A DNA stretch of 64,000 bases, from the IMG/VR virus record IMGVR_UViG_3300010396_000003, positions 1 through 64,000 of that record; one strand, given 5' to 3'. Shown one piece after another: positions 1 to 64,000 of the stretch. Both the position numbers and the translations under genes were made by a program. The stretch comes from a virus (lineage: Duplodnaviria > Heunggongvirae > Uroviricota > Caudoviricetes). How positions within the stretch are numbered: position 1 is the first letter of the stretch; each line of letters starts with the position of its first letter. The notes beneath the pieces were generated by a model. That model saw only the letters and a program-made list of their open reading frames with translations, searched no databases and had not been told where the DNA came from.

Positions 1-49
1 CCGTTTAAATCTTTAAGAGCTCCGTCCAACGTCATTGACCAGATCGGTG

Positions 50-406
50 TCAAGAGCACCTTCGCTTTGTCGTAAACATTTTTGAGAATAGCTTTCTCGT
101 TGTCGCCCTGTAGAGCGATTGCCTGTTTCCGGTAAACCAATCAAGGTACGCTCGCGCTAAATCCCCGTCATTTGCGTAGTCACTTGGATTTGGTGCATTA
201 CGCAAAGCGTCTTCCAATGGATTTACGTTGTTAAATTTAATACCTTTCGCGCCACATTCTCCGCAAACTGGCTTCCAATCACGTACAAATGAATTCACGT
301 TGTCTTCGTTTTCATGCCCATTGGGGCATGTCCATTTCATGACCTGTGACATGTCTTTATCCTTTCGAAGCCTCCAATTGAAGGATTTATCCCTTTGGTG
401 CCGCAA
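50..406 (-). CDS. hypothetical Cys-rich protein (CxxGHx...CGECG zinc-ribbon-like)
   Basis: 118-aa ORF with paired Cys/His motifs (CPNGHEN...VCGECG). No family recognised. Confidence 0.35.
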   Translation of the reverse strand: MRHQRDKSFNWRLRKDKDMSQVMKWTCPNGHENEDNVNSFVRDWKPVCGECGAKGIKFNNVNPLEDALRNAPNPSDYANDGDLARAYLDWFTGNRQSLYRATTRKLFSKMFTTKRRCS

Positions 407-1058
407 GATAATTTTTCAAAGCAAGAATAAGTGACGCAACCTGCGCCTCAGAAAGATAAGCGCAATGGTAATCGAACTCGCTACCGATTTGAAGCAACAT
501 TACACCGTCGCCCAATGATTCATCTGCCGCGCTCACGTTTATGCGTGTGGCTTCGGTCGTAGCGACCGAGGCAAAGAAGTCTTGTCGTGTTATTTTTGCA
601 TAGCCAATCTGTTTCGCAGCCAGTCTGGCCGCTCTATTAAACTGCGCCGTTGTACATTTCGAGAAGTCGAGACCGTTTAATGACATGCGTTCTTGAATGG
701 TTTCGGCGGCAGAAATATCGACATTAAGCAATTCTGAAATTTGTTCCGTGGCGCGATTCACGCTACCCTCCGCAAGCAATTTGTGGCACAAGTTACCGAT
801 CGTTGTCTCAAACCGCTGATGTTTGCAGCGATTGGCGCGTTGTGATTGACGTACAATGTTTTTATTCTCCACTTCCTCGGCGCGCTCCAAATGACGAAGG
901 ATGCGGTTGGCACCATTCTTGGCAGTCATTGGTTGCGCACCGGATAGCTTCATCGCTAATTCAAATCCAGCATTTAAGCGACCATCAGAGATGGAGTTTC
1001 CGTCAAGATCCATCGAGTTAAAAGTATCCGCAAGAACTTTGTGATGAATATTAAACAT
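387..1058 (-). CDS. hypothetical protein
   Basis: 223-aa ORF on the same strand as its neighbours; no recognisable motif. Confidence 0.35.
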   Translation of the reverse strand: MFNIHHKVLADTFNSMDLDGNSISDGRLNAGFELAMKLSGAQPMTAKNGANRILRHLERAEEVENKNIVRQSQRANRCKHQRFETTIGNLCHKLLAEGSVNRATEQISELLNVDISAAETIQERMSLNGLDFSKCTTAQFNRAARLAAKQIGYAKITRQDFFASVATTEATRINVSAADESLGDGVMLLQIGSEFDYHCAYLSEAQVASLILALKNYLAAPKG

Positions 1059-1197
1059 TTATTCCGCCTCCCTAATGTCTACTGCACCGAGAGGAATGTT
1101 ATTGTCGTCGCACCAACGAACAGCAAGATCAAACCCATCAAAGATCAGTGGTGCGGAAATATTGTTTCCATCTATATCAAAGACGGCATAAAACATA

Positions 1198-1695
1198 TTA
1201 ATCACGCGCCCTCCCTTCTAAAATCTTTACCGGATTGCTGTCCGGTCGAGCATGACCGCGCATCACGCGAACCCATGCTGCATTGATTTCTTGGCGGTGA
1301 CGCCAGGGAGATTGAAGGAAACCGGTCGCCACGGATAGCATGACCTGTTTGCGATTGCCGAGTACTCCATATCGCCGGCGCCATTCTTCGATTTGCGAGT
1401 CGCCAAGGATGCCTACCACATTCGCTGCTTTTGCTAAATGCTCTGCGAGTCGAATACCAGCATAAATCGCCAGCCGTGTCGCTGCATCCATCTCAGCACG
1501 CGGCAACATATCACGGAATTGCGCAGGTGTAGCATCCTGCTGTTCGAAGGACCAATGGTCATCGCGCTTAGGAATAAAGACGGGAACATGATCGGTTTGC
1601 CGACTATAAATCGAGCGTGATTTCGAAGACCGCGGAGATGCGGTACCGCGCGCACGGCGTGTTTCCCATGCTTTCAAGGCAGCGGCAGATGACAT
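1198..1695 (-). CDS. hypothetical protein
   Basis: 165-aa ORF sitting between other minus-strand genes. Confidence 0.3.
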   Translation of the reverse strand: MSSAAALKAWETRRARGTASPRSSKSRSIYSRQTDHVPVFIPKRDDHWSFEQQDATPAQFRDMLPRAEMDAATRLAIYAGIRLAEHLAKAANVVGILGDSQIEEWRRRYGVLGNRKQVMLSVATGFLQSPWRHRQEINAAWVRVMRGHARPDSNPVKILEGRARD

Positions 1696-1697
1696 CG

Positions 1698-2024
1698 TTA
1701 GGCTACTCGCTTTCTGGCGGACCCGCGATGCCTGCCATCCATTTCCGCCCGGAATTTTGCGAAGACCAGTTTTGCGTGGTGTGACTTGTGGCAGGTTTCA
1801 TGAGCCAACGTGCGGTTCACCGGACGATTGTCCGAGTGATTGTTGTTTTTGTGATGGATGGTGATATCCACCGGAATCGGCGGACAGGTTGCGTTACCAA
1901 AATCAACCTTTGCGTCGTAGAGCAAAGGCTTACCACAGAAAAAGCACTTTTCACTCTCAAGGAAATGCCAAAGCAGCTCTCTACTCTTGCCCAGTTCACG
2001 GCGAATTGCTTTCGACATCGCCAT
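1698..2024 (-). CDS. HNH endonuclease
   Basis: Cys pair CFFCG followed by ITIHHKNNNHSDNRPVNRTLAHETCHKSHH, a classic HNH His/Asn/His arrangement with the zinc Cys pairs. Confidence 0.6.
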   Translation of the reverse strand: MAMSKAIRRELGKSRELLWHFLESEKCFFCGKPLLYDAKVDFGNATCPPIPVDITIHHKNNNHSDNRPVNRTLAHETCHKSHHAKLVFAKFRAEMDGRHRGSARKRVA

Positions 2025-2207
2025 ATCGAACCATCTCCTCTCTAAACGGTCTAAGTAACTGCTTACTTTTTTACGGTCTTACGTATTATAAACTTACTGT
2101 TTAACTTTTTCAAGGTCTAAGTAAGGCGAAGGTAAGGCGAAGTTCTGTATTGAAACTACGTATGTAATGGAATAACTTGTCTAGTTACGTCTAATTGCGG
2201 ACAACCG

Positions 2208-2915
2208 TCAGGAAGGAACACCCTCTAATATTTTAGTTTGTGCCGTGAGAGCCGCTTCCTTTTCTTTCTTCCAGAATTCTACGATTGCAGGAACTGCCTC
2301 GGGACGGGTAAAGCCGGGGTGCGGCCAAAACTCTACTTCGGTATTCATTACCAAGATGCGGAAGTCGTTCGCAAAAAGTTCGGAAATTGAAGCATGCCAG
2401 GTTCCGGGACCATAATACTTTGGAGGATTGAATCCGCGAAGCTTGCAGTAATCGCCATATACTGTTTTCTCTGCTTCTTCGTTTCCATCCTTTTCTTTGC
2501 GGACGGATTTTGCGATGTATTGTTTAACTACATGTCCATATTCATGAGCAACTAAATAGCGGGTCATTGCCGGATGTGGCGGGATTCGTTTCCCTTGCAA
2601 GACGATATAGGGCATCCATGGATATTCCCGGTCTTTCGATTCAACTTTATAGTTATATTCGAATCCAGTGTGACCATTCGTGCGAGACTCATTTTCTCTA
2701 TGCAACACACAGATGGTTACGTCTCTATCGATTGGAAATGTAGCAACACATCGGTCAGATTCTACCCGGACAACGTCCAGGTTATGTGCATAGCACGGAG
2801 TGGGATCAACAACTTCGCTATGTCCGTAGCTTCCTACTGGCAATCTGAAATAGGGTTTACCGTCGAACGGCCAAATCAAATCTTCGGAGCAATGTTCGGT
2901 TATCTTAATCTTCAT
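2208..2915 (-). CDS. putative zinc metallopeptidase (HExxH)
   Basis: VAHEYGHVV HExxH motif in a 235-aa protein. Family (ImmA/SprT-like or other) not resolvable by eye. Confidence 0.45.
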   Translation of the reverse strand: MKIKITEHCSEDLIWPFDGKPYFRLPVGSYGHSEVVDPTPCYAHNLDVVRVESDRCVATFPIDRDVTICVLHRENESRTNGHTGFEYNYKVESKDREYPWMPYIVLQGKRIPPHPAMTRYLVAHEYGHVVKQYIAKSVRKEKDGNEEAEKTVYGDYCKLRGFNPPKYYGPGTWHASISELFANDFRILVMNTEVEFWPHPGFTRPEAVPAIVEFWKKEKEAALTAQTKILEGVPS

Positions 2916-3502
2916 TATTCATTTCTCGCGGATTGTACTGATATTTCTGCTTCAGATTCGAGGGCGGCAACGTGTTCCTGCACCTGGTCGAAACGATTAA
3001 ATGGAATTCCAATAAGGATCCAGATTTTTTTTGGTGGCGGCATTGTATCAATCGTATCCATTCGTTTGTCGCTAGTAGGATCGGCTAACAGTTCCGCGAG
3101 CTCGTCTGGATTCCAGAACTCCGTTAGATCAAGTTCAGAATCTTTAAGAGATTCAACATCCCAGGTTAGATCAACCTCGTTTGTCCTATTGTCGGCTATC
3201 GCCAGTCTCTTTGCGCGCTTGTCATTTGCATTTAAATCTGTGCGCTTTACGGCAACAAGCTCATCACCCTGTGTTTCGACAACAATAACTTTTTTATATC
3301 CCTGCGATTTTGCTGCATCGAGAGTCTTGTTTCCGCCGAGCGCCACCTGATTCTGATCAACAACAATCGATCTGCCGGCACCAAGCTCTCGAATCGACTT
3401 TTCGAGCATGGTTCGGCCGCGCTTATTACCCTTATTGGTATTCTTCTGGTCAGGCTTTATGTCACCGATCGGAATAACGGTCACTTTTGGCGTGTCGCTC
3501 AT
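2915..3502 (-). CDS. ParB-like nuclease domain protein
   Basis: N-terminal IPIGDIKPD...EKSIRELGAGRSIVVD...ALGGNKTLDAA resembles the ParB/Srx N-terminal domain. ATGA overlap with the upstream gene. Confidence 0.45.
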   Translation of the reverse strand: MSDTPKVTVIPIGDIKPDQKNTNKGNKRGRTMLEKSIRELGAGRSIVVDQNQVALGGNKTLDAAKSQGYKKVIVVETQGDELVAVKRTDLNANDKRAKRLAIADNRTNEVDLTWDVESLKDSELDLTEFWNPDELAELLADPTSDKRMDTIDTMPPPKKIWILIGIPFNRFDQVQEHVAALESEAEISVQSARNE

Positions 3503-3504
3503 TT

Positions 3505-3759
3505 TTACCTCGGCGCTCGATCAATACTTGAATCTTCTTCTCGCCGTTGTTTTGCTGTAGCGGTTCGGTAATCTTCACGGACGCATCGAATCGTTTTTGC
3601 GGATACACCAAATCGTTTGGCTACAACCGCGGTAGAAAGACCATCAACAAGAAGAAGTTTGATAATTTTTTCTCGGTCAATAGCGTCTAACCGAAAATTG
3701 GGGAGTTTGCGCCAGTCTTTATTCCAAGATTCCTTCTCTTGGACCGTTGCTTTAGTCAT
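3505..3759 (-). CDS. small HTH DNA-binding protein (terminase-small/resolvase-type HTH)
   Basis: 84 aa; LSTAVVAKRFGVSAKTIRCV is a helix-turn-helix. Confidence 0.4.
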   Translation of the reverse strand: MTKATVQEKESWNKDWRKLPNFRLDAIDREKIIKLLLVDGLSTAVVAKRFGVSAKTIRCVREDYRTATAKQRREEDSSIDRAPR

Positions 3760-3910
3760 GTCATAAAAAGGTATGGGGAAGTTTTTGAATTGTCAACAGA
3801 TAACTATTTCTGCCTTAAAGGTTTAACCTTGCGCTCATAATGGCTCGGTTTTGTTATAAATATTCTGCCGGTGAGACCAAACTGTTCGGAGATATTTCAA
3901 GGTGGGTATT

Positions 3911-4243
3911 TTATTCGTTACTTATAGAAACCAATATATCCCCGTGACAGGATTGATGTGGAAAACACCAACATCCCAATACTTTACCGCGGAGCTCTTT
4001 CTTGGCGTCGGCTCTAAATTTTCCCTGTTCTGGGCGCATAATCCACTCACGATATTTCTCAATTACTTGTTCTCGCGTGCCATCTGTTCCAATCTTAAAT
4101 TGATTACCCCACTTCGAGGGACGACCGATATAGATATCAAACTTCTCTTGCTTGCAATGAACAACCCGCGGAGCGCCAATGCGGCGCAATTCCGCTTTCT
4201 GTAAGAGGCGTTTCTCACGTTCATCCACAAATAGGGTTGTCAT
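3911..4243 (-). CDS. DUF4326 family protein
   Basis: GNQF...VLGCWCFPHQSCHGDILV matches the DUF4326 signature (CWC.P..CH.D.L). Paralog at 54282-54602. Confidence 0.55.
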   Translation of the reverse strand: MTTLFVDEREKRLLQKAELRRIGAPRVVHCKQEKFDIYIGRPSKWGNQFKIGTDGTREQVIEKYREWIMRPEQGKFRADAKKELRGKVLGCWCFPHQSCHGDILVSISNE

Positions 4244-4418
4244 GTCGATTTCCTGTGAGCATGTTCTTTTGCCGCTTGAGCTAATCGCTCAGGATCGAAA
4301 TCGAATCCTGTGACCACTACAGACGTTTGTGTGGCAAACATCACAGATGACCTCAATCCATACGCGACCAGTAACCATACCGGCTCCGTCACTTTGACAC
4401 CATAGGCGTAGGTTCGTA

Positions 4419-4952
4419 TTAATCATCGCCCTCCTCCCAGATAATATCTTCCTCGCAGATGCCGAGGCGATAATTAAATTTGCGCCACCAGCAAAACTTC
4501 CCATCCGGCCAGAAACCCCAATGTCGCCGGCGCGGCCCTTTTAGGATTAAGTTCCAGCTTGGCTTTTTCAGATCACGGATAATAACGCGATGGCGCCACT
4601 CTGCGGGCCGGAGCAGGATCGAGCCTGGCTTATGTTGGAGGATGCCAACATCGGTTTGTTCATCATAGCCACCTTTTAGGATTATGCTAACAAAATCCCA
4701 TGGGTGACAATGAAGGGCCAAATCATAATCGCTGCGGCAGAATTTATGTAGATAGACTCCACCGATTGGCGTAGAGAAAATAATATACCGGATAAGTAAG
4801 GGATCGCTATCGGGACCGACAATGCGCTTATGCAGGAATTTGAATCGACCGATTTTCATCGCGCTCTCTAATAATTTTTGCGTATTGCTCTGGCACTTCC
4901 CATGAAAATATTCCCTGCCTTCCACGAAGTGGAATCGGCTCAGATAATTCAA
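4419..4952 (-). CDS. hypothetical protein (possible cupin-like HxH protein)
   Basis: 177-aa ORF containing LHCHPWDF. Start probably at a later Met because it overlaps the upstream gene by about 125 nt. Confidence 0.3.
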   Translation of the reverse strand: MNYLSRFHFVEGREYFHGKCQSNTQKLLESAMKIGRFKFLHKRIVGPDSDPLLIRYIIFSTPIGGVYLHKFCRSDYDLALHCHPWDFVSIILKGGYDEQTDVGILQHKPGSILLRPAEWRHRVIIRDLKKPSWNLILKGPRRRHWGFWPDGKFCWWRKFNYRLGICEEDIIWEEGDD

Positions 4953-5286
4953 TTAAATTATCAGGATCGGTCAGCCAAGCATAACGTCCATCAGCATAGT
5001 TCCCCCAATGTTCTTCCCGCTCAGAAATCGAGCTCCGCACTTCCTCGGTTCGTCTACAACTAATTAATTTAGAGATACAAACGACCGCACCATACGGCAT
5101 TGGGCGCGGAAGCCAAATATCTGAATCGATTACCGCCGCATCTTCTCGCGTAATCCGGCGCTTTGCTGCATGAATAGCGATATAACCACGAACCATCGTG
5201 GACCAATGACGTGTTTCGTTCACTTTAATCTTGAGGGACATTGCGGTTGCCCATGGCTGCCACAATGAAATACACGGTATCTTCAA
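4828..5286 (-). CDS. ASCH/PUA-like domain protein
   Basis: N-terminal ISLWQPWATAM...GYIAIHAAK resembles ASCH domain proteins. Confidence 0.4.
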   Translation of the reverse strand: MKIPCISLWQPWATAMSLKIKVNETRHWSTMVRGYIAIHAAKRRITREDAAVIDSDIWLPRPMPYGAVVCISKLISCRRTEEVRSSISEREEHWGNYADGRYAWLTDPDNLIELSEPIPLRGRQGIFSWEVPEQYAKIIRERDENRSIQIPA

Positions 5287-5708
5287 AATGGCTCGCTATC
5301 TTCCGCGATGAAAACTCGGATATCCACGCCTGGATTCTTCCGGTATCTCTTTGTAATCGTTGCAACTGCAATCTGCGCATCGTCTCTATAGCAAATTCCA
5401 GTTAAGGCGTCGCCGATCGACCTAACCAGTTTGTCGTAATCAGGCTTTGTGTCTTTATATGGATTAGTTTTCCGATTACTCTTGGGGCGCTGAAAATAAA
5501 AATCGCATTCAAGGATTACAGGGCCGGAATCAACCATTTCAGCTCCAGCTTTTTGCATGGCTTCTTGCGCCATCCAAGCGACTTCTTGCCGCCACGGCTT
5601 TAATCTATTACTGACGTCAAGCATGATTGGCTTTCCGGTTCTATAGTTGAGCATTACTTTTTTCGATCCCTGCGGAACTGGAATCCCAAGAACAGAAAAT
5701 GCAATCAT
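5283..5708 (-). CDS. rusA: RusA-family Holliday junction resolvase
   Basis: LGIPVPQGSKK N-terminal motif and PDYDKLVRSIGDALTGICYRDDAQI catalytic region typical of RusA; 141 aa. Confidence 0.8.
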   Translation of the reverse strand: MIAFSVLGIPVPQGSKKVMLNYRTGKPIMLDVSNRLKPWRQEVAWMAQEAMQKAGAEMVDSGPVILECDFYFQRPKSNRKTNPYKDTKPDYDKLVRSIGDALTGICYRDDAQIAVATITKRYRKNPGVDIRVFIAEDSEPF

Positions 5709-6028
5709 TGCAATATGCCGATACTGCGCGAGTACTCCATGTATTTAAGAACTCTTTCCTTCTTTATGTTAATGCGCCTGTGAATGTCGTCATCATCATC
5801 CATGAAATGATGAATTTCGTTGAGCATCGACATGATGCCGAGAACGTCGCAGAACTCACCATATAAACGCTGGAGATTGTCGAGTGGCTGCGCCTGCTGC
5901 TTTAAATCCGCTTCTCTTGCCGCGTCTTGTATTTCACGCGGACCAAAGATCTGCGCCTTGATAGCGCGTTGCCCAAGCTCACAACATTCCTCTACTAGCT
6001 TGGAAAAAAGATATTCATCTGTTTTCAT
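5705..6028 (-). CDS. MazG-like nucleotide pyrophosphohydrolase domain protein
   Basis: LVEECCELGQRAIKA resembles the MazG EExGE helix. 107 aa. Confidence 0.35.
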   Translation of the reverse strand: MKTDEYLFSKLVEECCELGQRAIKAQIFGPREIQDAAREADLKQQAQPLDNLQRLYGEFCDVLGIMSMLNEIHHFMDDDDDIHRRINIKKERVLKYMEYSRSIGILQ

Positions 6029-6427
6029 TTAGTTCTTCTTTCGCGGATCGAAACCAGGCGGCATCGTGTTTCTAATAACCATGGGCGACAGCGCAACGGG
6101 AACCAAACGTCGACATTCTGTGCAAAAAAACGCAAATGCCGTTCGGCCGTCAGGAAACTTTATTTCCTCAAAAAATACGTCAACCGGGTCGGCGCTGCAA
6201 TCCTGATGTGGACAACGCGCTTTTGGTTGTGGTTTTGGGTTCTGTGAGTGCGGAATAACCTCATCGTCCGGAGTTGTTACTACCGCCCCGGACGGAAACG
6301 GAACCACATTCTCGGCCGGTGTTTCGGCATGAAACGGGTCATTACATTCCTGCATCTTACCTTCTGTATCTATTAATTTCGGCAATCCCCTCATGCCAGC
6401 ACACTGAGGACAGCGAGTCTCTGTCAT
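6029..6427 (-). CDS. hypothetical Cys-rich protein
   Basis: 132 aa with CPQC...CPHQDC...CTEC motifs. Confidence 0.35.
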   Translation of the reverse strand: MTETRCPQCAGMRGLPKLIDTEGKMQECNDPFHAETPAENVVPFPSGAVVTTPDDEVIPHSQNPKPQPKARCPHQDCSADPVDVFFEEIKFPDGRTAFAFFCTECRRLVPVALSPMVIRNTMPPGFDPRKKN

Positions 6428-6435
6428 TCGATCTC

Positions 6436-8226
6436 CTAAAATAGCGTATCGGAAAGTTTAATTTGACCTTGCCCTACAACTTCTACCACCTTACGCGCGA
6501 CCAAACGGCTTATATATGCGTCACGCGAAGAACGTTTGTATCCGGTTTCTTCATCCAAACCTTCGCGGTCGACCGGAGAATTGCCGTATCGAAGCAAACA
6601 TTCTAATATTTTCTTTTCACCAAGTGGCAGTTTTCTTAGCCAATAATCACGCAGGTCTTCACCTGATGGTAGTGGTTCGTAGTCAGAACCGAGGGCGTCA
6701 ACGCCTTCCTGGGTTGGCAGGATAAGTGAACCATTTAAGCGTACATAGGATTTTGTAATCAAACGGCTCACATAAGCATCCCGACTGGAACGTTTATAAC
6801 CGGTAAGCACCGAAAGCTGATCGCGATCCACACCGTCCGGATATTGGGCAGCGGCTATTAGAATGGCTCGCTCACCGACCGGAATATCGCCATTACCATT
6901 AGACGTGGATGGCCGTAAGGCTATATGCGGTCGCTTTGGCTCTGGCGTGACCGTAAAAGGCTCATTTCGCCTTACTTCGACGTTTACCTCCATATCCGAC
7001 AGAAGTGGCTTTATTTTGGCTATTAGGCGGTCTGCCTCGCGTTTAAAGCGTTCCAACTCCTCAGATCGCTTCCGAAAGCTGTTTTCAGCCATTATCGATA
7101 TCCTTTTGGCTGTTTCTTCCAGGGCGCGCTTGATTTCGTCGGGTTGAATCGGCGAGTTATCGAAACCAACGGCATTGATCTTAACAAGGACTTTCACAAC
7201 ATCCTCCAGTAATTTTTCAAAGCTGGAGATTTGTTTTTTGAGTTTTAGGGTATCGCCAGAAGACGTAGCCGCTACGGGTATGTGGCGAATCTGTTGTTTA
7301 AGATCCGCAATTTCACGGCGCAATTCCTTTTCTGTTCTCGCCTTTTCCTCTGCTGTTTTTGGAAGGTCTGCCAATTTCGGCAAAAGAGCCTTAATCTCGT
7401 CCGGCGCCGGCGGAGGCTCAATCGCATATTTCATGGCTTCCTGTCCGTGCGGCGTTGTGATCTCGCCAATTTTTACCAGAATACGCTCGCGCGATATCGC
7501 GCGCCCGAGAGCAAAGAAGTTTCCAGGATCGAGCAACTGGATCTCTTTGTAAAATTCAGCCATTTCATCCTTAGGAACACTCAACTCATCTGCCGCGCGT
7601 TTCCGGTTAATCGTCTCAAATGTGGGACCGATAAGACGATTTAAGAGCATGCTGCTGGCATCTTTACTGAGTGACGCTAAGCGTTGCGTGGCAAAACAGG
7701 GAACGAGCATGCGCTTGCGGCCGCGCGTACAAAGCGCAGTCATGGAATCGATGGCTATCGAATCGCCCTTACCTTTTTCGGGGCAAAACATATGTGCTTC
7801 GTCTACGATAACTAAACACGGCTTCCAGAGACTTTTGGGCGTTTCAACTAATCCCTCGAGAAACAACTTCACCCATTCATGGCGCAGGGATGGTTTAAGT
7901 TCCGAGATATCGCAGATACAAGACGCATGGAGTTCACGCAGGCGCAGTGCGAGCAATGCAGCGGACCGCGGATGGATTTCTGTCTCGCCACCTTTGCCTG
8001 CGGTAGCAAGAACAAAGTCAAACTTCTCCCGCATCGGGGCGAATTCACCCTCAGGATCAATCACGATAATGCGGATTTTATCGAACGCCTGTTCGATGAT
8101 CCGTTTAAGCAAAACCGTCTTACCGCCGCCAGAATCTGCTGTAACCAACAAGCGCGTGGCGAGCAACGTTGTAATGTCGATCGCCACGTTCTTGTGGTTG
8201 TGCTTACCTATAACAATTTGACTCAT
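6436..8226 (-). CDS. HerA/FtsK-like P-loop ATPase with C-terminal tandem winged-helix repeats
   Basis: Walker A TADSGGGKTVLLKR and Walker B LVIVDEAHMF with the IIVIDPEGEF motif of DUF87/HerA-like ATPases. Central coiled coil. Two C-terminal about 65-aa repeats, each TGYKRSSRDAY(V/I)SRL, with a matching intragenic DNA repeat. Confidence 0.55.
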   Translation of the reverse strand: MSQIVIGKHNHKNVAIDITTLLATRLLVTADSGGGKTVLLKRIIEQAFDKIRIIVIDPEGEFAPMREKFDFVLATAGKGGETEIHPRSAALLALRLRELHASCICDISELKPSLRHEWVKLFLEGLVETPKSLWKPCLVIVDEAHMFCPEKGKGDSIAIDSMTALCTRGRKRMLVPCFATQRLASLSKDASSMLLNRLIGPTFETINRKRAADELSVPKDEMAEFYKEIQLLDPGNFFALGRAISRERILVKIGEITTPHGQEAMKYAIEPPPAPDEIKALLPKLADLPKTAEEKARTEKELRREIADLKQQIRHIPVAATSSGDTLKLKKQISSFEKLLEDVVKVLVKINAVGFDNSPIQPDEIKRALEETAKRISIMAENSFRKRSEELERFKREADRLIAKIKPLLSDMEVNVEVRRNEPFTVTPEPKRPHIALRPSTSNGNGDIPVGERAILIAAAQYPDGVDRDQLSVLTGYKRSSRDAYVSRLITKSYVRLNGSLILPTQEGVDALGSDYEPLPSGEDLRDYWLRKLPLGEKKILECLLRYGNSPVDREGLDEETGYKRSSRDAYISRLVARKVVEVVGQGQIKLSDTLF

Positions 8227-8231
8227 GTGAG

Positions 8232-9110
8232 TTAGCTAATAATGTTGACATCCACCCGATCGGAAAGCCACGCCTTGATGGCAGCGGCAGCGCCAATCTT
8301 CCAGCGCCCACCATCACCTTCAAAAAGCGCGAGTTGAATATTGTTATTAGGTGTCGTTTTGGCGCGAAAAACAAAGTCAGAAACAGGCTGATCGATTTCC
8401 GCGAATGTGCGATATGGGGCTAGGCTGACCATCGGCTTAAGGATCGTTTCTTCCTTAAGTGAAATACCCTTGGTTACAGCTACGCGTTGCGTAAAACCAT
8501 CGTCTTCATGCTTAGTGACAGCTTCCGCGCTGATCTTTGACGCAATCTGGAGAACATAATCCAAGTCACGTTTAAACGATCCGTCATCGTTCTCGATCTT
8601 AACGCGTTGGAAACCCTGTTGTGCGGCAATGATAAAACTTTCCGGATCCATCCATGTTCCGAAATTGAATGACCTGCACTCAGGATATTTGGCGCGAATA
8701 AGCACGCGGCGGCGTGCGAATTCGTCCGTCATGATATTAATAAACGCAACTTCGAATGGATTGACAATTTGAACCACAAAAGATTCGCTTTCTTCATTAA
8801 GGGAATCTGCGCTGGCTTCAAAAAAGTCAACCAATCCTTGTAACGTTGAGCAAGTCACTTCTGACGGCGAAGGATTCTTGATTAAATGCAATTCGCGGTC
8901 AAAGTAGGTCAAACCGTCGATCTCGAATTGATTTGGCTTTGTCTGACCCTGAATGTACTTCAGAAATTCCGTAAGCATCGTTTCCTCACTGAGTTTGTTG
9001 GGATATGGACTTCTCTGATCCAAATAGGTTTTCTTGGCGCGGATCGTGCGCAAAGGCTTTAATAACCGCCCCCTGACGCGACAGATACATACTGCCGGCG
9101 ACCGGTTCAA
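8232..9110 (-). CDS. hypothetical protein
   Basis: 292-aa ORF. True start likely Met45 (about 8978), giving a 4-8 nt overlap with the upstream ORF instead of 125 nt. Confidence 0.4.
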   Translation of the reverse strand: MNRSPAVCICRVRGRLLKPLRTIRAKKTYLDQRSPYPNKLSEETMLTEFLKYIQGQTKPNQFEIDGLTYFDRELHLIKNPSPSEVTCSTLQGLVDFFEASADSLNEESESFVVQIVNPFEVAFINIMTDEFARRRVLIRAKYPECRSFNFGTWMDPESFIIAAQQGFQRVKIENDDGSFKRDLDYVLQIASKISAEAVTKHEDDGFTQRVAVTKGISLKEETILKPMVSLAPYRTFAEIDQPVSDFVFRAKTTPNNNIQLALFEGDGGRWKIGAAAAIKAWLSDRVDVNIIS

Positions 9111-9342
9111 TGGATGGAATCTTTGATTTTGTGGTTAGCGTGATAATGGCACCGGACCGATCAGGAAACGGATTGAACTCAAATTCAAGGGTCAGTGTCC
9201 GCTTCTTTTCTGCATCCGTATTGGGATCATTAATGCTCTTTAAAACCTGCAGAAGTTCGTGCTGAAAACGTTCTTCAACCGAACCGCCACAGATATTATT
9301 GAGACTAAGTGTTTCCTTGTAATCCAGACTTACTTCGCCCAT
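8986..9342 (-). CDS. hypothetical protein
   Basis: 118-aa ORF continuing the minus-strand operon. Confidence 0.35.
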   Translation of the reverse strand: MGEVSLDYKETLSLNNICGGSVEERFQHELLQVLKSINDPNTDAEKKRTLTLEFEFNPFPDRSGAIITLTTKSKIPSIEPVAGSMYLSRQGAVIKAFAHDPRQENLFGSEKSISQQTQ

Positions 9343-9517
9343 CTTTTCCCTCCTCGTTTTTACAATTTTTACATTCCAGATTTTCGTTGATAAAAGGAGT
9401 TGTGCTCACGCTGAAACCCATTACAGCACCCAAGTTGACTAACTGCTTAGCGTGTTTAACACAAGCTATCGTGTCGTTCCCTGGCCAGTGGACTACGTAC
9501 ATCGTTTCGCCGCTCAT
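9305..9517 (-). CDS. hypothetical small protein
   Basis: 70-aa ORF with CKNCKNEEG. Confidence 0.25.
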   Translation of the reverse strand: MSGETMYVVHWPGNDTIACVKHAKQLVNLGAVMGFSVSTTPFINENLECKNCKNEEGKDGRSKSGLQGNT

Positions 9518-10248
9518 TTCCTTTTTGTCCTAACCGACTCTTTTGATTTCGGATGGACTTCGATTCCACCAACAATCGATACAGCATCCTTTCCGAGCCT
9601 ATCTACAATCGGTTTGATCTTTTTTTCGTCCGGTGAGAGAAACTCCTTCTTTACAAGTTTTGGATTAGTGATTACAAAGATCCAGCTTCTGCGCAGCGAT
9701 ATGCCAGCCTGCTTTGGAACAGAGCTCTGAACCATTATTGGAGGCGGCGGTGCAGATGCGGCTTGTTCAAGGACGATATCGGCCGCTTCATGCTCGCCGG
9801 CTGCGGCCAATTCGGCAGCCTCTGTCATGGCTTGCGCTTCCTGCGCTTCTTTGGCGAGCCGTTGTTCTTCATCACGGCGTTCCTGATCTTCCTTTTCGCA
9901 TTTCTGACGCCAAGCCTCTCGGCGCTCCTGTAGAAGGAGGTCGGCCTGTTCGTAAGGGCGCAACAGAATTGAACGTATTCCGGTGAGGAACTTGTGAACC
10001 TTATTGGCCGCTTCGATCGGTTCATCTATGCCGCGCTTTACCTCATTCTTCCTAGTGGCAATGATAGTCATGAGTGAACCACTCGCCTCATAATCATCAT
10101 TTGAATTGATCTGTAAATCCTTCGCTTGTGCGAGCGCAACCAGCGATTCAGATAGCGACTTTTGGATCTTCCCGGCGTCATACGTCGGCGCCATTGGCGG
10201 CGCTTCTGGTATAGCGACCAAATCTTTCTGTTCTGTATCTGTAGTCAT
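9514..10248 (-). CDS. hypothetical acidic coiled-coil protein
   Basis: 244 aa with a Glu/Arg/Ala-rich helical segment. Immediately upstream of the SPFH gene and translationally coupled to it. Confidence 0.4.
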   Translation of the reverse strand: MTTDTEQKDLVAIPEAPPMAPTYDAGKIQKSLSESLVALAQAKDLQINSNDDYEASGSLMTIIATRKNEVKRGIDEPIEAANKVHKFLTGIRSILLRPYEQADLLLQERREAWRQKCEKEDQERRDEEQRLAKEAQEAQAMTEAAELAAAGEHEAADIVLEQAASAPPPPIMVQSSVPKQAGISLRRSWIFVITNPKLVKKEFLSPDEKKIKPIVDRLGKDAVSIVGGIEVHPKSKESVRTKRK

Positions 10249-11207
10249 TAACGTCCCTGTCCGGCGGTCATTGTCTTGTCTGGTTCTATAGTTTGGGTGG
10301 CGACAACATTACCAACTGTAATTGCGTTACGAATTTCCGACAGGAACCCTTGTATCGCATTCGGAGAATGCGGCAAAAGAATGGTGTTGCTGTGATTGCT
10401 GCCGGCAATTTTTGCCAGAGTGTCAAAGTATTGTGTCAATACAACCATTGCCACCGCATCTTGCGGGTCAGAGTGGGTGGCATTAGCAAGATCCTCTACC
10501 GACTTGCGCAAACCCTCGATAATCGCTTGGCGTTCTCCAGCGATACCTTCACCCTGTAGAATTTTCGACTGTTTCTCCGCTTCTGCTTCCGCTACTAATT
10601 TGATCCGGTTTGCTTCACCTTGAGCCTTTGCAGCTTGCTGGCTCCGCTGCGCCGCCTGAACGGCATTCATTGCTTCCTTAACATCAACACTTGGAATTAC
10701 GTCTTTTATGAGCGTCTTGACGACCTCGTAGCCATAGTTTTCCATTTGATCGTTCAACGCCTTCGTAATATCGCCTCCCACTTGCGACTGTTGAGAATAG
10801 ACTTCATCGAGGTTCAGCGACGGCAAATGTCCAAGAATCGTGTTGTATGCAAGCGACGCCATTTGCTTTGTTGGTTCGGATATGTTGTAAAAAGCCTCCA
10901 TTGCTTTGGCCGGAAGAATCTTGTACTGAATGGACAGCGGCATTGAGATAAAAGTACCATCCTTCGTTTTTGCCTCAACGTTTGTATCGAACTGTTGAAC
11001 CTTAAGACTTAACCTGGCAACAACTTTATCAGTGAATGGATTTTTGAAGTTTAGTCCGGATGTGGCTACACACTTGAACTTTCCGAAGCGCTGGACAATT
11101 GCCGCACTCGCCTGCTCAACAGTAAAGAAACTATTGAATGCGACAATCAAAACAAAGATGCAAAGGATAGCCAATCCGAATAAACCGAAAATTCCAGTAG
11201 CGCTCAT
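10248..11207 (-). CDS. SPFH/band-7 (stomatin/prohibitin/HflKC-like) membrane protein
   Basis: N-terminal TM helix, SPFH core (IVQRFGKF...) and a C-terminal AQGEANRIKLVAEAEAEKQSKILQGEGIAGERQAI coiled coil typical of band-7 proteins. Confidence 0.75.
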   Translation of the reverse strand: MSATGIFGLFGLAILCIFVLIVAFNSFFTVEQASAAIVQRFGKFKCVATSGLNFKNPFTDKVVARLSLKVQQFDTNVEAKTKDGTFISMPLSIQYKILPAKAMEAFYNISEPTKQMASLAYNTILGHLPSLNLDEVYSQQSQVGGDITKALNDQMENYGYEVVKTLIKDVIPSVDVKEAMNAVQAAQRSQQAAKAQGEANRIKLVAEAEAEKQSKILQGEGIAGERQAIIEGLRKSVEDLANATHSDPQDAVAMVVLTQYFDTLAKIAGSNHSNTILLPHSPNAIQGFLSEIRNAITVGNVVATQTIEPDKTMTAGQGR

Positions 11208-11216
11208 ATCTTCTCC

Positions 11217-11858
11217 TTAGAGTCCTTTAAGGCTCATACTGTGATTCATTTTCCAGGTTGTGATGTGTAAAGCAGACCCAAAGACACTATAATCATGTTT
11301 GTCTTCAAAATCTTTTTTCTTGTATGTTCCATTGTCCAAAAGCTGGACGGCAACTCGCCGGCGCTTCATAAACCTACTAATTGGCGATGTTTCTCGGCCA
11401 TCAAATTCAGGCAATCCAAGCGCATATCCGGCAAGTTGGATCGCAACCCACGGCTGAATAATGACCGTTGTCTTGATATCGATGATGGCTTCATCGTTGT
11501 TGAAAAATCCTTCGCGGTCGATCCGCATGCCGTAATGCATTCCGTTGTACGTCGCAAAATGTTGACATTCGATGCGACGCGGCTTAAAGCCAGTATCTTC
11601 ACGAAACTTAATCCATCCCTCGAGTCGCCACTTGGCATCATCTGGAACCGAATCAAAATCAAGCGTACCTTCATCGTAATAATGCGTTGCCAGATGAACC
11701 GAATGCCCAAATCGCGACTTCTTTTCGAGAATGTCTTCACGAATACCATCGTAAGAAACGAGTCCAGAGTGATCAAGGCACCTAGTAACCGCCGGTATCT
11801 CAATTGATCCCCGATAGTAACGATGCGTCGCTTCATCAAATGAAAATCTTTCCGTCAA
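11217..11858 (-). CDS. PD-(D/E)XK nuclease (YqaJ/Cas4/RecB-like exonuclease)
   Basis: MRIDREGFFNNDEAIIDIKTT carries the D...E/D-x-K core. Confidence 0.45.
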   Translation of the reverse strand: MTERFSFDEATHRYYRGSIEIPAVTRCLDHSGLVSYDGIREDILEKKSRFGHSVHLATHYYDEGTLDFDSVPDDAKWRLEGWIKFREDTGFKPRRIECQHFATYNGMHYGMRIDREGFFNNDEAIIDIKTTVIIQPWVAIQLAGYALGLPEFDGRETSPISRFMKRRRVAVQLLDNGTYKKKDFEDKHDYSVFGSALHITTWKMNHSMSLKGL

Positions 11859-12466
11859 GCAGCAACCTTTGTCTCGTTAGCTGTAGCCAAAAATGACTTT
11901 TCGTCGGTTTCGAGTGCCAACTTCTGAGCAATCGCCCAGTCTTCTGCCGGCAAACTGTAGGTGTGCGGCGGGTGAATACAGAAATAGGATTCGATGTTTC
12001 GTGTTGATCGATTCAAACGCTCGACTCGCGCACCCGGCCGAACGCGGTAGAGCCGGTCGCCAACCTGTAATTCAAATGCATTGTCCTTTTCGAATTGCTT
12101 GTTCTGTTCCTCGGTTAGCAACGAACAGAGCAAAGACCGCGCGCGCTTTCGCGCTTCTTCGCGCTTCTTTTCCTCTTCCGCAATCTTCTGTTTTTCTTCC
12201 GGCGTCAATTCACGCGGTACTTTTAAATTGTATGTGCCGGACGCAAATACCCACTGCTCCAGATAGGATTGATAAGAAACGTTTGTCATAACCGTTATGG
12301 TTGCGGCCGTTCCTGTCTGGATATATTGAATGTAGGGATCGTAGGTGTAATTCCCCGTCGTGTAGTTACCCATCTGGTAAAGCATCCCAAATTGATTCAC
12401 GGAACTCATTGTGGCGGCCACCCCTCCGGATCGGACGGGACATACATTTCTTTTGCGACAACGCAT
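11855..12466 (-). CDS. hypothetical protein
   Basis: 203-aa ORF with a coiled-coil patch (EEKQKIAEEEKKREEARKRA). Confidence 0.35.
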   Translation of the reverse strand: MRCRKRNVCPVRSGGVAATMSSVNQFGMLYQMGNYTTGNYTYDPYIQYIQTGTAATITVMTNVSYQSYLEQWVFASGTYNLKVPRELTPEEKQKIAEEEKKREEARKRARSLLCSLLTEEQNKQFEKDNAFELQVGDRLYRVRPGARVERLNRSTRNIESYFCIHPPHTYSLPAEDWAIAQKLALETDEKSFLATANETKVAA

Positions 12467-12765
12467 TTGTGCCCGCTTTGACTTCCTTCGACATAAGCGT
12501 TGCGGAAATAGACACGCCGTCGCTTCGCTGAGCCGGATTCTTTTGGGTCAATGTAAATATGAAATCCTGCCCTATAGCCACCAATAATTCCGGTGTTTAC
12601 ATGACCACCTTTCGCGGTTATCCACTGATCAAGCGGAACCAATTTGGAATCATTTAAGCACATGACCGCGAATTCCGGCTTTGATTTCGAACCGGCAAAC
12701 TCCTTCCAACCGGTTTCGATTAAAGAGACCGGATCGAGCTTACTGTAATTCTTATCTAGGCACAT
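12406..12765 (-). CDS. hypothetical protein
   Basis: 119-aa ORF between recombination genes. Confidence 0.3.
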   Translation of the reverse strand: MCLDKNYSKLDPVSLIETGWKEFAGSKSKPEFAVMCLNDSKLVPLDQWITAKGGHVNTGIIGGYRAGFHIYIDPKESGSAKRRRVYFRNAYVEGSQSGHKCVVAKEMYVPSDPEGWPPQ

Positions 12766-12768
12766 TTT

Positions 12769-12993
12769 TCATCCACCAACCATTGCCGGTATTGCCAGAA
12801 TTCTTTCGGCATCGGGATCAAACGAATCAATTTGCTCACCTTGGTTACCCTTATTATTGACGCGGAAGGTGGCGTAGCCCTTAGACCGAAATTCATTAAA
12901 CCGCTTACGCGCCGCTTCTACTTGCGACATATCGCCCTTGTCCCACTGGAGGCGTGAATCACCAGTTTGATCGAGTATCGCTAGCGTTCCCAT
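12769..12993 (-). CDS. hypothetical protein
   Basis: 74-aa ORF. Confidence 0.3.
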   Translation of the reverse strand: MGTLAILDQTGDSRLQWDKGDMSQVEAARKRFNEFRSKGYATFRVNNKGNQGEQIDSFDPDAERILAIPAMVGG

Positions 12994-13013
12994 TTATTCG
13001 TTCTCCCTTCGGG

Positions 13014-14129
13014 TTACTGCCGTCCACCCGATTGAATTTCACTAAGGATGGATGCCAATTGAGATTTTTTGAGATCCTTCGGTTCGGAAACCTTGTGGTT
13101 TTGTTTGAGGTATTTTGTTACCTCATCCTTCTTCCAGCCGGCAGCAAATGATCTGTCCCAAAAATCCTTAATATCGGCTGGCAGAAGATATGGATCCTTG
13201 TCGCCGGTCAAAGTCTGTTCCTGGACCTGGGTCTGTACCTGTGGCTGTATTTCCGGTTCTTTTTGTGGCTGAATATTGATCGTTTCCGGTTCAACTTGGG
13301 TCTGTGCTTGTTGTTCCTCTTTATGTTCCGGAACCCGATCAGTCACGCGGCGTACTTCGGTAGGCACGGCTTGATGAATCGCGTCATTACCTTCGATATC
13401 GTCTCGTTCTTCGTAACGAGAAACAATTTCGGAGAGCTGTTGGAGTTTGCGACTCTTTGCAGGAAGGCGCTTTGCCAATTTGCGGATTGCGGATATCGTC
13501 CAGCCGCTTTCCCAAAAGGTTGTCCACTTATCGCTATTTGGTTGTTTTGAGCAGTTACGGCGCCGACCAATTTCCTCGAAATCAAGGTATTCATAATCGA
13601 TCGTTCCATCCATGAATTCAATTAGCGCGTATGCTCCGATTGCCGTTGGGCGCTTGCGCTCACCGTTGCCTGGCTGGTGATACAGAATTTTGCGGGGTGC
13701 AAGGTGGCGCTGAAAAGTATCGCTCTGATAGACAACTTCTGCCGTAAAGAGTTTAACGTCGCCGGTCTCATATGCTTTTTGGACGTAATACTTATAGGAT
13801 GGTTGAAACTGCGCCTGGGTGCCGTACTTGATAAGCCAGCCCATTCCAAGCGATGGATGTAGTGGGCAATCCGCCTCGGCGGCTTCAAATGCTGCAAGTA
13901 GGACACTGTTGGGATCGCAATCCGCCAGACTGCTTCCCGGTTTGCTGTTGGCAACCGATTTCTGGATAGCGGTCGTCAAACCAATCACAAATCGATTGGC
14001 CGCTTCCTCTTTAACCTCGCCTTCGCGCCGGGGGATACGATCCAAAAACTTTTCCTTCTGTCCGCCGATAAACTCGATCATGGTCTTGACTGGTTTGACG
14101 ATAGATTGTTGCTGTGCGGGAGCGGTCAT
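13014..14129 (-). CDS. RecT-like single-strand annealing protein
   Basis: CDPNSVLLAAFEAAEADCPLHPSLGMGWLIKYG...QFQPSYKYYVQKAYETG resembles the RecT core. Low-complexity Q/E/P-rich C-terminus. Confidence 0.5.
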   Translation of the reverse strand: MTAPAQQQSIVKPVKTMIEFIGGQKEKFLDRIPRREGEVKEEAANRFVIGLTTAIQKSVANSKPGSSLADCDPNSVLLAAFEAAEADCPLHPSLGMGWLIKYGTQAQFQPSYKYYVQKAYETGDVKLFTAEVVYQSDTFQRHLAPRKILYHQPGNGERKRPTAIGAYALIEFMDGTIDYEYLDFEEIGRRRNCSKQPNSDKWTTFWESGWTISAIRKLAKRLPAKSRKLQQLSEIVSRYEERDDIEGNDAIHQAVPTEVRRVTDRVPEHKEEQQAQTQVEPETINIQPQKEPEIQPQVQTQVQEQTLTGDKDPYLLPADIKDFWDRSFAAGWKKDEVTKYLKQNHKVSEPKDLKKSQLASILSEIQSGGRQ

Positions 14130-14509
14130 ATTTTCCTCTTTCTTAATTGTCTTTCTATAATCCTCGCTAAATGTGATGACAATGATCTGGACGCCTTCTT
14201 CGCATCTCTGATCAACAAGAGTCTTATACTTTCCGGAATATAAACAGATATTCCTTCACGTATCCTCGATGGTATTGGTTCGGAATGGCGTTTAATGTAG
14301 GAGCGAATAGTCTGAGAGTCTTTAAACCATTCTCCATGTACGTTCAGTGCCTTAAATTTACGATGAAATCTAGCTTCATCATCTCTAGAACCGGGTACAA
14401 CACCAAGGAGCTTAGTTTGAAGATTTTCGGCTCGTGCCACGGGATTTGTTGAGAACCCGATTTTAATTAGGTTTCCGCGCTCCGAAAAATAGACCCACGA
14501 TTTCTTCAT
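14126..14509 (-). CDS. T5orf172/MUG113 (GIY-YIG-like) domain protein
   Basis: VYFSERGNLIKIGFSTNPVARAENLQ...GEWF matches the T5orf172 pattern. Confidence 0.45.
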   Translation of the reverse strand: MKKSWVYFSERGNLIKIGFSTNPVARAENLQTKLLGVVPGSRDDEARFHRKFKALNVHGEWFKDSQTIRSYIKRHSEPIPSRIREGISVYIPESIRLLLIRDAKKASRSLSSHLARIIERQLRKRKI

Positions 14510-14667
14510 TTTTTCGACAATCCAACCCTAATTAATCGCTCAGCCACCTTGGAATTCGACCGCTCCTCTTTCCTGGCTATGGATTCGATTGCTTCCAGCA
14601 ATTCCACGGGAATGTAGATAGAAAAGGTTACAAATCTCGAACCCTTCTTCGCTTTTTCTTCTGCCAT
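14506..14667 (-). CDS. ribbon-helix-helix (CopG/Arc-like) transcriptional regulator
   Basis: 53-aa ORF, not in the supplied track (<60 aa): MAEEKAKKGSRFVTFSIYIPVELLEAIESIAKEERRSNSKVAERLIRVGLSKK. A beta-strand then two helices typical of RHH. Its stop overlaps the start of the T5orf172 gene (ATGA). Consensus sigma70 promoter just upstream. Confidence 0.45.
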   Translation of the reverse strand: MAEEKAKKGSRFVTFSIYIPVELLEAIESIARKEERSNSKVAERLIRVGLSKK

Positions 14668-14680
14668 GATTGATGGACGA

Positions 14681-14708
14681 AATATACAGGAACGCTTTTT
14701 TGTGTCAA
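14681..14708 (-). promoter_or_regulatory. sigma70-type promoter for the minus-strand RHH operon (TTGACA-16nt-TATATT), nearly leaderless
   Basis: Reverse complement of 14703-14708 is TTGACA, then a 16-nt spacer, then reverse complement of 14681-14686 is TATATT. The ATG of the RHH ORF lies about 13 nt after the -10. Confidence 0.5.
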
Positions 14709-14924
14709 TAGTAAAAATATATTTTTTCTATAGGCTGTGGAAACTACCAACTATTGAAGAAAAACCACCAAGCGGCTAAACCAATTCCGCTTATGCCGAC
14801 GATAATCAGCGCGACCGCAAGTAGAATTATGGCTAGAATACGCACATAGAGTTGAGTATGTATTCTCATTGCGTAGGAAGGTACATTAAGGCGAAGGAAA
14901 AGGGAATACTAATTATTCGCTGGA

Positions 14925-14980
14925 ACGTAGCGGCGTTTTATGTTATAATGGTACCGTAACTTGTAAATAAAGGAGTAACT
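14925..14980 (+). promoter_or_regulatory. extended -10 promoter (TGtTATAAT) and AGGAG RBS for plus-strand gene 14981-15352
   Basis: tatgTTATAATgg at about 14947-14956 and aaaggagtaactATG immediately before 14981. Confidence 0.5.
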
Positions 14981-15352
14981 ATGCGCTACGTTTCGTTGTT
15001 AGCTGTGCTCTTGATGTTGGGACCAATCGCTTCGGCAAAACCACACTGGTATTCCAGTAAAAGATTTTGGATTGCCCTTGGTATTCAGACTGCGGCAATG
15101 TCGGCAGATTACGCGGAATCACAGCATGCATTTCACCATGGCGCTATTGAGGCTGATCCGCTATTTGGTGAACGGCAGCCGAGCTTTGGAAGGATGTTTT
15201 CTATCGGATTGCCAATTGAAGTTGGCTATGCTTATGCGGATTACAAATTATCCGTTTCTAAACATAAGCTACTGCGTATTATTTCGCCGGCGCCAACTCT
15301 CTATCAGGTCGAAGAACATTCTTATTTGGCGGCAAAGGCAGCCAGTTATTGA
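14981..15352 (+). CDS. secreted hypothetical protein (signal peptide)
   Basis: Only plus-strand gene in the first 44 kb. N-terminal LLAVLLMLGPIASAKP signal peptide with its own promoter and RBS, so it looks like a moron-type accessory gene. Confidence 0.5.
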   Translation: MRYVSLLAVLLMLGPIASAKPHWYSSKRFWIALGIQTAAMSADYAESQHAFHHGAIEADPLFGERQPSFGRMFSIGLPIEVGYAYADYKLSVSKHKLLRIISPAPTLYQVEEHSYLAAKAASY

Positions 15353-15627
15353 TTCTGATATTTCTCAACGAAATCTCCGACCTGTGATAGGGCAATCGCT
15401 TTTGCTACCATAGCATCGATTGAATTTTGAAGTTCCTTCTCTGCATCCGCCTGCACAAAATTCAAGCTACTATAGCTAATCGACTTCTCCGCTTTATGAC
15501 CATTACACTCCGCCGTGATCTTCTGACTGTATTTTGTTATTGCCACTATCGTCAGCGTCACCCTGTAATCGTCTTTCGTGACAATCTTCTCTATTTTTTT
15601 AGTTTGATCCATATATCCAAACCTCAT
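15346..15627 (-). CDS. hypothetical protein
   Basis: 93-aa ORF at the 3' end of the tail operon. Confidence 0.3.
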   Translation of the reverse strand: MRFGYMDQTKKIEKIVTKDDYRVTLTIVAITKYSQKITAECNGHKAEKSISYSSLNFVQADAEKELQNSIDAMVAKAIALSQVGDFVEKYQNQ

Positions 15628-18600
15628 AAATATCCCATAAAGGAGGTGTATTGACAGAAAATTTTACTTGAACCAAGTTAAGTGGTTGGTTGGGACTCAG
15701 AGATATGGTATCGGTCTGTAATGGACGTGAGCCTCCAACAAAACTGTAAATTGTGGTCCATGTATTGCCACCATCGAGACTATATGAAACAGTTCCATCA
15801 CCACTGTTTGGTCTAACCTGAGAAAGTAGATTTAGCGTTAACGCATTCCACTTCTGCGTGAGAGGAGGAAAGCCGGCGTGAATCCAATTTCTAGGTCCAC
15901 CAACTGCAATTGTTGCGAATGTAGAAAAATTACCGTCAGCCCATGCGATTAATGTGCCAGACGGTCCCATGGGTTGCCAGGCCGTGCTTATTCCATCATC
16001 TTGCAGTAGAGTTGGGGAAATTAATATATTGTTTCCACTTTGCGCGCCTGTTCCGCCATCGGAATTTCCTACAGTTCCCTGCGATGATCCGGCCGTCGCT
16101 GTTCTGATACTACCGACAAAAAATCTCCATTGTCCGTCAATGGCATTTTCTTTGATCGTATCGTGCTGATAAATTACAGTGCCTCCCTGAGGAACTGTAA
16201 TTCCAAGTGGTGGAGGATCATCGAAAAACACATAGATCAAAGTATCGTAAGGTAATCCTGTTATCGATGCGCCGGAAAAGTTAAGATCAGCATAACCGCC
16301 AAGTCGCATTGTAAATGGCGCAATTACAATTGTTGCGCTCGATCCACCATCCACACTCGTGAGGGGATTGCTTAGTGGAATGTAACCGGTCCATGCCGGC
16401 GATGCTGTATTAAGAGCTCCGCTTTCAAGATCTACCGCACCTGGTCCACTACCGGCAAGAAAGACCGGGAAAATATTGACACTTCCCAGTTGTTGCGTCT
16501 GATTTCCAAAAGAATTGAACGAGAGCGCTTGTAGAAATATCGTGCTTCCGACAAGAGATGGATCGTATTGATATGCGATCGATGCTTCATCTAATCTGAG
16601 AAACGTATCGTTTGTAGAATGGCTGCTAGCCGACGTTCCCATTAAACCGCGATAAAGTGTTGTCAAATTATAATCGGGTCCGGTTGGTGGCGTTCCTGCT
16701 CCAGTAAGGGTAGCTGTTTCATACGAAAGAAATTCATAATTTCCGTTCGTTATTATTACAGATAACGTTACAGGGAAACTCTGGCTTGCTGCCGCGCTAG
16801 ATACACTTTCTAATGTCGAAAGTGGTGTATTCATGGATACAGAAAGTGTGTTAGTAGTATCGGGATTTGAGCCACCATAGGATGCTAGGTTAGCCGTTAA
16901 TAGTCCATGCCTTGCAGGTGTGCTTACTTGACCATTTGGGCTTTGTTGTGTAATTAAAGGATTATAAGATGTTGTCGACCAGGCGGCCGCCTGTGGATTT
17001 GTAACCGGTGTACTTGAAATTGTTCCTGAATAGTTGGCTGTAAACCCGGCGCTACTTGCTGAAGCCACAGTCACAGATGTCTGATCAAGGATCGTATTGG
17101 TATCAAAAAATGTAACAACATCTCCGATCACAACTGCATTAGAACCAGTATTCGTTCCTGTTACAGTAAGGGTTCCGCCGCCGGCAACAACGTTCGTAAT
17201 TAATACACAAGAATGAACACCGAGTGCCATATAAATTGTGCAACCACCCCAATTCGGTGTATTGCCACTTACAAAAAGATAAAGAATATTGCCAGCATAA
17301 AGATTGGCGCGCGAAGGAACTTCGACAATGATAAGATTTGTGTCGCCCGCTGATAATTGTCCAATACCGACCGGCATAGATGGAATAATCGGCTGTTTCG
17401 GATAAAGACTTGGATTCCCGGTTGCCCAAGGAAAATCTTCGGCAGTAATCGTTATTCCCTTTTCAGGATCATCAACCATCTTAATAATGCGAGCCGCAGT
17501 GTTAGATAGCCCGAGAATTGAATCATTTATTTCGATGATATCCATTGGATCAAGCCAGATAAAAGTGCTCGGAACTCGGAAGATATAAGTGTTGCGAATA
17601 TAAACATTACGCTGAACCCTCATGTTCGCGGCGAACTGAGCTGCTGGTAATGTGCAAATAAAATCATAAGATTTCGGAGGTTCTAATCTTAAGCCAAATT
17701 GCTCAATTGCCGCGTCGTCAGATTCCACACATACGTCGCTGTTGTAATTATTAGTACGAACATTCCATTCAACTTCGACACGGTTATAAGCATCTTGCCA
17801 TGCGGAACGACTAACCTTGATCGGCGCTTCGGTCTTATCCATTACATAGTCGGAATCTCCGAATGAATACACAGGTTGAGTCGGGGGTGTATATTGAACA
17901 CCATTGGCAATTGCTGTCGTCGTTCCAAAAGGCATACATTTCATTACGCCTTCAGACCAAAACACACCAACTTGCCCGGCTTCACAAATTTCTCCTATGA
18001 CTGAGGCGACCGATCTCTGACTCTCAAGGAAAAGGCTTATAAAGAAATTGTTTGCCACCCAAAAATCGTGCGCAATTCCTTGTAGGCTATTATCAATAAA
18101 TGCTCCTTCAAACCCGATACCAAAGTAAGGATTTGTCAGTAATTGTTGGATGCAATCTGATGGAGAAGCATCTACGATACCATTTCCAAATTGATAAGGT
18201 CCGGCAATTTCAAAACTGAAATTTGGAACTTCTGGAGTATATCCAAGATAGAGTCCATTACTTGCTACATATGAAAGTTGTGTATATCCGATAGCTTCGC
18301 CAGGGAAATTTGAGCTTAAATATGACCAGGGCGCCTGCCCTTGAGCGCCCTCAAAAAATGTGAGGTTTAGAGTGTTTGGAGCATTGTTATCAATATTTGG
18401 ATTCTTATAACCATATTGAATTGTTACTCCCTGTCCGGCGTCGCCAGGATTGAATAGATACTTTCCGCTATTTGGATTGTATTCTCCAATTGAAGGACTA
18501 CCACTGGTCGGCGTTAACGGCACTCCAGATGGATAATACGATACACCGAAATCAGCATAATAATAAGGTTGATTATCTACCGTTATTTGATATGGCGGCA

Positions 18601-19231
18601 AGAATGGAACAATCGAAACCTCTTCGTTTATATTATTATATCTATAATAAGAATATGTGATTGTTATCTCTGACCCTGTATCTGCTGAGTTGAATGTATA
18701 CGTTCCCGTAGTAGGGTCAATATGGTATTGTCCGGGTCCTGGAGATGTTGAGACACGACTAAATGGGACTCGCTGCGTTCCGGAATACGTAATGGATCCA
18801 GGCGAGCCATAATCATTAACGGTGACACTATATGGCGAAGATTTCCCAGTTCCCTGGTCTTGCGCGAAAAGAGCTGCTTGGGATACCGTATAATTGTAAG
18901 AAGGTCCGGTAACTGTATATGTTTCCGATACATTTTGAACGACGAACTTACCCGTACTATCCCAAACACTTAGAAGATTTATACATTGACCGTAGCAAAG
19001 AATGGCAATAATCGACGCAGAATATACGTATTGCGTTCCAGACTTTCCTAGGCCGGACCCACCTGGTTGACTTGCCTTCTTTGATGAAAAGGCGCCGTAC
19101 CATACGAGCGTGGAAGCTATTCGGCGCTGACCAATAAGGATAGGAATGGCTTTACCAAGGATTGCTTGGTTTGTGAAAATGTGGTTGTATCGCGTTGAAA
19201 CATATTGCTGTCTTTGTGTTAACAATCCCAT
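15599..19231 (-). CDS. tail host-specificity/central fibre protein (GTA gp15 / lambda J-like position)
   Basis: 1210-aa Ser/Thr/Gly/Asn-rich beta protein immediately after the NlpC/P60 tail peptidase, in the position of the host specificity protein in GTA-like tail modules. Confidence 0.55.
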   Translation of the reverse strand: MGLLTQRQQYVSTRYNHIFTNQAILGKAIPILIGQRRIASTLVWYGAFSSKKASQPGGSGLGKSGTQYVYSASIIAILCYGQCINLLSVWDSTGKFVVQNVSETYTVTGPSYNYTVSQAALFAQDQGTGKSSPYSVTVNDYGSPGSITYSGTQRVPFSRVSTSPGPGQYHIDPTTGTYTFNSADTGSEITITYSYYRYNNINEEVSIVPFLPPYQITVDNQPYYYADFGVSYYPSGVPLTPTSGSPSIGEYNPNSGKYLFNPGDAGQGVTIQYGYKNPNIDNNAPNTLNLTFFEGAQGQAPWSYLSSNFPGEAIGYTQLSYVASNGLYLGYTPEVPNFSFEIAGPYQFGNGIVDASPSDCIQQLLTNPYFGIGFEGAFIDNSLQGIAHDFWVANNFFISLFLESQRSVASVIGEICEAGQVGVFWSEGVMKCMPFGTTTAIANGVQYTPPTQPVYSFGDSDYVMDKTEAPIKVSRSAWQDAYNRVEVEWNVRTNNYNSDVCVESDDAAIEQFGLRLEPPKSYDFICTLPAAQFAANMRVQRNVYIRNTYIFRVPSTFIWLDPMDIIEINDSILGLSNTAARIIKMVDDPEKGITITAEDFPWATGNPSLYPKQPIIPSMPVGIGQLSAGDTNLIIVEVPSRANLYAGNILYLFVSGNTPNWGGCTIYMALGVHSCVLITNVVAGGGTLTVTGTNTGSNAVVIGDVVTFFDTNTILDQTSVTVASASSAGFTANYSGTISSTPVTNPQAAAWSTTSYNPLITQQSPNGQVSTPARHGLLTANLASYGGSNPDTTNTLSVSMNTPLSTLESVSSAAASQSFPVTLSVIITNGNYEFLSYETATLTGAGTPPTGPDYNLTTLYRGLMGTSASSHSTNDTFLRLDEASIAYQYDPSLVGSTIFLQALSFNSFGNQTQQLGSVNIFPVFLAGSGPGAVDLESGALNTASPAWTGYIPLSNPLTSVDGGSSATIVIAPFTMRLGGYADLNFSGASITGLPYDTLIYVFFDDPPPLGITVPQGGTVIYQHDTIKENAIDGQWRFFVGSIRTATAGSSQGTVGNSDGGTGAQSGNNILISPTLLQDDGISTAWQPMGPSGTLIAWADGNFSTFATIAVGGPRNWIHAGFPPLTQKWNALTLNLLSQVRPNSGDGTVSYSLDGGNTWTTIYSFVGGSRPLQTDTISLSPNQPLNLVQVKFSVNTPPLWDIYEVWIYGSN

Positions 19232-19232
19232 T

Positions 19233-19700
19233 TTAAATCCACCTGCGCAATCTAAAAAACCTGCGTTTTCTTCCCTTTAAAAATCCTTCATTGGTACCAT
19301 GCGATCCGGTAACGCCGATTCCTTTTACGGTATGAATAACAAAATTCGGCCAGTCTACAACGATTGCTCCGTGCGTATAACTCCAAGCTACTTTATAGAG
19401 AACGAAATCTGCGGCTTTAACATCTTCCTCTTTGATCTCATCTGTAAATCTCAACATCATTTCCAGATATTGTTTATCTTCGTACCCTTTGCGCAACCAT
19501 TGCTGTGGATCCCAATATGGAAGCTTAAAATCTTCCACATAACCAGCTTCCACCGACACTCCCTTCGGCAGACCGGCGCAATCACAACCAATTCCTTTTT
19601 TGTCTTCATGATCGTGATAGGGTGTTCCAATCCACGTTTTAGAAATTTCAACCAATGCGTTACGTTCAATTATTATACGATCTTCTTTGTTTATATTCAT
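19233..19700 (-). CDS. NlpC/P60 family tail-associated cell-wall peptidase
   Basis: GTPYHDHEDKKGIGCDCAGL (catalytic Cys) and a downstream SYTHGAIVV His motif; 155 aa. Confidence 0.75.
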   Translation of the reverse strand: MNINKEDRIIIERNALVEISKTWIGTPYHDHEDKKGIGCDCAGLPKGVSVEAGYVEDFKLPYWDPQQWLRKGYEDKQYLEMMLRFTDEIKEEDVKAADFVLYKVAWSYTHGAIVVDWPNFVIHTVKGIGVTGSHGTNEGFLKGRKRRFFRLRRWI

Positions 19701-20677
19701 TATAATGCTACCGTTGGATCGGGTACGAGTGGTTGACCACCGAAGTTTGTTTGATTATTAAAACCGTTAGTACACATATAAAGTGTCTTATTGCAGCCAG
19801 CATACATCGTAAAAGTATCTCCCGTCGCCACAGGAAATGGCATTGGAGCATTAAGTAAAATTTGAGTGTTGTTATTCAGGTTTTTAATGTAACCAAAAAG
19901 ACCCTTATTCTGCCCACTTGTAAAGACAACATAGCCCTGAGTGAAGGTGATAATTCCATTCCACCACGGTGCTGTGTCGGCACCGTTCGCAAGATTTATT
20001 TGAAGTGACGAGCTCCCTGACGCTACAGAATTAAATAATTGATAAGCAGCCCGATTTAACGTACAACCAGGACTAAATAATTGAAACCTGCAACTCGTTT
20101 GAATTAAGTTTGGAGGTGTAACCAGGTTCAGTTGGTATAACATATCTGCTACTTCAAATTCCGCATGATCACGTGCTAAATCGCCAATTTTAGTAACGGT
20201 CCCCAAAAAAGATGTGATAACGCCGCGATTCATTCCGATTGTATAATCCTCGCCAATTCCCCAGTAAAACGTGTAGACAGCTACCGTGGCCGCATCGAAG
20301 AGGCCAGAGGCGATAGTTTTCATAAGTGGAAATTCGGTTCCAGGATAAAATACAGTCGGCATCGCATTGGGATCGACACTGACTGTAAGAGACATCGTAT
20401 TTGCTTTAGGAGTATAGGAAGATTCATATTGAATCGCGCCCCTTTGCCATATTCCATATTTTGATGGGTAATATATTCCTGAAGCTGTCGAAAACCCAAA
20501 CGGGAATCCACCAAACGGACCAGAACCAAATCCAATGCCGGTCGTACTAACCGGGATCTGAGCAGTTGTCGCCGGTATAACCTCACCGTTGGCTAATACG
20601 ATAGCAAAGCAATCTGCTTTATTAACTGCCGTCGCGTTTTGTAACCATGTAATTAAAGAAGCTGGAAGATTCTTCAT
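19700..20677 (-). CDS. tail protein (DUF2163/BR0599-like position)
   Basis: 325-aa protein between the distal tail proteins and NlpC/P60, matching GTA-like tail synteny. Confidence 0.4.
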   Translation of the reverse strand: MKNLPASLITWLQNATAVNKADCFAIVLANGEVIPATTAQIPVSTTGIGFGSGPFGGFPFGFSTASGIYYPSKYGIWQRGAIQYESSYTPKANTMSLTVSVDPNAMPTVFYPGTEFPLMKTIASGLFDAATVAVYTFYWGIGEDYTIGMNRGVITSFLGTVTKIGDLARDHAEFEVADMLYQLNLVTPPNLIQTSCRFQLFSPGCTLNRAAYQLFNSVASGSSSLQINLANGADTAPWWNGIITFTQGYVVFTSGQNKGLFGYIKNLNNNTQILLNAPMPFPVATGDTFTMYAGCNKTLYMCTNGFNNQTNFGGQPLVPDPTVAL

Positions 20678-20684
20678 TTAAATC

Positions 20685-22232
20685 CTAATTAGCCAAAATA
20701 GGTAACACTTGTAAGGTGGAGGTGGTAAATCCCTGTGGGTCGTTTTTTAGAATTAGTGCGCCTGATGTTCCATTCGTCGAACAACGAAGAGTGAAGGTTA
20801 TATTAGCTCCAGCCGAATAAGTTACAGTGGAAAAACCTCCACCACCGCCGTTTTGGGTACCAACTGTGGTTGTACTCAAATTAGATGTGTGCGATAGTGC
20901 AAAATTATTAGTTCCGTCAGATACTGCGCAACTAACCTGTTGAAACGAAGCATTGTTAACTTCCACCGGCATCCAGTATCTAACATCAGCACGATATGGC
21001 CCCCCAGTGCCTGGAAATGTAACTCCGACACTAAGGATCGTTGTCGTACCGCTAATCGTCACGTTACTGGCAAGAGTTGCGGAGGCTAGTGTGGGTGTAT
21101 AACCAGCTCCTGTATTCGTCACTGTTTGATTGGGCCAAGTTCCTGTGACAGAAATTCCAGTTCCCGCTACCAAACCTGGGCTCGCTGTTCCCGTGCCACC
21201 GTTGGCTACGGATACGGGCGTCGACAATGCCACCGTTTGGTTTGGAAACGATCCTGAGACTCCGATACCAGTTCCCGCAACTAATGACGGAGACGCTGTG
21301 CCGGTTCCACCGTTTGCCACAGAAACTGGCGTAGAGAGTGCCACCGTTTGGTTTGGAAACGATCCGCTTAGCGATATTCCGGTTCCCGCCACCAAGGAAG
21401 GCGTCGCTGTGCCGGTTCCACCATTTGCCACAGAAACTGGCGTAGAGAGCGCCACCGTTTGGTTCGGAAACAATCCTGAGACCACGATTCCCGTTCCACC
21501 AACCAAACTTGGAGACGCTGTGCCCGTGCCGCCATTCGCCACGGATACAGGAGTAGATAAAGAAACGGTCTGATTTGGAAACGATCCGCTTACGCCGATT
21601 CCAGTGCCAGCCACCAGAGCCGGAGATGCTGTTCCGGTCCCACCGTAAGCAACGGCAAGAGGTGAAGAAAGAGTTAGAGACGTAAAAGAAGGCGATGCGA
21701 CCACCGCAACCGTCTGCGTCGGCCACGATCCCGTTACGGAGATATTCGAACCGGCGACAATCCCGCCACTACTTCCGCCAGCAGTACCGCGAGAAAGCTC
21801 AATCCATATAGAACCCTTAAGAAGTAATTCAAGACTAAATGCCGTCGAGCAATTAAACGTGCCGTTAAGCGAAAGATTCGTGCCACTACTTAGAGTTGTA
21901 TTCGTGTCGCCACACAGAAAGTGGATTACTTGCCCTTGAAAGCCGCCCGTAAAATTCGTGATCGCCGTAGCACCTGTATTCGCTGTAACCCAATTTGAAT
22001 AATTTGCAACCGATGGCGTCGGCGAATTGACAGTCAGTGTAGAAAATCCGCCGATAAGCGTATCCAACAGATTGTTGAAGTTATATTGCAGACACGCTCC
22101 CCAATTCGTCGTCGCCTGGAGAACCGGAACTTCAAACCCTACGTTCGTGGAACTGGTACACGTCTGTTGTGCTGACGCGCGCCCCGCACCGAATAAGAGC
22201 GCTAAAATAAAAATGAACATAAATTTCTTCAT
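20685..22232 (-). CDS. tandem-repeat beta-rich protein with Sec signal peptide (tail fibre/adhesin-like)
   Basis: Start reassigned to MKKFMFIFILALLFGAGRASA (GAGGA RBS 7 nt upstream; the supplied ORF extends to 22316). Five copies of a 37-aa repeat ALSTPVSVANGGTGTASPSLVAGTGIGVSGSFPNQTV. Confidence 0.5.
   Translation of the reverse strand: MKKFMFIFILALLFGAGRASAQQTCTSSTNVGFEVPVLQATTNWGACLQYNFNNLLDTLIGGFSTLTVNSPTPSVANYSNWVTANTGATAITNFTGGFQGQVIHFLCGDTNTTLSSGTNLSLNGTFNCSTAFSLELLLKGSIWIELSRGTAGGSSGGIVAGSNISVTGSWPTQTVAVVASPSFTSLTLSSPLAVAYGGTGTASPALVAGTGIGVSGSFPNQTVSLSTPVSVANGGTGTASPSLVGGTGIVVSGLFPNQTVALSTPVSVANGGTGTATPSLVAGTGISLSGSFPNQTVALSTPVSVANGGTGTASPSLVAGTGIGVSGSFPNQTVALSTPVSVANGGTGTASPGLVAGTGISVTGTWPNQTVTNTGAGYTPTLASATLASNVTISGTTTILSVGVTFPGTGGPYRADVRYWMPVEVNNASFQQVSCAVSDGTNNFALSHTSNLSTTTVGTQNGGGGGFSTVTYSAGANITFTLRCSTNGTSGALILKNDPQGFTTSTLQVLPILAN
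21130..21705 (-). repeat. five tandem 111-nt direct repeats inside gene 20685-22232
   Basis: Visible as near-identical DNA blocks. They generate the spurious alternate-frame ORFs 21064-21726 and 21130-21573. Confidence 0.7.
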
Positions 22233-22240
22233 TATTATCC

Positions 22241-23383
22241 TCATAGCAGAATAGACCTGAAAGTAACCTTGGAAATACTCCATAACTGATAAAGGGATTG
22301 TTCGGTTCCGTCCCAAGAATCAGTATTAAACCTGCAACGCTGATAGAACGTAAAATCAGCGGTGATTGGTTGTGCTGCCGGTGGCGCCCCGGCAAAAGTT
22401 ATAAGACCGTTAGGAAAAGATTGATCTGTCGTCGTCTGATTATAACCACTAGGGGAAGACCAACGTTCTAATTGCGCGCCCCAAGATTGAACGGTGACAG
22501 CCGAAGAAGCAGGTGGCTGTCTAATCATTCCAGTCATAATAGAATTTGGGAAACTATCTGTTGTCATTGTCACACTAAACCGCGACCATATACCAGAAAG
22601 ATTACATACGACTACGGATGATTGCGCAAATAAATCCCCTATCTGTATTTCAACGTTTGCTGTTCCGGATGCCACTCGAAGCCAAATTGAAAACGTATAC
22701 GTGGTATTCGATTCACTTGAAGTTGATTGGTAAATATAAGATGTCTGTGAACCACTTGTAGAAGGAAAAGAAATTGTAGCTGCGGTTGTAGTTCCATTTG
22801 GAGCTACGGCCGCATTATTTGTAACAACCGGATTAGAAGATGAACCTGTATTTCCAAGAATCCATACAGCAGGATTATCAAAAACTTCCGAATAAAGAAA
22901 AAGATTTTCTACTCCAAGATTCCATTGTTGTCCGGATGTTTGCGGCGCTTGGGGTATCGAGATACCGTTAATATAAACATTTGATGGGAATCCAAACTGA
23001 ATTAAATCTTGCATCCCATAACTGGTATTACGGACAAGTTGAAATTGACGATTTGAGCCGTCGCCGTAACCCAGAAGCTGACCGATACAACTTGAATCGT
23101 AAGGATCCTGGTATAGCCAGCTATTTGCCGCTCCTTGCATTTTTCCAAAAAATCCGACCAACTTCTGTATCGCCGAACTCGTTTGTGATGCCGTCCAATC
23201 GCCTTTAGCGTAAGGAATATCGACTTCATACATCCAAATCGGGAATTGCATTAGAGCAATACGGACTTCACCGCGCTCGTCGGATGGTGTTTGAACGAGC
23301 GATTTATAGACAGGATATTTTTTCACGGGAAAGGCAAGTGCCCAATTCCCTGGATCCTGTGAAGGGAAGATTATATTGCTCAT
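22241..23383 (-). CDS. distal tail protein (Dit/gp12-like position)
   Basis: 380-aa protein immediately after the tape measure gene (ATGA overlap). Confidence 0.4.
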   Translation of the reverse strand: MSNIIFPSQDPGNWALAFPVKKYPVYKSLVQTPSDERGEVRIALMQFPIWMYEVDIPYAKGDWTASQTSSAIQKLVGFFGKMQGAANSWLYQDPYDSSCIGQLLGYGDGSNRQFQLVRNTSYGMQDLIQFGFPSNVYINGISIPQAPQTSGQQWNLGVENLFLYSEVFDNPAVWILGNTGSSSNPVVTNNAAVAPNGTTTAATISFPSTSGSQTSYIYQSTSSESNTTYTFSIWLRVASGTANVEIQIGDLFAQSSVVVCNLSGIWSRFSVTMTTDSFPNSIMTGMIRQPPASSAVTVQSWGAQLERWSSPSGYNQTTTDQSFPNGLITFAGAPPAAQPITADFTFYQRCRFNTDSWDGTEQSLYQLWSISKVTFRSILL

Positions 23384-26289
23384 GCTGCGTTCCTCTTTCT
23401 CATTTCTGTCATAACCAAGGAAGTCACCAGTTCTCCATGTTCCCTTAAAGCATCTTGCATGCCGCGCGTAGAAATCGCATTAACAGTGGGTGCGTAGTGA
23501 ATATTGACCGATGGACCACCGTTTCCATTTGTTGCTGCCGTTTGAATAAAATTAGCCACCTTAGGCGGTAAAACCATTTCACCAGCGTGAACAACGGCCG
23601 GCACAGCGTTTCCACTAACTCCCGGAACAATTCCCCCTTTATCGAAAGCGAGGGCTGCGGCAAAGACGATCGGTGCCACAATCAAGTCCAGTGGGAATGG
23701 AACGGAAGTCATTGCCTTGGCGGCGGCAGTTCTAGCTGCACTAAATTTCATTTCCACATCGTCTGCTAAAGATTGGGCCTTTTGTTGTTTACTGAGCGTG
23801 GTAGAAATTACATATTTCTTGATCTCGGCTCCGATCCATGCTTCAGCCATCTTCATAACGGAAGTTATGAAAGAAGTGGCAAGAGACGTCCAAGCCTGTT
23901 GCATCGTGCGGGCAAAAGACTGTCCATGTTCAAGCATTTTTATAAAGCCAGAATTAAAACTATCTACGCCCTGGGTAAGGGCATCTTTCATGGCATCCTG
24001 AATACCCTTCCAACTAATAATCATATCCTTTGAATTTCGGTCCATCTGGACTGCTAGTTTTTCCAAATCTAGCCTTAGACTTGTTATTGTCGCCTGATAC
24101 TTCTTAACGTCGGCTTCATCCTGCTCACCCAAGAATGGCTTGTTCTCAATTGCCTGCATCTTTGAGGTCAGATCCTGAATTGTTTGAGAGATCTGCGCCA
24201 TCGCCTCTTGCGTTTTTTCCATGCGGTCATACTCGGCAAATGGACCCTTACCTCGATCTCCAGAACGGGAGATAGCCATAGCCTGTGCTTCTTGTCGCTT
24301 CGCTTCGGCAATATTATTGTCAGTTTGCTGTTTGGCATCGCGATCTTGGATCGCCATGCGTTCACGCTCACCACGCATAAATACAGCGTCGATTTCCTTC
24401 GAGGCTTTTTCTGATTGTGCAGCCAGATCAGCATAATATTTCTGCCAATTAGTTCCCATCGAAGGATGTTCGTGATTCATCTTTTCAATGGCATTACGAT
24501 AAAATGTCGTTAAGCGTTCTGTGCTGTTCTTGTACTGATCTGCCGCACCTTTTGTCGTATAGGCTTCCGCTACCTTCGGCTCTTGTCCCAACTCAATGCG
24601 CATTGCCTGGATACCTAGGGTGGTTTGGCTAATCATATCCAGTGCTGGCTGAAACTTTGCGCGTACTTGATCCGGAGTCCAACCGCCGGACAGAACATTA
24701 CCAGGTCCGGGTGCTAATATTTTTGTTTGTCTAGCAATCTCGTCATCATAATTTTTCTTTTGTGCAGACGCCACATTACCGAGATCCTTTAACTTCTGAT
24801 TAGCTACTTCTCTCGCCGATGTGACTGCTTTTTGATCAGCATCAAGTTGTTGCTTTGAAACATTTTGCTCCTTATCCAAAATCTGCTGTGCTTCTGCTTC
24901 TCGAAACTTATTCATTGCTTCGAGTGCGTCTTGAACCGGTCCTTTGAGAGCAGTAGTAAATTGATTTGTATTTGCTGCACCGCTCCAAAATTGCTGCCAG
25001 TAACCGATATTCTTTTGTTCAAGAAGTTTTCCAAGTTCATCAATACTTTTGGCAATTTCATCATTCATCTGCATGATTTTGAGACGTGCCTCATCGGCAG
25101 CCTCGGCTGGACCATTCATGCTTGGAAGTTTATAGAGTTTGTCGGTTTCCTCTGCGAGTTTTGTTTCCTCTTCGTAAACTTGAGCCGTCTGTTTTACGGC
25201 ATTTTCTGCCCAGTTGCCATACTCATAGCTGAGTTGCTGTACGGCATCCTTCATCTTTGAAATTTTCTCGATAGCTTGGGCGATAATCTGAATAAAGGCA
25301 ACGATAGCAAATACGGCAAATGCGCTGGCAAGTATTGGCGCCAAGCTATCGGAGATAGCACCAAGGCGGGCAAAGGCAAAACCTAACTGTCCAACACCAG
25401 CTTCATAAGCAGCGATACGACCGCTGGAATAAGCAAATGCGCGTGTCAACGATCCGATCTTAGTTTCGGCGTCGGCAGCACCGGCCGCGGCTTCGGTTTC
25501 CTCCGCAATGCCAAGTTCACGCATGGCGATAGCTACGTCGTCGGCAGAAAATCCCTGATTTCTTAGTGCCGACGCGAGATCATTAGAAGCAATACCACTA
25601 TCCAGAAAACTTTTACCCATCCTTGAAGCATTGGTGGATAATTGCGCAGAAGCTGTAGTTGCCGCTTGATTTGCTGCTGTAACATCTCGCGTAGCCGTTG
25701 CATTTTTGGCTATGGCTATGCCAGATTGATAGAGCGCGGCTAATTCCTCATCGGTCACCGCTGCGTTTCGTGCTGTAGCGGCCGCGGCATCCGATGTTGC
25801 AGCCGCAGCAGCCGATTGAGCTGCCGTTTGAGCTTGGGCAGATTCAGCTACTTGGGCTTGCCCAGCTGCCGCTTCAGATAGCGAAGCCTTATATTCTGCC
25901 ATTGAGGCTGTTAACTGTTTTTGGATAAGTGCTTGAGCGGAAAGTTCTGCAGAATACTGTTTGACGAGCGATGCTCCGACCTCTTCGGCACCGCCAGCCT
26001 CAATAATCATCGACTCCGTTTCTTTAAGACCGGCGCTGACTTGGGCAAGAGCGGTTTTTAAGTTTAAAACTTCGGTTGCGTGCGCCTTTACCTGCGGAGA
26101 TGCAGATGTAAACGCACTAGCCGCAGATATAGCTCCGGCCGCCATATCTTTTGCCGAAGCATTATTTTTCATAAACGCTTCGGTCATACTGTTGATGCCG
26201 CCAGTGATTGATTTGGCGGCATCAACTAGTTTCCCGGTCTGCCCAGTATCAACCTCAATACCAATTCGAATTGGATTATTGCTGCTCAT
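23380..26289 (-). CDS. tail tape measure protein
   Basis: 969 aa, Ala/Gln/Glu-rich extended coiled coil with hydrophobic segments, preceded by two small chaperone-like ORFs and followed by distal tail genes. Confidence 0.7.
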   Translation of the reverse strand: MSSNNPIRIGIEVDTGQTGKLVDAAKSITGGINSMTEAFMKNNASAKDMAAGAISAASAFTSASPQVKAHATEVLNLKTALAQVSAGLKETESMIIEAGGAEEVGASLVKQYSAELSAQALIQKQLTASMAEYKASLSEAAAGQAQVAESAQAQTAAQSAAAAATSDAAAATARNAAVTDEELAALYQSGIAIAKNATATRDVTAANQAATTASAQLSTNASRMGKSFLDSGIASNDLASALRNQGFSADDVAIAMRELGIAEETEAAAGAADAETKIGSLTRAFAYSSGRIAAYEAGVGQLGFAFARLGAISDSLAPILASAFAVFAIVAFIQIIAQAIEKISKMKDAVQQLSYEYGNWAENAVKQTAQVYEEETKLAEETDKLYKLPSMNGPAEAADEARLKIMQMNDEIAKSIDELGKLLEQKNIGYWQQFWSGAANTNQFTTALKGPVQDALEAMNKFREAEAQQILDKEQNVSKQQLDADQKAVTSAREVANQKLKDLGNVASAQKKNYDDEIARQTKILAPGPGNVLSGGWTPDQVRAKFQPALDMISQTTLGIQAMRIELGQEPKVAEAYTTKGAADQYKNSTERLTTFYRNAIEKMNHEHPSMGTNWQKYYADLAAQSEKASKEIDAVFMRGERERMAIQDRDAKQQTDNNIAEAKRQEAQAMAISRSGDRGKGPFAEYDRMEKTQEAMAQISQTIQDLTSKMQAIENKPFLGEQDEADVKKYQATITSLRLDLEKLAVQMDRNSKDMIISWKGIQDAMKDALTQGVDSFNSGFIKMLEHGQSFARTMQQAWTSLATSFITSVMKMAEAWIGAEIKKYVISTTLSKQQKAQSLADDVEMKFSAARTAAAKAMTSVPFPLDLIVAPIVFAAALAFDKGGIVPGVSGNAVPAVVHAGEMVLPPKVANFIQTAATNGNGGPSVNIHYAPTVNAISTRGMQDALREHGELVTSLVMTEMRKRNAA

Positions 26290-26611
26290 TTACCTTTGTT
26301 GGATCCAATGCATTCTTCTTGGCGCGCTCAATTGCCGCCTGTACGTGTGGCGGCGCACAGTCGCGATGTTTTGATCTACCGCCAAATTCAGGCATTTGCG
26401 CCATCGGATGCTTGCCCATGTTCATTTGAAGTTTTTCGTTTGTTTTTCTTTCTTCCATACGTTCCGCCTTTCTTTCTGGTCCTGAATATCCACAAAATCC
26501 TCGGAGCAAAAGGTGCTGTGGTGGAAACTCCATCCAGTATTCCAGTAGTTCTATAACGACCGGAAAGTCTTCTCGTCCTACTTGCTCCGATGTCCAGTGA
26601 AGCTCTGTCAT
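26276..26611 (-). CDS. putative tail assembly chaperone (GT-like position)
   Basis: 111-aa ORF directly upstream of the TMP. Confidence 0.3.
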   Translation of the reverse strand: MTELHWTSEQVGREDFPVVIELLEYWMEFPPQHLLLRGFCGYSGPERKAERMEERKTNEKLQMNMGKHPMAQMPEFGGRSKHRDCAPPHVQAAIERAKKNALDPTKVNEQQ

Positions 26612-26625
26612 AAGGCGACAGCGAA

Positions 26626-26994
26626 CTAATTTAAAGTCGAATTCGCCGTCGCCTGATCTTCCCCCGGCTTGCTCGGAAATCCGCTCATTTCCATAAAATC
26701 GGTAAATAATTTTTGGATGAAAACCATGTCGAGCTCTTTAGTAAGCTTTTCTGGCGTCCATTCTTCTTTGCCAATAGCTTTATTGAGCGATAAGCACACA
26801 TAACGGAACGTGCGCGCCGCCCACTCTTCGTTGCCTGGTGCAGGCTCACGACCCACCATTTCTTTGCTCTCTTTAATAAATTCTTCGGCTTGATCAAAAG
26901 AAAGAGGAGAGATATTCAACGTACAACCATCCATCGTTACAGAACGAATTCTTGGCATAGGTGACCTTTGATTGGATTTTGACGCCGGCATCAC
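26626..26994 (-). CDS. putative tail assembly chaperone (G-like position)
   Basis: 122-aa acidic ORF upstream of the TMP. No frameshift slippery site verified. Confidence 0.3.
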   Translation of the reverse strand: MMPASKSNQRSPMPRIRSVTMDGCTLNISPLSFDQAEEFIKESKEMVGREPAPGNEEWAARTFRYVCLSLNKAIGKEEWTPEKLTKELDMVFIQKLFTDFMEMSGFPSKPGEDQATANSTLN

Positions 26995-27118
26995 TGTGGT
27001 GCCGCACTACTGAAGAAACTGAGGATTTTGGCGGGCACTCGATACGGCGATTGAGTGCCCGCGCTAAGGGAGAAGCCAGAAAATGGCTGAGCCTAAACTA
27101 GACGAATGCTTTCTACTG

Positions 27119-27343
27119 TCAAGTAGTTTCTGTATGCGCTTCCGGACTCATACCCTTCGGAAAAAGAATGGCTCCATCCACATGACGATGAGGAGGAAAC
27201 TCGTCTATCAGCATTTCGAGCTTATCGATAAAACGAACAACCTTGGTATAAAATTTCAAGGCTGCGAAACCGAATCCCAGGATCGTCAGAAGATTGCCTA
27301 GGGTAATGGTTCCGTCCCATTTGAACCACGCTGGATTAACCAT
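27119..27343 (-). CDS. small membrane protein
   Basis: 74 aa with one TM segment (LGNLLTILGFGFAALKFY). Confidence 0.3.
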   Translation of the reverse strand: MVNPAWFKWDGTITLGNLLTILGFGFAALKFYTKVVRFIDKLEMLIDEFPPHRHVDGAILFPKGMSPEAHTETT

Positions 27344-27363
27344 TTTTCTGACCCTTACGTTAA

Positions 27364-28131
27364 TTAGTCTTCGTAGAATTCTCCGATGTAGCCAGCAGAA
27401 TTTGCGAACGCCTGACCTTCCAAATCGGAGATTTCATAATCCGCGCGCTTCAAGGGAGCCGTAAGCTTTCCACACTTGCAAGCATAGAGATCGAGATAGT
27501 TCGGAATGCCCGCGGTCAATTCCTGGTACGGCTGCGAAAGCACCATTTCGAACGTTGGACCCCAGCCCTGAACGTGGTTCTGAACGACGAGAACGCGGCC
27601 GCTGGCAATGCCATAGCGATAGGAAATCAACACGCTCTGGTTATTGTCGCCAACGTTGAACCCATAGACACCGGCAGATACGTTGTACTGCCCCGCGGAC
27701 GGAGGACCTGTTACCTTCTGGAAGTTCTGGAGGGTCGAGCCGTAGGTCACACCCATATCTTGGGTGAATGTCGCTGAGTGTGTAACCGTGTAAGACACGG
27801 AGTTGAGCGTTGTTTGTTCCTGAACCTGAGGAACGCCCGAACCTGGTCCGCCCGAGTTGTGCGAACCGGTTGAAATGTTGTCGCCGAAATAGATGTTGTT
27901 CCAAACGTCAATCGAAAAGCGTCCGTAGCCGGCTTTCCAGGTGATCTTCTTATCGGAAATAGCCGTGTCGTCCGGGAACTGGTTCTGACCGCGCAATTCC
28001 TTAATCGTCGCGTCAATCGTGATATCCACGTCCTGCAACGTCGCAAACCATTCTGGCGTTCCCGTATATACGCCGCCAGAGAAACCCACAGGGAGGGCAA
28101 AAAGCTGCCCTGAACCAAACATTATGCGCAT
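27364..28131 (-). CDS. major tail protein candidate
   Basis: 255-aa beta-rich protein in the conserved slot between head-tail joining genes and the chaperone/TMP genes. Confidence 0.4.
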   Translation of the reverse strand: MRIMFGSGQLFALPVGFSGGVYTGTPEWFATLQDVDITIDATIKELRGQNQFPDDTAISDKKITWKAGYGRFSIDVWNNIYFGDNISTGSHNSGGPGSGVPQVQEQTTLNSVSYTVTHSATFTQDMGVTYGSTLQNFQKVTGPPSAGQYNVSAGVYGFNVGDNNQSVLISYRYGIASGRVLVVQNHVQGWGPTFEMVLSQPYQELTAGIPNYLDLYACKCGKLTAPLKRADYEISDLEGQAFANSAGYIGEFYED

Positions 28132-28339
28132 GCCGATACCTCCAAAAGCATCAAAACGACGTTACGAACCAAAACGAACCAATGCTAGGGAAATTTTGTC
28201 CAGATTCCTACCAGCCTGCCATCTCGCCCGTGACTACATGCCCTAGCTCTGCGCTTAAGGGCGGGTCTAGGAAGTATCAGCTTCCGTTAGGAGGGGCGCC
28301 GATCCCGGGACAAGACCAAGCACCCGTTGCTGGAAGAAA

Positions 28340-28825
28340 TTAAACGCCAGTTTCTACGGCAATCCTCCATGCCACCACGATGTTTTCGTCATCAATCTCA
28401 CGTCCCCACTCAGAACCGCCCTCGAGACTTACTTTGGTTACGAGGCCACCTAGGGTTTGCGCCTGGCCTCTTTGTAGAATTTGCCCATTAATCGTGCTTT
28501 GTAATACCACGTCGATCGCGTCGGCAACATAATTGATGGTTGTTTCGGCGGTAGTATTGTCCTGCTGTTCCGATGCGAGATCCGCACGTAGATATAGCCA
28601 GAGGTTATAGTGGATTATGTATTTTGTCAGACCCAGTGCGCTCTGTGAAAATTCTTCCGTTGCAGGACCGCCCTTAAATAGGCATAGCCATGGAATTTGA
28701 GCGGTTGGAACTTCGGTCCATATCTTTGGAACTCTAGTTATCGTGTTACAGAGCTGAGCCAATTGCGGGTTATTGGTCAACAATTGAAAGAGCGCAGTAG
28801 AAATCTGTTCTCGGGATACGTTCAT
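28340..28825 (-). CDS. tail completion/terminator-like protein
   Basis: 161-aa ORF; call is by position only. Confidence 0.3.
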   Translation of the reverse strand: MNVSREQISTALFQLLTNNPQLAQLCNTITRVPKIWTEVPTAQIPWLCLFKGGPATEEFSQSALGLTKYIIHYNLWLYLRADLASEQQDNTTAETTINYVADAIDVVLQSTINGQILQRGQAQTLGGLVTKVSLEGGSEWGREIDDENIVVAWRIAVETGV

Positions 28826-29307
28826 TCTTGGATCACCTTGTTGACGCTAGCTTCCAATTCAGTCTTTATCTTCGGGAAATTCTCTTCTTCGGATGGCGAC
28901 ATAAATGGTCGCTTAATTACTGGAGGGTGATGAACCATTTGCGCGTACACGAGCTTTCCGTCAACGAGAAATTGCAGAGCTCTCTTCTTCACAGGAACAA
29001 CATCAAATGCGCGCGTACCGCCGTATTCATGGTAACGACCATAGAATGAGTTGTTGGTTCCCGCGGCTGTCACCGTGCCTATAATTTTTGGTCCGGCAAC
29101 CTCTATTGGTAATGGACGCACGCTGTTTTTTAGATTACTGGTTTGTGTTTTTAAGACCTGCCCGGAAAGCTTTTCCTCGCGTACATATGTCGCGAGTTGT
29201 CCCATTAAACCTTCAAGTTTTGTGAAGATAACTGATACGATACGCGGTCCCTTATTACGCATCGTTTCAATGAATTGAGGATTAGATTTAAACGTAATCG
29301 TAATCAT
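28822..29307 (-). CDS. head-tail joining protein candidate
   Basis: 161-aa ORF overlapping its neighbours by 4 nt. Confidence 0.3.
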   Translation of the reverse strand: MITITFKSNPQFIETMRNKGPRIVSVIFTKLEGLMGQLATYVREEKLSGQVLKTQTSNLKNSVRPLPIEVAGPKIIGTVTAAGTNNSFYGRYHEYGGTRAFDVVPVKKRALQFLVDGKLVYAQMVHHPPVIKRPFMSPSEEENFPKIKTELEASVNKVIQE

Positions 29308-29984
29308 TAAAGTGTTCGAGCATACGATTCAACGACGGTTTGGACTTCCGGCGGTATAGACCAGTTCTGGTAACGCGTCGATCCGGCGCCGCCTGACATG
29401 GAACGCGTAGCTTCATCCTGATACTTTCTGCGTTTGTAATTCTGCAACACTACAACATTCGCTGCCGTTTGAATGTCGAGCGGCGTTACGTCATAGCCAG
29501 CAGAATATTGCACATTGATATTTTGAACGCCGCGCCAGAATCTGAGCCCGGATCCTAAAGCTGAAAATGGACCGGAAGGCCAACCCCAGGTTCCGTACGT
29601 TCCCCATCCAGTTAAACTTGAACGCAGAGAAATGCTTTTTCCGGTGCCGTCGACTACCCATCCCTGTACGGCATATCCGCTGGATTGTTGCACGGCAATT
29701 CCGTTGATATTAACGGCGGTAACCGATCGGATCGGCCGGTTATTTAGAAATAGACGGTAAGTTCCTTTGCCGTCATACGTTTCATTGAAGTCGCAGATTG
29801 AATTAAATGGCGATTGCGTGAGGTCTCCGTTTTGATCACCATAACCAGTGAGCCATAGAAACATGGAACCCCACGCGGTTATGCATTGCTGGATTACGTC
29901 ATCATCGTTAATACTGGACGCAGATATTCCGGCCCAATTCTTAAAAATCGCAATCGACGTAAGGTCCAGCTTTGAAACTGTCAT
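29307..29984 (-). CDS. head-tail connector/neck protein candidate
   Basis: 225-aa ORF; call is by position only. Confidence 0.3.
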   Translation of the reverse strand: MTVSKLDLTSIAIFKNWAGISASSINDDDVIQQCITAWGSMFLWLTGYGDQNGDLTQSPFNSICDFNETYDGKGTYRLFLNNRPIRSVTAVNINGIAVQQSSGYAVQGWVVDGTGKSISLRSSLTGWGTYGTWGWPSGPFSALGSGLRFWRGVQNINVQYSAGYDVTPLDIQTAANVVVLQNYKRRKYQDEATRSMSGGAGSTRYQNWSIPPEVQTVVESYARTL

Positions 29985-30811
29985 TAGTAAACGTCTCCCG
30001 CCAACACGGCAGATGCAGGCATGTCACCAATGTATTCATACGTTCCCATGTGGGTCGTCCGCATGAACGGCATTAGATATGCCTTATAACCCATCGCGCA
30101 ACAGTCATGAATAAACCAATAATCTTCCGAGTCGTATTCACGCGTTTCTGGATTAATACCGCACTTAAAGAAATCCCAAATTGGACCTGGCAGAGAATTC
30201 GGATCACACCGAGGCTCATACCAGCGATCACTATAAACTTCTTTAAACTTCAAGAAGACCTCTCGCTTCACCATTAAAATACCGGTTCCTAAATGACGAA
30301 CCTGTTCCGGTTTCGCAAGATCAGCAATCGCAGTTTTTCCAGGAAGATAATTGACAACAAAACTGCCACCAATTCGCTTCAATTCTTCTGCGCTATATTC
30401 ACGGCTTCCGGGACGGCGGATAGCGCGCTGAATTCGATCCCACCTAATTTCCTTTCTGACGCAGGGAGCTCCGATGATATCGAGATCGGATTCAAGCATT
30501 GCAATAATATCCTCGGGCTCAAAACCAATATCGGCGTCGATGAATATAGCGTGGGTATATGGTTTTTTTTGACTGTCGAATCCCTGTTTCAAATAAGCAT
30601 CAGCCAGACGATTACGAGCCCGCGAAATCAACGATTCGTTGTATATACTCTGATAGCCCATTTCAATTGGGGGTTCACCGAGAGAACGCATTTTCTCGGA
30701 AAGATCGCGGATCAAATTGGTCAAACGAACAAAAGAATTGTGGTAATTGGAAGTAAGATTTCCCCCATACATCGGGGTTAAAACACAAAGCGATTTACCT
30801 TTAATTGACAA
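29984..30811 (-). CDS. GT-A fold glycosyltransferase (DxD)
   Basis: CVLTPMYGG N-terminus and HAIFIDADIGFEPEDIIAML DxD region typical of GT2-like enzymes. Confidence 0.45.
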   Translation of the reverse strand: MSIKGKSLCVLTPMYGGNLTSNYHNSFVRLTNLIRDLSEKMRSLGEPPIEMGYQSIYNESLISRARNRLADAYLKQGFDSQKKPYTHAIFIDADIGFEPEDIIAMLESDLDIIGAPCVRKEIRWDRIQRAIRRPGSREYSAEELKRIGGSFVVNYLPGKTAIADLAKPEQVRHLGTGILMVKREVFLKFKEVYSDRWYEPRCDPNSLPGPIWDFFKCGINPETREYDSEDYWFIHDCCAMGYKAYLMPFMRTTHMGTYEYIGDMPASAVLAGDVY

Positions 30812-31205
30812 TTGGGAGCCTCGAAAGGTCTTTTATCAAAAAATTCGAACCAATGCTAAGACATTCATGTATTATTCTCTTATGGAACCAAAAACCGTTG
30901 TAGCCCACAATGCACAGCTAACCGGGTCGTTTACGGAATTTCCGAATACAACAATCAAACAATCCGCAGGTTGGAAGGAACTGTCTTACGAAGATATGGA
31001 GAGTGCCGTTGAATACTTTGAACTTCGTGGATGGATTTCCAAAGATCAGGCTGGCATAATTCGTTCTCGTATAGCCAGGAAGCTGTAGGGAAATTGTCTC
31101 CTAAAGTCGCCTGGAAAAAGGTCTAAACCGTGAGCCACCAAAAATTCTGCACCGACTGCAATAAGTGGGTTGTTTTGAAGACAATCCAATCCTGGTCAAT
31201 TCACA

Positions 31206-31727
31206 TTACGAAGTCTTCCCATTTGCGAGCGGTAAAGATACGCTTGGGTCTAGTAAAATCAAGGAAGGAAAGTTCTTCCAAACCTCAGAAATACCGCCAT
31301 CCTTAAATTGCATTCTCATTTCGTCTGTTGGGTTTGCCGGTAATTCCTCAAGATAGAAGTGTGGATTATCTTTTATGTGACACCACTTCGCACCTTCGGC
31401 AAGTCCGCACGATGGCGCCGTGGCAAGAAGTTTCTGCCAAGCCGGATGGCTTAAATTCCAGTCCGGCTGACCCGGCATAATATCTTCCGGAACAAGGTCG
31501 ACAGCATACCCAAAGTTGTGCGCCGAATAACCTCCCGGCGTGTTTGTTACGATCTCTCCCGGTTTCGTTCTTCCTTGAGCATAGAGATTGTCTTCCTGAG
31601 CCCAGGTTCTCATTCCTGCGGTTACTTGGAGCGATAGACTAGGAAGCAATTGATCAAGTTGTATGATGCGTCGCGCAAGTTCTGGATGTATTTCTTTAAG
31701 TCTAGCCTGGGATGTTGCTGTAAACAT
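31206..31727 (-). CDS. peptidase M15 family endolysin (L-Ala-D-Glu / D-Ala-D-Ala peptidase-like)
   Basis: VTAGMRT...GGYSAHNFGYAVDLVP matches the SxHxxGxAxD zinc-binding signature of M15 peptidases. Confidence 0.7.
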   Translation of the reverse strand: MFTATSQARLKEIHPELARRIIQLDQLLPSLSLQVTAGMRTWAQEDNLYAQGRTKPGEIVTNTPGGYSAHNFGYAVDLVPEDIMPGQPDWNLSHPAWQKLLATAPSCGLAEGAKWCHIKDNPHFYLEELPANPTDEMRMQFKDGGISEVWKNFPSLILLDPSVSLPLANGKTS

Positions 31728-32134
31728 TATCGAGACCCCGCACGAACATTATTCGGAATTACATAGATACCGTCGTTCAAGGCGACCGGAATGGTCCATA
31801 TCCAAATGATATGACGGTATGATTTATCGGGGGCGTAATGCCATAAAAGGTGGTTTAGCGTTACAGTTCCCATTGTGTATCCTGCGGCCGTACCCCATAC
31901 TCCGATCGTATTCGGATGTTGACCGATGAAGGGTGCCGTTTCTATACAAGATGGACAATTTATTTCTGCAAAACGCGTACTCGCTGCATCGGCAGAAAAC
32001 GCGGCTGCAAGGATCACATCGGATGCGAGTAATTCTTTATGGGAATTAATATAATGCCACGCTTTTCCAAGCGGATTAGCGGTTGCCGCGCCACAAAATA
32101 TCGATAGACAGATTAATAGAATTAACGTCTTCAT
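31727..32134 (-). CDS. secreted hypothetical protein
   Basis: Signal peptide MKTLILLICLSIFCGAATA. Overlaps the endolysin start (ATGA). Confidence 0.4.
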   Translation of the reverse strand: MKTLILLICLSIFCGAATANPLGKAWHYINSHKELLASDVILAAAFSADAASTRFAEINCPSCIETAPFIGQHPNTIGVWGTAAGYTMGTVTLNHLLWHYAPDKSYRHIIWIWTIPVALNDGIYVIPNNVRAGSR

Positions 32135-32223
32135 TATTCCTCCCCAAAAAAATAAGAGCGCCTTTCCCAGGCGCTCTTATTTAGTGAAAAATTTCGCACA
32201 ACCACCGGATCCACCACGGCCAA

Positions 32224-32631
32224 TTACTGCACGGTGGCGGTTGGATTGGTGGGGGTGTTGGGGTTGGAGGGAAAGCTAGACGGGATCGCCACCGTCGCTA
32301 CGTTGCTTGGTCCACTCGTATTACCAATCGAGTCGACAGTATAAACAACATAGCTGTAGGTGGTGCTTACTGATAGTCCAGCAGCCGGATCGAGGAAGCT
32401 TGTTCCCAATACAAGTGAAGAATTCGCTTTCGTCCAAGTGCCAGAGCTCGTCACACACGTTCCCGTACAACGATAAACATTGTAGCCAGCAATAGGATTA
32501 ACATCCGAACCCTGAGAGGCCGCAGTCCATGATGCCAAAACACCATGTTGTGATGCTCCAGGTGCCTGTGCCATCGCCGGCACAGCGGAGACAATCAAAA
32601 ACAACAAAATAGGAAATAATTTCTTAACCAT
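32224..32631 (-). CDS. secreted fibronectin-III-like domain protein
   Basis: Start reassigned to MVKKLFPILLFLIVSAVPAMA (AGGAG RBS). GYNVYRCTG...TYSYVVYTVDSIGNTSGPS is FN3-like. Confidence 0.4.
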   Translation of the reverse strand: MVKKLFPILLFLIVSAVPAMAQAPGASQHGVLASWTAASQGSDVNPIAGYNVYRCTGTCVTSSGTWTKANSSLVLGTSFLDPAAGLSVSTTYSYVVYTVDSIGNTSGPSNVATVAIPSSFPSNPNTPTNPTATVQ

Positions 32632-32714
32632 CGTTTTCTCCTTTTTATTCAAGAGCCGGATCGTTCCCAGCGCTCCGGCTCCCGATTCGTGCGACCCTTC
32701 ATTGACACACGAAA

Positions 32715-32909
32715 TCAATGAGTTTCGTGATGAACAACCGCTTTTAGATCCATTTTGGGATGACGAAGTGGTTGTGTGATTGTTTGCACCGGCTTGTGAA
32801 ATATATGTTGCACGCCATGCTTAATCCCAACGACACCAGCATGTGCACCATAAATTAATAAACCGGCGAGTGCTATTCCGAGAATTACTTGTGGATCTGC
32901 GCTTTCCAT
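32715..32909 (-). CDS. small membrane protein (holin candidate)
   Basis: 64 aa with a TM helix (ILGIALAGLLIYGAHAGVVGI) and a charged His-rich tail. Confidence 0.3.
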   Translation of the reverse strand: MESADPQVILGIALAGLLIYGAHAGVVGIKHGVQHIFHKPVQTITQPLRHPKMDLKAVVHHETH

Positions 32910-32911
32910 GT

Positions 32912-33655
32912 TTATGCCGCCTTTAGAGCTTGAAGATCAGCCTGTAGGGTTTGGAGATCGAATCCGAAAATTGGGGTCTTCTGTGCTGCTGTCAACCAGT
33001 CTTGGGTAATAATTGCGTAAGCTTCATCAACATATGTCTTCCAAAATTCCCAAGACATTTGCTGGCGCTTTGCCCAAGTAATACATGTACAACCAAGAGA
33101 ACCATAACCAAGAACACAGACACAGTGACCACCGACGATATTTTTATCACTCGTATTGTTCCAGGCTTGTCCTGAGCTGAATTCATTCATCGCAGTCTCT
33201 GTAACGTTAAATCCAATGTCGAGACCGCCAAAGATTGTGATCGCTTGTTTAATTGCTGTTATATTTGAGGTGTCGATCTGAGCCCAGCCCAAAATCTTGC
33301 GATTGGCAATACCGGTAGTGCGCCAGTACTCAAGAACATCCGTAATAACGCAGCCATTGTCGTTCATACCGGTTTGCGGGTCATATCCACTAACAGCGGA
33401 ATAACCACGAATGATGTCCTGAAGGCTCGGAATATATAGACCGTAAGTACGCGAGCTCCATTCCATTTCAAGATGTCCAGGACTGGCGAATGTACAATCC
33501 CCGATTTTGTCATTGCCCATCATTGTCCAGTCGGAGATGTTGTATTCGTAGGCAAATGCCCGCGGCGGATCCGCTAACTTTACGTACTTCGATAAATCAA
33601 GCGTTAGCGGATGTTCTTTGCGCGGCAATTTGCCAAGCTTAAGGCTATTCATCAT
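32912..33655 (-). CDS. papain-like (C1-type) cysteine peptidase
   Basis: KIGDCTFAS (Cys nucleophile context) and GGHCVCVLGYG (His context, compare HAVxxVGYG in papain). Confidence 0.45.
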   Translation of the reverse strand: MMNSLKLGKLPRKEHPLTLDLSKYVKLADPPRAFAYEYNISDWTMMGNDKIGDCTFASPGHLEMEWSSRTYGLYIPSLQDIIRGYSAVSGYDPQTGMNDNGCVITDVLEYWRTTGIANRKILGWAQIDTSNITAIKQAITIFGGLDIGFNVTETAMNEFSSGQAWNNTSDKNIVGGHCVCVLGYGSLGCTCITWAKRQQMSWEFWKTYVDEAYAIITQDWLTAAQKTPIFGFDLQTLQADLQALKAA

Positions 33656-33660
33656 TCACC

Positions 33661-34281
33661 TTAGTAAGATCCGAAATGTAGTGTCCGGTACAACATTGAA
33701 TGCACGTGGATTTTATGTTTTGCCGTGTACGAATCCACCGCTTGGTTACCAGTTTTAACAGTCAACTGTGAATTATACGAACTCACGAAGGTCTTAAGTG
33801 GCAATGGAACCGTGCTCGATGCTAGAGATTCCCTCATGGTCACGGCTTGTCTGCAGTTCGGGATAACAGCTAGCACAGCTGTAACCGTGCCGGCAACAAG
33901 GGCGGACAGTGTAATGATTTTTGCCTGTGTCGCTTGATCTGAAATCTGCGCAAGAGACATAACCTGCGCTTCATCCGACGCGTAGGTATTGATTGCTGCC
34001 TGTAACTGTGAGCATGCGGTTGGAGCAGCACTAGCGGAAGCAGCAGCAAAGTCTGCCGCTAAAACCTTGATAGTTTCCGCGTCAGTATTGATTTTTGATG
34101 CGAGCGCAACGTTAATCGGCTGGCCCTTCGCAATGGCGATGATATTCAGGATGTTGATTAATGCTGGTGCGGCTGCAACCAAGATATTATCAACGGTGGT
34201 CACCCAAGAAGCGGAACATCCGGAAATTACCATCACAAAACACAACGACAGAGCCATAAGTGATTTTGAAAATAGTTTCAT
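33661..34281 (-). CDS. lipoprotein
   Basis: Signal peptide with lipobox VISGC. Ala-rich mature protein. Confidence 0.45.
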   Translation of the reverse strand: MKLFSKSLMALSLCFVMVISGCSASWVTTVDNILVAAAPALINILNIIAIAKGQPINVALASKINTDAETIKVLAADFAAASASAAPTACSQLQAAINTYASDEAQVMSLAQISDQATQAKIITLSALVAGTVTAVLAVIPNCRQAVTMRESLASSTVPLPLKTFVSSYNSQLTVKTGNQAVDSYTAKHKIHVHSMLYRTLHFGSY

Positions 34282-34311
34282 GTTTTCTCCTATGTCAGAA
34301 GAACCTACGGA

Positions 34312-35547
34312 TTATTTCGCACCAATGCCAACAGTTTTTTCGACAACACCCATTGGATCGATAAGTACTTTATTTTCATAATTAAGAGTTTTGTATTCCA
34401 GCCACGCGGTCGCGATAACAATTACTGGACTTATTAAAACCTCGGCAAGTGAATGGGAATGTGGTGCCTGTGGATCGTGCGTCTTAACGGTATACCCCAT
34501 GCCCATTAGTAATTCTTTGAGTTTTAATCCTGGAGATTCTTCTGTTACTGGCGTGTTCGGCTTATAGCTTTGACCAAGAATTCCGATTGTACCGAAATTT
34601 CTGTAGTTACATTTGTTTTGGATTTCGGCTGCAATCGAATAAATTAATGCTTCATTTAGATCGTCGGTTGCTACAGAAAGCAACGGAGCTGTCAATCCTC
34701 GAGCCGTATACTGAAAAAGGCGATTGTCTCGCGGCAAACATGGACCTCCGTATGGCATTCCAAAACGCAAACAAGAACGCCCTACGCGTCGATCAGATCC
34801 GACCGCGTCCAAGACTACGTGTGGATTCGCGCCTAACTTCCTAGCAAGTGCCCCGACCTGGTTGGCAAAGCTAATTTTTGTCGTAAGGGCACAATTAACA
34901 GAGATCTTCGCCAGTTCAGCTTCGATCAATGTCATTACTTTGTATCCCTCTTGAACCTTGTAATTCATCCCACGCTCATATAATTCTGTTGTTAGATCCG
35001 CTGCTTTTTTGCTCGACACACCGAACAAACCGAAGTCTGGATATTGGAGATTATCGATAACACTTCCGAGAGCAATGAATTCAGGCTTATACACCAAGTG
35101 AAATGGAAGTTCCTGCATCGCTTCGCGCAATAATGGCAGAAAAACCTTCTCACAAGATCCAGGTGTGACCGTAGAATTGATGATAAAAACATAGTCAGAA
35201 ATACGGCGCGCATAGACCTCATGCGCAACAGATTTCATGGCTACAATTAGATATTCGTTGGAAAAACTGCCATCGGCAAGACTTGGTGTGAGGGTTATAA
35301 AGCAGCAAGCTTCTGTACCGCGGATAGCATCGAGGACTTGAGCTGTGGCGCGAAGGGTTCTGCCGTGCGTTTTCTTTATTAGACGTTCAAGACCCGGTTC
35401 TTGAACGGGAGCCCTACCGGTGTTAATTGCCAGTACTTTTGTTTCGTCAAGATCGAGGCCAACTACATTAACGTCATTTGCAGCAAATAACGCCGCAATG
35501 GGGCTACCCAACTTCCCCAAACCACATACACAAATGTTTTTGATCAC
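34312..35547 (-). CDS. UDP-glucose/GDP-mannose 6-dehydrogenase family (nucleotide-sugar dehydrogenase)
   Basis: N-terminal Rossmann ICVCGLGKLGSPIAALFA, catalytic GMPYGGPCLPRD (compare GGSCFPKD), 411 aa. Confidence 0.8.
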   Translation of the reverse strand: MIKNICVCGLGKLGSPIAALFAANDVNVVGLDLDETKVLAINTGRAPVQEPGLERLIKKTHGRTLRATAQVLDAIRGTEACCFITLTPSLADGSFSNEYLIVAMKSVAHEVYARRISDYVFIINSTVTPGSCEKVFLPLLREAMQELPFHLVYKPEFIALGSVIDNLQYPDFGLFGVSSKKAADLTTELYERGMNYKVQEGYKVMTLIEAELAKISVNCALTTKISFANQVGALARKLGANPHVVLDAVGSDRRVGRSCLRFGMPYGGPCLPRDNRLFQYTARGLTAPLLSVATDDLNEALIYSIAAEIQNKCNYRNFGTIGILGQSYKPNTPVTEESPGLKLKELLMGMGYTVKTHDPQAPHSHSLAEVLISPVIVIATAWLEYKTLNYENKVLIDPMGVVEKTVGIGAK

Positions 35548-35583
35548 GCACTACAGATACACAAAACGGTGAACCGATGATAA

Positions 35584-36315
35584 TTATTTTTTGTGGGGGC
35601 AATCTTCCCAGTGATAAGATTCGTTTCCAAGTGCCATGTCAATTAGATACCACGTTCCGTCTTTTGCTTTAGCAAAATCAATAGACCAATAATCTCCTAG
35701 TTCGGCGCCGGCTGCTTCAGCCAATGGCGTCAAAAAACTAATTTCTTCTTCCGGCTCATTGTTTAGAATAGCCAGTCGTTCTTTCCACGTTCCTTTGGTA
35801 CCTGGTTCGAATATCATCGGCTGCCCGTTAAAGACTTCTTCCGGCCAATAGGGATGATGACATTCAATTTTCCCGTTGCGGACAAAATAACGACGCTCGC
35901 GATTGATGGGCATTTCACCACGGAAGGCTTTAAATGAAATCTCGAGATCCAGGAATTCGCGGAATACAATTGCTTCATACGGCAAACCGAACAGACCTGC
36001 CAACTCATGGAATTCAAGAAGGGATACTAGGTTTTTGCTCAGTACATTCATATTGGGAACATAGCAAGTATTTTTCCACGAGTGTTTTTCTGACGACAAA
36101 TCGGTTCGAAGAAAAAGAGGGAAGCCAAATTTATCCGCCTCTTTCATGAGGTCACTAACAAGACCAGTAAAGTACGGACATTCATCCCCATCGAAAATCG
36201 GAAACACCTTCTCGCGATCTATCGGGATAATTTTCGTCCGCGGGACAGGAATGCCAAGCTTTGATACGCGCGGAAACCAATAGGTAAGGCTAGTTTTGTA
36301 TGGTTTAGAAGGCAT
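35584..36315 (-). CDS. ATP-grasp-like protein
   Basis: FPLFLRTD...EAIVFREFL...YWSIDFAKAKDGTWYLIDMALGNE resembles ATP-grasp motifs. Start set to the internal Met to limit overlap. Confidence 0.3.
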   Translation of the reverse strand: MPSKPYKTSLTYWFPRVSKLGIPVPRTKIIPIDREKVFPIFDGDECPYFTGLVSDLMKEADKFGFPLFLRTDLSSEKHSWKNTCYVPNMNVLSKNLVSLLEFHELAGLFGLPYEAIVFREFLDLEISFKAFRGEMPINRERRYFVRNGKIECHHPYWPEEVFNGQPMIFEPGTKGTWKERLAILNNEPEEEISFLTPLAEAAGAELGDYWSIDFAKAKDGTWYLIDMALGNESYHWEDCPHKK

Positions 36316-37141
36316 GTCCACACTGATTACAACGGCGCATGCCACCAGCCATCCCGAGGGCGCCACTACCGCATTTCGGACAAGCCTTCTTGGATATAGG
36401 GCCGGATGCATGCGCTATCACCGGTTGACCACTAAGCTGCACCGGTGAATGGTCTTTCGATGTGCGGAAGTAATAGAAATACATCGGTTCGTTGATATAA
36501 TGCTCCGATCGCACAACCTTCAATGTTCGAAGTTCATTCGCCCAACGCGCATCTTCGCCATGTCCGCCCGACATTTTTACTTTTAGCGCGAGCTCTGTCT
36601 TTATCGGATTTACATGGGATAGATCGCGATAGTATGCACTGTCGTCTTCTGACCACTTTGTATATTTCAGCGAATGGTAGGTTGGTTTCTGTTTATTTCC
36701 ATCGATAAATAACTGAATGTTGTAGCCGATGTAGTCGACTCCATCGAGTAACGGATAAATTTTAGAGAAATAATCATCGGCAACGATATCGTCATCATCG
36801 ATAAAAACACTATATTCACCCTTGGCTTGCTCGCGGAGTTGCTGACGGTTCGTACCGAGGTCCATTGATTCATCAAAAATACGGGTCAAGACTTCGACAT
36901 GATAATTTCCGTTACCGATTTGCTGTGTTAGAGAAGACATCAGTCGAGAGAGATATGGTGCGCGTGATGGTTGCGTAAGAATCATCACGGTAAGCTTTGG
37001 ACCGGTGATTTTCGGAGTTTCGATTGAATCCAAAGGCTTCGAGTCTTTCTTTACATCTTCCTCGGGTGTGGCGACTATGGGAGTTCCTTCGCGCACCACA
37101 ACATCAACCTTTGGAAGTGGATCTTTCTTTTTCTCGCTCAT
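36305..37141 (-). CDS. GT2-like glycosyltransferase with C-terminal zinc ribbon
   Basis: MILTQPSRAPYL and the acidic EYSVFIDDDDIVADD DxD stretch. C-terminal CPKCGSG...CNQCGH. Confidence 0.5.
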   Translation of the reverse strand: MSEKKKDPLPKVDVVVREGTPIVATPEEDVKKDSKPLDSIETPKITGPKLTVMILTQPSRAPYLSRLMSSLTQQIGNGNYHVEVLTRIFDESMDLGTNRQQLREQAKGEYSVFIDDDDIVADDYFSKIYPLLDGVDYIGYNIQLFIDGNKQKPTYHSLKYTKWSEDDSAYYRDLSHVNPIKTELALKVKMSGGHGEDARWANELRTLKVVRSEHYINEPMYFYYFRTSKDHSPVQLSGQPVIAHASGPISKKACPKCGSGALGMAGGMRRCNQCGHAF

Positions 37142-37818
37142 GTGTTCTCCATGACTGCTCGTAGTTTTTCGATTGCAGCCTCACGTTCCGGCCGCAATTT
37201 TTCATAAAGCAAATCGGGTCGATCTTTCATATGCCGATCAATGCGTTCCTGGTACGTTTGATCGCATTCCGATCTGCCAAACCAAAAGTGTAAATGATCG
37301 ACAATAATCGGCAAGCATTTTCTTCTATTTAATGCATTCGCGCAATCATTTAGAAATGTATCACCGTAATCGCTCGAAAACCAAGGCGCAATAAAGAAAC
37401 CAACAACGTCCGCCCAGCGTCTATGGACAAAACCGTGTGCGCCAAAATCTTTGTAATAGCCGCCGCTGTCGTATGGATGTGTAAACCAGATTTTATCTGA
37501 AGTTTGGGAGTAGAAATTCTCAACAATGATATCCCACCCATATGTTCGATAAACAACATCATCGTTTGACTGCTGCCATATATCTCCAGTGGCAATCTCA
37601 GCGCATTTATTCCAACAATCGCTCAACGTAATTCTCGGCCCAATAATCTTCTTAACTGCAAGTTGATCAGCCATAGCCGCACTTTCCGTATCATCGTTAT
37701 CGATGTATAGAATTATCTCAATTGGTTTCGATGAGGTAAGCCAAACCGATTCAATCATCCGTTGGAGGATTAGCGGTCGCTTACGCGTTGGCAGAAGTAC
37801 GCTGATCATATGCATCAT
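37138..37818 (-). CDS. glycosyltransferase (GT-A fold)
   Basis: ISVLLPTRKRPLIL and IILYIDNDD motifs. Confidence 0.45.
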   Translation of the reverse strand: MMHMISVLLPTRKRPLILQRMIESVWLTSSKPIEIILYIDNDDTESAAMADQLAVKKIIGPRITLSDCWNKCAEIATGDIWQQSNDDVVYRTYGWDIIVENFYSQTSDKIWFTHPYDSGGYYKDFGAHGFVHRRWADVVGFFIAPWFSSDYGDTFLNDCANALNRRKCLPIIVDHLHFWFGRSECDQTYQERIDRHMKDRPDLLYEKLRPEREAAIEKLRAVMENT

Positions 37819-38533
37819 TCTTCATAAAAAGATTGAAATCAAATTCACGGATAACGCTCCACTCCGGGAGCAAAGAAAGCAATTCGGGACGCTCTGCTTG
37901 CCCGTCATACAATGCCTTTTCTTCTGCTTCAATGAACAAATAACGTGCGTGACGCAATGCTTTCTGTCCGCCAGTTATCATTTGGTTCTCGGCACCCTGG
38001 ATATCCACCCACAATAAATCGATCCGCGGCAACGCATATGCATTAAATAGATAATCCAATGTAAAGCATGGGATACCACCGGGAATCGGCCGAAAATCAT
38101 ACCATGGATTTTTTTCAAGATGTCTGGTCGGCATTCGAACGGAACCGGATCCGCGCCCTTCTGGTGTGTAGCATGCCCAAAAATCGCAATTACCGTTACG
38201 ATCAGATATGGCGCCGTAGAGATGACGTCCAGGAATATGCCTGTCGGCTATTCTGCGGTAATTATCTGGATCCGCTTCAACGGTAACAATAATTGGACTT
38301 TTATCTCTGACCGCTTGAAACATCCACTCGGTGTCTTCTCCACAATATGCTCCCAATTCAACAATACAGGGCGCGACTGGACATGAATTTAAAACACTCA
38401 GAACCGCACGCTGTTCATCTGCACTCGCCATATCTACTCCGGTCTCTGAAATACGGCTACACCAACCAATGACGGAAACACTAAATGATGCCAATTCCTT
38501 TGAGATGCAAAACCGGGATACAAACCGGGACAT
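37781..38533 (-). CDS. FkbM-family methyltransferase
   Basis: IVELGAYCGEDTEWM...IVTVEADPDNYRRI resembles FkbM-domain MTases. Confidence 0.45.
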   Translation of the reverse strand: MSRFVSRFCISKELASFSVSVIGWCSRISETGVDMASADEQRAVLSVLNSCPVAPCIVELGAYCGEDTEWMFQAVRDKSPIIVTVEADPDNYRRIADRHIPGRHLYGAISDRNGNCDFWACYTPEGRGSGSVRMPTRHLEKNPWYDFRPIPGGIPCFTLDYLFNAYALPRIDLLWVDIQGAENQMITGGQKALRHARYLFIEAEEKALYDGQAERPELLSLLPEWSVIREFDFNLFMKNDAYDQRTSANA

Positions 38534-38973
38534 TCTTTACAGGCATCATGAAAGGCGACAATTCCCAGCGGTGTGATGTTATTTTCGTTAAGACTAAGCA
38601 ATTCTGATAGACGCACATCCTGAGTTCCGGAATCGATATGTGCAAAATCAATCTGCCTGAATTGTGAAATTAGCTCTTTCCCTTCGCAATGATGGACCGT
38701 TACCGGCAAATACGATAAGCGTTGACGCCCAGCGGAAATCTTCGTTGCATCAATATCGCAGGTGTGGAGATGTCCATACCCATTGTCGGCTAAAGCTTTG
38801 CCGATCCATTCGGCAGAATCGCCAATATAGAGACCTGTTTCGATACAAACATCTGGCTTCATAATGCGCACGAGTGCATATAAAAGAGCACCAACCTCGA
38901 GCTCTACCCCCATCCATAAACGTTTAACGTAGCGGTCAAACGCTCGCGGGCACTCTGGTAATTTTTGATACAT
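38434..38973 (-). CDS. class I SAM-dependent methyltransferase (CmcI/O-MT-like)
   Basis: VCIETGLYIGDSAEWIGKAL glycine-rich SAM motif and a downstream acidic DIDAT. Confidence 0.45.
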   Translation of the reverse strand: MYQKLPECPRAFDRYVKRLWMGVELEVGALLYALVRIMKPDVCIETGLYIGDSAEWIGKALADNGYGHLHTCDIDATKISAGRQRLSYLPVTVHHCEGKELISQFRQIDFAHIDSGTQDVRLSELLSLNENNITPLGIVAFHDACKECPGLYPGFASQRNWHHLVFPSLVGVAVFQRPE

Positions 38974-39964
38974 CCTTGTTTTCTCCGGCAGAAAGGAGCT
39001 CAGTAAACATTTGTTCCAGGGTGAATTTCTTTCTAACTTTCCACATACCGGCTTCCGCTATTTTTTCTCGCTCATCGTCGTGTTCAAGGTAATATCGAAT
39101 TTGCGCGATATTGTCCGGCATCATTCCCATGTCGTAATAAGAAATCTCTTTACCGTTCTCAAAAAGGCTTAGATTATTTTTGGCTGGTGCTGGAAATTTT
39201 GGATACATCACAAAAGTTCCAGATGCCATAACCTCAAAAACCTTTTCAACGATCAGGCGCGACATTGGCGGCAAACAAAAGAAGATTTTCAATTGACGAT
39301 AGTTTTCCGCAAGCAGCTTCATACTTTCTTCGGAGCGGATCCCGCCGATATCTTGGACCACGGCTTGTCCGACATTGAAATTTAAATCGTTGCCGGCGCC
39401 GCGCGCTAGATTCTCAAGGTATGCTCTACGGGTTGGATAAAGAGTTCCGATAAAACCGATCTCATATCTTTTATCTTTCAAATAGCCGAAGCGCGGGTTA
39501 AACATTTCCGTATCTACTGCAAACGGCATCCATTTTCCGCCAAAACGTTCTGCGTCTTGTACGGCCGGAAAATAGAAATAATTTGCCCAGGTTCGTAGTT
39601 CCATCCAGCGATCGGGAAGTCCAAGATCCGTGCGGCAAAAAGATTCATCGAATTTTGCAACAATGGGAACTTTGATCTTACTCCAGTTTTCAAAACCATA
39701 AACGATATCGAGCCATGGCTGCGTATACTCGTGATACATGCTTAAAATCACGTCGCATTCATTTAATTGCTCAATCGTCGGAGCAAGTTTTCGGAGTTTT
39801 TCTACCTGTAGGATGCTTGGTTGATTGTGGTGGGAGACATTACCTGGGAAAGTAAAATGCAGAACTTCATGTCCCATTCTTTTTAGGACATTGAAATAAC
39901 CACCTACCGCATTCCACCCGCCAAGAACATTGTACGGATGAAGCAAACCAACTTTTTTAGGCAT
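38936..39964 (-). CDS. GT-B glycosyltransferase (CgeB/GT1-like)
   Basis: C-terminal EKVFEVMASGTFVMYP resembles the GT1 E..EA.A.G.P motif. Confidence 0.35.
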   Translation of the reverse strand: MPKKVGLLHPYNVLGGWNAVGGYFNVLKRMGHEVLHFTFPGNVSHHNQPSILQVEKLRKLAPTIEQLNECDVILSMYHEYTQPWLDIVYGFENWSKIKVPIVAKFDESFCRTDLGLPDRWMELRTWANYFYFPAVQDAERFGGKWMPFAVDTEMFNPRFGYLKDKRYEIGFIGTLYPTRRAYLENLARGAGNDLNFNVGQAVVQDIGGIRSEESMKLLAENYRQLKIFFCLPPMSRLIVEKVFEVMASGTFVMYPKFPAPAKNNLSLFENGKEISYYDMGMMPDNIAQIRYYLEHDDEREKIAEAGMWKVRKKFTLEQMFTELLSAGENKDVSKITRVPASV

Positions 39965-39982
39965 GCGCGGATTGTATCATGG

Positions 39983-40393
39983 TTAGTGGCCAGTATATGA
40001 TTGAAAACTCGGCAAGGTTTCCGAATTCCACGTTGGACCAGCACCCGACATTTGCAGACTTCCATTCACCGTGACGTTATTTCCGCCTGCCCACTTGCCG
40101 GTTACGCGGAAAGAGTCGTAAAGACTCGACACGGCAATGGTTCTGTTGCTCGTGTTGGCTGTGCTGGAATAGGTGTCCAGCAATACCGGTGATCCTGCCT
40201 GGGCGCCGTAATCATTTGCTGCATTCGTGGCAGGCGAAGAAATTCCTTCAACGGTGATCGTCATGGAAGACGGCGCGCCGTTAATTGTGTAGCCGACAAT
40301 GAGGTTGCCGGATGCCTGATAAACGGCATTCGGCAGATTCAGTTGGAATCCCGATGCGTCCAAAATGAAATTAATGTTGTTTGTCTCGCTCAT
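39983..40393 (-). CDS. hypothetical beta-rich protein (capsid decoration candidate)
   Basis: 136 aa, Ser/Thr/Asn/Gly-rich, adjacent to the capsid gene. Confidence 0.3.
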   Translation of the reverse strand: MSETNNINFILDASGFQLNLPNAVYQASGNLIVGYTINGAPSSMTITVEGISSPATNAANDYGAQAGSPVLLDTYSSTANTSNRTIAVSSLYDSFRVTGKWAGGNNVTVNGSLQMSGAGPTWNSETLPSFQSYTGH

Positions 40394-40467
40394 ATAACAG
40401 GCGCGTTGTGGTCCAATGCGCGCCCCTGGTCATTTAGAGCACCGTTATTTTTAGCGGTGCACCACGC

Positions 40468-40689
40468 TTAGACGCCCTCTGCTGAACCACCATCGATCGT
40501 GTTCGGGTACGGAGCATTCCCGTAAATATAAGCCTGATAGGCTGTAACCGCCTTTTGGGCGGATATTTGTGCTTTCTGGGCGGAAATCAAAGCTGCTTGT
40601 GCTGCGGCCAATGCTGTATTTGCCGCGGCCAAATTCGCATTTAAAGTGGCTAGCTGTGTCACTTGATTCGAATTGGGAGTATGAGCCAT
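40468..40689 (-). CDS. small Ala-rich protein
   Basis: 73-aa ORF. Confidence 0.25.
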   Translation of the reverse strand: MAHTPNSNQVTQLATLNANLAAANTALAAAQAALISAQKAQISAQKAVTAYQAYIYGNAPYPNTIDGGSAEGV

Positions 40690-40752
40690 TTTTTTTACTC
40701 CTGAAAAAAAGGGCGGCTCAATGTCGAGCCGCCCGGAATTTTCCCGTTTCTC

Positions 40753-42711
40753 TTACCGAGCGTACTGTGCCTCGGCTTTTGCGAGAACGCGATCGAAGAC
40801 CTTACGGAATGCCTTCTTAAGGATCGAGCTCTTTGCAATAACCTTCGCTGCCTTCTCTCCAAAGGTGCGGTAGGCTCCAACAAGAACCTTACCCATACCG
40901 CTGCGCTGTTCATAGTCAAGCAACCAGCGACGGCAGAGATTGACGCGCGGACCGGTGAAGAAATCTTCTCCGAATACCACGGCTGCGATATAGCACGGTG
41001 CCACGAATGATCCGATACCCGTACGGATTGCGGAAACCCAAGGCATATAGTGTGCAAGAACTTCCTGCACATACGTACCAAAGGTCCACTGACGGGTCAC
41101 AACTGGCCACTCAATAGAGTAGTAGTCGCGTTGCACGAGGAATGTACGGACGGCCGGTACACGGCTGTGCGGATATGGATTCGTGTTGATGTCATAAAGC
41201 ATGGTTCCCTGCGGGAACATTGGGTGGAGGCGGATCGGAATTGCGGTTCCACCTGCAGGGTTAATGCTGTACTTGGACTTGTAAGCTCCTACGATGAATC
41301 CGCCAGTTAGTCCGCCGCCGATTTGCTCTGCGCGATCAACTGGGAAGATGAAGGAGTTGGTTCCGCTCGATGAATACATTACAGCCGAATCAAGCGCTTG
41401 ACGAACATCAGCCGACACCCAAATTGCGTCTGGCTGAGCTTGATAGTTGGTCCAGAGGAACTGTAGGTCAGTTTCGATTTGCGAAACCTGGCCGTTTCCT
41501 ACCGGAGTGAACGAACCGCCTCCCATGTCTGTCCAAGAACCGTTTTGGAAGGAATATGTTCCGAGACCATCGAAATCGGTTGGCTGGTAGCTGTTGTCGG
41601 TGCTGAGACCAGCAGCATTTGCAAGCTGTGTTCCGGTTGCAGCAGCGGTGATTTGGTACCACGGCCATGCGGTAATCGCTCCGAGTTTTAGGTTGCCAGT
41701 TGCGGAAGCTACGTTCACACCCCAATACCACGCATAAGCGACCGCACCCTTCATTGCTGCGATCGAAACGTTCACACTTCCAAATGACGCGTTCGGAGTT
41801 GTGGCTACAGCCGAGATGTTGGAGATCTGACTCAAACCGCAAGCTACGTTCGTTGTACTTCCATCAGCGTTGGTACGAACATAGTTCGGTGTCAAACCAT
41901 TTGCTACGGTAGGAGGTGCAGCATAACCAGCCTGACCACCCGGGTTGGTTCCCATTGCGGTAAGCGCAACAACCGCAACATACACGTTTGTTCCGCTTCC
42001 TAGACCGGTACCAGCAACTGCGGTTGCGGTTGGTGTTGTTGCCTGGCCCAACTGGAAGCCGAGATTACCGGTTGCAGTTCCGGAGTTGCCCCACAGGGTA
42101 AGCATTTCTTCCTGGAGGCGCAGACGAGCGAGGTTACGGAAATGCTCGTCCGCGATGTTATCGGTATAACCTTCACCTGCCCACTCAGAGGTGAAGGTCA
42201 ATCCACCTTCCATACCGAGCTCTTTATACGTAGCCAGGTAGTCGATTTCGTTTGGCGTGGCCTCTGCGTTACGCTGCCCTTCTTGCACGCCAGCATAAAC
42301 GTAGGTGGAGTTCGGGTTGCGCGTCGCCTTCCAGTGCGCAGCCGTACCTACGCCGGCATTCACCTTTCCCTGACGTCCGATCATCTGAATAAACGGTGTC
42401 AATAATGGGAAAATAAAATATGCCGGACCGCGGAGATCGAAGAAGTTAAAGCCGGTCTGTGTCGACACACCAGCCTTAATTAGTTCGCGACCAACCTGCT
42501 TAATGAGCGGGTTGTCGAGGAAGCTGCTGCCGCCCCACTTACTGAGGTCGACTTTTCCGCCGCCACCACTCTTGTGGTACGGAGAAGTCATAGGCAATGC
42601 TTCTTCCATTAACGCCTTTATTTGTGGATTGGCATAGACCTTCGCCATGATCTTATTGGACTCGTCTATGCACTTCTTGTAATACCCCTGCGGGATGCTT
42701 GCCTTGATCAT
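40753..42711 (-). CDS. major capsid protein candidate (large, with insertion)
   Basis: 652-aa protein directly downstream of the protease and scaffold genes. Call is by synteny only. Confidence 0.45.
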   Translation of the reverse strand: MIKASIPQGYYKKCIDESNKIMAKVYANPQIKALMEEALPMTSPYHKSGGGGKVDLSKWGGSSFLDNPLIKQVGRELIKAGVSTQTGFNFFDLRGPAYFIFPLLTPFIQMIGRQGKVNAGVGTAAHWKATRNPNSTYVYAGVQEGQRNAEATPNEIDYLATYKELGMEGGLTFTSEWAGEGYTDNIADEHFRNLARLRLQEEMLTLWGNSGTATGNLGFQLGQATTPTATAVAGTGLGSGTNVYVAVVALTAMGTNPGGQAGYAAPPTVANGLTPNYVRTNADGSTTNVACGLSQISNISAVATTPNASFGSVNVSIAAMKGAVAYAWYWGVNVASATGNLKLGAITAWPWYQITAAATGTQLANAAGLSTDNSYQPTDFDGLGTYSFQNGSWTDMGGGSFTPVGNGQVSQIETDLQFLWTNYQAQPDAIWVSADVRQALDSAVMYSSSGTNSFIFPVDRAEQIGGGLTGGFIVGAYKSKYSINPAGGTAIPIRLHPMFPQGTMLYDINTNPYPHSRVPAVRTFLVQRDYYSIEWPVVTRQWTFGTYVQEVLAHYMPWVSAIRTGIGSFVAPCYIAAVVFGEDFFTGPRVNLCRRWLLDYEQRSGMGKVLVGAYRTFGEKAAKVIAKSSILKKAFRKVFDRVLAKAEAQYAR

Positions 42712-42763
42712 TGCCTGTTCCTCCTAAACTCCTTCAATCAATTTCAGTTCGCCGACAGCTAAA

Positions 42764-43639
42764 TTATTCGCCACCATCAAGCGAAGAAATTAGGTGTGAA
42801 AACTGTGGTGCAACAGCCGCTTTTTCGGCCGATGTTACCGGTGCGGGTGCGCCAGTACGCGGTACCGCGTGAATACCAAATGCTTGCTGTGGTGCGTCCT
42901 TAGTGATAACGCCGCTAATATTGTCCGGAACAATCTTCTTACCAAGAACCTCGCCGACACGCATTAGAACGATCTGTTCGATAACTTCTCCAACCTTGGG
43001 ATCGTTATTAAGTGAAAGCAGTGCCTTTTCTACAAATGCGTCCGTAACAACCTTAAGACGCTCTTCAAGCGGCAATGCTGTTGCATTCGAAATGACTTTT
43101 GCAGCAGCATCGGCCGTCGGACCGGCGCCAGCGGCAATCGCAGCCGCAGCAGCGGAAGCTGCTGGAGATGCCGGAGCTTCGGCGTTCACATATTTCTTCA
43201 CAAATTCTTCCTCGGTAATACCCATTGCTGCCGCGCACTTCTTGATTTCATCAGCGTTCATGTTTTTCACCTTCTTATCGGCCTTAGCCGGCGTTGCGGC
43301 AGCGGCAGCAGTTGGTGCCGAAGTCGCTGTTTTACTCAAATCGACTACCTCTTCCGCCTTCATACACTCAGCCATATCGGAATACTTTTGTGCTGCGGCT
43401 TTATGCATATCGGAAAGGTCGTTATGCATGTCGGCATCAGCCTTATGCAAAACAGCCTTTTTGGCATGAAAAGTCTTTTCTTCGTGCGTATCATCAAGCG
43501 CTTCAGCGGTCGCCTTATGAAGATCGTGATGATCCATGTGAGACTTGTGGAGCATCGCGTGTTTTTCGCCCATGGCAACATGTTGCGCTTCGATACCCTT
43601 GTAGAACGAATAAGACTTTTCAAGAATCTTCTCAGCCAT
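42764..43639 (-). CDS. scaffolding protein candidate
   Basis: 291 aa, helical, His/Lys/Ala-rich with an Ala-rich linker, located between protease and capsid. Confidence 0.4.
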   Translation of the reverse strand: MAEKILEKSYSFYKGIEAQHVAMGEKHAMLHKSHMDHHDLHKATAEALDDTHEEKTFHAKKAVLHKADADMHNDLSDMHKAAAQKYSDMAECMKAEEVVDLSKTATSAPTAAAAATPAKADKKVKNMNADEIKKCAAAMGITEEEFVKKYVNAEAPASPAASAAAAAIAAGAGPTADAAAKVISNATALPLEERLKVVTDAFVEKALLSLNNDPKVGEVIEQIVLMRVGEVLGKKIVPDNISGVITKDAPQQAFGIHAVPRTGAPAPVTSAEKAAVAPQFSHLISSLDGGE

Positions 43640-43651
43640 CTCTCCTCCTAC

Positions 43652-44887
43652 TTATGCAACGGCGCGGTGCGCCTGAACCTCTTCAGAAATTTCCTTCGTT
43701 TCTTCATCAACCATTTCAAGTAACGTTCCGATCAAACTCTCGACGTTTTCAGCAAGCATTGCCGGCTGTTTTGAATCTGCGTCTCCCTCCCACTCTTGTT
43801 CCATGCAAATACAGTGAAAGAGGCAAACGATGTCCTGGATTGCAAATGCCATCCTGGAGACTTCCATCATTCCTTTGTTTAATTGACCAAGACTCAAATC
43901 AAGATCGAGAATGCGGCGGCTAACAATCTTGTCCAGACGCTGATTGATATAGCGACGAACCGCCTTGCGCATAATCGTAAATGTTGCCGCCAGCTTCTCT
44001 TTCTCTTCAGAAACATCGATTCCATGTTTCTTGGCAGCAGCCACGATCCGGGCATGCACCCTCGCACGCTCTCCCGAAGGTATTCCTTGCGTCTGATTGA
44101 AACGCGCAAGAGCATTGCGAATATGGGATTTTGTTTTTGCATCACTCGAAAATTTAATAGGCAATTTCCATGTTTCGGTCTTATCCGGATCTCCAACATA
44201 AGCAAATGCAGATGAAGGAAGATCCTCGCCGGCAACACGCTTTGTCTTGCCTTTCACAACATGAATACTTGCCGCCTTCAAAAGTTCAACTTCCTGCTCG
44301 AGCGCAGTAATGCGATCAGCTTGAATAACCGGCGCTTCGGTCTTCGAAAATTTGCGAATTTCTACCGCGCCATCGGTCTTGATATAGGCAAAATGGGCGC
44401 TTGCCAAACATGGATTATCGACTAACGAAACCTCGGAAGGATTCGCAACATAACGCATACAGCCCTTATAGACTGGGTCTGGCGTCATATCGCCAACCTT
44501 ACGGCCGCCCTGGCTGAATCCGGTATAAACGCCCTCATTGACTTTCTTCCATGCGTCGTCATCTACAACCTTAAAACCCATGAAAATTTCTTTTTGATCA
44601 TCGCGGAATTCGTATCCGATACCCTTGCCGACCGCTACGAGTTGGTGCATTTCGCGCAAATTACCGACAGATTTTCCATCTGTGGCTTTCTGCATTTCAT
44701 CGATCCAGGCGCGATAATAAGGTTTTGATTCTTCGTACGCGCAAACTTCATTGTCTTTGTCTGGCTGCTCAGCCGTAACAATGCCCCATACTTCGCGCTT
44801 TTGACTGTCTACCTTGGCGAAGGGGATGAATTTTGAAAACTTATCCATATCAATAGGGACACTAAGGACGTAAACGAACCGATGCAA
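43652..44887 (-). CDS. prohead protease (HK97 S78-like)
   Basis: KREVWGIVTAEQPDKDNEVCAYEESKPYYRAWIDEMQKATDGKSVGNLREMHQ fits the prohead protease N-domain pattern. Long helical C-terminal extension. Confidence 0.45.
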   Translation of the reverse strand: MHRFVYVLSVPIDMDKFSKFIPFAKVDSQKREVWGIVTAEQPDKDNEVCAYEESKPYYRAWIDEMQKATDGKSVGNLREMHQLVAVGKGIGYEFRDDQKEIFMGFKVVDDDAWKKVNEGVYTGFSQGGRKVGDMTPDPVYKGCMRYVANPSEVSLVDNPCLASAHFAYIKTDGAVEIRKFSKTEAPVIQADRITALEQEVELLKAASIHVVKGKTKRVAGEDLPSSAFAYVGDPDKTETWKLPIKFSSDAKTKSHIRNALARFNQTQGIPSGERARVHARIVAAAKKHGIDVSEEKEKLAATFTIMRKAVRRYINQRLDKIVSRRILDLDLSLGQLNKGMMEVSRMAFAIQDIVCLFHCICMEQEWEGDADSKQPAMLAENVESLIGTLLEMVDEETKEISEEVQAHRAVA

Positions 44888-44934
44888 ATGTTTTTTTTAA
44901 TAAGTAAGCAGGAGGGTATTTCTAATGTAGGAAG

Positions 44935-45023
44935 TGGAGGAGCCGAAGGGATTCGAACCCTTAATACCTTACGGTATCGTCTGTTTTCAAAACAGGTGCC
45001 TTGACCATTTCAGCCACGGCTCC
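44935..45023 (-). tRNA. tRNA-Ser(TGA)
   Basis: Hand-folded: acceptor GGAGCCG/CGGCTCC, anticodon loop TTTGAAA, long variable arm, T-loop TTCGAAT, encoded CCA. Confidence 0.65.
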
Positions 45024-45025
45024 CC

Positions 45026-45115
45026 TGGAGGATGACGGCGGAATCGAACCACTAACCGATCTCTCGGTTACCCCACGCTTCGAACGTAGTTGGCGACCAT
45101 TCGCCGGCGCCATCC
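45026..45115 (-). tRNA. tRNA-Ser(CGA)
   Basis: Acceptor GGATGGC/GTCATCC (one GU), anticodon loop TTCGAAG, long variable arm, CCA. Confidence 0.6.
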
Positions 45116-45119
45116 GATA

Positions 45120-45206
45120 TGGCGGAACGTCCGAGACTCGAACTCGGGACACCTTGCGGTGTTCCTGCTTTCCAAGCAGGTGCAGTAGCCACTGTGCCAA
45201 CGTTCC
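45120..45206 (-). tRNA. tRNA-Ser(GGA)
   Basis: Acceptor GGAACGT/ACGTTCC, anticodon loop TTGGAAA, long variable arm, T-arm CCGAGTTCGAGTCTCGG. Confidence 0.65.
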
Positions 45207-45216
45207 GTTATTTTTT

Positions 45217-45302
45217 TGGCGGGGATGGTGAGAATCGAACTCACGACACCTTGCGGTGTTCTATCTTAGCAGGATAGTGCCGTACCACTGGGCCACATCC
45301 CC
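45217..45302 (-). tRNA. tRNA-Ser(GCT)
   Basis: Acceptor GGGGATG/CATCCCC, anticodon loop CTGCTAA, long variable arm. Confidence 0.65.
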
Positions 45303-45346
45303 GAACTTGAGCTAGAACTACTTGACGAATCTTCTGACATTTCGTT

Positions 45347-45565
45347 CTACCCCTTCGTAAGATGGTGCCGATGGCACTCGCGACAGAAATAAATTCGAAG
45401 TTTAGCGCGCAATCCGATCATCGCTTTACGCGCGCGATCCCGGCTTGGATAAGATATTTTGCCGGATTTTTCGCAAACAGGGAATGGTAGCTCTCGATGA
45501 TATTCAAAAGAAACTTCCTCAAGAACGCCCTCGATTACTTCCATAGCAACGCGATAATACCACAA
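45347..45565 (-). CDS. hypothetical small zinc-ribbon protein
   Basis: 72-aa ORF with CEKSG...CRECHRHH inside the tRNA array. Confidence 0.25.
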   Translation of the reverse strand: MWYYRVAMEVIEGVLEEVSFEYHRELPFPVCEKSGKISYPSRDRARKAMIGLRAKLRIYFCRECHRHHLTKG

Positions 45566-45601
45566 ATTACGGCGATAATTACATTGATTACCAGATAGAA
45601 A

Positions 45602-45675
45602 TGGTCCCTATCCGGGGAGTTGAACCCCGCTTGCCGGCTTTTCAGACCGGAGTCTTGCCGCTAGACGAAATAGGG
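45602..45675 (-). tRNA. tRNA-Phe(GAA)
   Basis: Acceptor CCCTATT/GATAGGG (C1-G72), anticodon stem CCGGT/GCCGG, loop CTGAAAA, discriminator A, CCA. Confidence 0.6.
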
Positions 45676-45680
45676 ATTAA

Positions 45681-45754
45681 TGGTAGAGATGCCGGGAATT
45701 GAACCCGGTGCTCGGCTTCCCGAAAGCCGCGATCGACCGTCCATCTACATCTCT
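45681..45754 (-). tRNA. tRNA-Pro(CGG)
   Basis: Acceptor AGAGATG/CATCTCT, anticodon loop TTCGGGA, T-arm CCGGGTTCAATTCCCGG. Confidence 0.6.
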
Positions 45755-45755
45755 A

Positions 45756-45832
45756 TGGTGGCAGAGGCGGGATTCGAACCCGCAGTTCCTTGCTCCCAAA
45801 GCAAGTGGGATAAGCCGTTACCCTACTCCGCC
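45756..45832 (-). tRNA. tRNA-Pro(TGG)
   Basis: Acceptor GGCGGAG/CTCTGCC, anticodon loop TTTGGGA, T-arm GCGGGTTCGAATCCCGC. Confidence 0.65.
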
Positions 45833-46151
45833 AAACTTTGCTTCCACAATTTCATTTTCTGTCGCGGATCGTTTCGCGGTGCAGCTCGAGCCCGCGCGTC
45901 AACTACCTGGTGCAGTGCCAGCGGAAAGATCAATTGTTCAATCTTCGCCGGAATCTTCTCGATCAAGAATTCGTAAAACCACTTCTGCCACATCTTCGGA
46001 TTATGGCGATCATCAAAAACTTGTGGAGTACTCGGCATCGACCAGCAACCAAAACAGTTCATATCTGGTCCACCAGTCGCCAAGTATGTAAGGTTTTGAA
46101 ATGCTGTTATTCCACCGATCGTCGCTATATACACGCTTTCCTCAAAAAAAA

Positions 46152-46226
46152 TGGAGCCGATGGTCACGCTCGAAGTGACAGAGGACGGGTACAAGCCGTC
46201 TGCTTTTCCTCTTAAGCTACATCGGC
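46152..46226 (-). tRNA. tRNA-Thr(TGT)
   Basis: Acceptor GCCGATG/CATCGGC, D-stem GCTT/AAGC, anticodon stem GACGG/CCGTC, loop CTTGTAC, T-arm GTCACTTCGAGCGTGAC. Confidence 0.65.
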
Positions 46227-46372
46227 AATATTTTTACAAAGACGAATCTTTTTACTTCCGTCTTCCAATATGACATGCACGCATTCTTTGCAGTTATTGA
46301 CGTGCTGTCTTTGAGCATCGCTAAGTTCGCTCATACGGTACATTTTTTCAGTAAATGGTATTTCCATAAACT

Positions 46373-46446
46373 TGGAGCGGTTGACGAGAATCGAACTCGC
46401 GCTAAGACGTTGGCAACGTCCTGGACTACCACTATCCGACAACCGC
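46373..46446 (-). tRNA. tRNA-Gly(GCC)
   Basis: Acceptor GCGGTTG/CAACCGC, anticodon loop TTGCCAA, T-arm CGAGTTCGATTCTCG. Confidence 0.65.
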
Positions 46447-46501
46447 AAAAGAGTCGGCATTCGAATGACGCGCTTTCAACGCTACCGACTCTTCAAAGAA
46501 C

Positions 46502-46575
46502 TGGAGCGGGCGACGAGACTTGAACTCGTTTAGTCAGCTTGGAAGGCTGATGCACATCCTATATGCCACACCCGC
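46502..46575 (-). tRNA. tRNA-Gly(TCC)
   Basis: Acceptor GCGGGTG/CGCCCGC, anticodon stem TCAGC/GCTGA, loop CTTCCAA. Confidence 0.65.
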
Positions 46576-46595
46576 AAGAAGGCTATAATAGCCTA

Positions 46596-46934
46596 ATGCC
46601 AATTAAAAATAAAGTCTTACGGTTGGCTAATCAGCGTCGTTATAAAAAGGAAGTGTGGTACCCAGCCAACCGTAAACGACATATCACAACCGTTGTCAAA
46701 AGAAAAAATCAAATACTACGTTACATACGAGACATAAAAAGGAAATCAAAATGTTCTCGCTGTTCGGAAAGCGACCCGCGCTGCTTAGATTTTCATCATC
46801 TAAATAAAAATAAGACAATCTCTTTAAGCCAAGCTGCTGCGAATGGATGGTCTATATGTAGGATAGATAACGAAGTTGCGAAGTGCGAAGTTCTATGCTC
46901 CAACTGTCATCGCAAACTCCACACAAAATGGTAG
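46596..46934 (+). CDS. HNH homing endonuclease-like protein
   Basis: CSRCSESDPRCLDFHHLN...CSNCHRKLH is an HNH motif. Start taken at MPIKNKV to avoid the upstream tRNA. Plus strand inside the minus-strand tRNA array. Confidence 0.5.
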   Translation: MPIKNKVLRLANQRRYKKEVWYPANRKRHITTVVKRKNQILRYIRDIKRKSKCSRCSESDPRCLDFHHLNKNKTISLSQAAANGWSICRIDNEVAKCEVLCSNCHRKLHTKW

Positions 46935-47004
46935 CGGGGGATGGGATCGCACCATCCTAGCCCGGTTTATGAGACCGGTCAGTTCTCTAGAACTGTACCC
47001 CGCG
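46929..47004 (-). tRNA. tRNA-Met/Ile2-type (CAT), atypical C1:U72
   Basis: Anticodon stem CCGGT/ACCGG, loop CTCATAA, T-arm GATGGTGCGATCCCATC. The first acceptor pair is a C-U mismatch and the T-loop has G55. Confidence 0.5.
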
Positions 47005-47011
47005 TCAGACC

Positions 47012-47085
47012 TGGAGCCGCTTGGTGGAATCGGACCGCCGTTTGCTGCTTACCATGCAGCCGTTCTGCCACTGAACTAAAGCGAC
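47012..47085 (-). tRNA. tRNA-Thr(GGT)
   Basis: D-stem GTTC/GAAC, anticodon stem GCTGC/GCAGC, loop ATGGTAA. Confidence 0.6.
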
Positions 47086-47111
47086 CACGAAACTTCATCT
47101 TATCACAAAAT

Positions 47112-47185
47112 TGGTAGGGCGGAGCGGAATCGAACCGCCGTCTTACGATAGAGAGTCGTAGGTCCTGCCATTGAACGACCGCCCC
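47112..47185 (-). tRNA. tRNA-Glu(CTC)-like
   Basis: Acceptor GGGGCGG/CCGCCCT, anticodon stem TACGA/TCGTA, loop CTCTCTA (position 37 is T, which is unusual), T-arm GGCGGTTCGATTCCGCT. Confidence 0.45.
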
Positions 47186-47370
47186 ACTTATTTTTTCCTC
47201 GGCAATAAATCGATTGTCGGAAATTCGTACCAGAGTGCGCGCCGCTTTTCCATTAGCTTATCAAGTTTAGTACTGAGCTCTTTTTCTCCCGCACTAAGCA
47301 CAATATATTCCTCAGTCAGCTTATACATCTCTTCCTGGGCAATTGCCTGATGATCCATTTTGACCTCAAT

Positions 47371-47444
47371 TCTGGAGCCGAGTGAGAGAATCGAACTCTC
47401 GTCTGCGGATTACGAAGCCGCCGTTCTGCCACTGAACTAACCCG
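47371..47444 (-). tRNA. tRNA-Thr(CGT)
   Basis: D-arm GTTCAGTGGCAGAAC, anticodon loop TTCGTAA, T-arm GAGAGTTCGATTCTCTC. Confidence 0.6.
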
Positions 47445-47667
47445 ACTAAATATCTGATGCCTCGCGCGTATGACGATAGTCGCGCGAGCGTTCCGCAACA
47501 TAACTTGAATCCAATTCTTGACCAACGCTATCGACGCGCCAACCATCAACACCGAGAATTCTAATATACTTTCCGACAACCGCATGCTTTGACGGGATCC
47601 ACGCTGTCTGATGCATCGATCCTCGAGATAATTCACATTGAGTATGAGTCATTCATCACCAAAAAAA

Positions 47668-47745
47668 TGGGGCGTCATGTCGGTTTCGATCCGACACTCC
47701 GGGTTCCACAGACCCGTGTGCAAAGCCACTACACCAATGACGCCA
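47668..47745 (-). tRNA. tRNA-His(GTG) with encoded G-1
   Basis: Extra 5' G before acceptor GCGTCAT, anticodon stem CGGGT/ACCCG, loop CTGTGGA, discriminator C. Confidence 0.7.
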
Positions 47746-47884
47746 TCGAAATCTGAAGGCTGGCTGTTTCGTTGCTCGGCGCCAGCCTTCGTTCATGCAC
47801 GCAACCCGAGGCATTATTGGGACAGTTGGTTGCCTCTTCCGCGCTAAGCGGTCTCAACGGGACGACCGAAGGCTACGCGCAATA

Positions 47885-47958
47885 TGGTTCGGGAGGAACG
47901 AGTCGAACGTTCGTCTGCTGAGTCAAAGTCAGCTATGCTGCCTTTACACCACTCCCGA
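47885..47958 (-). tRNA. tRNA-Gln(TTG)
   Basis: Acceptor TCGGGAG/CTCCCGA (U1-A72), anticodon stem GCTGA/TCAGC, loop CTTTGAC. Confidence 0.65.
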
Positions 47959-47963
47959 TCAAA

Positions 47964-48037
47964 TGGTTCCCGGGGGACGAGTCGAACGTCCGTTTCCGCT
48001 TTCAGAGAGCAGCGTCCTGCCTCTAGACGACCCGGGA
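47964..48037 (-). tRNA. tRNA-Gln(CTG)
   Basis: Acceptor TCCCGGG/CCCGGGA, anticodon loop CTCTGAA, T-arm GGACGTTCGACTCGTCC. Confidence 0.6.
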
Positions 48038-48042
48038 TCCGT

Positions 48043-48078
48043 ATGCAAAATTAAACAAATTTGTTTAATTTTGCATAT
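48043..48078. repeat. perfect 36-bp palindrome (tatgcaaaattaaacaaa/tttgtttaattttgcata)
   Basis: Exact inverted repeat between two tRNA genes; candidate protein-binding site or hairpin. Confidence 0.6.
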
Positions 48079-48082
48079 AAAC

Positions 48083-48156
48083 TGGTAGCCCGTGGTCGAA
48101 TCGAACGGCCGTAGTCGGTGTGTAGGACCGATGCTCTACCCCTGAGCTAACGGGCT
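48083..48156 (-). tRNA. tRNA-Val(TAC)
   Basis: D-arm GCTCAGGGGTAGAGC, anticodon stem TCGGT/ACCGA, loop CCTACAC. One C-A mismatch in the T-stem. Confidence 0.6.
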
Positions 48157-48162
48157 TCAAAC

Positions 48163-48246
48163 TGGTGCGTCAGGGGAGATTCGAACTCCCATGTCTTTCG
48201 ACGGAAGGGTTTGAGCCTTCTGCGTATACCGTTCCACCACTGACGC
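48163..48246 (-). tRNA. tRNA-Leu(CAA)
   Basis: Acceptor GCGTCAG/CTGACGC, anticodon stem GAAGG/CCTTC, loop CTCAAAC, long variable arm, T-arm GGGAGTTCGAATCTCCC. Confidence 0.65.
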
Positions 48247-48725
48247 TAATCCTTTTTCTTCGTAAAACTGATCAACTGCAAGTTTACACCAATTGCCGGT
48301 TCCGAAGGTGTTTCATAGTTCGGCGCTACCTGATCAGCATGCAAATAGCCCGTAACCAAGGCCGGCGGTGCACATGTTTCATTTCCATTCGGAGACGTTG
48401 GAATACAGCCCATCACAAAGAATGTTGTCGTCGTCCATGGCGGAGCGACCGTGAATGTAACTCCGAAATTTAGATTTGAATTCCTAACGGCCGGACTATT
48501 AATCCTGCCAGCAAACAGATAGGAATTACCGTCACTCTCTTTCACGCATCCGGTTGGAGAATAAAGAGAGGTACAAAGAACTCCAACTAGAAAATGATCC
48601 GCGGTATTACCTGGCTTCGAATAGTCGTAATTCCAAGAAAGAACAACAGTGCTCTGCGACGTGTTCTGAGCTCGCACACATGTCGCTATCAAAGCCAAGA
48701 AGATTACTTTGAGTAAGACTCGCAT
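48246..48725 (-). CDS. secreted hypothetical protein
   Basis: 159 aa with signal peptide MRVLLKVIFLALIATCVRA, Cys-containing and beta-rich, embedded in the tRNA array. Confidence 0.4.
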   Translation of the reverse strand: MRVLLKVIFLALIATCVRAQNTSQSTVVLSWNYDYSKPGNTADHFLVGVLCTSLYSPTGCVKESDGNSYLFAGRINSPAVRNSNLNFGVTFTVAPPWTTTTFFVMGCIPTSPNGNETCAPPALVTGYLHADQVAPNYETPSEPAIGVNLQLISFTKKKD

Positions 48726-48737
48726 GTTGCCTCAATA

Positions 48738-48830
48738 TGGTGGTCGTCCTGAGAATCGAACTCAGCCGTTGCGCTAATCTGGCGCTTTCGCGGGATTATA
48801 AAGCCCGCCCGCTCTCCAAAGCTGACGACC
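48738..48830 (-). tRNA. atypical 93-nt tRNA-like gene (anticodon unresolved, possibly TAT)
   Basis: Clean acceptor GGTCGTC/GACGACC, discriminator A, CCA and T-arm CTGAGTTCGATTCTCAG. The 5' half does not fold into a standard D/anticodon arrangement; candidate loop CTTTATAAT. Confidence 0.35.
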
Positions 48831-49003
48831 TAAACACGTTTGATATTTTGTGGAAAGTGTTTTTCCATAAGTCCAGACATTTCTTTCTCTGTACCGTATG
48901 GATAATCAGCCCACAATCCACGCTTACCGTCTCCATCTGGATCACACCAGCGGCAACCATTAACAGGCTTGCGCGGATCACCGTTACACCATATGTGATG
49001 TCC

Positions 49004-49081
49004 ATTCATAAATTGGCGGTCCGTACCGGATTTGAACCGGTGTTCTTTTCCGTGACAGGGAAACGGGGACTCCAGACTCCC
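49004..49081 (-). tRNA. tRNA-Asp(GTC)
   Basis: D-arm GGGGAGTCTGGAGTCCCC, anticodon stem TTTCC/GGAAA, loop CTGTCAC, discriminator G. Confidence 0.65.
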
Positions 49082-49113
49082 CTAACGGACCTTATATTTT
49101 AGCCCCGCAAGTA

Positions 49114-49187
49114 GAACAAACTTTGGTAGGGATAAGGGGAATCGAACCCCTGTTCTGTCCTTGAAAGGGACTTATCCTGCCACTAGA
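49114..49187 (-). tRNA. tRNA-Glu(TTC)
   Basis: Acceptor GGGGATA/TATCCCT, anticodon loop CTTTCAA, T-arm AGGGGTTCGATTCCCCT. Confidence 0.6.
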
Positions 49188-49194
49188 CGATATC

Positions 49195-49278
49195 CCCATA
49201 AATTTGGTGCGCGGAGGGAGATTCGAACTCCCACGCCCGAAAGCACCTGGTTCTAAGCCAGGCAAGTCTACCGTTCCA
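49195..49278 (-). tRNA. tRNA-Leu(TAG)
   Basis: Acceptor GCGCGGA/TCCGCGC, anticodon stem CCTGG/CCAGG, loop CTTAGAA, long variable arm. Confidence 0.65.
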
Positions 49279-49562
49279 TCATCCGCGCTAAAAATTAACT
49301 TTAATCTTTTTCTTCTTTCGAATCACGCCATTTCTTCCGTCGACGGCATAATCAATTGTGATCGTCCGCGGCCGGCCAACCTTGCGCGTCCTCGATGCAA
49401 ATATATATTTGCCCAAGTTCTCATCGCAGGCATATTCGACATTATTAGGATTCTCTTTAACGCGTCGCAACGGCAGCGCACATAATCCATAACCAAATGT
49501 TACACCATAATCCCTAATACAACTTCTGCTAACGCGAAACGATGTCATTACTCTCCAATCTG

Positions 49563-49637
49563 GTAGTCCACGGCAGAGTCGAACTGCCTTCTCGACGTTC
49601 GGATCGTCGGATCCTGTCCGTTGAACGAGTGGACCTC
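49563..49637 (-). tRNA. tRNA-Arg(CCG)
   Basis: Anticodon stem CGACG/CGTCG, loop ATCCGAA, T-arm GGCAGTTCGACTCTGCC. Confidence 0.6.
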
Positions 49638-49857
49638 AAACCGCAAATAGTTTCTGCCGCACGCGATACCCTGTTCCGCCATCATTACCATTAAGTTCGA
49701 CCATTTCGATGAATGGGCACTCGTCCAGTTCCGTAATTTCGCAGCATAGACCGTGATATTTGCGGAAGACACGCACCGCATCAGTCGAGCACGTCGCCTC
49801 TACGCACGTTACGCCTAAACCATGATCTCCTTCCCATTCCACTACCCACATGCTCAA
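49636..49857 (-). CDS. hypothetical small protein
   Basis: 73-aa ORF between tRNA genes. Confidence 0.25.
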   Translation of the reverse strand: MSMWVVEWEGDHGLGVTCVEATCSTDAVRVFRKYHGLCCEITELDECPFIEMVELNGNDGGTGYRVRQKLFAV

Positions 49858-49980
49858 TGCTTCCTCCTAATCTCCCGCACGAAATACAATGCTACGCAGC
49901 CGATTAGAATCGCCACGCATCCTACCGCGAAAGCTGCGGCGCCAAGCATGAATCCCAGTATATAACTCACGATTGTCATT

Positions 49981-50055
49981 TGGCAGCTCCACGGAGAATC
50001 GAACTCCGATCTTCTTGTTAGGACCAAGACATCCTTTCCATTGAACGATGGAGCC
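49981..50055 (-). tRNA. tRNA-Arg(CCT)
   Basis: Acceptor GGCTCCA/TGGAGCT, anticodon stem TCTTG/CAAGA, loop GTCCTAA. Confidence 0.6.
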
Positions 50056-50737
50056 AAAAAAAATTGGCGGAGTTATAAGCAGTGGGGTTTATGGCCGCCT
50101 GATATCGCAGGATCGACTACATGCCCGGCGTTTGGATCCTCCGGCGAGCTCGGCTTTTCGTCCGGCGGCTGTCCCTTGGTAATCAGGTCTTTAGTCCCTG
50201 TTCTGCCCACGTCCTCACGGATAGCGGCATCCGCCACAACGAACGGCGTTCTATAATTCACGTTGATGCAAAAAGGAGTTATAAACTCCCGCAACGCGAA
50301 CACGCCGCCCAAGAGCCGTCTGGAAACCGCAGTTTATTCCGGCTGGCTACGAGAGAATTGACCACCAGATTCTTCACATCCGGTGTCGTACCGTCAATTC
50401 AACCAACCCAAGCTGCACGGCTCTATCTCAATACTGACCGAACGTTTAACGCCAACGCCCGCGACTTCACTCGTAATGCGCTGGGCCACTCTCACGAGTT
50501 AAGCTTCCCTATCCCAGCCTTAGTGTGTGATTTCCACACATTCGGGGTCGTGACTTTAGAGTTTCTGTCGCTTCTACGCTAAACCGTCCAACCCTCGCGG
50601 GATTACATGGAATTTTGGCGTAGCCATCCTAGATCGACTTTTTGATTTAAGCTGCCTTTGCTCTGTGGCACCGGAGCCAATCACGGCTAGTCGTCCAACC
50701 GTTGATGTGCGCTTTTCTCGGTCAAGCTTCAAGAAAA
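50056..50737. other. about 680-nt GC-rich noncoding tract within the tRNA array (candidate structured RNA)
   Basis: No protein-like ORF (the 153-aa ORF 50121-50582 is Arg-rich and of low complexity). Higher GC than the flanks, no tRNA fold found, and bounded by tRNA-Arg genes. Confidence 0.3.
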
Positions 50738-50814
50738 TGGTAGGGCGTGAAAGAGTCGAACTTTCGTGTCTGGTTTCGTAGACCAGCCCCTCTATTCCGC
50801 TAGGGTAACGCCCC
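50738..50814 (-). tRNA. tRNA-Arg(ACG)
   Basis: Acceptor GGGGCGT/ACGCCCT, D-stem CCCT/AGGG, anticodon stem CTGGT/ACCAG, loop CTACGAA. Confidence 0.65.
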
Positions 50815-50847
50815 ATTAAAATTGAACGCCACTAATATATATCAATT

Positions 50848-50925
50848 TTGGTGCGGCTGGTGAGATTTGAACTCACAAAAATACGAGTCTGAGTCGTACG
50901 CGTATGCCGGACTCCGCCACAGCCG
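50848..50925 (-). tRNA. atypical tRNA with Leu anticodon CAG but short variable arm
   Basis: Acceptor GCGGCTG/CAGCCGC, discriminator A, anticodon stem TACGA/TCGTA, loop CTCAGAC, 5-nt variable region, enlarged D-arm GCGGAGTCCGGCATACGCG. Confidence 0.45.
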
Positions 50926-51114
50926 CTAAGCTTTTTCTAATATATCTTGTATCGGATTAAAACAATCCGGCCGATCATACATAATGTATCGCCAAGTGTT
51001 TTTCGGCGCAAATATAGAAGCAGATCCATCACTAAAATAGCGGTCTTTGATTGTGTAAATCAAAGTATCACCTTTAATACGGACCTTCTCGCCGATATTA
51101 AATTTTGGCTTCAA
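50926..51114 (-). CDS. hypothetical small protein
   Basis: 62-aa ORF immediately downstream of a tRNA. Confidence 0.25.
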   Translation of the reverse strand: MKPKFNIGEKVRIKGDTLIYTIKDRYFSDGSASIFAPKNTWRYIMYDRPDCFNPIQDILEKA

Positions 51115-51125
51115 GTTTAGCCTTG

Positions 51126-51212
51126 GTTAAAAAAATGGTGGATGGTGAAGGACTCGAACCTTCGTAGCTCCAAGGAGCGCCTGGGTTACAGTCAGGTAGA
51201 ATTGCCGCTATC
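51126..51212 (-). tRNA. tRNA-Tyr(GTA)
   Basis: Acceptor GGATGGT/ACCATCC, anticodon loop CTGTAAC, long variable arm GCTCCTTGGAGC, T-arm GAAGGTTCGAGTCCTTC. Confidence 0.6.
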
Positions 51213-51327
51213 TCAACCATCCGAAAATTATCGTGATAGTGACCCCATATTGCGCTTTCGCGCGGCGGGAGTTTGCTGGTCACCCTGGACCCGAAGGCAC
51301 CCACTCCCGAGGTATATATCACGAACT

Positions 51328-51414
51328 TGGTGCGCGAGAGAGGATTCGAACCTCCACGCCGTAAATTGGCACAACGCCCTCAACGTTGCGTGTCTGCCTT
51401 TCCACCACTCGCGC
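51328..51414 (-). tRNA. tRNA-Leu(GAG)
   Basis: Acceptor GCGCGAG/CTCGCGC, anticodon stem CAACG/CGTTG, loop TTGAGGG, long variable arm. Confidence 0.65.
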
Positions 51415-51419
51415 AAATC

Positions 51420-51493
51420 TGGTACCGGCGTCTAGAATCGAACTAGCGTCACACGATTATCGGTCGTGGGCTCTGCCACTGAGCTACGCCGGC
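51420..51493 (-). tRNA. tRNA-Ile(GAT)
   Basis: D-arm GCTCAGTGGCAGAGC, anticodon stem CACGA/TCGTG, loop CCGATAA. Confidence 0.6.
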
Positions 51494-51501
51494 ACAAAAA
51501 T

Positions 51502-51576
51502 TGGAGGTGAGGGTGAGAATTGAACTCACGAATAAAGGTTTTGCAGACCTTCGCCTTACCACTTGGCTACCCCACC
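51502..51576 (-). tRNA. tRNA-Cys(GCA)
   Basis: Acceptor GGTGGGG/CCTCACC, anticodon stem AAGGT/ACCTT, loop CTGCAAA. Confidence 0.65.
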
Positions 51577-51577
51577 A

Positions 51578-51653
51578 TGGTAGCTCCGGCGTGAATCGAA
51601 CACGCTTGTACTCGTTTAGAAGACGAGTGCCTATTCCTGTCGGCCACGGAGCC
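51578..51653 (-). tRNA. tRNA-Arg(TCT)
   Basis: Acceptor GGCTCCG/CGGAGCT, anticodon stem CTCGT/ACGAG, loop CTTCTAA. Confidence 0.6.
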
Positions 51654-51656
51654 AAA

Positions 51657-51681
51657 CCGCGTCACGCCGTACAGGCGTGAC
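51657..51681. terminator. 10-bp perfect hairpin gcgtcacgcc-gtaca-ggcgtgacgc (possible bidirectional terminator)
   Basis: Perfect stem with a 5-nt loop. TTTAGAG follows on the plus strand and GGTTTGG on the minus strand. Confidence 0.45.
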
Positions 51682-51898
51682 GCTTTAGAGCATTCTTACT
51701 GTGAAATTGGATCTCACATGCCTTGCAAAATGCGCGAGACATGCGAGCCAACTTTAAACGTTCAGAGTGAGCGAAAATACCAGCGTAGTTACCGAATCGG
51801 CTATGAGATGCCTTATGGACTCCCTTGCCGACCTTACGCCCTTTCCTTCCGCCATCGTGACCCATCTTTGACCTCCTCTAGTACTTACCTAGGGAAAG

Positions 51899-52603
51899 TC
51901 ATCGGCGGTCTCCTTGTTCTTGTTCATGTTTTCTCCGAAACCAATCACGAATCTGGACTAATTCTTTTTTATTACACTTAAACTTAAAATGTTTTGTCTC
52001 AGTCCTGAATCGGGTTTTTGGAACCACATCGTCATTTTCAATTACCCATTCAGTGTACTGCACTTTAGTGGTCTCGCTCCAGGTGCGAAACCAATATTTT
52101 GATTTACGCCGATTTTCGATTAGCTCCCAATTAGATCCGTCCGAAAGAGGAATTCTGGTTATCTCGTCTTTCACACGATCTCTGTGTCGCCAAGGGCGCC
52201 GGCACCGATCGGAAGTCTTTTGCAGAATTCCGGCTTCATCGCGAAAGAAATCAGGAGTGGTCTGATGGCGTACCGCTCCTAAGCCTTCGGCATGAACGTA
52301 ATATGCGAGATGCCCCAATAGGTGCGCGCCAATCATCGAGCGCTTGTCATTCACCCGACAAATCTCGGAATAGACGTCATCCCATTTCCGGCCTACTTGA
52401 CCATCAAGGAACCGATACAACGGTGAGAGTTTGTCTCCCTGCGACTTCCGATCAAAGCCTCGATGCTTTGGATGCATCGAAACGTGAGACGGTGAATTCT
52501 CGAAATCGTTGCGGCTTTCTTGCTGAAATAGTTTAACTTCGCCTTTTTCAAAACCGCCGTGTCGGCCGGTTTCGATGATTACTTCTTTCATATCGGAACG
52601 CAT
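51899..52603 (-). CDS. hypothetical protein
   Basis: Start reassigned to MRSDMKEVII (GGAGGA RBS) because the longer ORF would overlap tRNA-Asn; basic and aromatic-rich, about 234 aa. Confidence 0.4.
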   Translation of the reverse strand: MRSDMKEVIIETGRHGGFEKGEVKLFQQESRNDFENSPSHVSMHPKHRGFDRKSQGDKLSPLYRFLDGQVGRKWDDVYSEICRVNDKRSMIGAHLLGHLAYYVHAEGLGAVRHQTTPDFFRDEAGILQKTSDRCRRPWRHRDRVKDEITRIPLSDGSNWELIENRRKSKYWFRTWSETTKVQYTEWVIENDDVVPKTRFRTETKHFKFKCNKKELVQIRDWFRRKHEQEQGDRR

Positions 52604-52689
52604 GTTTGTGGATCCTCCGCCACTACATACTTCTGCATTCCATGGTTCACCTCCTAATGAAGATCGTACCCAAAATGGGTACATAAAAA

Positions 52690-52766
52690 TGGCTGGCACC
52701 CCCGGACTCGAACCGGGACCGTTCTCCTTAACAGGGAGACGTCCTACCGAATTGGACCAGATGCCA
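52690..52766 (-). tRNA. tRNA-Asn(GTT)
   Basis: Acceptor TGGCATC/GGTGCCA, D-arm GTCCAATTCGGTAGGAC, anticodon stem TCTCC/GGAGA, loop CTGTTAA. Confidence 0.65.
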
Positions 52767-52868
52767 TCATATATAAGTTTTTAGATAATCGGCTTGATTA
52801 CCGTTTGGCGCTTGCCGATTTTTTCCATGGCGCTATTAAGCGCCGACCACACAACTCTTCTCATAATT

Positions 52869-52945
52869 TGGTGCGGGACGCGAGGCTTGAACTCGCAAAA
52901 CCCAGGGTTTAAACCTGGTACGTATGCCGATTCCGTCAGTCCCGC
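52869..52945 (-). tRNA. atypical tRNA with Leu anticodon TAA but short variable arm
   Basis: Acceptor GCGGGAC/GTCCCGC, discriminator A, anticodon stem CCAGG/CCTGG, loop TTTAAAC, 5-nt variable region. D-arm ACGGAATCGGCATACGT is similar to that of the CAG tRNA at 50848. Confidence 0.45.
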
Positions 52946-53065
52946 AAATCTGACCGGCAATTTATCTAATTCGATTAAGGAAATCATCGAGGCGCAGATA
53001 TCGCGTCTCTATATGGAGGGAACAGCGTTCGTTGTATCGTAAGAACTTCATCGTTAACCCTTAAT

Positions 53066-53108
53066 AAGAAGGGCGGTATTAGGTAGTGAGCCTGCCCGCC
53101 CTTCACCT
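53066..53108 (-). terminator. rho-independent terminator candidate downstream of gene 53176-53439
   Basis: Minus-strand reading: GAAGGGCGG-loop-CCGCCCTTC followed by TTATTAAGGG. Confidence 0.4.
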
Positions 53109-53175
53109 ACCGCTTTAATCTACCATTTGGGTCAAGAACAACGCAGCACGAAGAATAGCGCTGTTTTATTTTTTG

Positions 53176-53439
53176 TCAAGTGGAAGAAAAAATAAATTCG
53201 TGCGGCTCGAGAATTTTTAGATGATCCAATTGTATTGGAATTTCGGCCGCAGCAAACGTATACGAATTAGTGTTATCGTTAAAAGCCTCACGGAGCATAT
53301 CCCAAAGATCAGAGCCAACCCATAATCGCTTAGGATCCCGCGGTCCTGTTACTGGATCAGAATAACGTTGCCTAAAATCCTGGAGTTCTCTGGAAACTTC
53401 CGTGTAGGGCCAACTATCTACGTGTCGGATTTGCTCCAT
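53176..53439 (-). CDS. hypothetical protein
   Basis: 87-aa acidic ORF. Confidence 0.3.
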   Translation of the reverse strand: MEQIRHVDSWPYTEVSRELQDFRQRYSDPVTGPRDPKRLWVGSDLWDMLREAFNDNTNSYTFAAAEIPIQLDHLKILEPHEFIFSST

Positions 53440-53483
53440 AATGGTGGGAGTTTATAAAAGAGGCGGGAGAGATAAAAGCATTT

Positions 53484-53669
53484 TTACGCAGCCTTATTCT
53501 TTGCTCGATAGCGGGCTTGCGCCGCTCGATTCTTACACCTGTGTTCAAAGTATTGATGGGTGCGGGAAATCGGTTTAAAGGATCTTCCGCACCCACAGAT
53601 ACATTTACGCTTTTGCGAGCTCTGCTTCGAGAACTGCGAGCTCGTTGTCAAGGGCTGTGCGCTTTTCAT
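53484..53669 (-). CDS. small basic zinc-ribbon protein
   Basis: 61 aa with CICGCG...H..C and a KNRAAQARYRAKNKAA tail. Confidence 0.3.
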   Translation of the reverse strand: MKSAQPLTTSSQFSKQSSQKRKCICGCGRSFKPISRTHQYFEHRCKNRAAQARYRAKNKAA

Positions 53670-53907
53670 CCGGTGTCTTCAAGGTTTCACGACGAGCCTT
53701 GACTGCCTTAATACGAGCAGCCAGACGGTCGCGGTTCTTTGCCTTGATCTCCCTGCGAATTGACTGAGCATTCTCAGCGATCCACTCCGGAAGTTCAACG
53801 CCCAGTTCCTTGGCCTCATTTTCAAGCGCACGGGCATATGCAGACAGTTCTAGTAAATCATCAATGTCCATGCGATTAAGTGTTGCACTCTTGAGTTCGA
53901 TTAACAT
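53605..53907 (-). CDS. hypothetical coiled-coil protein
   Basis: Start reassigned to MLIELK (AAGGAAAGGAGG RBS); about 100 aa, helical. Confidence 0.35.
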   Translation of the reverse strand: MLIELKSATLNRMDIDDLLELSAYARALENEAKELGVELPEWIAENAQSIRREIKAKNRDRLAARIKAVKARRETLKTPDEKRTALDNELAVLEAELAKA

Positions 53908-53987
53908 GGGCGACCTTTCCTCCTTTCCTTTGGAATATCGTGGCGTCGGCATCTCAGGCCAGACTAATTTCCTTCTTTTTGCAGACT

Positions 53988-54263
53988 TTACTTTCTTACC
54001 TCACGCTGCTTTCGCGCATCCGCACTGTGTCGGTCAAGCAGTGCAGGCCTTCCCCATCGCAGGTAATAACTTAGCCAGCGAGTGAACCGCTTCCACGAAT
54101 TTGGAGGCTTATCGAGACCGCCGTCGCTCGGAGGCACAAGGCTGCGCGGCTCATCCGTGGTTCCTGTCCAGTAATGGTGACGCGCAGGTGCGCCGATCAT
54201 GTGCCTAATTCCGGGAGAATAACCGCCTCCCTTAAACATCGGCCCTCTGACTGCATCGCTCAT
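53988..54263 (-). CDS. hypothetical protein
   Basis: 91-aa ORF preceded by the conserved leader AACCACAAGGGAGGCACGGA-ATG shared with the next gene. Confidence 0.35.
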   Translation of the reverse strand: MSDAVRGPMFKGGGYSPGIRHMIGAPARHHYWTGTTDEPRSLVPPSDGGLDKPPNSWKRFTRWLSYYLRWGRPALLDRHSADARKQREVRK

Positions 54264-54281
54264 TCCGTGCCTCCCTTGTGG

Positions 54282-54602
54282 TTAGCTGTTGGCAATTTCT
54301 AGCAGAACATCGGCGTGGCACGGCTGATCGAGTGGGCAAAAACAAGCCAAGTCTTTGCCGCGAAGTTCTGATCTGATCGCTTCTAACATCCCACTTTTGA
54401 TGTGTACGTACTCGCAGAAACATGCAATCGAATCCTCGATCGATCGGACGGCGAAGTAGCCCGTAATGCCTATTTGCACGCCCGGTCGCATTTTCTTTGT
54501 GATTACAAATGGGTTTCCGAATTTACCGGGCCGGGTGACGCAAACGGTATTCTCTGGCATTCGCCATCCCTTCGTGCGCTTGCGCTGAATCCGTTTCGGC
54601 AT
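54282..54602 (-). CDS. DUF4326 family protein (second paralog)
   Basis: GKFGNPF...DLACFCPLDQPCHADVLL, the same signature as 3911-4243. Confidence 0.55.
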   Translation of the reverse strand: MPKRIQRKRTKGWRMPENTVCVTRPGKFGNPFVITKKMRPGVQIGITGYFAVRSIEDSIACFCEYVHIKSGMLEAIRSELRGKDLACFCPLDQPCHADVLLEIANS

Positions 54603-54763
54603 TCCGTGCCTCCCTTGTGGTTAGGAAACGTGGCGTCGGCATCTCAGCCGAAGATTGCATTTGTCGCCTTCACCGCAGCGAGTGCCATACTATCGGCCTG
54701 CGGATCATCGTCTCGGCAGCAATCCATTGTTTTGATGCTCTGCGCATTGCGCCACGAAACTGT

Positions 54764-56251
54764 TTATATCGTTACCTTCGATAAAACACCATCATAGGCG
54801 CCACTTAATTTCAAAAGTGGTGCATCCATAATTTCATCGACAAGGCTGTAGCGGTTAGTCCGCATGGTCTGAACCAGGTTCGGCAATGCATAATAATCGA
54901 TCCTTGTACCACGAAGATCAAATACTTGCATGTCGATGCCTGCGTGACGCATGGAACTAATTAGCGTTTCATATCCGCCGTCACAATGATACAGGTAAAC
55001 AGGCAAATCCTTGCTGAACTTATCCGCATAAGCCTTGTGGACATCCGGAAAAAACGGCGGCGTGTTTTCTTGGGCATCGGAAACGATGGCAACTCCATCG
55101 ATATCGTGTCCGTTTTCAAGAATCCACTTCAAACCGCAGCCCACAGACGTTCCTCCATCGGCTTTAATATAGCGTGTCTTGGCTTTGATTGCGTCTAGGG
55201 ACATGCCCGTAACGTCAATCGCGTGCGGAGCCGTATCAAAGAACACCAAATACACCTTCCCCTTAACCATCTTGGCAAGAGTAGCTGACACTTCTACGGC
55301 AACGTTAATCGCTTGGCTCATCGATCCCGACTTATCTCCGAGAACAACCCAATTGCCATCAACGCCTGCATTCTGCAGTTTGCGCTCCTGAACGCCACGA
55401 AGTTTTTCCTTGAGTTCCTCGTCTTCGATTGCCTCTGCCGCAGTCGTAGCCTTAAGTAGGTTATCAGAGCTCTTGGCTGCGCGCGTCAATGCTTCCTCGA
55501 ACGCTCCGCGGAGTGCAGAATTCGCCTTTACTCCAAGACGCTCCAACATTTTCGTATTGTTGATAACCTCGTTGGCAGTCATCTGCTTCATCAGCGCAAG
55601 GACAAGATCCGGTTCCTTCGCCTTTTCACCGAGGGCACCGATTGCAATCAGGAACGGAATCTTGCGGGTCATAATCGTTCCCGCCGCTTCGAGTGGAGTC
55701 ATGTTCTTGAGGTTGGCAACAGCCTCAAACAATGAACCGCTCGGATATGGAGCCTTTTTCTTATCGAGTGTCCGTCCGTGCAGAAAGATATTAGCAAACT
55801 CAGCCGGCTTCACATGCACAAGGCTATAGAGAGACCGCATCGTTTCCCTGTGCTGCAATGCCATACGCTCGAAGCGCGGTGCGTTCGCCTCCGCCTTCTT
55901 TAGATATGCAGCAACCAGACGGGACATTGTTGACATACGTCCCGGCAACTTGACATCCATTGCAAAATGCAATGCCTTGAGAAGTTCACGCGGATTGAGT
56001 ATCGTCAAATGAGCCCATGAGTTTTCCGCGAGTTCGACAGGGAAGTCATTGGCCGACAAAGATACGATCGGCAATGCCACCTTCGCATCGCGGATCTGTC
56101 CCTTTGAACGATCCCAGGCAATCAGGTGCGCCAAGAATTCCGGTTCCTTCTTTGCCGCTTCTCGACCGAGAGGAACGTATTCTTTCAGTTCGCCGTGGGT
56201 CGAACGCGTCAATTCTGAAATAATTCTGTTCTTGGTCAATCCAGTTTCCAT
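54764..56251 (-). CDS. Ro60/Rsr-like TROVE + vWA protein candidate
   Basis: 495 aa. The C-terminal part has a von Willebrand A MIDAS (VVLGDKSGSMS ... DGGTSVG ... VSDAQEN) after a long helical-repeat N-terminal region, which is the Ro60 domain order. Two permuted tRNA-mimic (YrlA-like) RNA modules lie 1.7-2 kb upstream on the same strand. Confidence 0.45.
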   Translation of the reverse strand: METGLTKNRIISELTRSTHGELKEYVPLGREAAKKEPEFLAHLIAWDRSKGQIRDAKVALPIVSLSANDFPVELAENSWAHLTILNPRELLKALHFAMDVKLPGRMSTMSRLVAAYLKKAEANAPRFERMALQHRETMRSLYSLVHVKPAEFANIFLHGRTLDKKKAPYPSGSLFEAVANLKNMTPLEAAGTIMTRKIPFLIAIGALGEKAKEPDLVLALMKQMTANEVINNTKMLERLGVKANSALRGAFEEALTRAAKSSDNLLKATTAAEAIEDEELKEKLRGVQERKLQNAGVDGNWVVLGDKSGSMSQAINVAVEVSATLAKMVKGKVYLVFFDTAPHAIDVTGMSLDAIKAKTRYIKADGGTSVGCGLKWILENGHDIDGVAIVSDAQENTPPFFPDVHKAYADKFSKDLPVYLYHCDGGYETLISSMRHAGIDMQVFDLRGTRIDYYALPNLVQTMRTNRYSLVDEIMDAPLLKLSGAYDGVLSKVTI

Positions 56252-56263
56252 GTTCGACCTCCG

Positions 56264-56998
56264 TTAAGATAATTTCCGGTTCTTCAAATATTCTTCAATT
56301 ACCGCAAAATCAAGACCGCGCTTCTTACAGAATTCCTCTGGATCGCGGTTGCCTTTTTCCTTATTACAACGCTTGCACGCGGTCACGAAATTAAACTCAT
56401 TATTGTCGCCGCCTAGTTCGAGTGGGCGCCAATGGTCAATCGTTAATAGCGTCTTTCCCATCGGCACGGCGCAATATAGGCACTTGAATCCATCGGCTGC
56501 CCATATCTTCTGCTGGACGGCACCAGAAATGGCGTAGCGCAACTTCCGATGAAAAATCTTCGGAATCGTTGCGCCCTGTCCGTTTGGCTTCGGTCCAACA
56601 AGGATCTCGGGATCATCGGTGCGCTGAATAAAGTCTGACCATTCATCGACGGTCAATTCTTTGAAATTAATGTCGGTATCGTTGCAACAAATGTCCGGCA
56701 TCGTGTCGGGCAGAAACAAACACATCGCATCTGAATCGGAGCCAACAATAATCCCATTGATACGGACTAAGTTTCCGATATCACCATATAATGCCGGACG
56801 GCCGCTCAACTTCATCAAATAAAATCTGTCGTCGCTCTTTGGCATCAGAGAACCTTCCGAATTAACGCAGTAAATAAAAACATCGCAACAATCGCAGCCA
56901 TAAACCAAATAGCGGCCGTCAAGCGCACAACAATATAGGCATGTTCTATGAACCATATGGTAAAGATCATAAAGACCGCCAAGCCAGCAATGATCCAT
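56264..56998 (-). CDS. HNH endonuclease domain protein
   Basis: C-terminal CLYCAVPMGKTLLTIDHWRPLELGGDNNEFNFVTACKRCNKEKG is an HNH motif. N-terminal Cys-rich domain unknown; the true start may be an internal Met. Confidence 0.5.
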   Translation of the reverse strand: MDHCWLGGLYDLYHMVHRTCLYCCALDGRYLVYGCDCCDVFIYCVNSEGSLMPKSDDRFYLMKLSGRPALYGDIGNLVRINGIIVGSDSDAMCLFLPDTMPDICCNDTDINFKELTVDEWSDFIQRTDDPEILVGPKPNGQGATIPKIFHRKLRYAISGAVQQKIWAADGFKCLYCAVPMGKTLLTIDHWRPLELGGDNNEFNFVTACKRCNKEKGNRDPEEFCKKRGLDFAVIEEYLKNRKLS

Positions 56999-57100
56999 AC
57001 TTTCATAAATTTGGTGTCCGCCTTAGCAGACAGTAGTCGGTTAAATAATCAACAATTCCATAACCGTGATAACCCACAATCAACAACCAACAATCAACAG

Positions 57101-57117
57101 AATAGTTGCGATATAAT
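57101..57117. repeat. perfect palindrome TTGCGATATAATCGCAA containing a TATAAT box
   Basis: Exact 7-bp arms around ATA, inside a 260-nt CAA-rich noncoding tract. Confidence 0.5.
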
Positions 57118-57261
57118 CGCAATCACCTTGTCGGTGGAAGTTGAAGCGCGGTTATCGTACCGAATGGACGCTGCGCTTTTATCGAGTGCACAGTCCTCTA
57201 GACTACTCTCTCCCGCCTCGGCGGACATTGAATCGACGGCAAGGCAGCCTGTCGAAATTGT

Positions 57262-57588
57262 TTAGGAAACTTTTGATTTGGCTGGCACTAACTCGCCAAG
57301 CACATCGTCATCGCGCTCGTAGTTCTGGACGTTCACGCTTTGGTTTGTCGATTTAATCGCTTCGTCCAGAATTCGAATCTCACGTGCGACTTTGGTTATC
57401 GTATTGTCCAGAGCCACTACATCATAAAGAGGCTCGATAACCTGGTGCTTGTCGGCATTGGCACCATAATGGACGGTCTGCCGATGCGAATTTTCATTGC
57501 GAAGACTTACAAGTTCACCGTGGCGTGTCGTTAGGGTCTGCTTCCACGCTATTGCTGCCGAGATTGTGATTGGTCCCTTCATGATCAC
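57262..57588 (-). CDS. hypothetical protein
   Basis: 108-aa ORF. Confidence 0.3.
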   Translation of the reverse strand: MIMKGPITISAAIAWKQTLTTRHGELVSLRNENSHRQTVHYGANADKHQVIEPLYDVVALDNTITKVAREIRILDEAIKSTNQSVNVQNYERDDDVLGELVPAKSKVS

Positions 57589-57772
57589 CCTTTCTCAAAT
57601 CGTAGATTGCGAACGGCTCAAACTCACCGCAAATTCCGTAACCGATACCAACCTTTTGCGTGGTGTGTAGTTCAGGATCCGTCTCACCAAACTCTCCCGT
57701 TAGGGAAAATGCGAACCTCGCCACTCCGCACTTATTACAACTATAAACAATAACGAACGGAGGTTTGTTCAT
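57515..57772 (-). CDS. hypothetical small Cys-containing protein
   Basis: Start taken at MNKPPFVIVYSCNKCG, just downstream of tRNA-Ala. Overlaps the previous ORF, so one of the two may be wrong. Confidence 0.25.
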   Translation of the reverse strand: MNKPPFVIVYSCNKCGVARFAFSLTGEFGETDPELHTTQKVGIGYGICGEFEPFAIYDLRKGDHEGTNHNLGSNSVEADPNDTPR

Positions 57773-57776
57773 AAAA

Positions 57777-57850
57777 TGGTGGAGGAAAGGAGAATCGAAC
57801 TCCCTCTTACTGGGTGCAGACCAGTCGTCATTCCGGTAGACCATTCCCCC
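57777..57850 (-). tRNA. tRNA-Ala(TGC)
   Basis: Acceptor GGGGGAA/TTCCTCC with the G3-U70 wobble pair, anticodon stem ACTGG/CCAGT, loop TCTGCAC, T-arm GGGAGTTCGATTCTCCT. Confidence 0.6.
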
Positions 57851-57954
57851 ATAAATTTACTGGCGTCAAGTCGTTTTGCTTTCGGCTTAGCCGAACGATT
57901 AGCAGTCGTGTAAGCAAAACAGTGGACGCCAAAATCAACTGCCACAAAGAAAGA

Positions 57955-58100
57955 TTGACGCTAAGTCTTAGTGCTTTTTTTTACGCGCTCTACCACTGAG
58001 CTATAGGCTCCGTTTGGGAGCCTAGTTGGATTCGAACCAACGACCTCGGTCTCCATCAGGACATGTAAGCCCTAAAGTGAGCGTCAAGAAATATTGACGG
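57955..58100 (-). ncRNA. Y-RNA-like (YrlA-type) tRNA mimic, module 1
   Basis: Minus-strand order: T-arm GUUGGUUCGAAUCCAAC, then acceptor 3' strand UAGGCUC, then closing loop CCAAACG, then acceptor 5' strand GAGCCUA, then U8 A9 and a canonical D-arm GCUCAGUGGUAGAGC. No anticodon arm. The flanks UUGACGCU/AGCGUCAA can pair into a long bulged helix. Confidence 0.4.
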
Positions 58101-58140
58101 AAAGTCGAGAGAGGTAAAATTCATTGTTCCTCAAAAGGAA

Positions 58141-58165
58141 GTCCCCCATTGGCGGGGACTGTGGG
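58141..58165 (-). terminator. rho-independent terminator (GUCCCC-GCCAAU-GGGGGAC + UUCCUUUUG) after module 2
   Basis: Reverse complement of 58141-58165 forms a 6-7 bp GC stem followed by a U-rich tract. Confidence 0.5.
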
Positions 58166-58345
58166 TATGAGCCACAACATGTAACCTGCTCTACAGTGTC
58201 CGTCAAAACTGAATTGGCGCAAAATCTAGCACGGTTAACTTCGTGTCTTTGCCATTAGACTAGCCCCTCACAGTTGATGAGGGGCCTAGGATTCGAACCT
58301 AGAACTCGACCTTATGATGGTCGCGTGTATCGTACTAAGTGTGCG
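58166..58345 (-). ncRNA. Y-RNA-like (YrlA-type) tRNA mimic, module 2
   Basis: Same permuted layout as module 1: T-arm CUAGGUUCGAAUCCUAG, acceptor 3' GCCCCUC, loop AUCAACUGU, acceptor 5' GAGGGGC, then UA and D-arm GUCUAAUGGCAAAGAC. The flanks GGCGCA/UGCGCC pair. Confidence 0.4.
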
Positions 58346-58510
58346 CCAAACTTAATCCCGGAAATCGTTCTGCTTTGTCCTTTCGGACGCCGGATTTGAA
58401 CCGGTTCTTCACTTTAATGGAGTGATGCTGAACCAATCAGCACGTGTAAGCCGAACAGTGCCGGGAATAGGAGAATAAACGTTTACTTGGTTTCGTGTCA
58501 AGGACAATCT

Positions 58511-58831
58511 TTAAGAAGTTCCAGCAGTAACTCGCACATGGCAGCGATGAATAAATGGATACTGTACATCTAAAATAGCAACACGGCACTCGTAACGTTC
58601 TTTGAATAGTCGGATTATTTCTTGAAGGTTAGCCCAAGCAATCGATCCCGATTCTTTCTGCGCTTGTTGGAGAAGATCACCGGAAGGCATTAATCGAATA
58701 GTTGGATTATCCGGTATGAGCGTATAGGCATAAATTTCCGCTGTATCGCCGCCGTATCCGTTACACCCATGAAAGGCATCGCTCAGTTCAGACCATGCTC
58801 GTAATGCTTGACGGATAGTAATATCATTCAT
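58511..58831 (-). CDS. hypothetical protein
   Basis: 106-aa ORF. Confidence 0.3.
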   Translation of the reverse strand: MNDITIRQALRAWSELSDAFHGCNGYGGDTAEIYAYTLIPDNPTIRLMPSGDLLQQAQKESGSIAWANLQEIIRLFKERYECRVAILDVQYPFIHRCHVRVTAGTS

Positions 58832-59205
58832 TATTCGATCTTTCTACCATCAAACGATATAGCTCTCGCCTCTCCGCTTCCTTTAACCTCATATTCGATA
58901 GCGCATTCGTAGCCCGTATAAGAAAATGTGCGCAAGGTATCTCCGGCAAATCCTAGACTAGCTCCAATTTCATAATTGGATTCTTTTGATGAGTGTAAAT
59001 AAATAGTTATCCTTTTGGGCCAAGACTCCGGATGTTTTTGGATAATGTCCTGCGCGACATTAATCGCCCTCACTAGCGAAGAGTTGTCAATCGCGGCGGG
59101 AAACTGTGAATAAAAACTATTGTGCTGATTGGGACTAAATTTTTTTATGAGATTTTGCAACGTGTCGCGCTGAAACCTTTCTGTTAATTTTTCGGCGTAA
59201 CTCAC
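58831..59205 (-). CDS. hypothetical protein
   Basis: 124-aa ORF coupled to the ABC ATPase gene (ATGA overlap). Confidence 0.3.
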   Translation of the reverse strand: MSYAEKLTERFQRDTLQNLIKKFSPNQHNSFYSQFPAAIDNSSLVRAINVAQDIIQKHPESWPKRITIYLHSSKESNYEIGASLGFAGDTLRTFSYTGYECAIEYEVKGSGEARAISFDGRKIE

Positions 59206-60008
59206 AGCGTCCTAAACCTTTCTTTAATTTCTCGCGTAAAATCTGTGAAGCGCGGACTCGTAATAATGTTTTCATGCCAACAAAGATCACGGTCAATCAA
59301 ATCGTAGACCTCGACAATACGCGCACCCGGAATGATGCGGCCGGCAGCATCATGATCACGTCCCATAAGCCAAAGATGATCCGCAACGCTAGCGGCGGCG
59401 GTCACATCATGGGTCGTAAGGATAATTGTATTGAACTCGTTGAGATTTGCGATCTGCTGGATAAGCTTTCCAGTTTTTTCGAGCATAAGCATATCCAGCC
59501 CACTAAACGGTTCATCGAGTATCAGGAAATGATCCGAGCAAAGAACCTGCTGAATAATCGCAATGCGTTGGCGCTGTCCACCCGATAACTGAACAGGATA
59601 AAGATTAATCTTGTCCGCGAGCTCGAAAAGCTCCAGATACTTCATTACGCGTTCCTTGGCTCCATTGGGATCCTTGCGCTTAGCTGCAAGCACGAGATTT
59701 GACAGTATCGTTCGATGCCAGAATAGTGGATAGTCCTGTGCGACAACACCAACCATTCCCGGATGAACAGCCTTGCCGCCATCAAGATAGACCTGTCCGG
59801 ACGTTGGTTGGTTCAGTCCTGAGATAATTCGAAACATCTGCGTTTTGCCGATTCCGCTAGGACCGAGAAAGCCCACAACTTGTCCTCTGCCGTCAGTGCG
59901 AATGATTTCTTTGATTTCGGCGCATACGTTACGCAGAATCGGCTTGCCATCATAGGACAGGCAAACATTGTCGATTTTTAGAAGGGTCGGTCCGTAAGAG
60001 CAGTTCAC
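59202..60008 (-). CDS. ABC transporter ATP-binding protein (NitT/TauT SsuB-like)
   Basis: Walker A GPSGIGKT, Q-loop, signature LSGGQRQR, Walker B FLILDEPFSGLD, H-loop TTHD. Confidence 0.8.
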   Translation of the reverse strand: MNCSYGPTLLKIDNVCLSYDGKPILRNVCAEIKEIIRTDGRGQVVGFLGPSGIGKTQMFRIISGLNQPTSGQVYLDGGKAVHPGMVGVVAQDYPLFWHRTILSNLVLAAKRKDPNGAKERVMKYLELFELADKINLYPVQLSGGQRQRIAIIQQVLCSDHFLILDEPFSGLDMLMLEKTGKLIQQIANLNEFNTIILTTHDVTAAASVADHLWLMGRDHDAAGRIIPGARIVEVYDLIDRDLCWHENIITSPRFTDFTREIKERFRTL

Positions 60009-60223
60009 TTATTCTCCCTTAGCCATTCCAAAGCCCCGGCATAAATATCGGCATAGCCGCTTGCAAAGCCTTTATAGAGTTCATTGCGCGTCTTTTGCGG
60101 TAGCGAGTAGTAACAATCACCGCAAAATGATTGCCGTACTTTCTTTTTATTTCCGCAAGCAGCACATGTCGCGGAGAAAAGATCATCCCAAGCGATTTTG
60201 TCGGCCGATTTTGATAGCGGCAT
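60005..60223 (-). CDS. small Cys-rich protein
   Basis: 72 aa with CAACGNKKK...CGDCYY. Confidence 0.3.
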   Translation of the reverse strand: MPLSKSADKIAWDDLFSATCAACGNKKKVRQSFCGDCYYSLPQKTRNELYKGFASGYADIYAGALEWLRENK

Positions 60224-60514
60224 TTAGTTCACCGGCCAAATACAGGCATGACTCTTGCCATCATGTGTAAAGGTGCCGCTCCAGGTACTTTCCGGCTCGT
60301 ATGTTCCTAGATTTACTTCCGAAACAGGACTGAAATCATTGCCCTCAGAATCTTTTGCCACAACTATTTCGGTTTCCGGTGGCAGCTTTTCTAGTATTTC
60401 GATCAATTCTTTCACCGTCATTGCCGCTCCAACGTAAGGTCGGCATATGGACAGAAAATGCGGCGCATAACTCCGATTGCCCAATCCTGTCCCAAGCCAA
60501 CCAGAAGAATGCAA
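60224..60514 (-). CDS. hypothetical protein
   Basis: 96-aa ORF. Confidence 0.3.
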   Translation of the reverse strand: MHSSGWLGTGLGNRSYAPHFLSICRPYVGAAMTVKELIEILEKLPPETEIVVAKDSEGNDFSPVSEVNLGTYEPESTWSGTFTHDGKSHACIWPVN

Positions 60515-61206
60515 ATCTGGATGGCAAGGACTGCCGATAAGTGAAAATGCTTATTCTGGTCGAGTAATAGCGTTCCGATGCCTCCACCTTCGCGCGAGAT
60601 CCCCTCAACAAGACTCAACATCATCCAACCCATTGCTGCATTTTGTCGTAGGGCGTCGAATGTCTTGTCGACTTGCCCATAAACAACAACCTCAAGCGAC
60701 GTCCGCCACTCCTGCATTCCTAGCGTTCGCGCTAGATCGAATTGCTCTTTGGGAACGCTCGCAATCACATCCGCCATGCTCACGATGTAAAACACAGTTA
60801 CAGAGAACACCAAGAGATAGACTTTTAATTCGTGCCCGTCCGCAGCCATAAGTGTAAAAAAGAAACTCAGGCCGGCAAGAGACAGGAAGCGGAGTTTTCC
60901 GATGAAAGATACAATCGGACGAAAAAATGGCATCACCGAGGCGTAGGCGAGTCCAAGCGTGATGATCGTAGCCCAAAATAAGGCTTCAAGATTAAGCAAG
61001 AAACTTGTGATGAGCTCGGCGCCCAAGCCTTCGCTTTTCCAAAGATAAGCAAGGGAGCTAAGGACCTCACCTGGCTTTGGCAGGAAGACAAATGGCGATA
61101 AAAACCAAATAGCAAAAAAGATCGCCAATTGGACGCCGATCAACACGCGCATCGTGTTGTGTGAAATTACTTTATTAGGAGTGACTAGATCCAGCAGCTT
61201 TCGCAT
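60418..61206 (-). CDS. ABC transporter permease (binding-protein-dependent transport TM component)
   Basis: Six predicted TM segments and a conserved EAA-like loop region; 262 aa. Confidence 0.55.
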   Translation of the reverse strand: MRKLLDLVTPNKVISHNTMRVLIGVQLAIFFAIWFLSPFVFLPKPGEVLSSLAYLWKSEGLGAELITSFLLNLEALFWATIITLGLAYASVMPFFRPIVSFIGKLRFLSLAGLSFFFTLMAADGHELKVYLLVFSVTVFYIVSMADVIASVPKEQFDLARTLGMQEWRTSLEVVVYGQVDKTFDALRQNAAMGWMMLSLVEGISREGGGIGTLLLDQNKHFHLSAVLAIQICILLVGLGQDWAIGVMRRIFCPYADLTLERQ

Positions 61207-61492
61207 TCGTGTGTTCCAATTTGTCGATTTCGCCAGCTACGTGGTTGAGAACAGCTTTAAGTTCTGATGGCATGAAATTCGTTGTAAGTGGCGGATTGGC
61301 TGGAAGCGTAAAATTTCGCAAGTGGGCAGCCGCGGCATCGCGTCCACGTTCAAAACCACGTTGTTCGGCGGTCTTGATCGATTCTTTTAGACCCGTAGCA
61401 GCCTCTTTGATTCGGTCGGTAAATGGTTTGACTATTGCGTTATGGAAATCTTCGATTGCATTGTCCAACTTCTTGCCGTGTTCTTCAAACAT
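61175..61492 (-). CDS. hypothetical protein
   Basis: 105-aa helical ORF. Confidence 0.3.
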   Translation of the reverse strand: MFEEHGKKLDNAIEDFHNAIVKPFTDRIKEAATGLKESIKTAEQRGFERGRDAAAAHLRNFTLPANPPLTTNFMPSELKAVLNHVAGEIDKLEHTNAKAAGSSHS

Positions 61493-61670
61493 AGCATATC
61501 TCCTTTACGAGATTTAGAGAGGACATAACCAACATTGGAACACAGAAGTAGCTAATATCCTCTCCACCTAAAAGATAAATAACAAAACAGATGAGCATCA
61601 TACCGACGAAACGATACCAGAGTGGCGCTAGCGGTTCTCGATCTGTATGCTCATCCATTCAAAATTCTCC

Positions 61671-63461
61671 TTAACTTCCGCTGAGTGTGATTTCAACGCG
61701 CCGGTTCTGTGCACGGCCATCCGACGTATCGTTAGATGCAATTGGGTTATCGTCTCCGTGTCCGGCAACGCGAAAACGGCTACGCGGGAAGTTTGACGGC
61801 GCGGCTTTTTGCAGCCAATCCGCCACAGCCTCGGCACGGTTACCGGATAGCAGGTTATTCGTCTGTTGCGAACCGGTATTATCTGTGTATCCATCAATCT
61901 TTATAGCTAGGCCGGTAATCGCCAACGAATCCTTCAATTCTTGCATCGTGGCAATGCCGTCCGGAGTTAGTTGTGCACTACCGCTATCGAAATTGATGTG
62001 ATAGGCACGCTTTGAAACAATGGGACCATTAACGTCAGCAGAATAATTCTGAGTTGCAGCATCGCCCCCAGCGTTATTCATTATTGCTTCTGCCCCGGTC
62101 ACAAAAGACTTATCCTCAATATCCTTGACGTTGGGAATGGGCGTGTCTTTGAATAGCTGTGGATATTGCTGCATATCCACGTTCGCAAATACATTGTACG
62201 TGGAACGGAAATTGTCGTTTGTTCCAGGCATCAGGCCAAAAAGGATTTGTTCATCAGCCATGTTGTTTACCGCCGAACCACCAAGGCTTACACGTAAACC
62301 CTGGGAGTCTGTTTGTTGGACGCCCTTAAAATATTTGTACCAATACGCTTCGTCCTGATCATTGTAGAATTTCGCGGAAATGGCAGCAGCTTTATGCAAA
62401 CACTGATCGAAAGCATTAAGCTGGTCTCCAGCCTCAAGCGTTGCGGCAAGCATGCCCTCAATCTCTGAATGGTTCTTTGTGAAAAAAGCCTCTGGTCCAA
62501 GTATCACGGCTGGCATCTGTGAACTGTATTGTTTGGAACTTACAATCTTGACGAGACCGCCGCGCTGTGTGGCGATATTGACGTCTCCCGGCGTCCACGT
62601 TACAACTGCATTCACGCAAACGTGTTTCGTTTCCCCTGTCAGCTTTCCGTCTTTCACAACCTTGCGATCTTCGCAATAATTCGAGTTGTATTGTTCGGCA
62701 GCTTTCAAGTAATCGGGAGAATTAACCCAGTTGACGGCATCTGGATCATAAGTCTTTTCATCGGGGTTATTGGGAATGTTATTGTCGCCCTCCCACTTTA
62801 GCGCAATATTCCAATCTCCATCCCGAAGGACTCCAGCGACAAGAATTCCACGTGCGGCTTGTGGATTAGTCTTAATTTCAGGTGCGGCCATGAAAGCATC
62901 TTCGCCACGGCTATATCCGGTCGCTCCAATTACTTTGGCTTGCCATTCCTGACCAAGCTTCTTTAGTTGAGGATTGAGCCCGGCAAGGAACTGACCGCTT
63001 CCATCACCCATGATAATTACGAAGTTGGCTCCAGCTGAACACTGATTCGCGCCGTCATGCAATTCCTTCGCACAACTAATCAGATCCTGTTGCATTTGGC
63101 TCGTGTCGTCCTGTCGAAACAATTGCAAATTAACACCGTGCTTCTGCATCAGTGAATTCTCGGTGGTGGCTTGTCCGCCGTTTGCATAAATCAGGTTAGC
63201 TTGGGCATTCCATTCCCATACTTCGCCACGGACAAGCGTGGCTGGAACATTTGCCGGTGTATCACTTGGTAGTGGTTGCGGATCGACATTGGCAACCTGT
63301 GCGGTTTTTAGGTCAGGCAAAATTATTTTGGTCGGAACAAGCGCTTTCATAATCCCTGGTGTCGGGATCCAGCCGGCATTCATCGCACCACGCAATCCAA
63401 AGATGAAAGCAAGAACGAGAACAACAATTCCTGCAATTTTTGCTCCTGGTCTAACTGCCAT
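61671..63461 (-). CDS. membrane-anchored periplasmic protein with C-terminal OmpA-like peptidoglycan-binding domain (possible substrate-binding component)
   Basis: N-terminal TM anchor and a large periplasmic domain. C-terminal IDGYTDNTGSQQTNNLLSGNRAEAVADWL...GHGDDNPIASNDTSDGRAQNRRVEI is the OmpA_C signature. Confidence 0.55.
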   Translation of the reverse strand: MAVRPGAKIAGIVVLVLAFIFGLRGAMNAGWIPTPGIMKALVPTKIILPDLKTAQVANVDPQPLPSDTPANVPATLVRGEVWEWNAQANLIYANGGQATTENSLMQKHGVNLQLFRQDDTSQMQQDLISCAKELHDGANQCSAGANFVIIMGDGSGQFLAGLNPQLKKLGQEWQAKVIGATGYSRGEDAFMAAPEIKTNPQAARGILVAGVLRDGDWNIALKWEGDNNIPNNPDEKTYDPDAVNWVNSPDYLKAAEQYNSNYCEDRKVVKDGKLTGETKHVCVNAVVTWTPGDVNIATQRGGLVKIVSSKQYSSQMPAVILGPEAFFTKNHSEIEGMLAATLEAGDQLNAFDQCLHKAAAISAKFYNDQDEAYWYKYFKGVQQTDSQGLRVSLGGSAVNNMADEQILFGLMPGTNDNFRSTYNVFANVDMQQYPQLFKDTPIPNVKDIEDKSFVTGAEAIMNNAGGDAATQNYSADVNGPIVSKRAYHINFDSGSAQLTPDGIATMQELKDSLAITGLAIKIDGYTDNTGSQQTNNLLSGNRAEAVADWLQKAAPSNFPRSRFRVAGHGDDNPIASNDTSDGRAQNRRVEITLSGS

Positions 63462-63479
63462 ACTTAGCTCCTTTCGAAT

Positions 63480-63989
63480 TTACTTGAGTAGAGAATTGAA
63501 ATCGTCGGTTCCGGTCGCGGCCGCTTGTCGATTAATTGGGATTGCGGATGACTGCGCTCCTGCTGGTCCAAGCAAGAATGCGGTATCTTTATTCCCCGGA
63601 TTAAGAGCTTGTTGTTCATAGCGCGATAGAGCATCAAGAGCATCCGCTTCAATCGCACCATTCTTCACATCCATCTTATCCATGAAGGTTTCGGCAACGC
63701 GCTGGAAGTCATCGATCGCGCCAAGTTTTCTGCCGGCGTCTTCGGCGAGGAATTCCATTGTCTGGTTGAACATGTCGTCTTCTTGCGCATCACCGCTAAT
63801 TAAACGCTTAGCCTTCTGCAAGGCTCCATAAGCTGCGTTAACAGTCTTGTATTGGATTTCAGCTTGCTTCACCTGGTCTTCGGTGTCCTCGATTAAATAT
63901 TGGATGTGGACGTCCCACTTCGTTAGAAGGTCGTAAACCTTGCGCGTCTTATCAAGTAGATTTTGATAGCCATCGTTCGCTTGCTTCAA
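63480..63989 (-). CDS. hypothetical protein
   Basis: 169-aa helical ORF. The 5' end may continue beyond the window edge. Confidence 0.3.
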   Translation of the reverse strand: MKQANDGYQNLLDKTRKVYDLLTKWDVHIQYLIEDTEDQVKQAEIQYKTVNAAYGALQKAKRLISGDAQEDDMFNQTMEFLAEDAGRKLGAIDDFQRVAETFMDKMDVKNGAIEADALDALSRYEQQALNPGNKDTAFLLGPAGAQSSAIPINRQAAATGTDDFNSLLK

Positions 63990-64000
63990 TCTTGCTGCAT

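Follow-up and report, generated by a model that had tools for sequence, protein, structure and literature searches.

A HerA-clade ATPase joined to two tandem winged-helix domains with co-varying recognition helices in a large family of phage proteins

Introduction

What might a phage gain from an ATPase of the HerA type that carries its own pair of winged-helix (wHTH) domains? The question is raised by a gene at 6436..8226 on the minus strand of a 64,000-nucleotide stretch of viral DNA (IMGVR_UViG_3300010396_000003:1-64000), referred to here as the window. A preliminary description of the gene proposed a HerA/FtsK-like ATPase fused to a coiled coil and two winged-helix repeats, located in a replication/recombination module. 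It left the function between a DNA translocase or loader with sequence-specific DNA binding and an NTPase of a defense or anti-defense system. Here, the protein is described by profile searches, structure prediction, and fold search, and its relatives are used to examine what the winged helices recognize and which process the motor could serve.

Results

The N-Terminal Region Is a HerA-Clade ATPase Core

The gene is a 596-aa open reading frame with an ATG start and a stop codon at 6436-6438; all of its features given below lie on the minus strand. Full-length relatives, at 42-56% identity, align across 100% of the 596-aa protein, and this end-to-end alignment supports the assigned start codon. 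A second 596-aa ORF at 61671-63461 was considered as a sign of a duplicated or circularized window and was dismissed, since its product is unrelated to the present protein and the offset in the DNA does not fit. Residues 1-260 (7447..8226) form an ATPase core belonging to the HerA clade of the FtsK-HerA superfamily, and each of the three motifs named in the preliminary description lies where it had been placed. The Walker A motif (P-loop) DSGGGKT occupies aa 31-37 (8116..8136), with G33, G35, and K36 invariant among 66 diverse relatives. It is followed by the DPEGEF motif at aa 57-62 (8041-8058) and by Walker B, VIVDEAHMF, at aa 139-147 (7786..7812), in which D142 and E143 are invariant in the same 66 proteins. 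A further block, RGRKRM...ATQRLASLS (aa 168-187; 7666..7725), was located from its invariant columns and from alignment to 9x1l, where it matches EGRKFG...SQRPSRLS of Thermococcus HerA. Its R170, K171, and T180 are invariant across the 66 relatives and Q181 and R182 nearly so, and the block may represent the arginine-finger and sensor region. In three relatives, a LAGLIDADG intein is inserted directly after Walker B (DEAHxF|C...), a position that fits a conserved, functionally important active site. Just past the core lies a family-specific segment, IKALLPKLADLPKTAEEKARTE (aa 278-299; 7330..7395), recognized by its near-invariant columns; in the 66 relatives L282, P283, L285, D287, L288, P289, A292, and E293 are nearly invariant.

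The assignment to the DUF87/HerA type was borne out by two lines of evidence. The Pfam DUF87/HerA central domain matches aa 5-110 with 43.5 bits (E 5e-11; cut-off 23.2), and the top Foldseek matches of the core are HerA-NurA with dsDNA and SIR2-HerA. The closest solved structures also include the DUF4297-HerA, DndH, and TdpA defense ATPases, and all fold matches of the motor are translocases, secretion ATPases, or defense HerA proteins. The motor resembles HerA more than FtsK, and the FtsK-type alpha/beta motor is not its closest fold. HerA proper is built from three parts: a HAS domain, an ATPase domain, and a helical bundle (PMC11514289). The window protein has the RecA-like core with Walker A, Walker B, and the GRK...QR block; the N-terminal HAS barrel is absent from its AlphaFold2 model, in which the P-loop is reached already at aa 31-37, and no inserted helical bundle of the HerA kind could be identified. 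Because it lacks the HAS barrel, the protein is described as having a HerA-clade core and not as an orthodox HerA.

A Helical Stalk and a Disordered Tether Lead to Two MarR-Type Winged Helices

The AlphaFold2 model, built on 66 relatives, has a mean pLDDT of 89. The ATPase core is compact in the model and starts almost at the N-terminus. The coiled coil of the preliminary description corresponds to long helices predicted at aa 288-315, 325-344, and 362-409, which are read here as a probable coiled-coil or stalk region (aa 288-409; 7000..7365, from the AlphaFold2 secondary structure). These helices vary in sequence and length among the family, and their consensus is mostly "x". A disordered tether (aa 412-444; 6895..6993), with pLDDT <50 at 412-423 and 425-444, separates them from winged-helix domain 1 (aa 445-512; 6691..6894). 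A connector helix (aa 513-531; 6634-6690) then joins this domain to winged-helix domain 2 (aa 532-596; 6439..6633), which was delimited from structure models, repeat BLASTP, and fold search. Both domains are of the MarR type. When the C-terminal 156 aa were modeled separately, they gave a confident single rigid unit (pLDDT 94.5, pTM 0.84).

The best structural matches of the C-terminal region are DNA-bound regulators. For the tandem unit, the fold search found no two-domain analogue in the PDB. Pfam MarR gave no match to the isolated C-terminus of the window protein and only faint ones to its relatives. MarR regulators homodimerize via terminal helices, whereas the phage protein is without these helices and has its two domains fused in tandem. 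A Rep-type iteron initiator (RepA/RepE/pi, with WH1-WH2) was also considered and rejected; the structure is unlike Rep, and no iterons were found in or beside the gene in the window. An architecture of ATPase, long helices, and two tandem winged helices is supported by profile, structure prediction, and fold search alike, and the model, with its predicted wHTH repeats, is neither that of a standard terminase large subunit (TerL) nor that of a DnaB-like helicase, the two outcomes against which the original proposal had been set.

The Two Recognition Helices Are Matched within Each Protein

Repeat 1 and repeat 2 share 49% identity over 53 aa (BLASTP, E 4e-15). The two C-terminal repeats described earlier are real, with units of ~65 aa as stated; their register is 86 aa (258 nt) and not the length of the unit. 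The accompanying DNA duplication, given as about 6500-6560 versus 6740-6800, was measured as 45 nt with 76% identity at 6502-6546 versus 6760-6804, in close agreement. Both 45-nt copies encode exactly TGYKRSSRDAY(I/V)SRL, with 14 of the 15 residues identical, and span the turn and recognition helix of each domain: TGYKRSSRDAYVSRL in wHTH1 (aa 475-489; copy 1, 6760..6804) and TGYKRSSRDAYISRL in wHTH2 (aa 561-575; copy 2, 6502..6546).

Exactly two wHTH repeats are present in 139 of 139 non-identical full-length relatives. Inspection of the C-termini of ~150 relatives revealed that the turn/recognition-helix motif varies between proteins and is repeated inside each one; examples, each occurring twice per protein, are YKRSSRDAY (the window), SSSYGNNLG, SSTFEKY, and SKHVDN. 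Among 125 proteins, 110 variants of the recognition motif were counted. The co-varying segment was defined as columns 31-43 of the repeat profile, which cover the turn together with the first (N-terminal) half of the recognition helix; helix 1 also co-varies at its start, and R, K, S, T, N, Y, and G are frequent at the co-varying positions. Over columns 31-43, identity between repeat 1 and repeat 2 is 81% within one protein and ~30% between proteins, and at most of these columns the repeats are equal in 87-98% of cases within a protein versus 16-37% between proteins. One thousand partner shuffles of the same columns gave 0.296 ± 0.016, with a maximum of 0.346, against the observed 0.81. In the remainder of the wHTH domain, within-protein identity is 36% (0.36), near the between-protein value.

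The wHTH duplication is old, since at several columns a repeat resembles its ortholog in another protein more than it resembles the other repeat of its own chain. Where the segment has the same residue in both repeats, 661 of 1245 codon pairs (53%) use differing codons, as do 6 of 10 in the window. Since more than half of the pairs differ, the codon usage speaks for protein-level selection, and against recent gene conversion, as what keeps the recognition helices alike. The simplest reading of this pattern is that both wHTH domains contact one and the same ligand, which would differ from phage to phage, and we infer that this ligand is a short, phage-specific DNA word present in two copies. 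The co-variation lends independent support to the translocase or loader with sequence-specific DNA binding that the preliminary description had put forward.

Searches for a Proposed Cognate DNA Word

A DNA word read by the tandem unit was sought by six approaches, all of which were negative in the window and within ±10 kb of each related locus. When the gene and the window were scanned for direct, inverted, and tandem repeats, no iterons appeared in or beside the gene, and a permissive word-cluster scan returned noise only. The searches in relatives covered ±10 kb per locus, and distant or degenerate sites lie outside their reach. Across that range, no 9-12-mers recurred among loci of one recognition-helix class, Markov-corrected over-representation of 7- and 8-mers gave no class-specific word, and five recognition-helix classes yielded no class-specific 10-mers. 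Non-coding short-period arrays were not enriched beside the gene at 145 loci.

The missing word is one of three observations that would suit a different kind of ligand for the tandem winged helices, such as a dimeric protein of host or phage, an RNA, or a DNA structure, through which the motor would be recruited. Winged helices also act as protein-binding modules, as in the kleisin-interacting tandem-WH proteins, and the tandem unit is without a two-domain analogue in the PDB. Against this, the positions that co-vary are the classical DNA-contacting elements of MarR-type domains, and DNA-bound regulators are the best structural matches. We therefore give a ligand other than a DNA word little weight.

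Family Size and Distribution

A word-indexed search returned 1,582 relatives, the best 120 of which are mostly full-length at 42-56% identity. A profile was also run exhaustively against 1.84 billion cluster representatives, and 4,241 clusters (50% identity) matched at E<=1e-30. The gene is carried by 221 IMG/VR viral contigs, and species-representative genomes contained 250 matched stretches in Acidobacteriota (the closest), Nitrospirota, Gemmatimonadota, Proteobacteria, Bacteroidota, Planctomycetota, Chloroflexota, Patescibacteria, and some DPANN archaeal bins. The prophages or phage contigs with family members are binned with Acidobacteriota, Proteobacteria, Bacteroidota, Planctomycetota, Chloroflexota, Patescibacteria, and DPANN archaea. 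Two of the genomes that contain a homolog are those of Nannocystis exedens DSM 71 and Anatilimnocola sp. NA78 (loci L137 and L140). The phage collection searched contained no cultured phage with the HerA-wHTH gene; it yielded only three unannotated gut "Bacteriophage sp." records, which match the ATPase part alone. The matches in plasmid records were all paralogs of the ATPase domain followed by different C-termini, and searches of the literature turned up no specific account of a phage HerA-wHTH protein. The combination, though uncharacterized, is not rare: related proteins form over 4,000 sequence clusters, and the earlier view of it as unusual does not hold. Stand-alone tandem-wHTH proteins were considered as evidence for domain shuffling and set aside, the long-contig cases examined being remnants beside IS elements or cases where the ATPase part of the gene had not been called.

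Genomic Setting in the Window and in Relatives

In the window, the gene lies inside a long co-directional early block that starts at a promoter-like site at 14708-14681. This site heads the block and is the best sigma-70-like match (TTGACA-16-TATATT, 11/12; 14681..14708, minus strand), recognized by consensus match alone. The upper part of the block encodes a MUG113/T5orf172 protein, RecT (13014-14129), two exonuclease-like proteins (11217-11858 and 9514-10248), an SPFH protein, a phrog_1029 protein, and the HerA-wHTH protein. The lower part encodes a MazG-like protein, RusA (5283-5708), a DUF4326 protein, an HTH protein, a ParB-like protein (2915-3502), and an HNH endonuclease. RecT, RusA, and the exonuclease-like and ParB-like proteins confirm the replication/recombination setting claimed at the outset. 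No other helicase, primase, or initiator was recognized in the portion of the block inside the window.

Related loci place the gene in varied company. It is preceded by SSB, PrimPol, and DnaB_C in locus L002, by RNR, SNF2, and PolA in the L039 group, and by Rad52 and an SNF2-methylase in L001, whereas L003 has a Rep_1 gene downstream of it. The co-occurrence of complete, unrelated replication modules argues against a universal replicative helicase, and the sequence-specific targeting proposed above argues against a generic branch-migration motor. Neighbors are usually packed tightly, with a median gap to the upstream gene of -4 nt, and are co-directional in ~79% (upstream) and ~76% (downstream) of cases. 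Clustering by BLAST and HMM of the ORFs from 163 loci identified no conserved partner gene, no neighbor family being found in more than 24 of 153 loci, and at four loci the proteins encoded directly on either side of the gene did not align between loci. The commonest neighbors, each in at most 24 of the 153 loci, are DNA methyltransferases, SNF2 helicases, HNH endonucleases, ParB-like proteins, DUF5131 proteins, and integrases. Across these 153 loci, a pathway is not pointed to by any conserved partner gene. Contig starts fall just upstream of the gene above chance (within 2 kb at 21 of 80 loci); they were considered as a genome terminus and discounted, since they reflect, at least in part, assembly breakage at coding low-complexity tandem repeats in neighboring genes.

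Alternative Roles Weighed against the Genomic Context

The PHROG label of the protein is "terminase large subunit", and tailless viruses use packaging ATPases of the FtsK-HerA type; both would suit a genome-packaging ATPase or a terminase substitute. Canonical TerL, however, shares contigs with the gene (Terminase_6N/6C in L002, TerL_ATPase and a nuclease in L003). It lies 0.8-6 kb downstream of the HerA-wHTH gene in at least 14 loci, often clustered with TerS and an HK97-type portal. The protein itself has no nuclease domain and no Terminase Pfam match, and the window encodes tailed-phage-type capsid and tail proteins. The co-occurring TerL and the absent nuclease domain led us to reject a terminase identity; the PHROG label is unsupported, and a role in packaging is very improbable.

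Proximity to the terminase genes is relevant to another proposal, an ATP-dependent transcription regulator (a late-gene activator or switch) whose wHTH pair would sit on a two-half-site operator while the ATPase acts in regulation or remodeling. The HerA-wHTH gene often closes the run of large early genes ahead of TerS/TerL, the MarR-type fold is dominated by transcription factors, and enhancer-binding ATPases offer an analogy; phage-specific operator recognition would likewise give co-varying recognition helices. In the window, however, no terminase or late operon was found within ~16 kb downstream of the gene. The fold matches include no HerA/FtsK-type ATPase activator, and the invariant catalytic residues, together with the inteins at Walker B, suggest a working motor and not a sensor. 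Regulation of transcription is accordingly considered an unlikely function.

The second function raised in the preliminary description was a defense or anti-defense NTPase; here it would sense foreign or self DNA, exclude superinfecting phage, or counter host HerA-based immunity. The motor's nearest solved structures include SIR2-HerA, DUF4297-HerA, DndH, and TdpA, and the neighborhoods are rich in DNA methyltransferases. PADLOC also gave matches to mad8 (E ~1e-12) and HerA models, but these were partial and weak, of a generic HerA-core kind (the best, mad8, E 1.2e-12, over aa 4-193), and the neighboring genes gave none. The NCBIfam equivalogs score far below their cut-offs (29.9 bits versus 970 for helicase_HerA; 19.5 versus 800 for HerA_antiphage). 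The HAS domain, which serves HerA complexes as the effector- or NurA-binding platform, is absent from the phage protein. No NurA, Sir2, or DUF4297 Pfam family occurs in any annotated neighborhood, and no effector (Sir2, nuclease, NurA) adjoins the gene in any annotated context. Finally, the gene lies within a tightly packed, co-directional early operon and not in a moron-like island. The defense proposal thus found no support, and we consider it improbable.

Discussion

The phage protein shares parts of its design with several known systems and coincides with none of them. Its motor resembles that of HerA, which acts as the end-resection motor of archaeal HerA-NurA and in the bacterial SIR2-HerA and DUF4297-HerA systems; the phage protein adds a C-terminal stalk, a tether, and two wHTH domains, a combination that is carried by no described HerA. 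A motor guided by a DNA-reading C-terminus is familiar from FtsK, which loads at KOPS (PMC3130261). FtsK and SpoIIIE read KOPS or SRS with one gamma winged helix, whereas the phage protein has two wHTH domains per chain. Their specificity is conserved, whereas the recognition segment of the phage family is hypervariable between phages. FtsK, SpoIIIE, and TraB also have an N-terminal membrane domain and a long linker, whereas the phage protein opens directly with the ATPase core.

A closer parallel in specificity is offered by Streptomyces TraB, since TraB C-termini recognize plasmid-specific 8-bp direct repeats in clt, each plasmid's TraB reading its own (PMC4447253). This element-specific reading of repeats parallels the phage-specific recognition helices described here. 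TraB is otherwise FtsK-like, membrane-associated, and used for cell-to-cell transfer, whereas the phage protein comes from a tailed phage and is without an N-terminal extension; and the clt repeats are known, whereas none were found for the phage protein in the window or within ±10 kb per locus. Among replication proteins, the initiator-helicases (SV40 large T, papillomavirus E1, P4 alpha) fuse an origin-binding domain to a hexameric SF3/AAA+ helicase, and their origins carry recognizable repeats near the gene. Like the phage protein as proposed here, they are encoded in a replication module and join, in a single chain, a ring NTPase to a domain that binds specific DNA sequences. They differ from it in the motor, which is SF3/AAA+ there and of the HerA type here, and in the near-gene repeats, none of which were found here.

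Considering these comparisons, we hold it somewhat better than an even chance that the protein is a ring-forming, ATP-driven DNA motor of the HerA clade, tethered to a two-wHTH pseudo-dimer that reads a phage-specific DNA word. Most likely, it would act in the replication, recombination, or maturation of phage DNA, as a DNA translocase or helicase guided by sequence. In such a protein, the stalk and flexible tether would join a HerA-type ring, presumably hexameric, to a covalent pseudo-dimer of MarR-like winged helices. The wHTH pair would bind its cognate words where these stand paired or repeated in the genome of its own phage, and this docking would concentrate or orient assembly of the ATPase ring on the adjacent duplex. 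ATP hydrolysis would then drive translocation or unwinding, by which phage DNA could be remodeled between replication or recombination and packaging. In one variant, the motor would open or load at an origin-like site; in another, it would sweep along or process concatemeric or branched DNA after replication. Such a motor would follow FtsK at KOPS or TraB at clt in its logic, but with a HerA-type core.

Between these variants our division is rough. Slightly over a third of our expectation goes to recognition of an origin or loading site, slightly under a third to FtsK-like processing or segregation of replicated DNA, and the remaining share, of the same size as the first, to other roles. For the window, an origin or loading role has the appeal that the early block there shows no other replication motor; processing of replicated DNA appeals for those relatives in which full replication modules co-occur. 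A more specific and more tentative idea, to which we assign about one chance in four, is that the family forms a widespread, so far unrecognized class of HerA-type pumps directed at the phage's own DNA, for which a private word would serve as a phage KOPS or clt in loading and directional movement. Such pumps could clear host proteins or defense complexes from the genome, orient the processing of concatemers, or segregate replicating genomes.

The family is very large and has neither a characterized member nor a cultured-phage representative in the collection searched. In it, the design of a ring pump plus a DNA-word reader, known from FtsK and TraB, would have been built independently on a HerA core in tailed phages. 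The strict co-variation of the recognition helices offers an experimental handle, as helix swaps should re-target the motor, and the more than 100 natural recognition-helix variants form a ready-made specificity series. The target word would reveal which step of phage DNA metabolism needs a self-recognizing motor. If the protein is indeed a motor directed at the phage's own DNA, the co-varying helices would constitute a natural protein-DNA specificity code with thousands of variants, and the pump would serve a step not yet described in tailed-phage biology.

Homing endonuclease-like insert in the ATPase of a relative

Three relatives of the HerA-wHTH protein (P0059, P0261, and P0300) carry inserts of ~340–380 aa within the ATPase, immediately behind Walker B, where the inserted segment begins with C and ends with GN between flanking DEAHTF and SPEKG sequences. 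When mapped to the window protein, the insertion point falls at aa 147/148 (nt about 7783–7788), the inserts themselves being a property of these relatives and not of the window. The insert in P0059 matches a LAGLIDADG homing endonuclease in Pfam (PF14528). Those in P0261 and P0300 are similar to it in size and occupy the identical profile position; the Pfam match on record is that of P0059.

Genes and repeats surrounding the ATPase in related loci

Related phages frequently encode proteins in which a long low-complexity stretch of (A-R/L/W-D-A)n repeats precedes a DUF6745 domain, with examples at L004:605–2242, L055:3583–5178, L022:3713–5014, L094:5478–6554, and L111:14465–15556, among others. 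In most loci they are encoded on the upstream side of the HerA-wHTH gene, and in L111 on its downstream side. Tandem DNA repeats of these genes lie at many contig starts and probably account for the assembly breaks 1–5 kb upstream of the HerA-wHTH gene.

A second class of repeat was found in a few of the related loci. In L082, arrays of an AAGTGNG heptamer are scattered over at least six sites (1629–1669, 1978–2060, 3939–3957, 6467–6560, 12021–12048, and 15178–15272), and every array is oriented like the genes. The three arrays that were compared with ORF calls are mostly intergenic. Numerous AGCTNNN-type heptamer arrays were present in L061 and L111. Heptamer arrays of either type are missing from the window and from most loci, and no evident connection was seen between them and the wHTH motif.

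Other features of the window and its leftward extension

The 652-aa ORF at window 40753–42711 resembles the major capsid protein of Arthrobacter phage Mufasa8, and neither TerL nor portal was recognized among the window ORFs scanned. A 152-kb contig with the identical protein (L086) extends leftwards past the left edge of the window, and the added sequence (L086:11833–20646) encodes an AAA ATPase, DUF3150 and DUF6011 proteins, and a Ku homologue. Two sugar-metabolism genes, a UDP-glucose dehydrogenase-like gene (34312–35547) and a glycosyltransferase-like gene (38936–39964), separate the capsid-like gene from the tail genes (window 34312–39964); such content is unusual for a structural block. 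A 111-nt unit is repeated in 4.4 copies (74% matches) at window 21154–21646, inside a 543-aa ORF (20685–22316), and this region lies between the putative capsid gene and a 1210-aa tail gene. Three copies of CAATCAACA in non-coding sequence at window 57047–57100, upstream of an HNH gene (56264–56998), may constitute an operator. A second 596-aa ORF, at window 61671–63461, has a C-terminal OmpA domain and is unrelated to the HerA-wHTH protein, the equal length being coincidental. A 152-kb contig with the identical protein (L086) extends leftwards past the left edge of the window, and the added sequence (L086:11833–20646) encodes an AAA ATPase, DUF3150 and DUF6011 proteins, and a Ku homologue.

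Paralogs of the ATPase domain

The recombination operon of the window includes a gene for an SPFH/Band-7 protein (10248–11207), with the HerA-wHTH gene ~2 kb downstream of it. On a Bosea plasmid, an SPFH gene (L167:12165–13127) likewise lies ~2 kb from an ATPase-domain paralog, and it adjoins exonuclease and PD-(D/E)XK/UvrD genes. A further paralog of the ATPase core, of 484 aa and with 38% identity over aa 2–273, is encoded on a Sphingobium chromid (L169:8995–10449). There it adjoins ppc and glcB in surroundings that look housekeeping, a description that applies to the L169 neighborhood, and the match is shared by ~20 other Sphingobium records. The 484-aa Sphingobium protein looks like a cellular relative of the ATPase core.

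What the first reader, a model, noticed from the sequence alone, without database searches (positions are those of the whole stretch)
20685..22232. Sec-signal-peptide protein with five 37-aa tandem repeats inside the tail operon
The repeats ALSTPVSVANGGTGTASPSLVAGTGIGVSGSFPNQTV are near-identical at the DNA level (111-nt period, 21130-21705), which implies recent expansion and a hot spot for length variation. The cleavable signal peptide (MKKFMFIFILALLFGAGRASA, strong RBS) is odd for a virion fibre. It could be a secreted or surface adhesin displayed by lysogens, or a fibre exported differently.
Basis: seen in the sequence. Interest (0 to 1): 0.6.

Follow-up and report, generated by a model that had tools for sequence, protein, structure and literature searches.

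The report
Sec-exported fibre protein in phage tail operon
A large soil phage encodes, in the middle of its tail-tip genes, a fibre-shaped protein with a genuine export signal and paired cysteines, and it belongs to a large undescribed family of exported fibre proteins, which is unexpected because tail fibres are normally built inside the cell.

Summary
The gene is real: minus strand, ATG 22232 to stop 20685, 515 aa, 8 nt after the distal-tail (Dit) gene and 7 nt before the hub gene of an RcGTA-like siphovirus tail tip. It has a textbook Sec/SPase I signal peptide (cleavage ASA|Q22) and five full 37-aa repeats plus a half unit.

The repeats are not near-identical in DNA. Units are 63-83 % identical, with 10-20 synonymous codon differences per pair, so they are old and the "recent expansion" idea fails.

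The signal peptide is not an oddity of one gene:
- About one in six repeat homologues carries one. Those have a median of 8 cysteines against 1 in the others (p = 4e-9).
- They sit at fibre positions in siphovirus-, myovirus- and podovirus-like contigs.
- Residues 22-148 form a conserved module placed directly after a signal peptide in more than 1,100 protein clusters. Its core is a beta-sandwich with a tailspike-type fold.

The contig has 34 tRNAs. I found no lysogeny gene among about 45 ORFs scanned, so display by lysogens is unlikely.

- **Best reading (0.4):** a side fibre that folds and oxidises in the periplasm and joins the tail at lysis.
- **Main rival (0.35):** an exported envelope-binding protein that never joins the virion.

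Export and the final destination are inferred, not shown.

The parts
20685..22232 (-). CDS of the 515-aa exported fibre-like protein (stop codon 20685-20687)
   Evidence: Translation and ORF list. The exact protein is on record on 3 contigs.
22238..22242 (-). Shine-Dalgarno-like GAGGA, 5 nt before the ATG; it overlaps the last base of the Dit stop codon
   Evidence: Sequence. SD-like motifs precede 27 of 61 window genes, against 8 % at random positions.
22170..22232 (-). Signal peptide, aa 1-21 (MKK / FMFIFILALLFGAG / RASA), predicted SPase I cleavage before Q22
   Evidence: Heuristic scan. The signal peptide plus Gln at +1 is conserved in 20 of 20 aligned family members. AF2 models aa 2-14/15 as a helix.
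21789..22169 (-). Conserved N-module, aa 22-148: N-terminal motif with helix 52-59, then a beta-sandwich (aa 61-150), with Cys25-Cys47 and Cys107-Cys128 as likely pairs
21675..21788 (-). Gly/Ser linker and half repeat unit (aa 149-186; IVAGSNISVTGSWPTQTV is the second half of a unit)
   Evidence: Sequence compared with the repeat units.
21120..21674 (-). Five full 37-aa repeats (aa 187-371), consensus ALSTPVSVANGGTGTASPSLVAGTGIxVSGSFPNQTV; likely the fibre shaft
   Evidence: TRF period 111. Unit table and identities. The motif is shared with 432 homologues.
20688..21119 (-). C-terminal domain, aa 372-515, beta-rich, with Cys435-Cys484 as a likely pair; likely the ligand-binding tip
   Evidence: AF2 predicts strands but with low confidence. 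It is 36 % identical over 142 aa to a stand-alone 205-aa signal-peptide protein next to the giant fibre in L027/L037. No Pfam match.
22241..23383 (-). Upstream neighbour: distal tail protein (DUF2460) with a weak, below-cut-off CBM_4_9-like match; candidate docking site
   Evidence: Pfam and PHROGs.
19700..20677 (-). Downstream neighbour: baseplate hub (Phage_phiJL001_Gp84_N + Phage_BR0599)
   Evidence: Pfam and PHROGs.
15599..19231 (-). Central fibre / host-specificity protein (Phage-tail_3 + Rcc01698_C), without signal peptide
   Evidence: Pfam and PHROGs.

Best explanation
The gene encodes a fibre-shaped binding protein. It is made late, together with the tail tip, and is sent through the Sec translocon instead of staying in the cytoplasm.

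Proposed steps:
1. It is co-transcribed and probably translationally coupled with the Dit and hub genes. The tight packing is shown; the coupling is inferred.
2. It is exported, and SPase I cleaves after Ala21 to expose Gln22. This is inferred from sequence, from conservation across the family, and from the fact that cysteine content tracks the signal peptide.
3. It folds oxidatively in the periplasm, with three disulfides (25-47, 107-128, 435-484). The pairing is inferred.
4. The 37-aa repeats form the shaft of an oligomeric, probably trimeric, fibre. The N-module sits at one end and a small variable domain at the tip. This is inferred from homology to phage fibres.
5. The canonical holin opens the inner membrane for the signal-less endolysin. 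The periplasmic fibres then meet the finished tails and dock by their N-module at the tail tip, most plausibly on the Dit protein encoded just upstream. They would serve as side fibres that bind a host surface glycan. This step is inferred and has no precedent that I know of or found.

I put the probability that the protein is truly exported at about 0.85. I put the probability that it ends up on the virion at about 0.4.
For: - Position: there is an 8-nt gap after Dit and a 7-nt gap before the hub, with no promoter- or terminator-like site on that strand.
- The signal peptide is canonical.
- Among 120 repeat homologues, 18 have a signal peptide. Those have a median of 8 Cys against 1 in the rest; Mann-Whitney U (MWU) test, p = 4e-9. 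Sixteen of the 18 have an even number of Cys.
- Signal-less homologues carry standard phage-fibre domains: Mtd_N, Peptidase_S74, Gly_rich_2.
- Signal-bearing relatives occupy the fibre position in other tail types:
  - after Baseplate_J in L002;
  - after Baseplate_J/Phage_Wedge1 in L032 and L042;
  - after the baseplate wedge in L027/L037, where the protein is 2524 aa;
  - in the fibre region of the baseplate module (Sheath_initiator, Phage_Wedge1, Collar) in L024;
  - in SU10-like podovirus tail modules, P0002 and L023.
- In L024 and L037 most or all of the long fibre candidates carry signal peptides.
- The endolysin has no signal peptide, so a hole-forming holin is expected.
- In my own knowledge, T4 fibreless particles accept free fibres in lysates (Edgar and Wood 1966). 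Late joining of fibres to particles is therefore physically possible.
Against: - I know of no tailed-phage virion protein that is Sec-exported, and five of my seven word searches of the paper library, those aimed at such a case, found none.
- The N-module is 38-45 % identical between phages whose baseplate proteins share no BLASTP similarity. A conserved docking partner on the virion is therefore not visible.
- A search for a shared small adaptor failed.
- N-module genes also occur away from fibre positions. One follows a portal gene (L035). Others lie in runs of exported fn3 and He_PIG proteins (L031, L043).
- Exported proteins with the same repeats also lie in MAG (metagenome-assembled genome) contigs whose neighbouring genes include housekeeping ones such as dnaA, miaA and lpxA-type genes.
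- The full-length AF2 model is poor (pLDDT 53), so the trimeric shaft is not shown.
- This phage already has a signal-less central fibre.
Confidence: 0.4

Rival explanations
1. An exported accessory protein that never joins the virion. After Sec export it binds a component of the infected cell's own envelope, or of the debris left after lysis: a polysaccharide, the outer membrane or peptidoglycan. Its N-module would be the anchor and its tip a lectin. It would mask receptors so that progeny are not lost on debris, block superinfection, or loosen the surface layer before release. This would work like T5 Llp or phi80 Cor in logic, and like Bdellovibrio MAT fibres in architecture.
For: - Export is well supported.
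- The N-module is conserved across siphovirus and myovirus contexts that share no other tail protein. That fits a host-side partner.
- The architecture (signal peptide, conserved domain of about 130 aa, fibre, variable tip) matches what is described for MAT proteins (PMC10769870).
- N-module genes occur at moron-like or non-structural positions (L035, L031, L043). There they sit among other exported proteins, including fn3 proteins and a He_PIG lipoprotein.
- Bacterial chromosomes encode exported proteins with the same repeats.
- Phage-encoded signal-peptide proteins thought to alter the host surface have been noted in P. gingivalis phages (PMC10367356).
Against: - The gene sits inside the conserved Dit-hub core of a late operon, not at a module boundary, and has no promoter or terminator of its own.
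- No other protein in the 64-kb window shares its tip, so it is not an obvious decoy of a virion receptor-binding protein.
- Relatives reach 2524 aa and occupy the position of P2 gpH after Baseplate_J/Wedge. That is costly for an accessory protein.
- Sec alone reaches only the periplasm. No outer-membrane export signal was found; there are no Pfam matches at all on the C-terminal domain.
Confidence: 0.35
2. An ordinary cytoplasmic tail fibre whose hydrophobic N-terminus only looks like a signal peptide. That N-terminus would be a buried anchor in the baseplate, or a signal that is not used late in infection.
For: The position in the tail operon and homology to fibres. No experiment shows export.
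Against: - The n-h-c organisation with AxA|Q recurs in hundreds of relatives, although the signal-peptide sequences themselves are not conserved.
- Cysteine content follows the signal peptide.
- No in-frame alternative start exists downstream of the signal peptide.
- The h-region is 14 residues, too short for a membrane span.
Confidence: 0.07
3. One reading: a lysogenic-conversion adhesin (a moron) expressed from a prophage and displayed on lysogens.
For: The signal peptide, and the adhesin-like composition: T, G, S and N make up 50 % of residues, and charged residues (D, E, K, R, H) about 3 %. The repeat region has a higher GC content (56 %) than its neighbours (43 %).
Against: - There is no promoter or terminator of its own, and the gaps to both neighbours are 7-8 nt.
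- GC3 is only slightly above that of the neighbours. The GC excess comes from Gly, Ala and Pro codons.
- The contig is a 152-kb phage with 34 tRNAs.
- No integrase or repressor was seen in about 45 scanned ORFs.
Confidence: 0.05
4. An assembly artefact: a collapsed or chimeric repeat array.
For: Tandem repeats are a known source of assembly errors.
Against: The units differ by 17-37 % in DNA, so they are easy to assemble. The reading frame is intact. The identical protein occurs on 3 contigs.
Confidence: 0.02

Closest known systems
Canonical phage side or long tail fibres (lambda Stf, T5 pb1 at the Dit collar, P2 gpH) - my own knowledge plus domain hits
   Same: Encoded in the tail module next to Dit or the baseplate wedge. 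Modular layout: N-terminal module, repetitive shaft, variable tip. Homologues carry Mtd_N, Peptidase_S74 and Gly_rich_2. Unit-number variation occurs.
   Different: Known fibres have no signal peptide and are assembled in the cytoplasm. Signal-less relatives here have a median of 1 Cys. This protein has a Sec signal and six cysteines. No Pfam or PHROG fibre family matches it.
Bdellovibrio bacteriovorus MAT (mosaic adhesive trimer) fibres (PMC10769870)
   Same: [quoted passage not shown]
   Different: MATs are chromosomal genes of a predator and are shown to be on its surface. This gene is in a phage tail operon. Sequence relatedness to MATs was not tested. No PDB sequence, including the solved MAT fragments, matches at E<=1.
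Phage envelope-acting exported proteins: T5 Llp, phi80/T1 Cor, lambda Lom/Bor (my own knowledge)
   Same: Phage-encoded, carry a signal peptide, lie next to receptor-binding genes, and act on the host envelope.
   Different: Those proteins are small lipoproteins or outer-membrane barrels, often with their own promoter. This one has no lipobox, is 515 aa, is fibre-like and is embedded in an operon.
Streptococcus mitis phage SM1 PblA/PblB (my own knowledge)
   Same: Phage tail-fibre-like proteins that also function on the bacterial surface.
   Different: PblA and PblB lack signal peptides. They reach the surface through phage lysis and re-binding. Here export is by Sec.
CBA120 TSP4 N-terminal domains, phage depolymerase beta-sandwich (Pfam PF25692 Phage_depo_C)
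   Different: The window protein itself does not reach PF25692, with no hit at E<=1. Here the domain is N-terminal, follows a signal peptide and carries a conserved Cys pair.
Signal-peptide proteins of Porphyromonas gingivalis phages that obey the Bacteroidetes Q-rule (PMC10367356, PMC5837995)
   Same: Phage genes with SPase I signals that expose Gln at +1. In this family Gln at +1 is invariant in 20 of 20 members.
   Different: Those are proteins of unknown function in Bacteroidota prophages and were not reported as fibre-like. The likely hosts here are Acidobacteriota-like, and the phage uses SD sites.

Membership tests
Sec/SPase I-exported protein | Positively charged n-region, hydrophobic h-region of 7-15 residues, small residues at -3 and -1 | tested here: met
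   MKK / FMFIFILALLFGAG / R-A-S-A|Q. The same layout appears in 20 of 20 aligned relatives. SignalP was not available; I used a heuristic.
Sec/SPase I-exported protein | Actual translocation and cleavage | not testable with these tools
   Only indirect evidence: cysteine number tracks the presence of a signal peptide (median 8 against 1, p = 4e-9).
Bacterial lipoprotein (SPase II) | Lipobox L-x-x-C at the cleavage site | tested here: not met
   There is no Cys at +1; the first Cys is residue 25.
Virion tail fibre | Encoded within the tail or baseplate module | tested here: met
   It lies between Dit and the hub. Relatives follow Baseplate_J/Wedge1.
Virion tail fibre | Homology to recognised fibre proteins | tested here: met
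   The repeat is shared with proteins that carry Mtd_N, Peptidase_S74 and Gly_rich_2. The N-module fold matches tailspikes. No direct Pfam or PHROG hit exists.
Virion tail fibre | Trimeric fibrous shaft | tested here: inconclusive
   The monomer AF2 model has pLDDT 53, with only short strand pairs per repeat. No multimer prediction was available.
Virion tail fibre | Cytoplasmic assembly (no export signal) | tested here: not met
   A signal peptide is present.
Virion tail fibre | Presence in purified virions | not testable with these tools
   This is a metagenomic contig. There is no relative among 50,697 deposited phage records.
MAT-type secreted fibre (Bdellovibrio) | [quoted passage not shown] | tested here: met
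   The module covers aa 22-148, gives 1112 hits, and starts at residue 22-30 in about 100 of the top hits, whose lengths range from 127 to 2136 aa.
MAT-type secreted fibre (Bdellovibrio) | Sequence or structural homology of the N-domain to MAT N-domains | not tested
   No MAT N-domain sequence or structure was at hand. PDB sequence searches found nothing.
MAT-type secreted fibre (Bdellovibrio) | Chromosomal gene of the displaying bacterium | tested here: not met
   The gene is in a phage tail operon. N-module genes were in phage-like contigs in every context I examined.
Moron / lysogenic-conversion gene | Own promoter and terminator, position at a module boundary, deviant composition | tested here: not met
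   Intergenic gaps are 7-8 nt, with no sites on the minus strand at the gene's ends. GC3 is 0.43 against 0.33-0.36 for the neighbours, and the GC excess is confined to Gly/Ala-rich repeats.
Pfam PF25692 Phage_depo_C | Score above the Pfam cut-off | tested here: not met
   No hit at E<=1 for aa 22-186. The relationship is only transitive, through P0218, P0222 and P0272, plus fold similarity.
RcGTA-like tail tip (the surrounding genes, not the finding itself) | DUF2460, Gp84_N/BR0599 hub, Phage-tail_3 + Rcc01698_C in that order | tested here: met
   To my knowledge the RcGTA cluster has no gene between Dit and the hub, so this gene is an insertion into the block.

The most novel reading that the evidence does not exclude
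A whole class of soil phages with siphovirus-, myovirus- and podovirus-like tails, probably infecting Acidobacteriota, routes its receptor-binding fibres through the Sec pathway. The fibres would fold and form disulfides in the periplasm and be mounted on cytoplasmically built tails only when the holin opens the membrane. This would be an extracytoplasmic step in tailed-phage assembly, which to my knowledge has not been described.
Probability: 0.35. Interest if true: 0.9.

Novelty: new variant of a known kind. Interest (0 to 1): 0.72.

Why it matters
Tailed-phage virions are taught as cytoplasmic assemblies. If fibres encoded at the canonical fibre locus are exported, there are two possibilities:
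- Virion completion has a periplasmic or post-lysis step in these phages. That would explain how fibres can carry disulfides for harsh soil conditions.
- Phages of several tail types devote large late genes, up to 2,524 aa, to decorating or masking the envelope of the cell they are about to lyse.

Either outcome changes how fibre-locus genes in soil viromes should be annotated and how they are used for host prediction.

The conserved unit of signal peptide plus N-module (more than 1,100 clusters, no Pfam model) is a ready handle for finding such genes. The question is directly testable by virion proteomics or export fusions.

Tried and rejected
**Searches that found nothing**
- Pfam and PHROGs on the protein gave no family. 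Pfam gave none on its N- and C-terminal parts at E<=1.
- tblastn against 50,697 phage records found no match.
- PDB sequence searches with the protein, with the N-module profile (A4) and with alignment A2 found no match.
- A word-based homologue search with the N-domain gave one weak hit. Only the exhaustive HMMER search revealed the family.
- Using the hub protein to find sister phages in IMG/VR found nothing, so I could not compare the Dit-hub junction in close relatives.

**Models and libraries**
- Full-length AF2 was too poor to use (pLDDT 53).
- The afdb50 fold library was not available.

**Ideas tested and dropped**
- A decoy copy of a virion receptor-binding protein. No paralogue of the N-module, the repeats or the tip exists in the window.
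- A conserved signal-less adaptor upstream of the signal-bearing fibres, or an adaptor that carries the same beta-sandwich. BLASTP and an HMM built from A4 gave nothing below E of about 1.
- N-glycosylation. Sequons are enriched (17 against 9.8 +/- 2.6). Five of them are the NQT of the repeat, which is equally conserved in signal-less homologues, and none has Asp or Glu at -2. I read the motif as structural.
- A Bacteroidota host, suggested by Gln at +1. SD-like motifs precede 44 % of the genes. The repeat family maps mostly to Acidobacteriota MAGs, 11 of 19 loci.
- A T9SS C-terminal sorting domain. No Pfam match on the C-terminal domain.
Full report
**1. The observation**

The gene lies on the minus strand. 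Its ATG is at 22232 and its stop at 20685-20687, giving 515 aa. The upstream gene ends with TGA at 22243-22241. GAGGA lies 5 nt before the ATG, and no in-frame ATG, GTG or TTG follows within the signal-peptide codons. The hydrophobic N-terminus is therefore part of the product.

TRF reports a 111-nt period with 4.4 copies, 74 % matches and a score of 437. In protein there are five full 37-aa units, aa 187-371 (window 21120-21674). They are preceded by the second half of a unit at aa 158-175.

The claim that the units are near-identical in DNA is wrong:
- Pairwise DNA identity is 63-83 %, while protein identity is 73-92 %.
- Between 10 and 20 of the roughly 30 codons for identical residues differ per pair.

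The array is old and the protein sequence is conserved, so this is not a recent expansion. The identical 515-aa product is on record on three contigs, which argues against a collapsed repeat. Unit number does vary in the family: P0002 and P0012 are 92 % identical except for one clean 37-aa indel.

**2. The setting**

The window is part of a 152-kb metagenomic contig (ENA ERZ27256653).
- Almost all genes are on one strand, and GC content is 47 %.
- It holds 34 tRNA genes at 44.9-57.9 kb.
- It holds RecT, an exonuclease, a head protease-like gene, neck proteins, an M15 endolysin and a sugar-modification cluster.
- I saw no integrase or repressor among about 45 ORFs scanned.
- SD-like motifs precede 27 of 61 genes, against 8 % at random positions.

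The gene order around the finding is:
1. A 969-aa protein, probably the tape measure.
2. DUF2460 distal tail protein with a weak CBM_4_9-like match (E 1.6e-4, below Pfam's cut-off).
3. The gene of interest.
4. Gp84_N/BR0599 hub.
5. A 155-aa minor tail protein.
6. A 1210-aa protein with Phage-tail_3 and Rcc01698_C.

This is the RcGTA-type tail tip. To my knowledge that block has no gene between Dit and the hub, so the gene is an insertion into a conserved core. The gaps to its neighbours are 8 and 7 nt. No promoter- or terminator-like site lies on its strand at either end. Its higher GC content is confined to the Gly/Ala/Pro-rich repeats, and GC3 is only slightly raised. It is not built like a moron.

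**3. Is the signal peptide real?**

The layout is MKK / FMFIFILALLFGAG / RASA|QQ. Only four other gene-sized ORFs in the window look similar. Three lie in the 31.7-34.3 kb stretch next to the endolysin gene, one of them with a lipobox; the fourth lies inside the tRNA cluster.

The stronger evidence is comparative:
- Of 120 listed homologues that share the repeat, 18 have a clear signal peptide by a crude rule, and a few more do by eye.
- Those 18 have a median of 8 cysteines in the mature part, and 16 of the 18 have an even number.
- The other 102 have a median of 1 (Mann-Whitney p = 4e-9).

The window protein has six cysteines, at positions 25, 47, 107, 128, 435 and 484. Cysteine content that follows the export signal is what one expects if these proteins fold in an oxidising compartment. 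I could not run SignalP, and nothing here shows cleavage.

**4. The repeat family**

The search found 432 proteins that share the motif GGTGTxxPxLVAGxxIxxxGxWPNQT.
- Signal-less members start like ordinary fibres. They carry Mtd_N, Peptidase_S74, Gly_rich_2 or SO2946-like_C domains.
- No Pfam model covers the repeat, and no PDB sequence matches it.

A scan of species-representative genomes with the motif gave 19 loci. Eleven are in Acidobacteriota MAGs; others are in Verrucomicrobiota, Hyphomicrobiales and Cytophagales. In 13 of the 19 the protein has a signal peptide and many cysteines. Their neighbours, pooled across loci, include both phage genes (Mu-type and P23-45-type portals, terminases, GH25) and housekeeping genes (dnaA, miaA, hflX-type and lpxA-type genes). 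P0057 also lies in a bacterial-looking context. Exported proteins with this repeat are therefore encoded by both bacteria and phages.

**5. Signal-bearing relatives in other phages**

| Locus | Tail type and position |
|---|---|
| P0004 (L002) | Follows Baseplate_J and an 884-aa protein in a myovirus-like module |
| P0002 | SU10-like podovirus module, next to a Pel9A-like beta-helix protein (likely tailspike) |
| P0044 (L023) | SU10-like podovirus module, next to a Gp53-like fibre; the neighbouring 261-aa protein also has a signal peptide |
| P0070 (L024) | Myovirus baseplate module; four fibre-region proteins (659, 1112, 583 and 395 aa) all have signal peptides |

**6. The N-module**

An exhaustive HMMER search with aa 22-186 gave 1112 representative proteins at E<=1e-3 and 123 at E<=1e-10. 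In about 100 of the best hits the match starts at residue 22-30, directly after a signal peptide. These proteins are 127-2136 aa long and mostly cysteine-rich.

In a 20-sequence alignment:
- Gln22, the residue after the cleavage site, is invariant.
- So are N30, W44, L56, D57, G62, P73, N93, G100, Q101, D109, W143, E145 and R148.
- C107 and C128 are nearly invariant.

AF2 with this alignment models aa 61-150 as a beta-sandwich at pLDDT 93-97. Residues 22-60 are modelled with less confidence and contain a short helix.

| Search | Best matches |
|---|---|
| Foldseek (PDB) | TSP4 residues 1-335, E 1e-4 |
| Foldseek (BFVD) | 150 hits at E<=1e-3, many of them tail spikes and fibres |

Signal-less small proteins hit by the same search (P0218, P0222, P0272) match Pfam PF25692, the C-terminal beta-sandwich of phage depolymerases. 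The window protein itself does not match it. The module is therefore a phage tailspike-type domain that has been placed behind a signal peptide.

**7. Where N-module genes lie**

- Directly after Sheath_initiator / Baseplate_J / Phage_Wedge1 in three myovirus-like contigs, the position of P2 gpH:
  - L032;
  - L042;
  - L027/L037, where the protein is 2524 aa with 29 Cys and is flanked by two further signal-peptide proteins.
- After the portal gene in the same 70-kb contig as L037 (L035).
- In runs of exported proteins with fn3 and He_PIG domains next to methyltransferases (L031, L043).

All contexts I examined are phage-like. The window's C-terminal domain is 36 % identical to the 205-aa signal-peptide protein next to the giant fibre of L037. 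Apart from these fibre-like proteins, no tail protein of the window has a BLASTP match in those phages. I found no shared adaptor either.

**8. Interpretation**

What is shown:
- The gene, its operon position and the repeat structure.
- The family relationships, the fold of the N-module core, and the link between signal peptide and cysteine content.

What is inferred:
- Export and disulfide formation.
- Oligomeric fibre structure and ligand binding.
- The final destination of the protein.

Two readings fit.

(A) The protein is a virion side fibre that matures in the periplasm and is mounted when the holin opens the inner membrane. The endolysin has no signal, so a hole-forming holin is expected. 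Late attachment of free fibres to particles is known for T4 in vitro (my own knowledge). Reading A best explains three things: the operon position, the gpH-equivalent positions, and the genomes in which all long fibre candidates carry signal peptides.

(B) The protein is exported to act on the infected cell's envelope or debris and never joins the virion. Reading B best explains three other things: the independence of the N-module from baseplate type, the non-structural locations, and the existence of bacterial exported relatives. It also parallels Bdellovibrio MAT fibres, which have a signal peptide, a conserved N-domain of about 130 aa, a fibre and a variable tip (PMC10769870).

I give A 0.4 and B 0.35. 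The remainder goes to:
- a non-functional signal (0.07);
- a lysogenic-conversion adhesin (0.05);
- an artefact (0.02);
- something I have not thought of.

**9. Novelty**

Five of my seven word searches of the paper library, those aimed at a Sec-exported tail fibre, found no description of one. The nearest published note is that P. gingivalis phages encode signal-peptide proteins of unknown function that obey the Q-rule (PMC10367356). The family has no Pfam or PHROG model and no relative among deposited phage genomes. I rate it a new variant of a known kind: phage fibre proteins, but exported. The finding deserves follow-up.

Noticed in passing
window 44935-57850: There are 34 tRNA genes, all on the minus strand, covering nearly all amino acids. 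The phage contig has 47 % GC, while related phage loci and likely hosts have 54-61 %.
   Followed up: no
window 34312-39964: A sugar-modification cluster lies between the head genes and the lysis/tail genes: UDP-glucose/GDP-mannose dehydrogenase, R2K ATP-grasp, two GT2, FkbM methyltransferase and a GT1-like protein. It could modify virion proteins or host polysaccharide.
   Followed up: no
window 31727-32134, 32224-32631, 33661-34281, 48246-48725: Four more exported-looking proteins. Two are small proteins with A|Q cleavage sites and an fn3-like 'SW...GYNVYR' motif. One has a lipobox (VISG|C). One lies next to the M15 endolysin. Similar small exported fn3 proteins occur in L031 and L043.
   Followed up: partly
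A4 alignment; loci L004-L037: Gln follows the predicted SPase I site in 20 of 20 N-module proteins. It also does so in 5 of 9 signal-peptide-like ORFs in Acidobacteriota MAG loci and in 10 of 23 in the related phage loci. This resembles the Q-rule, which has been described as specific to Bacteroidetes (PMC5837995).
   Followed up: partly
window 22241-23383: The distal tail protein (DUF2460) has a weak CBM_4_9-like match at aa 224-278 (E 1.6e-4, 22.5 bits against a cut-off of 25.9). If real, it would be an 'evolved Dit' that may itself bind sugar or hold a fibre.
   Followed up: no
L024 3159-12936; L031 7995-17891: Runs of four to six consecutive signal-peptide proteins in phage contigs. They include a 1659-aa protein with 50 cysteines and a He_PIG/TIG lipoprotein.
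   Followed up: partly
P0002 vs P0012: These near-identical exported fibre proteins (92 %) differ by exactly one 37-aa unit. Unit gain or loss therefore happens in this family.
   Followed up: yes
window 59202-63461: An ABC-type ATPase and a 596-aa OmpA-family protein with an N-terminal membrane segment are encoded in the phage contig.
   Followed up: no
window 6436-8226 and 10248-11207: A HerA/DUF87-type ATPase with a weak terminase-like PHROG match, and an SPFH/Band_7 protein, lie downstream of the tail module.
   Followed up: no
window 22781-22814 (+ strand): A 15-bp-stem hairpin followed by a T-rich tail lies on the antisense strand inside the Dit gene.
   Followed up: no

Follow-up and report, generated by a model that had tools for sequence, protein, structure and literature searches.

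Phage lysis of diderm hosts is known almost wholly from enterobacterial models, in which a holin, an endolysin and a spanin act. Papain-like Cys-His hydrolases also occur in lysis cassettes, as the CHAP and NlpC/P60 domains of endolysins (for example LysK CHAP and the N4 domain of D29 LysA), and cysteine-peptidase domains of clan CA are joined to glycosidase domains in modular lysins (PMC4126393; bioRxiv 10.1101/2025.01.22.634383). Those CHAP and NlpC domains are compact and single-lobed and belong to families C51 and C40, whereas the peptidase described here matches the two-lobe C1 fold and is at most a candidate for peptidoglycan cleavage; D29 LysA N4, considered as a precedent for a C1 lysin, was rejected as such, being a C40/NlpC domain and not a C1 domain. 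Papain-family enzymes are hydrolases of proteins and peptides, and we know of no papain-family C1 enzyme that cleaves peptidoglycan.

The placement of a lipoprotein gene, and of a third, enzymatic or structural function for the outermost envelope layer, beside a holin and an endolysin has likewise been described, in the spanins (lambda Rz/Rz1 and T1 gp11) and in LysB (PMC6139136; PMC5707550). The locus considered here resembles those systems in its layout and differs from them in its parts: mature Rz1 is a Pro-rich, unstructured protein of about 40 residues, whereas the mature lipoprotein of this locus is a modelled helical bundle of about 184 residues that, unlike the u-spanins, has no C-terminal transmembrane segment, and LysB is a serine esterase, whereas the enzyme encoded beside this lipoprotein is a cysteine peptidase. 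The reading favoured below, to which we assign a probability of roughly 0.55, is that this peptidase acts on the envelope as an accessory lysis enzyme, partnered by a lipoprotein, and is encoded in the lysis cassette of a soil phage of a diderm host.

A compact cassette around an M15 endolysin

The locus lies in a 64,000-nucleotide stretch of IMG/VR record IMGVR_UViG_3300010396_000003 (the whole of which is referred to as the window), which derives from an uncultured, siphovirus-like phage, probably of an Acidobacteriota (Terriglobales) host. An initial annotation had proposed a 'lysis-plus' cassette there, and all six of its ORFs exist, on the minus strand from 31206 to 34281, as a tightly packed operon with junctions of 1-90 nt and mostly good Shine-Dalgarno sites:

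33661..34281, minus strand: lipoprotein, 206 aa (lipobox and hydropathy, homologues, AF2)
32912..33655, minus strand: papain-fold (C1-like) cysteine peptidase, 247 aa (PHROG 19005, AF2, Foldseek, invariant residues)
32715..32909, minus strand: 64-aa protein with one N-terminal transmembrane segment (hydropathy)
32224..32631, minus strand: secreted FN3-like protein, 135 aa (sub-threshold Pfam fn3, NCBIfam CbhB FN3 region, homologues)
31727..32134, minus strand: ORFan, 135 aa, with an N-terminal signal-like segment (ORF and hydropathy; homologue search)
31206..31727, minus strand: M15 (VanY-type) zinc peptidase endolysin, 173 aa (Pfam, PHROG, solved relatives, motif)

On one side the operon is flanked by head-tail connector genes and on the other by a glycosylation cluster, which starts at 34312 with a UDP-glucose dehydrogenase gene (Pfam E ~1e-30) followed by glycosyl- and methyltransferases. 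A megablast search with 10 kb around the cassette returned no match among 50,697 phage records, and scans of the cassette proteins with NCBIfam and PADLOC yielded only an FN3-like linker match from the former and none from the latter.

The proposal that the cassette is built around an M15 endolysin was upheld. The 173-aa protein matches Pfam Peptidase_M15_4 (PF13539) at 31.8 bits against a cut-off of 25, is matched by PHROG endolysin families at 1e-21, and has solved relatives in the Ply500 L-Ala-D-Glu peptidase (7.8e-19) and LysB4 (1.2e-17). The whole catalytic domain aligns with those of Ply500 (Listeria phage A500), LysB4 (Bacillus phage B4) and Serratia ChiX, and the SxHxxGxAxD motif and distal His common to M15 L-alanyl-D-glutamate endopeptidases, including these characterised lysins, are present as S68-A-H70-N-F-G-Y-A-V-D77 and H123, with H70, D77 and H123 as the zinc ligands. 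By homology, the enzyme is predicted to be an L-alanyl-D-glutamate endopeptidase; it carries no signal peptide and, unlike Ply500, LysB4 and ChiX, consists of a single domain without a cell-wall-binding domain. Single-domain endolysins are usual in phages of diderm hosts.

The small proteins of the cassette are less readily placed. Two signal-peptide proteins had been claimed, and signal-like N-termini are indeed found in both 135-aa proteins, but the one at 31727-32134 is an ORFan, for which a homologue search among 5.8 billion proteins returned only the protein itself; its stop codon and the endolysin start share 1 nt, and it weakly resembles (E=0.003) an ORF at 6825-7301 of locus L098. That L098 ORF itself weakly matches DUF5658.

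The other 135-aa protein, a secreted one, starts at the ATG at 32631 (giving 135 aa) and not at the upstream TTG at 32718, and comprises a signal peptide ending in AMA before QA, one FN3-like domain and a Pro/Thr/Asn-rich tail. Homologues of it recur in related cassettes, adjoining the C1 genes of loci L122 and L112 and carried by the cassette of locus L167 (34% identity, E=2e-7). The profile support for the FN3 domain falls below the Pfam threshold (fn3, PF00041, 17.3 bits against a cut-off of 25, E=0.0056); the NCBIfam CbhB FN3 region matches at 6.5e-6, and the FN3 domain of chitinase A1 aligns at E=0.021 with the typical SWxxS...GYxVY pattern.

The 64-aa protein, earlier put forward as a holin, does have a single transmembrane segment and a charged (basic, His-rich) tail, but it matches no Pfam, PHROG or NCBIfam family, holin families included, and holin families likewise match no other protein of the cassette. 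A search of 166 related loci gave no homologue, and a weak similarity to a 114-aa protein of L167 is confined to the transmembrane segment. Within the cassette, it is the sole candidate for a holin or membrane anchor.

A papain-fold peptidase of a widespread family

The KIGDCTFAS and GGHCVCVLGYG strings that had led to a C1-type assignment are present in the 247-aa peptidase (246 aa in public gene calls, which begin at the second Met). Its match to the Pfam C1 profile (PF00112) reaches 16.2 bits and lies below the gathering score of 20.7; across the family that profile touches only two of 30 members at E<=0.1, neither at the cut-off, and a 250-aa relative in L167 has a precomputed PF00112 match. 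PHROG 19005 matches the peptidase at 7.6e-31, and CHAP and NlpC profiles do not match it. The assignment is nevertheless confirmed at the level of the predicted structure, with a two-lobe papain (C1-type) fold and conserved catalytic Cys and His: an AF2 model (pLDDT 93.5, pTM 0.91) gives 159 Foldseek matches in the PDB at E<=1e-3, with TM-scores of 0.5-0.64, and the 50 matches listed consist wholly of papain-type cysteine proteases and precursors of these, almost all C1A. The top matches include xylellain (8.4e-10), procathepsin K and papain, and structure matches in BFVD include phage Peptidase_C1 proteins.

With xylellain (from Xylella fastidiosa), cathepsins K and L and papain the peptidase shares the two-lobed fold, a Cys at the start of a helix and a GGH His in the beta lobe. 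Asn48, Cys54, His177 and Asp210/Glu211 are invariant among 30 diverse homologues (39-64% identity). In xylellain and cathepsin K, the catalytic Cys and His are the residues that align with C54 and H177: GDC is set against GSC and GGH against GGH in the xylellain profile alignment, and the cathepsin K alignment spans the His motif. As in C1A enzymes, the sixth residue before the Cys is polar, the Asn48-Cys54 spacing being that of Gln19-Cys25 in papain, and the N-terminal segment aligns with C1A pro-regions.

The peptidase differs from the C1A papain family in its low identity (~13-16%), in the invariant Asn48 that occupies the position of papain's oxyanion Gln, and in having no identifiable counterpart of the His-orienting Asn, a role that Q198, D210 or E211 could fill. 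Typical C1A enzymes have a signal peptide and a long prodomain, whereas this protein has neither: all that stands before the catalytic helix is an extended, conserved arm of some 45 residues, and the absence of any hydrophobic segment, at the N-terminus or elsewhere, bears out the earlier statement that no signal peptide is present and extends it to transmembrane segments. It further departs from typical C1A enzymes in being encoded in the lysis cassette of a phage, together with a lipoprotein partner.

A papain-like peptidase in such a cassette had been thought uncommon, a view that does not hold: the family (PHROG 19005) is very large, with 6,445 clusters at 50% identity (E<=1e-3), members on 381 IMG/VR contigs and in many soil bacterial genomes, and it recurs beside endolysins. 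Most clusters come from phages of soil Acidobacteriota, Bacteroidota, Gemmatimonadota and Actinomycetota. The PHROG was seeded by gp890 of Komagataeibacter phage phiKX1 (which matches it at 9e-115) and its entry is without annotation; no published function for it was found in the literature, and a literature search for Peptidase_C1 together with endolysin gave nothing relevant. The present assignment provides a starting point for annotating PHROG 19005 and, with it, many 'hypothetical proteins' of soil viromes.

Synteny was assessed in 82 IMG/VR and GenBank phage loci with endolysin HMMs (GH25, M15 and Hydrolase_2) that had been seeded from neighbours, several of the loci being near-duplicates; 23 of the 82 were matched, with all 23 endolysins at most 2 kb from the C1 gene and 21 at most 1.5 kb, while 72% of the flanking DNA in the 82 loci lies farther from that gene than the zone of those matches. 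Endolysins of several unrelated types are thus found within 2 kb of the C1 gene far above chance. Pfam scans of neighbours up to three genes away added Amidase_2, Phage_lysozyme, GH19, Rv2525c-like and Holin_LLH domains, and in GenBank record MW202816 the C1 gene overlaps an amidase gene at the latter's end; a recognisable endolysin lies near the C1 gene in only about a third of phage loci.

Several family members, with C1 profile scores of 270-310 bits, are fusions to other domains. One (P0279) joins a pesticin-type lysozyme (PF16754, 6.7e-34) to C1 and directly follows tail genes, the position expected of an endolysin; three join an Rv2525c-like glycoside-hydrolase domain to C1, one joins Phage_r1t_holin to C1, and locus L130 contains a single fused GH25-C1 ORF. 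Another (P0230) consists of a lipobox signal, a Pro/Thr linker and C1, and others carry an N-terminal transmembrane anchor or a Sec signal. Among 32 C1 homologues that are extended at the N- or C-terminus or match C1 in split form, a Pfam scan revealed only intein and homing-endonuclease domains.

On Acidobacteriota chromosomes, many homologues (281-294 aa, N-terminally extended and without a signal) sit among ordinary cellular genes (GGDEF, GH1, gatB, TonB-type receptors) and not in prophages, so the family is not exclusively one of lysis proteins. In the cultured phage phiKX1 the C1 gene lies about 4 kb, or seven genes, from an endolysin-like gene and beside an anti-repressor.

The lipoprotein partner

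The initial annotation had placed a lipobox lipoprotein directly beside the glycosylation cluster. The lipobox (ISGC, with Cys22 following a Sec-type signal) and the position are as described, but the protein is not a mere neighbour of that cluster, being encoded by a conserved partner gene of the peptidase. In 12 of the 13 closest IMG/VR phage loci, and in several genome loci, its gene directly precedes that for C1; an HMM of the family finds it in this upstream position in L087-L093, L095-L099, L122, L126, L127, L006/L008, L075, L005 and L082; it is also upstream of C1 in L167-L169. An endolysin (M15_4, M15_3, Hydrolase_2 or T4-type lysozyme) lies within a few genes in 15 of about 22 loci that bear the pair, and a Terriglobales chromosome holds a cassette with the same parts, namely M15_3, two small transmembrane proteins, the lipoprotein, an FN3 protein and C1.

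The lipoprotein has 102 homologues, Terriglobales MAGs included, in which C22, W26 and C143 are invariant; the conservation of Cys90 and Cys143 would fit a location in the oxidising periplasm. Its AF2 model (pLDDT 84.4) is all-helical, the mature part forming a four-helix bundle with small C-terminal helices, and a fold search with the model against the PDB gave nothing below E=1, the insignificant top rows being Cry-toxin helical domains and designed bundles. Of the features by which spanins are recognised (PMC6139136), the protein has the lipobox of an o-spanin encoded in the cassette, its Cys being invariant in the family, and lacks both the short unstructured or beta domain of o-spanins and the anchor of u-spanins. 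The hydrophobic segment 122-140, considered as a u-spanin-like anchor, was rejected, as it is a bundle helix in the AF2 model and homologues have D, E or S there.

Possible roles in lysis and beyond

Among the roles first offered for the peptidase (second lytic enzyme, virion-maturation or ejection protein, effector), that of a second lytic enzyme fits best, given the synteny with endolysins and the fusions to lysozyme-like and holin domains. The canonical part of lysis would be performed by the M15 L-Ala-D-Glu endopeptidase, a cytoplasmic enzyme that would need a membrane lesion to reach the wall, and an accessory part by the exported helical lipoprotein and the signal-less papain-fold peptidase encoded directly downstream. 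Upon late expression, the lipoprotein, and probably also the secreted FN3 protein, would be placed in the periplasm, while the peptidase and the M15 enzyme would build up in the cytoplasm. A holin, perhaps the 64-aa single-transmembrane protein, would then open the inner membrane and admit both enzymes to the periplasm, where the C1-like enzyme could attack another component of the envelope, be it a peptide bond in the peptidoglycan or one of the protein or peptide links by which the wall is held to the outer membrane, and where the lipoprotein might position or regulate it. Counting against this reading are the lack of an export signal on the peptidase, the lack of a holin-family match in the cassette, the chromosomal homologues among ordinary cellular genes, the small share of phage loci (about a third) with a recognisable endolysin nearby, the position of the gene in phiKX1, and the fact that papain-family C1 enzymes are not known to cleave peptidoglycan.

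With its dedicated lipoprotein partner, this widespread peptidase family, which Pfam does not cover, has the look of a catalytic module new to lysis cassettes. Should the enzyme cleave peptidoglycan, it would represent a new class of enzymatically active domain for lysin engineering; should it cleave tethers between wall and outer membrane, it would solve the third step of lysis in a new way.

The second of those substrates is central to the alternative that survives best, although we regard it as unlikely: that the lipoprotein and peptidase form a module for the outer-membrane step that replaces or supplements spanins, in which the lipoprotein would be lodged in the outer membrane and the peptidase would sever the protein or peptide tethers from that membrane to the peptidoglycan, functionally like mycobacteriophage LysB. 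Hydrolysis by a papain-family enzyme suits a protein tether better than stem peptides with D-amino acids, the 64-kb window contains no credible lipobox ORF besides the lipoprotein, and neither an i-spanin-like ORF nor an i-spanin/o-spanin pair is visible there, but that search covered 64 kb of a 152-kb contig, and related cassettes carry i-spanin-like genes (a transmembrane segment plus a helical domain) or small lipoprotein genes alongside C1 (L167, 114 aa; MW202816, 122 aa). Phages without spanins do exist, making up about 15% of those of Gram-negative hosts (bioRxiv 10.1101/515445; PMC6139136). Twelve of 19 members of the lipoprotein family have twin-arginine signals beside a signal-less, folded enzyme, and in those variants the peptidase may hitchhike on the lipoprotein and so be exported together with it; the signal of the window lipoprotein, however, is of the Sec type, and C1 is fused to muramidase-type domains in the manner of ordinary modular endolysins. 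A stronger form of the same idea, which we consider rather doubtful, is a previously unrecognised two-component envelope-disruption system in phages of soil diderms, in which a lipoprotein that is Tat-exported in most lineages docks the folded peptidase or even brings it over the inner membrane, and the peptidase severs the links between outer membrane and wall; the pair would then be a proteolytic alternative to the membrane fusion mediated by spanins.

The vicinity of lysis genes is a common site for morons, and the lipoprotein and peptidase might be accessory cargo of that kind, or effectors, inserted beside the lysis genes for host modification or superinfection exclusion. The variable position of the genes (the pair precedes the portal gene in L169, and C1 adjoins the anti-repressor in phiKX1), the stand-alone chromosomal homologues in non-phage contexts and the glycosylation genes in the surrounding region would suit such a role, but the two genes are embedded in the operon with junctions of 2-5 nt, and a scan of 29.5-36 kb found promoter- and terminator-like sites to be fewer than, or no more numerous than, in shuffled sequence. 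The clustering of endolysins within 2 kb of the C1 gene also speaks against cargo, and fusions to lysozyme-like and holin domains are hard to explain by it; we consider it improbable, and prefer the reading of an accessory lysis peptidase. In related loci, coiled-coil tail-anchored proteins adjoin the M15 genes; the window has no counterpart of them.

A protease that acts in the cytoplasm or virion and not on the envelope (in capsid or tail maturation, activation of lysis proteins, anti-defence, or upon ejection) is very unlikely: the missing signal peptide, the location of the gene inside a late structural operon, between head and connector genes, and the zymogen-like regulation suggested by the conserved N-terminal arm and by best matches to pro-forms (xylellain, procathepsins) would all accord with it, but PADLOC gave no match, no linkage to portal, scaffold or capsid genes is seen across loci, and the lipoprotein and Sec signals and membrane anchors of relatives put the domain outside the cytoplasm. 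The virion-maturation role first suggested is unlikely, and that of a prohead protease was rejected as primary, because a separate candidate for the head-maturation protease is encoded at 43652-44887.

The cassette in its late operon

The operon described in the initial annotation was confirmed as six co-directional minus-strand ORFs (31206-34281) with junctions of 1-90 nt and, at most of these, Shine-Dalgarno sequences. The window is contained in a metagenome contig of 152,445 bp (ENA ERZ27256653, k141_4613762), and a comparison of the 10 kb around the cassette with 50,697 deposited phage genomes gave no close relative. As the surrounding genes run from a candidate head-maturation protease to tail genes, the cassette is placed within the late structural operon of a phage that resembles siphoviruses.

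Genes of the late operon, in order of transcription
43652-44887, minus: candidate head-maturation protease
following it: a 291-aa, then a 652-aa protein, both without assigned function
34312-39964, minus: glycosylation cluster (GT1, two methyltransferases, two GT2, R2K/ATP-grasp-like, UDP-glucose dehydrogenase)
31206-34281, minus: the cassette, directly after the cluster
29984-30811, minus: 275-aa GT-like protein (PHROG 1574, weak Anp1 match)
following it: head-tail adaptor and neck proteins
following these: 969-aa ORF without a family match, taken as the tape measure, then a DUF2460 protein
last: 1210-aa Phage-tail_3/Rcc01698_C protein

The 411-aa product of 43652-44887 displays weak PHROG matches to head-maturation proteases, and the public call of its gene (398 aa) carries a precomputed DUF6582 match; it is likely a prohead protease or scaffold fusion. 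The seven-gene sugar-modification cluster, which separates the upstream head-region genes from the cassette, recalls the virion-glycosylation clusters of mycobacteriophages, with modification of the host surface as an alternative. The endolysin and GT-like genes of this otherwise minus-strand operon are 395 bp apart, and in the space between them lies a 73-aa ORF on the plus strand (30867-31088), publicly annotated as a gene and with no family match.

The proposed M15 endolysin was borne out. The product of 31206-31727 lies above the PF13539 gathering cut-off in a Pfam scan, matches PHROG endolysin families at 1e-21, and aligns over its full length with the L-Ala-D-Glu peptidases Ply500 (7.8e-19) and LysB4 (1.2e-17); its signature residues are present, in the SxHxxGxAxD motif (H70, D77) and at H123. 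Judged by sequence, it is a genuine zinc peptidase of the M15 type and, since it bears no signal peptide, the canonical model calls for a holin.

A papain-fold peptidase and its family

The second enzyme (32912-33655) falls below the Pfam C1 cut-off (16.2 versus 20.7 bits), and PF00112 touches just 2 of 30 of its relatives, so that the C1-type assignment initially made was borderline on sequence; the papain fold was supported by structure modelling. An AF2 model built from 30 homologues (pLDDT 93.5, pTM 0.91) matched, among the matches listed, papain-family PDB entries exclusively: xylellain (8.4e-10), procathepsin K, Der p 1, papain, and cathepsins L, S and B. Asn48, Cys54, His177 and Asp210/Glu211 are invariant in homologues; Cys54 and His177 pair in alignment with the catalytic Cys and His of both xylellain and cathepsin K, and Asn48 lies six residues ahead of Cys54, in the place of papain's oxyanion Gln. 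The predicted structure settles the fold as papain-family. The protein has no hydrophobic segment. Ahead of its catalytic helix, about 45 residues (KLGKLxPKxxPxTLxLxxY) form an N-terminal arm, which is conserved, well modelled and, because the best PDB matches are pro-forms, possibly autoinhibitory. The enzyme may be likened to family C1A in its predicted working, yet it stands outside that family at the sequence level; it is likewise distinct from CHAP and NlpC/P60, the cysteine-peptidase domains known from lysins, which are single-lobe (PMC4126393; bioRxiv 10.1101/2025.01.22.634383).

While such a peptidase had been considered uncommon in a lysis or late cassette, its family proved to be large and widespread: the enzyme is not rare but unannotated. 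A word-indexed search returned 359 homologues, none with a Pfam domain, and an exhaustive search with a profile against 1.84 billion representatives returned 6,445 at E<=1e-3 (2,839 at E<=1e-30). Relatives occur on 381 IMG/VR contigs, and GTDB species genomes hold them at 349 sites or more; most of these genomes belong to Acidobacteriota, with Mucilaginibacter, Gemmatimonadales, Actinomycetota, Planctomycetota and others also represented. The family corresponds to PHROG 19005, labelled "unknown function", whose cultured exemplar is gp890 of Komagataeibacter phage phiKX1 (9e-115). Many Acidobacteriota homologues are 281-294 aa long, with an N-terminal extension of about 35 residues and no signal, and sit amid ordinary non-phage chromosomal genes, which argues that the family also has a cellular role, possibly cytoplasmic.

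Several further features of the family were observed. Chromosomal genes of that length occur in loci L012, L029, L043, L062, L064 and about 40 further genome loci, and in 12 of these the immediate downstream neighbour codes for a 350-aa protein that contains several hydrophobic segments. In four Acidobacteriaceae/Sulfotelmatobacter loci (L078, L081, L084, L085), homologues of the window's GT-like protein (27-29% identical) lie beside and convergent with chromosomal C1-like genes, a second co-localisation with the peptidase family. Six family genes (P0227, P0257, P0280, P0303, P0318, P0331) match the profile in two stretches; in a set including them, two proteins gave Pfam matches to Intein_splicing and LAGLIDADG_3 and one gave a match to HNH_3, and the P0227 insertion follows profile position 55, beside the catalytic Cys.

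Fusions, neighbours and a lipoprotein partner

Of the 150 top-ranking representatives, 105 consist of a single domain and nothing else, eight carry an N-terminal hydrophobic anchor or signal, and others possess extra domains.

Architectures of C1-family fusion proteins (first five by Pfam, others by inspection)
P0279: Pesticin-type lysozyme (6.7e-34), C1
P0297: Rv2525c-like, middle region, C1
P0232, P0239: C1, Rv2525c-like
P0276: Phage_r1t_holin (33.3 bits, cut-off 26.9), C1
P0271: C1, PLD-like
P0230: lipoprotein signal (LSGC), Pro/Thr linker, C1
P0228, P0258, P0286, P0312: N-terminal transmembrane segments, C1
P0326: Sec signal, C1

The P0279 gene directly follows tail genes of the window's type, the expected place of an endolysin; locus L130 encodes a GH25-C1 fusion, and more distant phage C1-fold proteins in BFVD bear the names "Peptidoglycan binding-like" and "N acetylmuramidase". 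Read from sequence, such architectures match those of endolysins that are modular or tethered to the membrane, and place the C1 domain outside the cytoplasm.

Neighbours of C1 genes with lysis-related Pfam domains (about 300 scanned, up to three genes away, 80 IMG/VR loci)
GH25: 5
Hydrolase_2: 4
Peptidase_M15_4: 4
Holin_LLH: 3
Rv2525c-like: 2
Amidase_2: 2
Phage_lysozyme: 1
GH19: 1

As a positional control, HMMs of the GH25, M15 and Hydrolase_2 neighbours were run on every ORF of the 12-kb loci. All matches, in 23 loci, fell within 2 kb of the C1 gene (21 within 1.5 kb), while 72% of the flanking DNA searched lies further out; the HMM seeds were the neighbours themselves, and about five of the loci are near-copies of others. 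The complete phage genome MW202816 encodes, in this order, a holin-like protein of 161 aa (several hydrophobic segments), a lipoprotein of 122 aa, an amidase and C1, whose gene overlaps the amidase stop. Elsewhere, C1 genes lie between or beside small transmembrane proteins and an endolysin (for example L091, L092, L112); in L091 and L092, C1 is followed by two two-segment proteins, the first of 94-102 aa and the second of 51 aa, and these by M15 or Hydrolase_2. Coiled-coil proteins of tail-anchored topology (C-terminal transmembrane segment), with no counterpart in the window, recur beside M15 endolysins in related cassettes (L087 4059-4472, L088 7553-7963, L091 3091-3744, L093 3899-4348).

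The ORF at 33661-34281 is the sole credible lipobox ORF of the window (classical ISGC, Cys22). Its 102 close homologues, Terriglobales MAG proteins among them, display invariant C22, W26 and C143 and near-invariant C90; its AF2 model (pLDDT 84.4), in which four helices form a bundle and the C-terminus a small helical part, matched no PDB structure. It was rejected as an o-spanin or u-spanin on the criteria of Kongari et al. (PMC6139136). In 12 of the 13 closest IMG/VR loci, a family HMM located a member as the immediate upstream neighbour of C1, and it located members also in L122, L126, L127, L006/L008, L075, L005 and L082; L167-L169 likewise have one. Of these, 15 of about 22 pair-bearing loci have an endolysin, drawn from four different families, a few genes away. 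A cassette on Terriglobales chromosomes, present on more than 20 contigs, has a matching set of parts ahead of host genes: M15_3, a two-segment protein of 75 aa, a protein of 114 aa that combines a transmembrane segment with a helical domain, lipoprotein, secreted FN3-like protein and C1. Since its FN3-like protein is 34% identical to the window's (E=2e-7), that protein too is a recurrent member of the set.

Proposed action of the cassette

The lysis-cassette reading was partly supported, and sharpened: the cassette would comprise a holin-endolysin system plus an accessory envelope-directed cysteine peptidase acting together with a periplasmic lipoprotein. What is new, we infer, is the family's C1-fold lysis module with a lipoprotein partner rather than this single locus; no paper linking Peptidase_C1 with endolysins was found. 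As for the peptidase's substrate, the fusions to muramidase-like domains speak for a peptide bond of the peptidoglycan, whose cleavage would complement that by a glycosidase or at L-Ala-D-Glu. The papain-type fold and the dedicated lipoprotein, along with the fact that no spanin pair is visible in the window, would also allow a target that tethers the wall to the outer membrane.

Two other roles, as a moron or effector and as a cytoplasmic or virion protease, retain a low probability, because of the chromosomal homologues, the lack of a recognised endolysin nearby in about two-thirds of phage loci, and the position of the phiKX1 gene, which adjoins an anti-repressor seven genes from an endolysin-like gene. 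A prohead-protease role is unlikely, given the separate candidate at 43652-44887.

For the accessory lysis enzyme, export may differ between lineages. Good twin-arginine motifs precede the lipobox in 12 of 19 lipoprotein-family members (for example SRRSFMG, TRRGFIQ, SRRTFIK); Tat-type partners occur in L087, L089, L092, L093, L097-L099, L122, L126, L127, L005 and L006. Because these signals adjoin a signal-less folded enzyme, co-export by hitchhiking on the lipoprotein is suggested in some lineages. The window's lipoprotein subfamily has a Sec-type signal, which rules out hitchhiking there, and its peptidase would therefore reach its target in a holin-dependent manner.

The sole holin candidate within the cassette is the 64-aa single-segment protein (32715-32909), which has no family support. 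Two minus-strand genes without Pfam matches lie elsewhere: a holin-like 67-aa ORF 17 kb away (49854-50057; two transmembrane segments, basic C-terminus) and a second signal-peptide protein (48246-48725), with an FN3-like start, "VVLSWNYDYS". Two small signal-bearing proteins weakly resemble the cassette's 135-aa ORFan, one in the window (14981-15352, plus; E=0.049) and one in L098 (6825-7301, minus; E=0.003); they share an AAxSADxxxS/T motif, and the latter weakly matches DUF5658.
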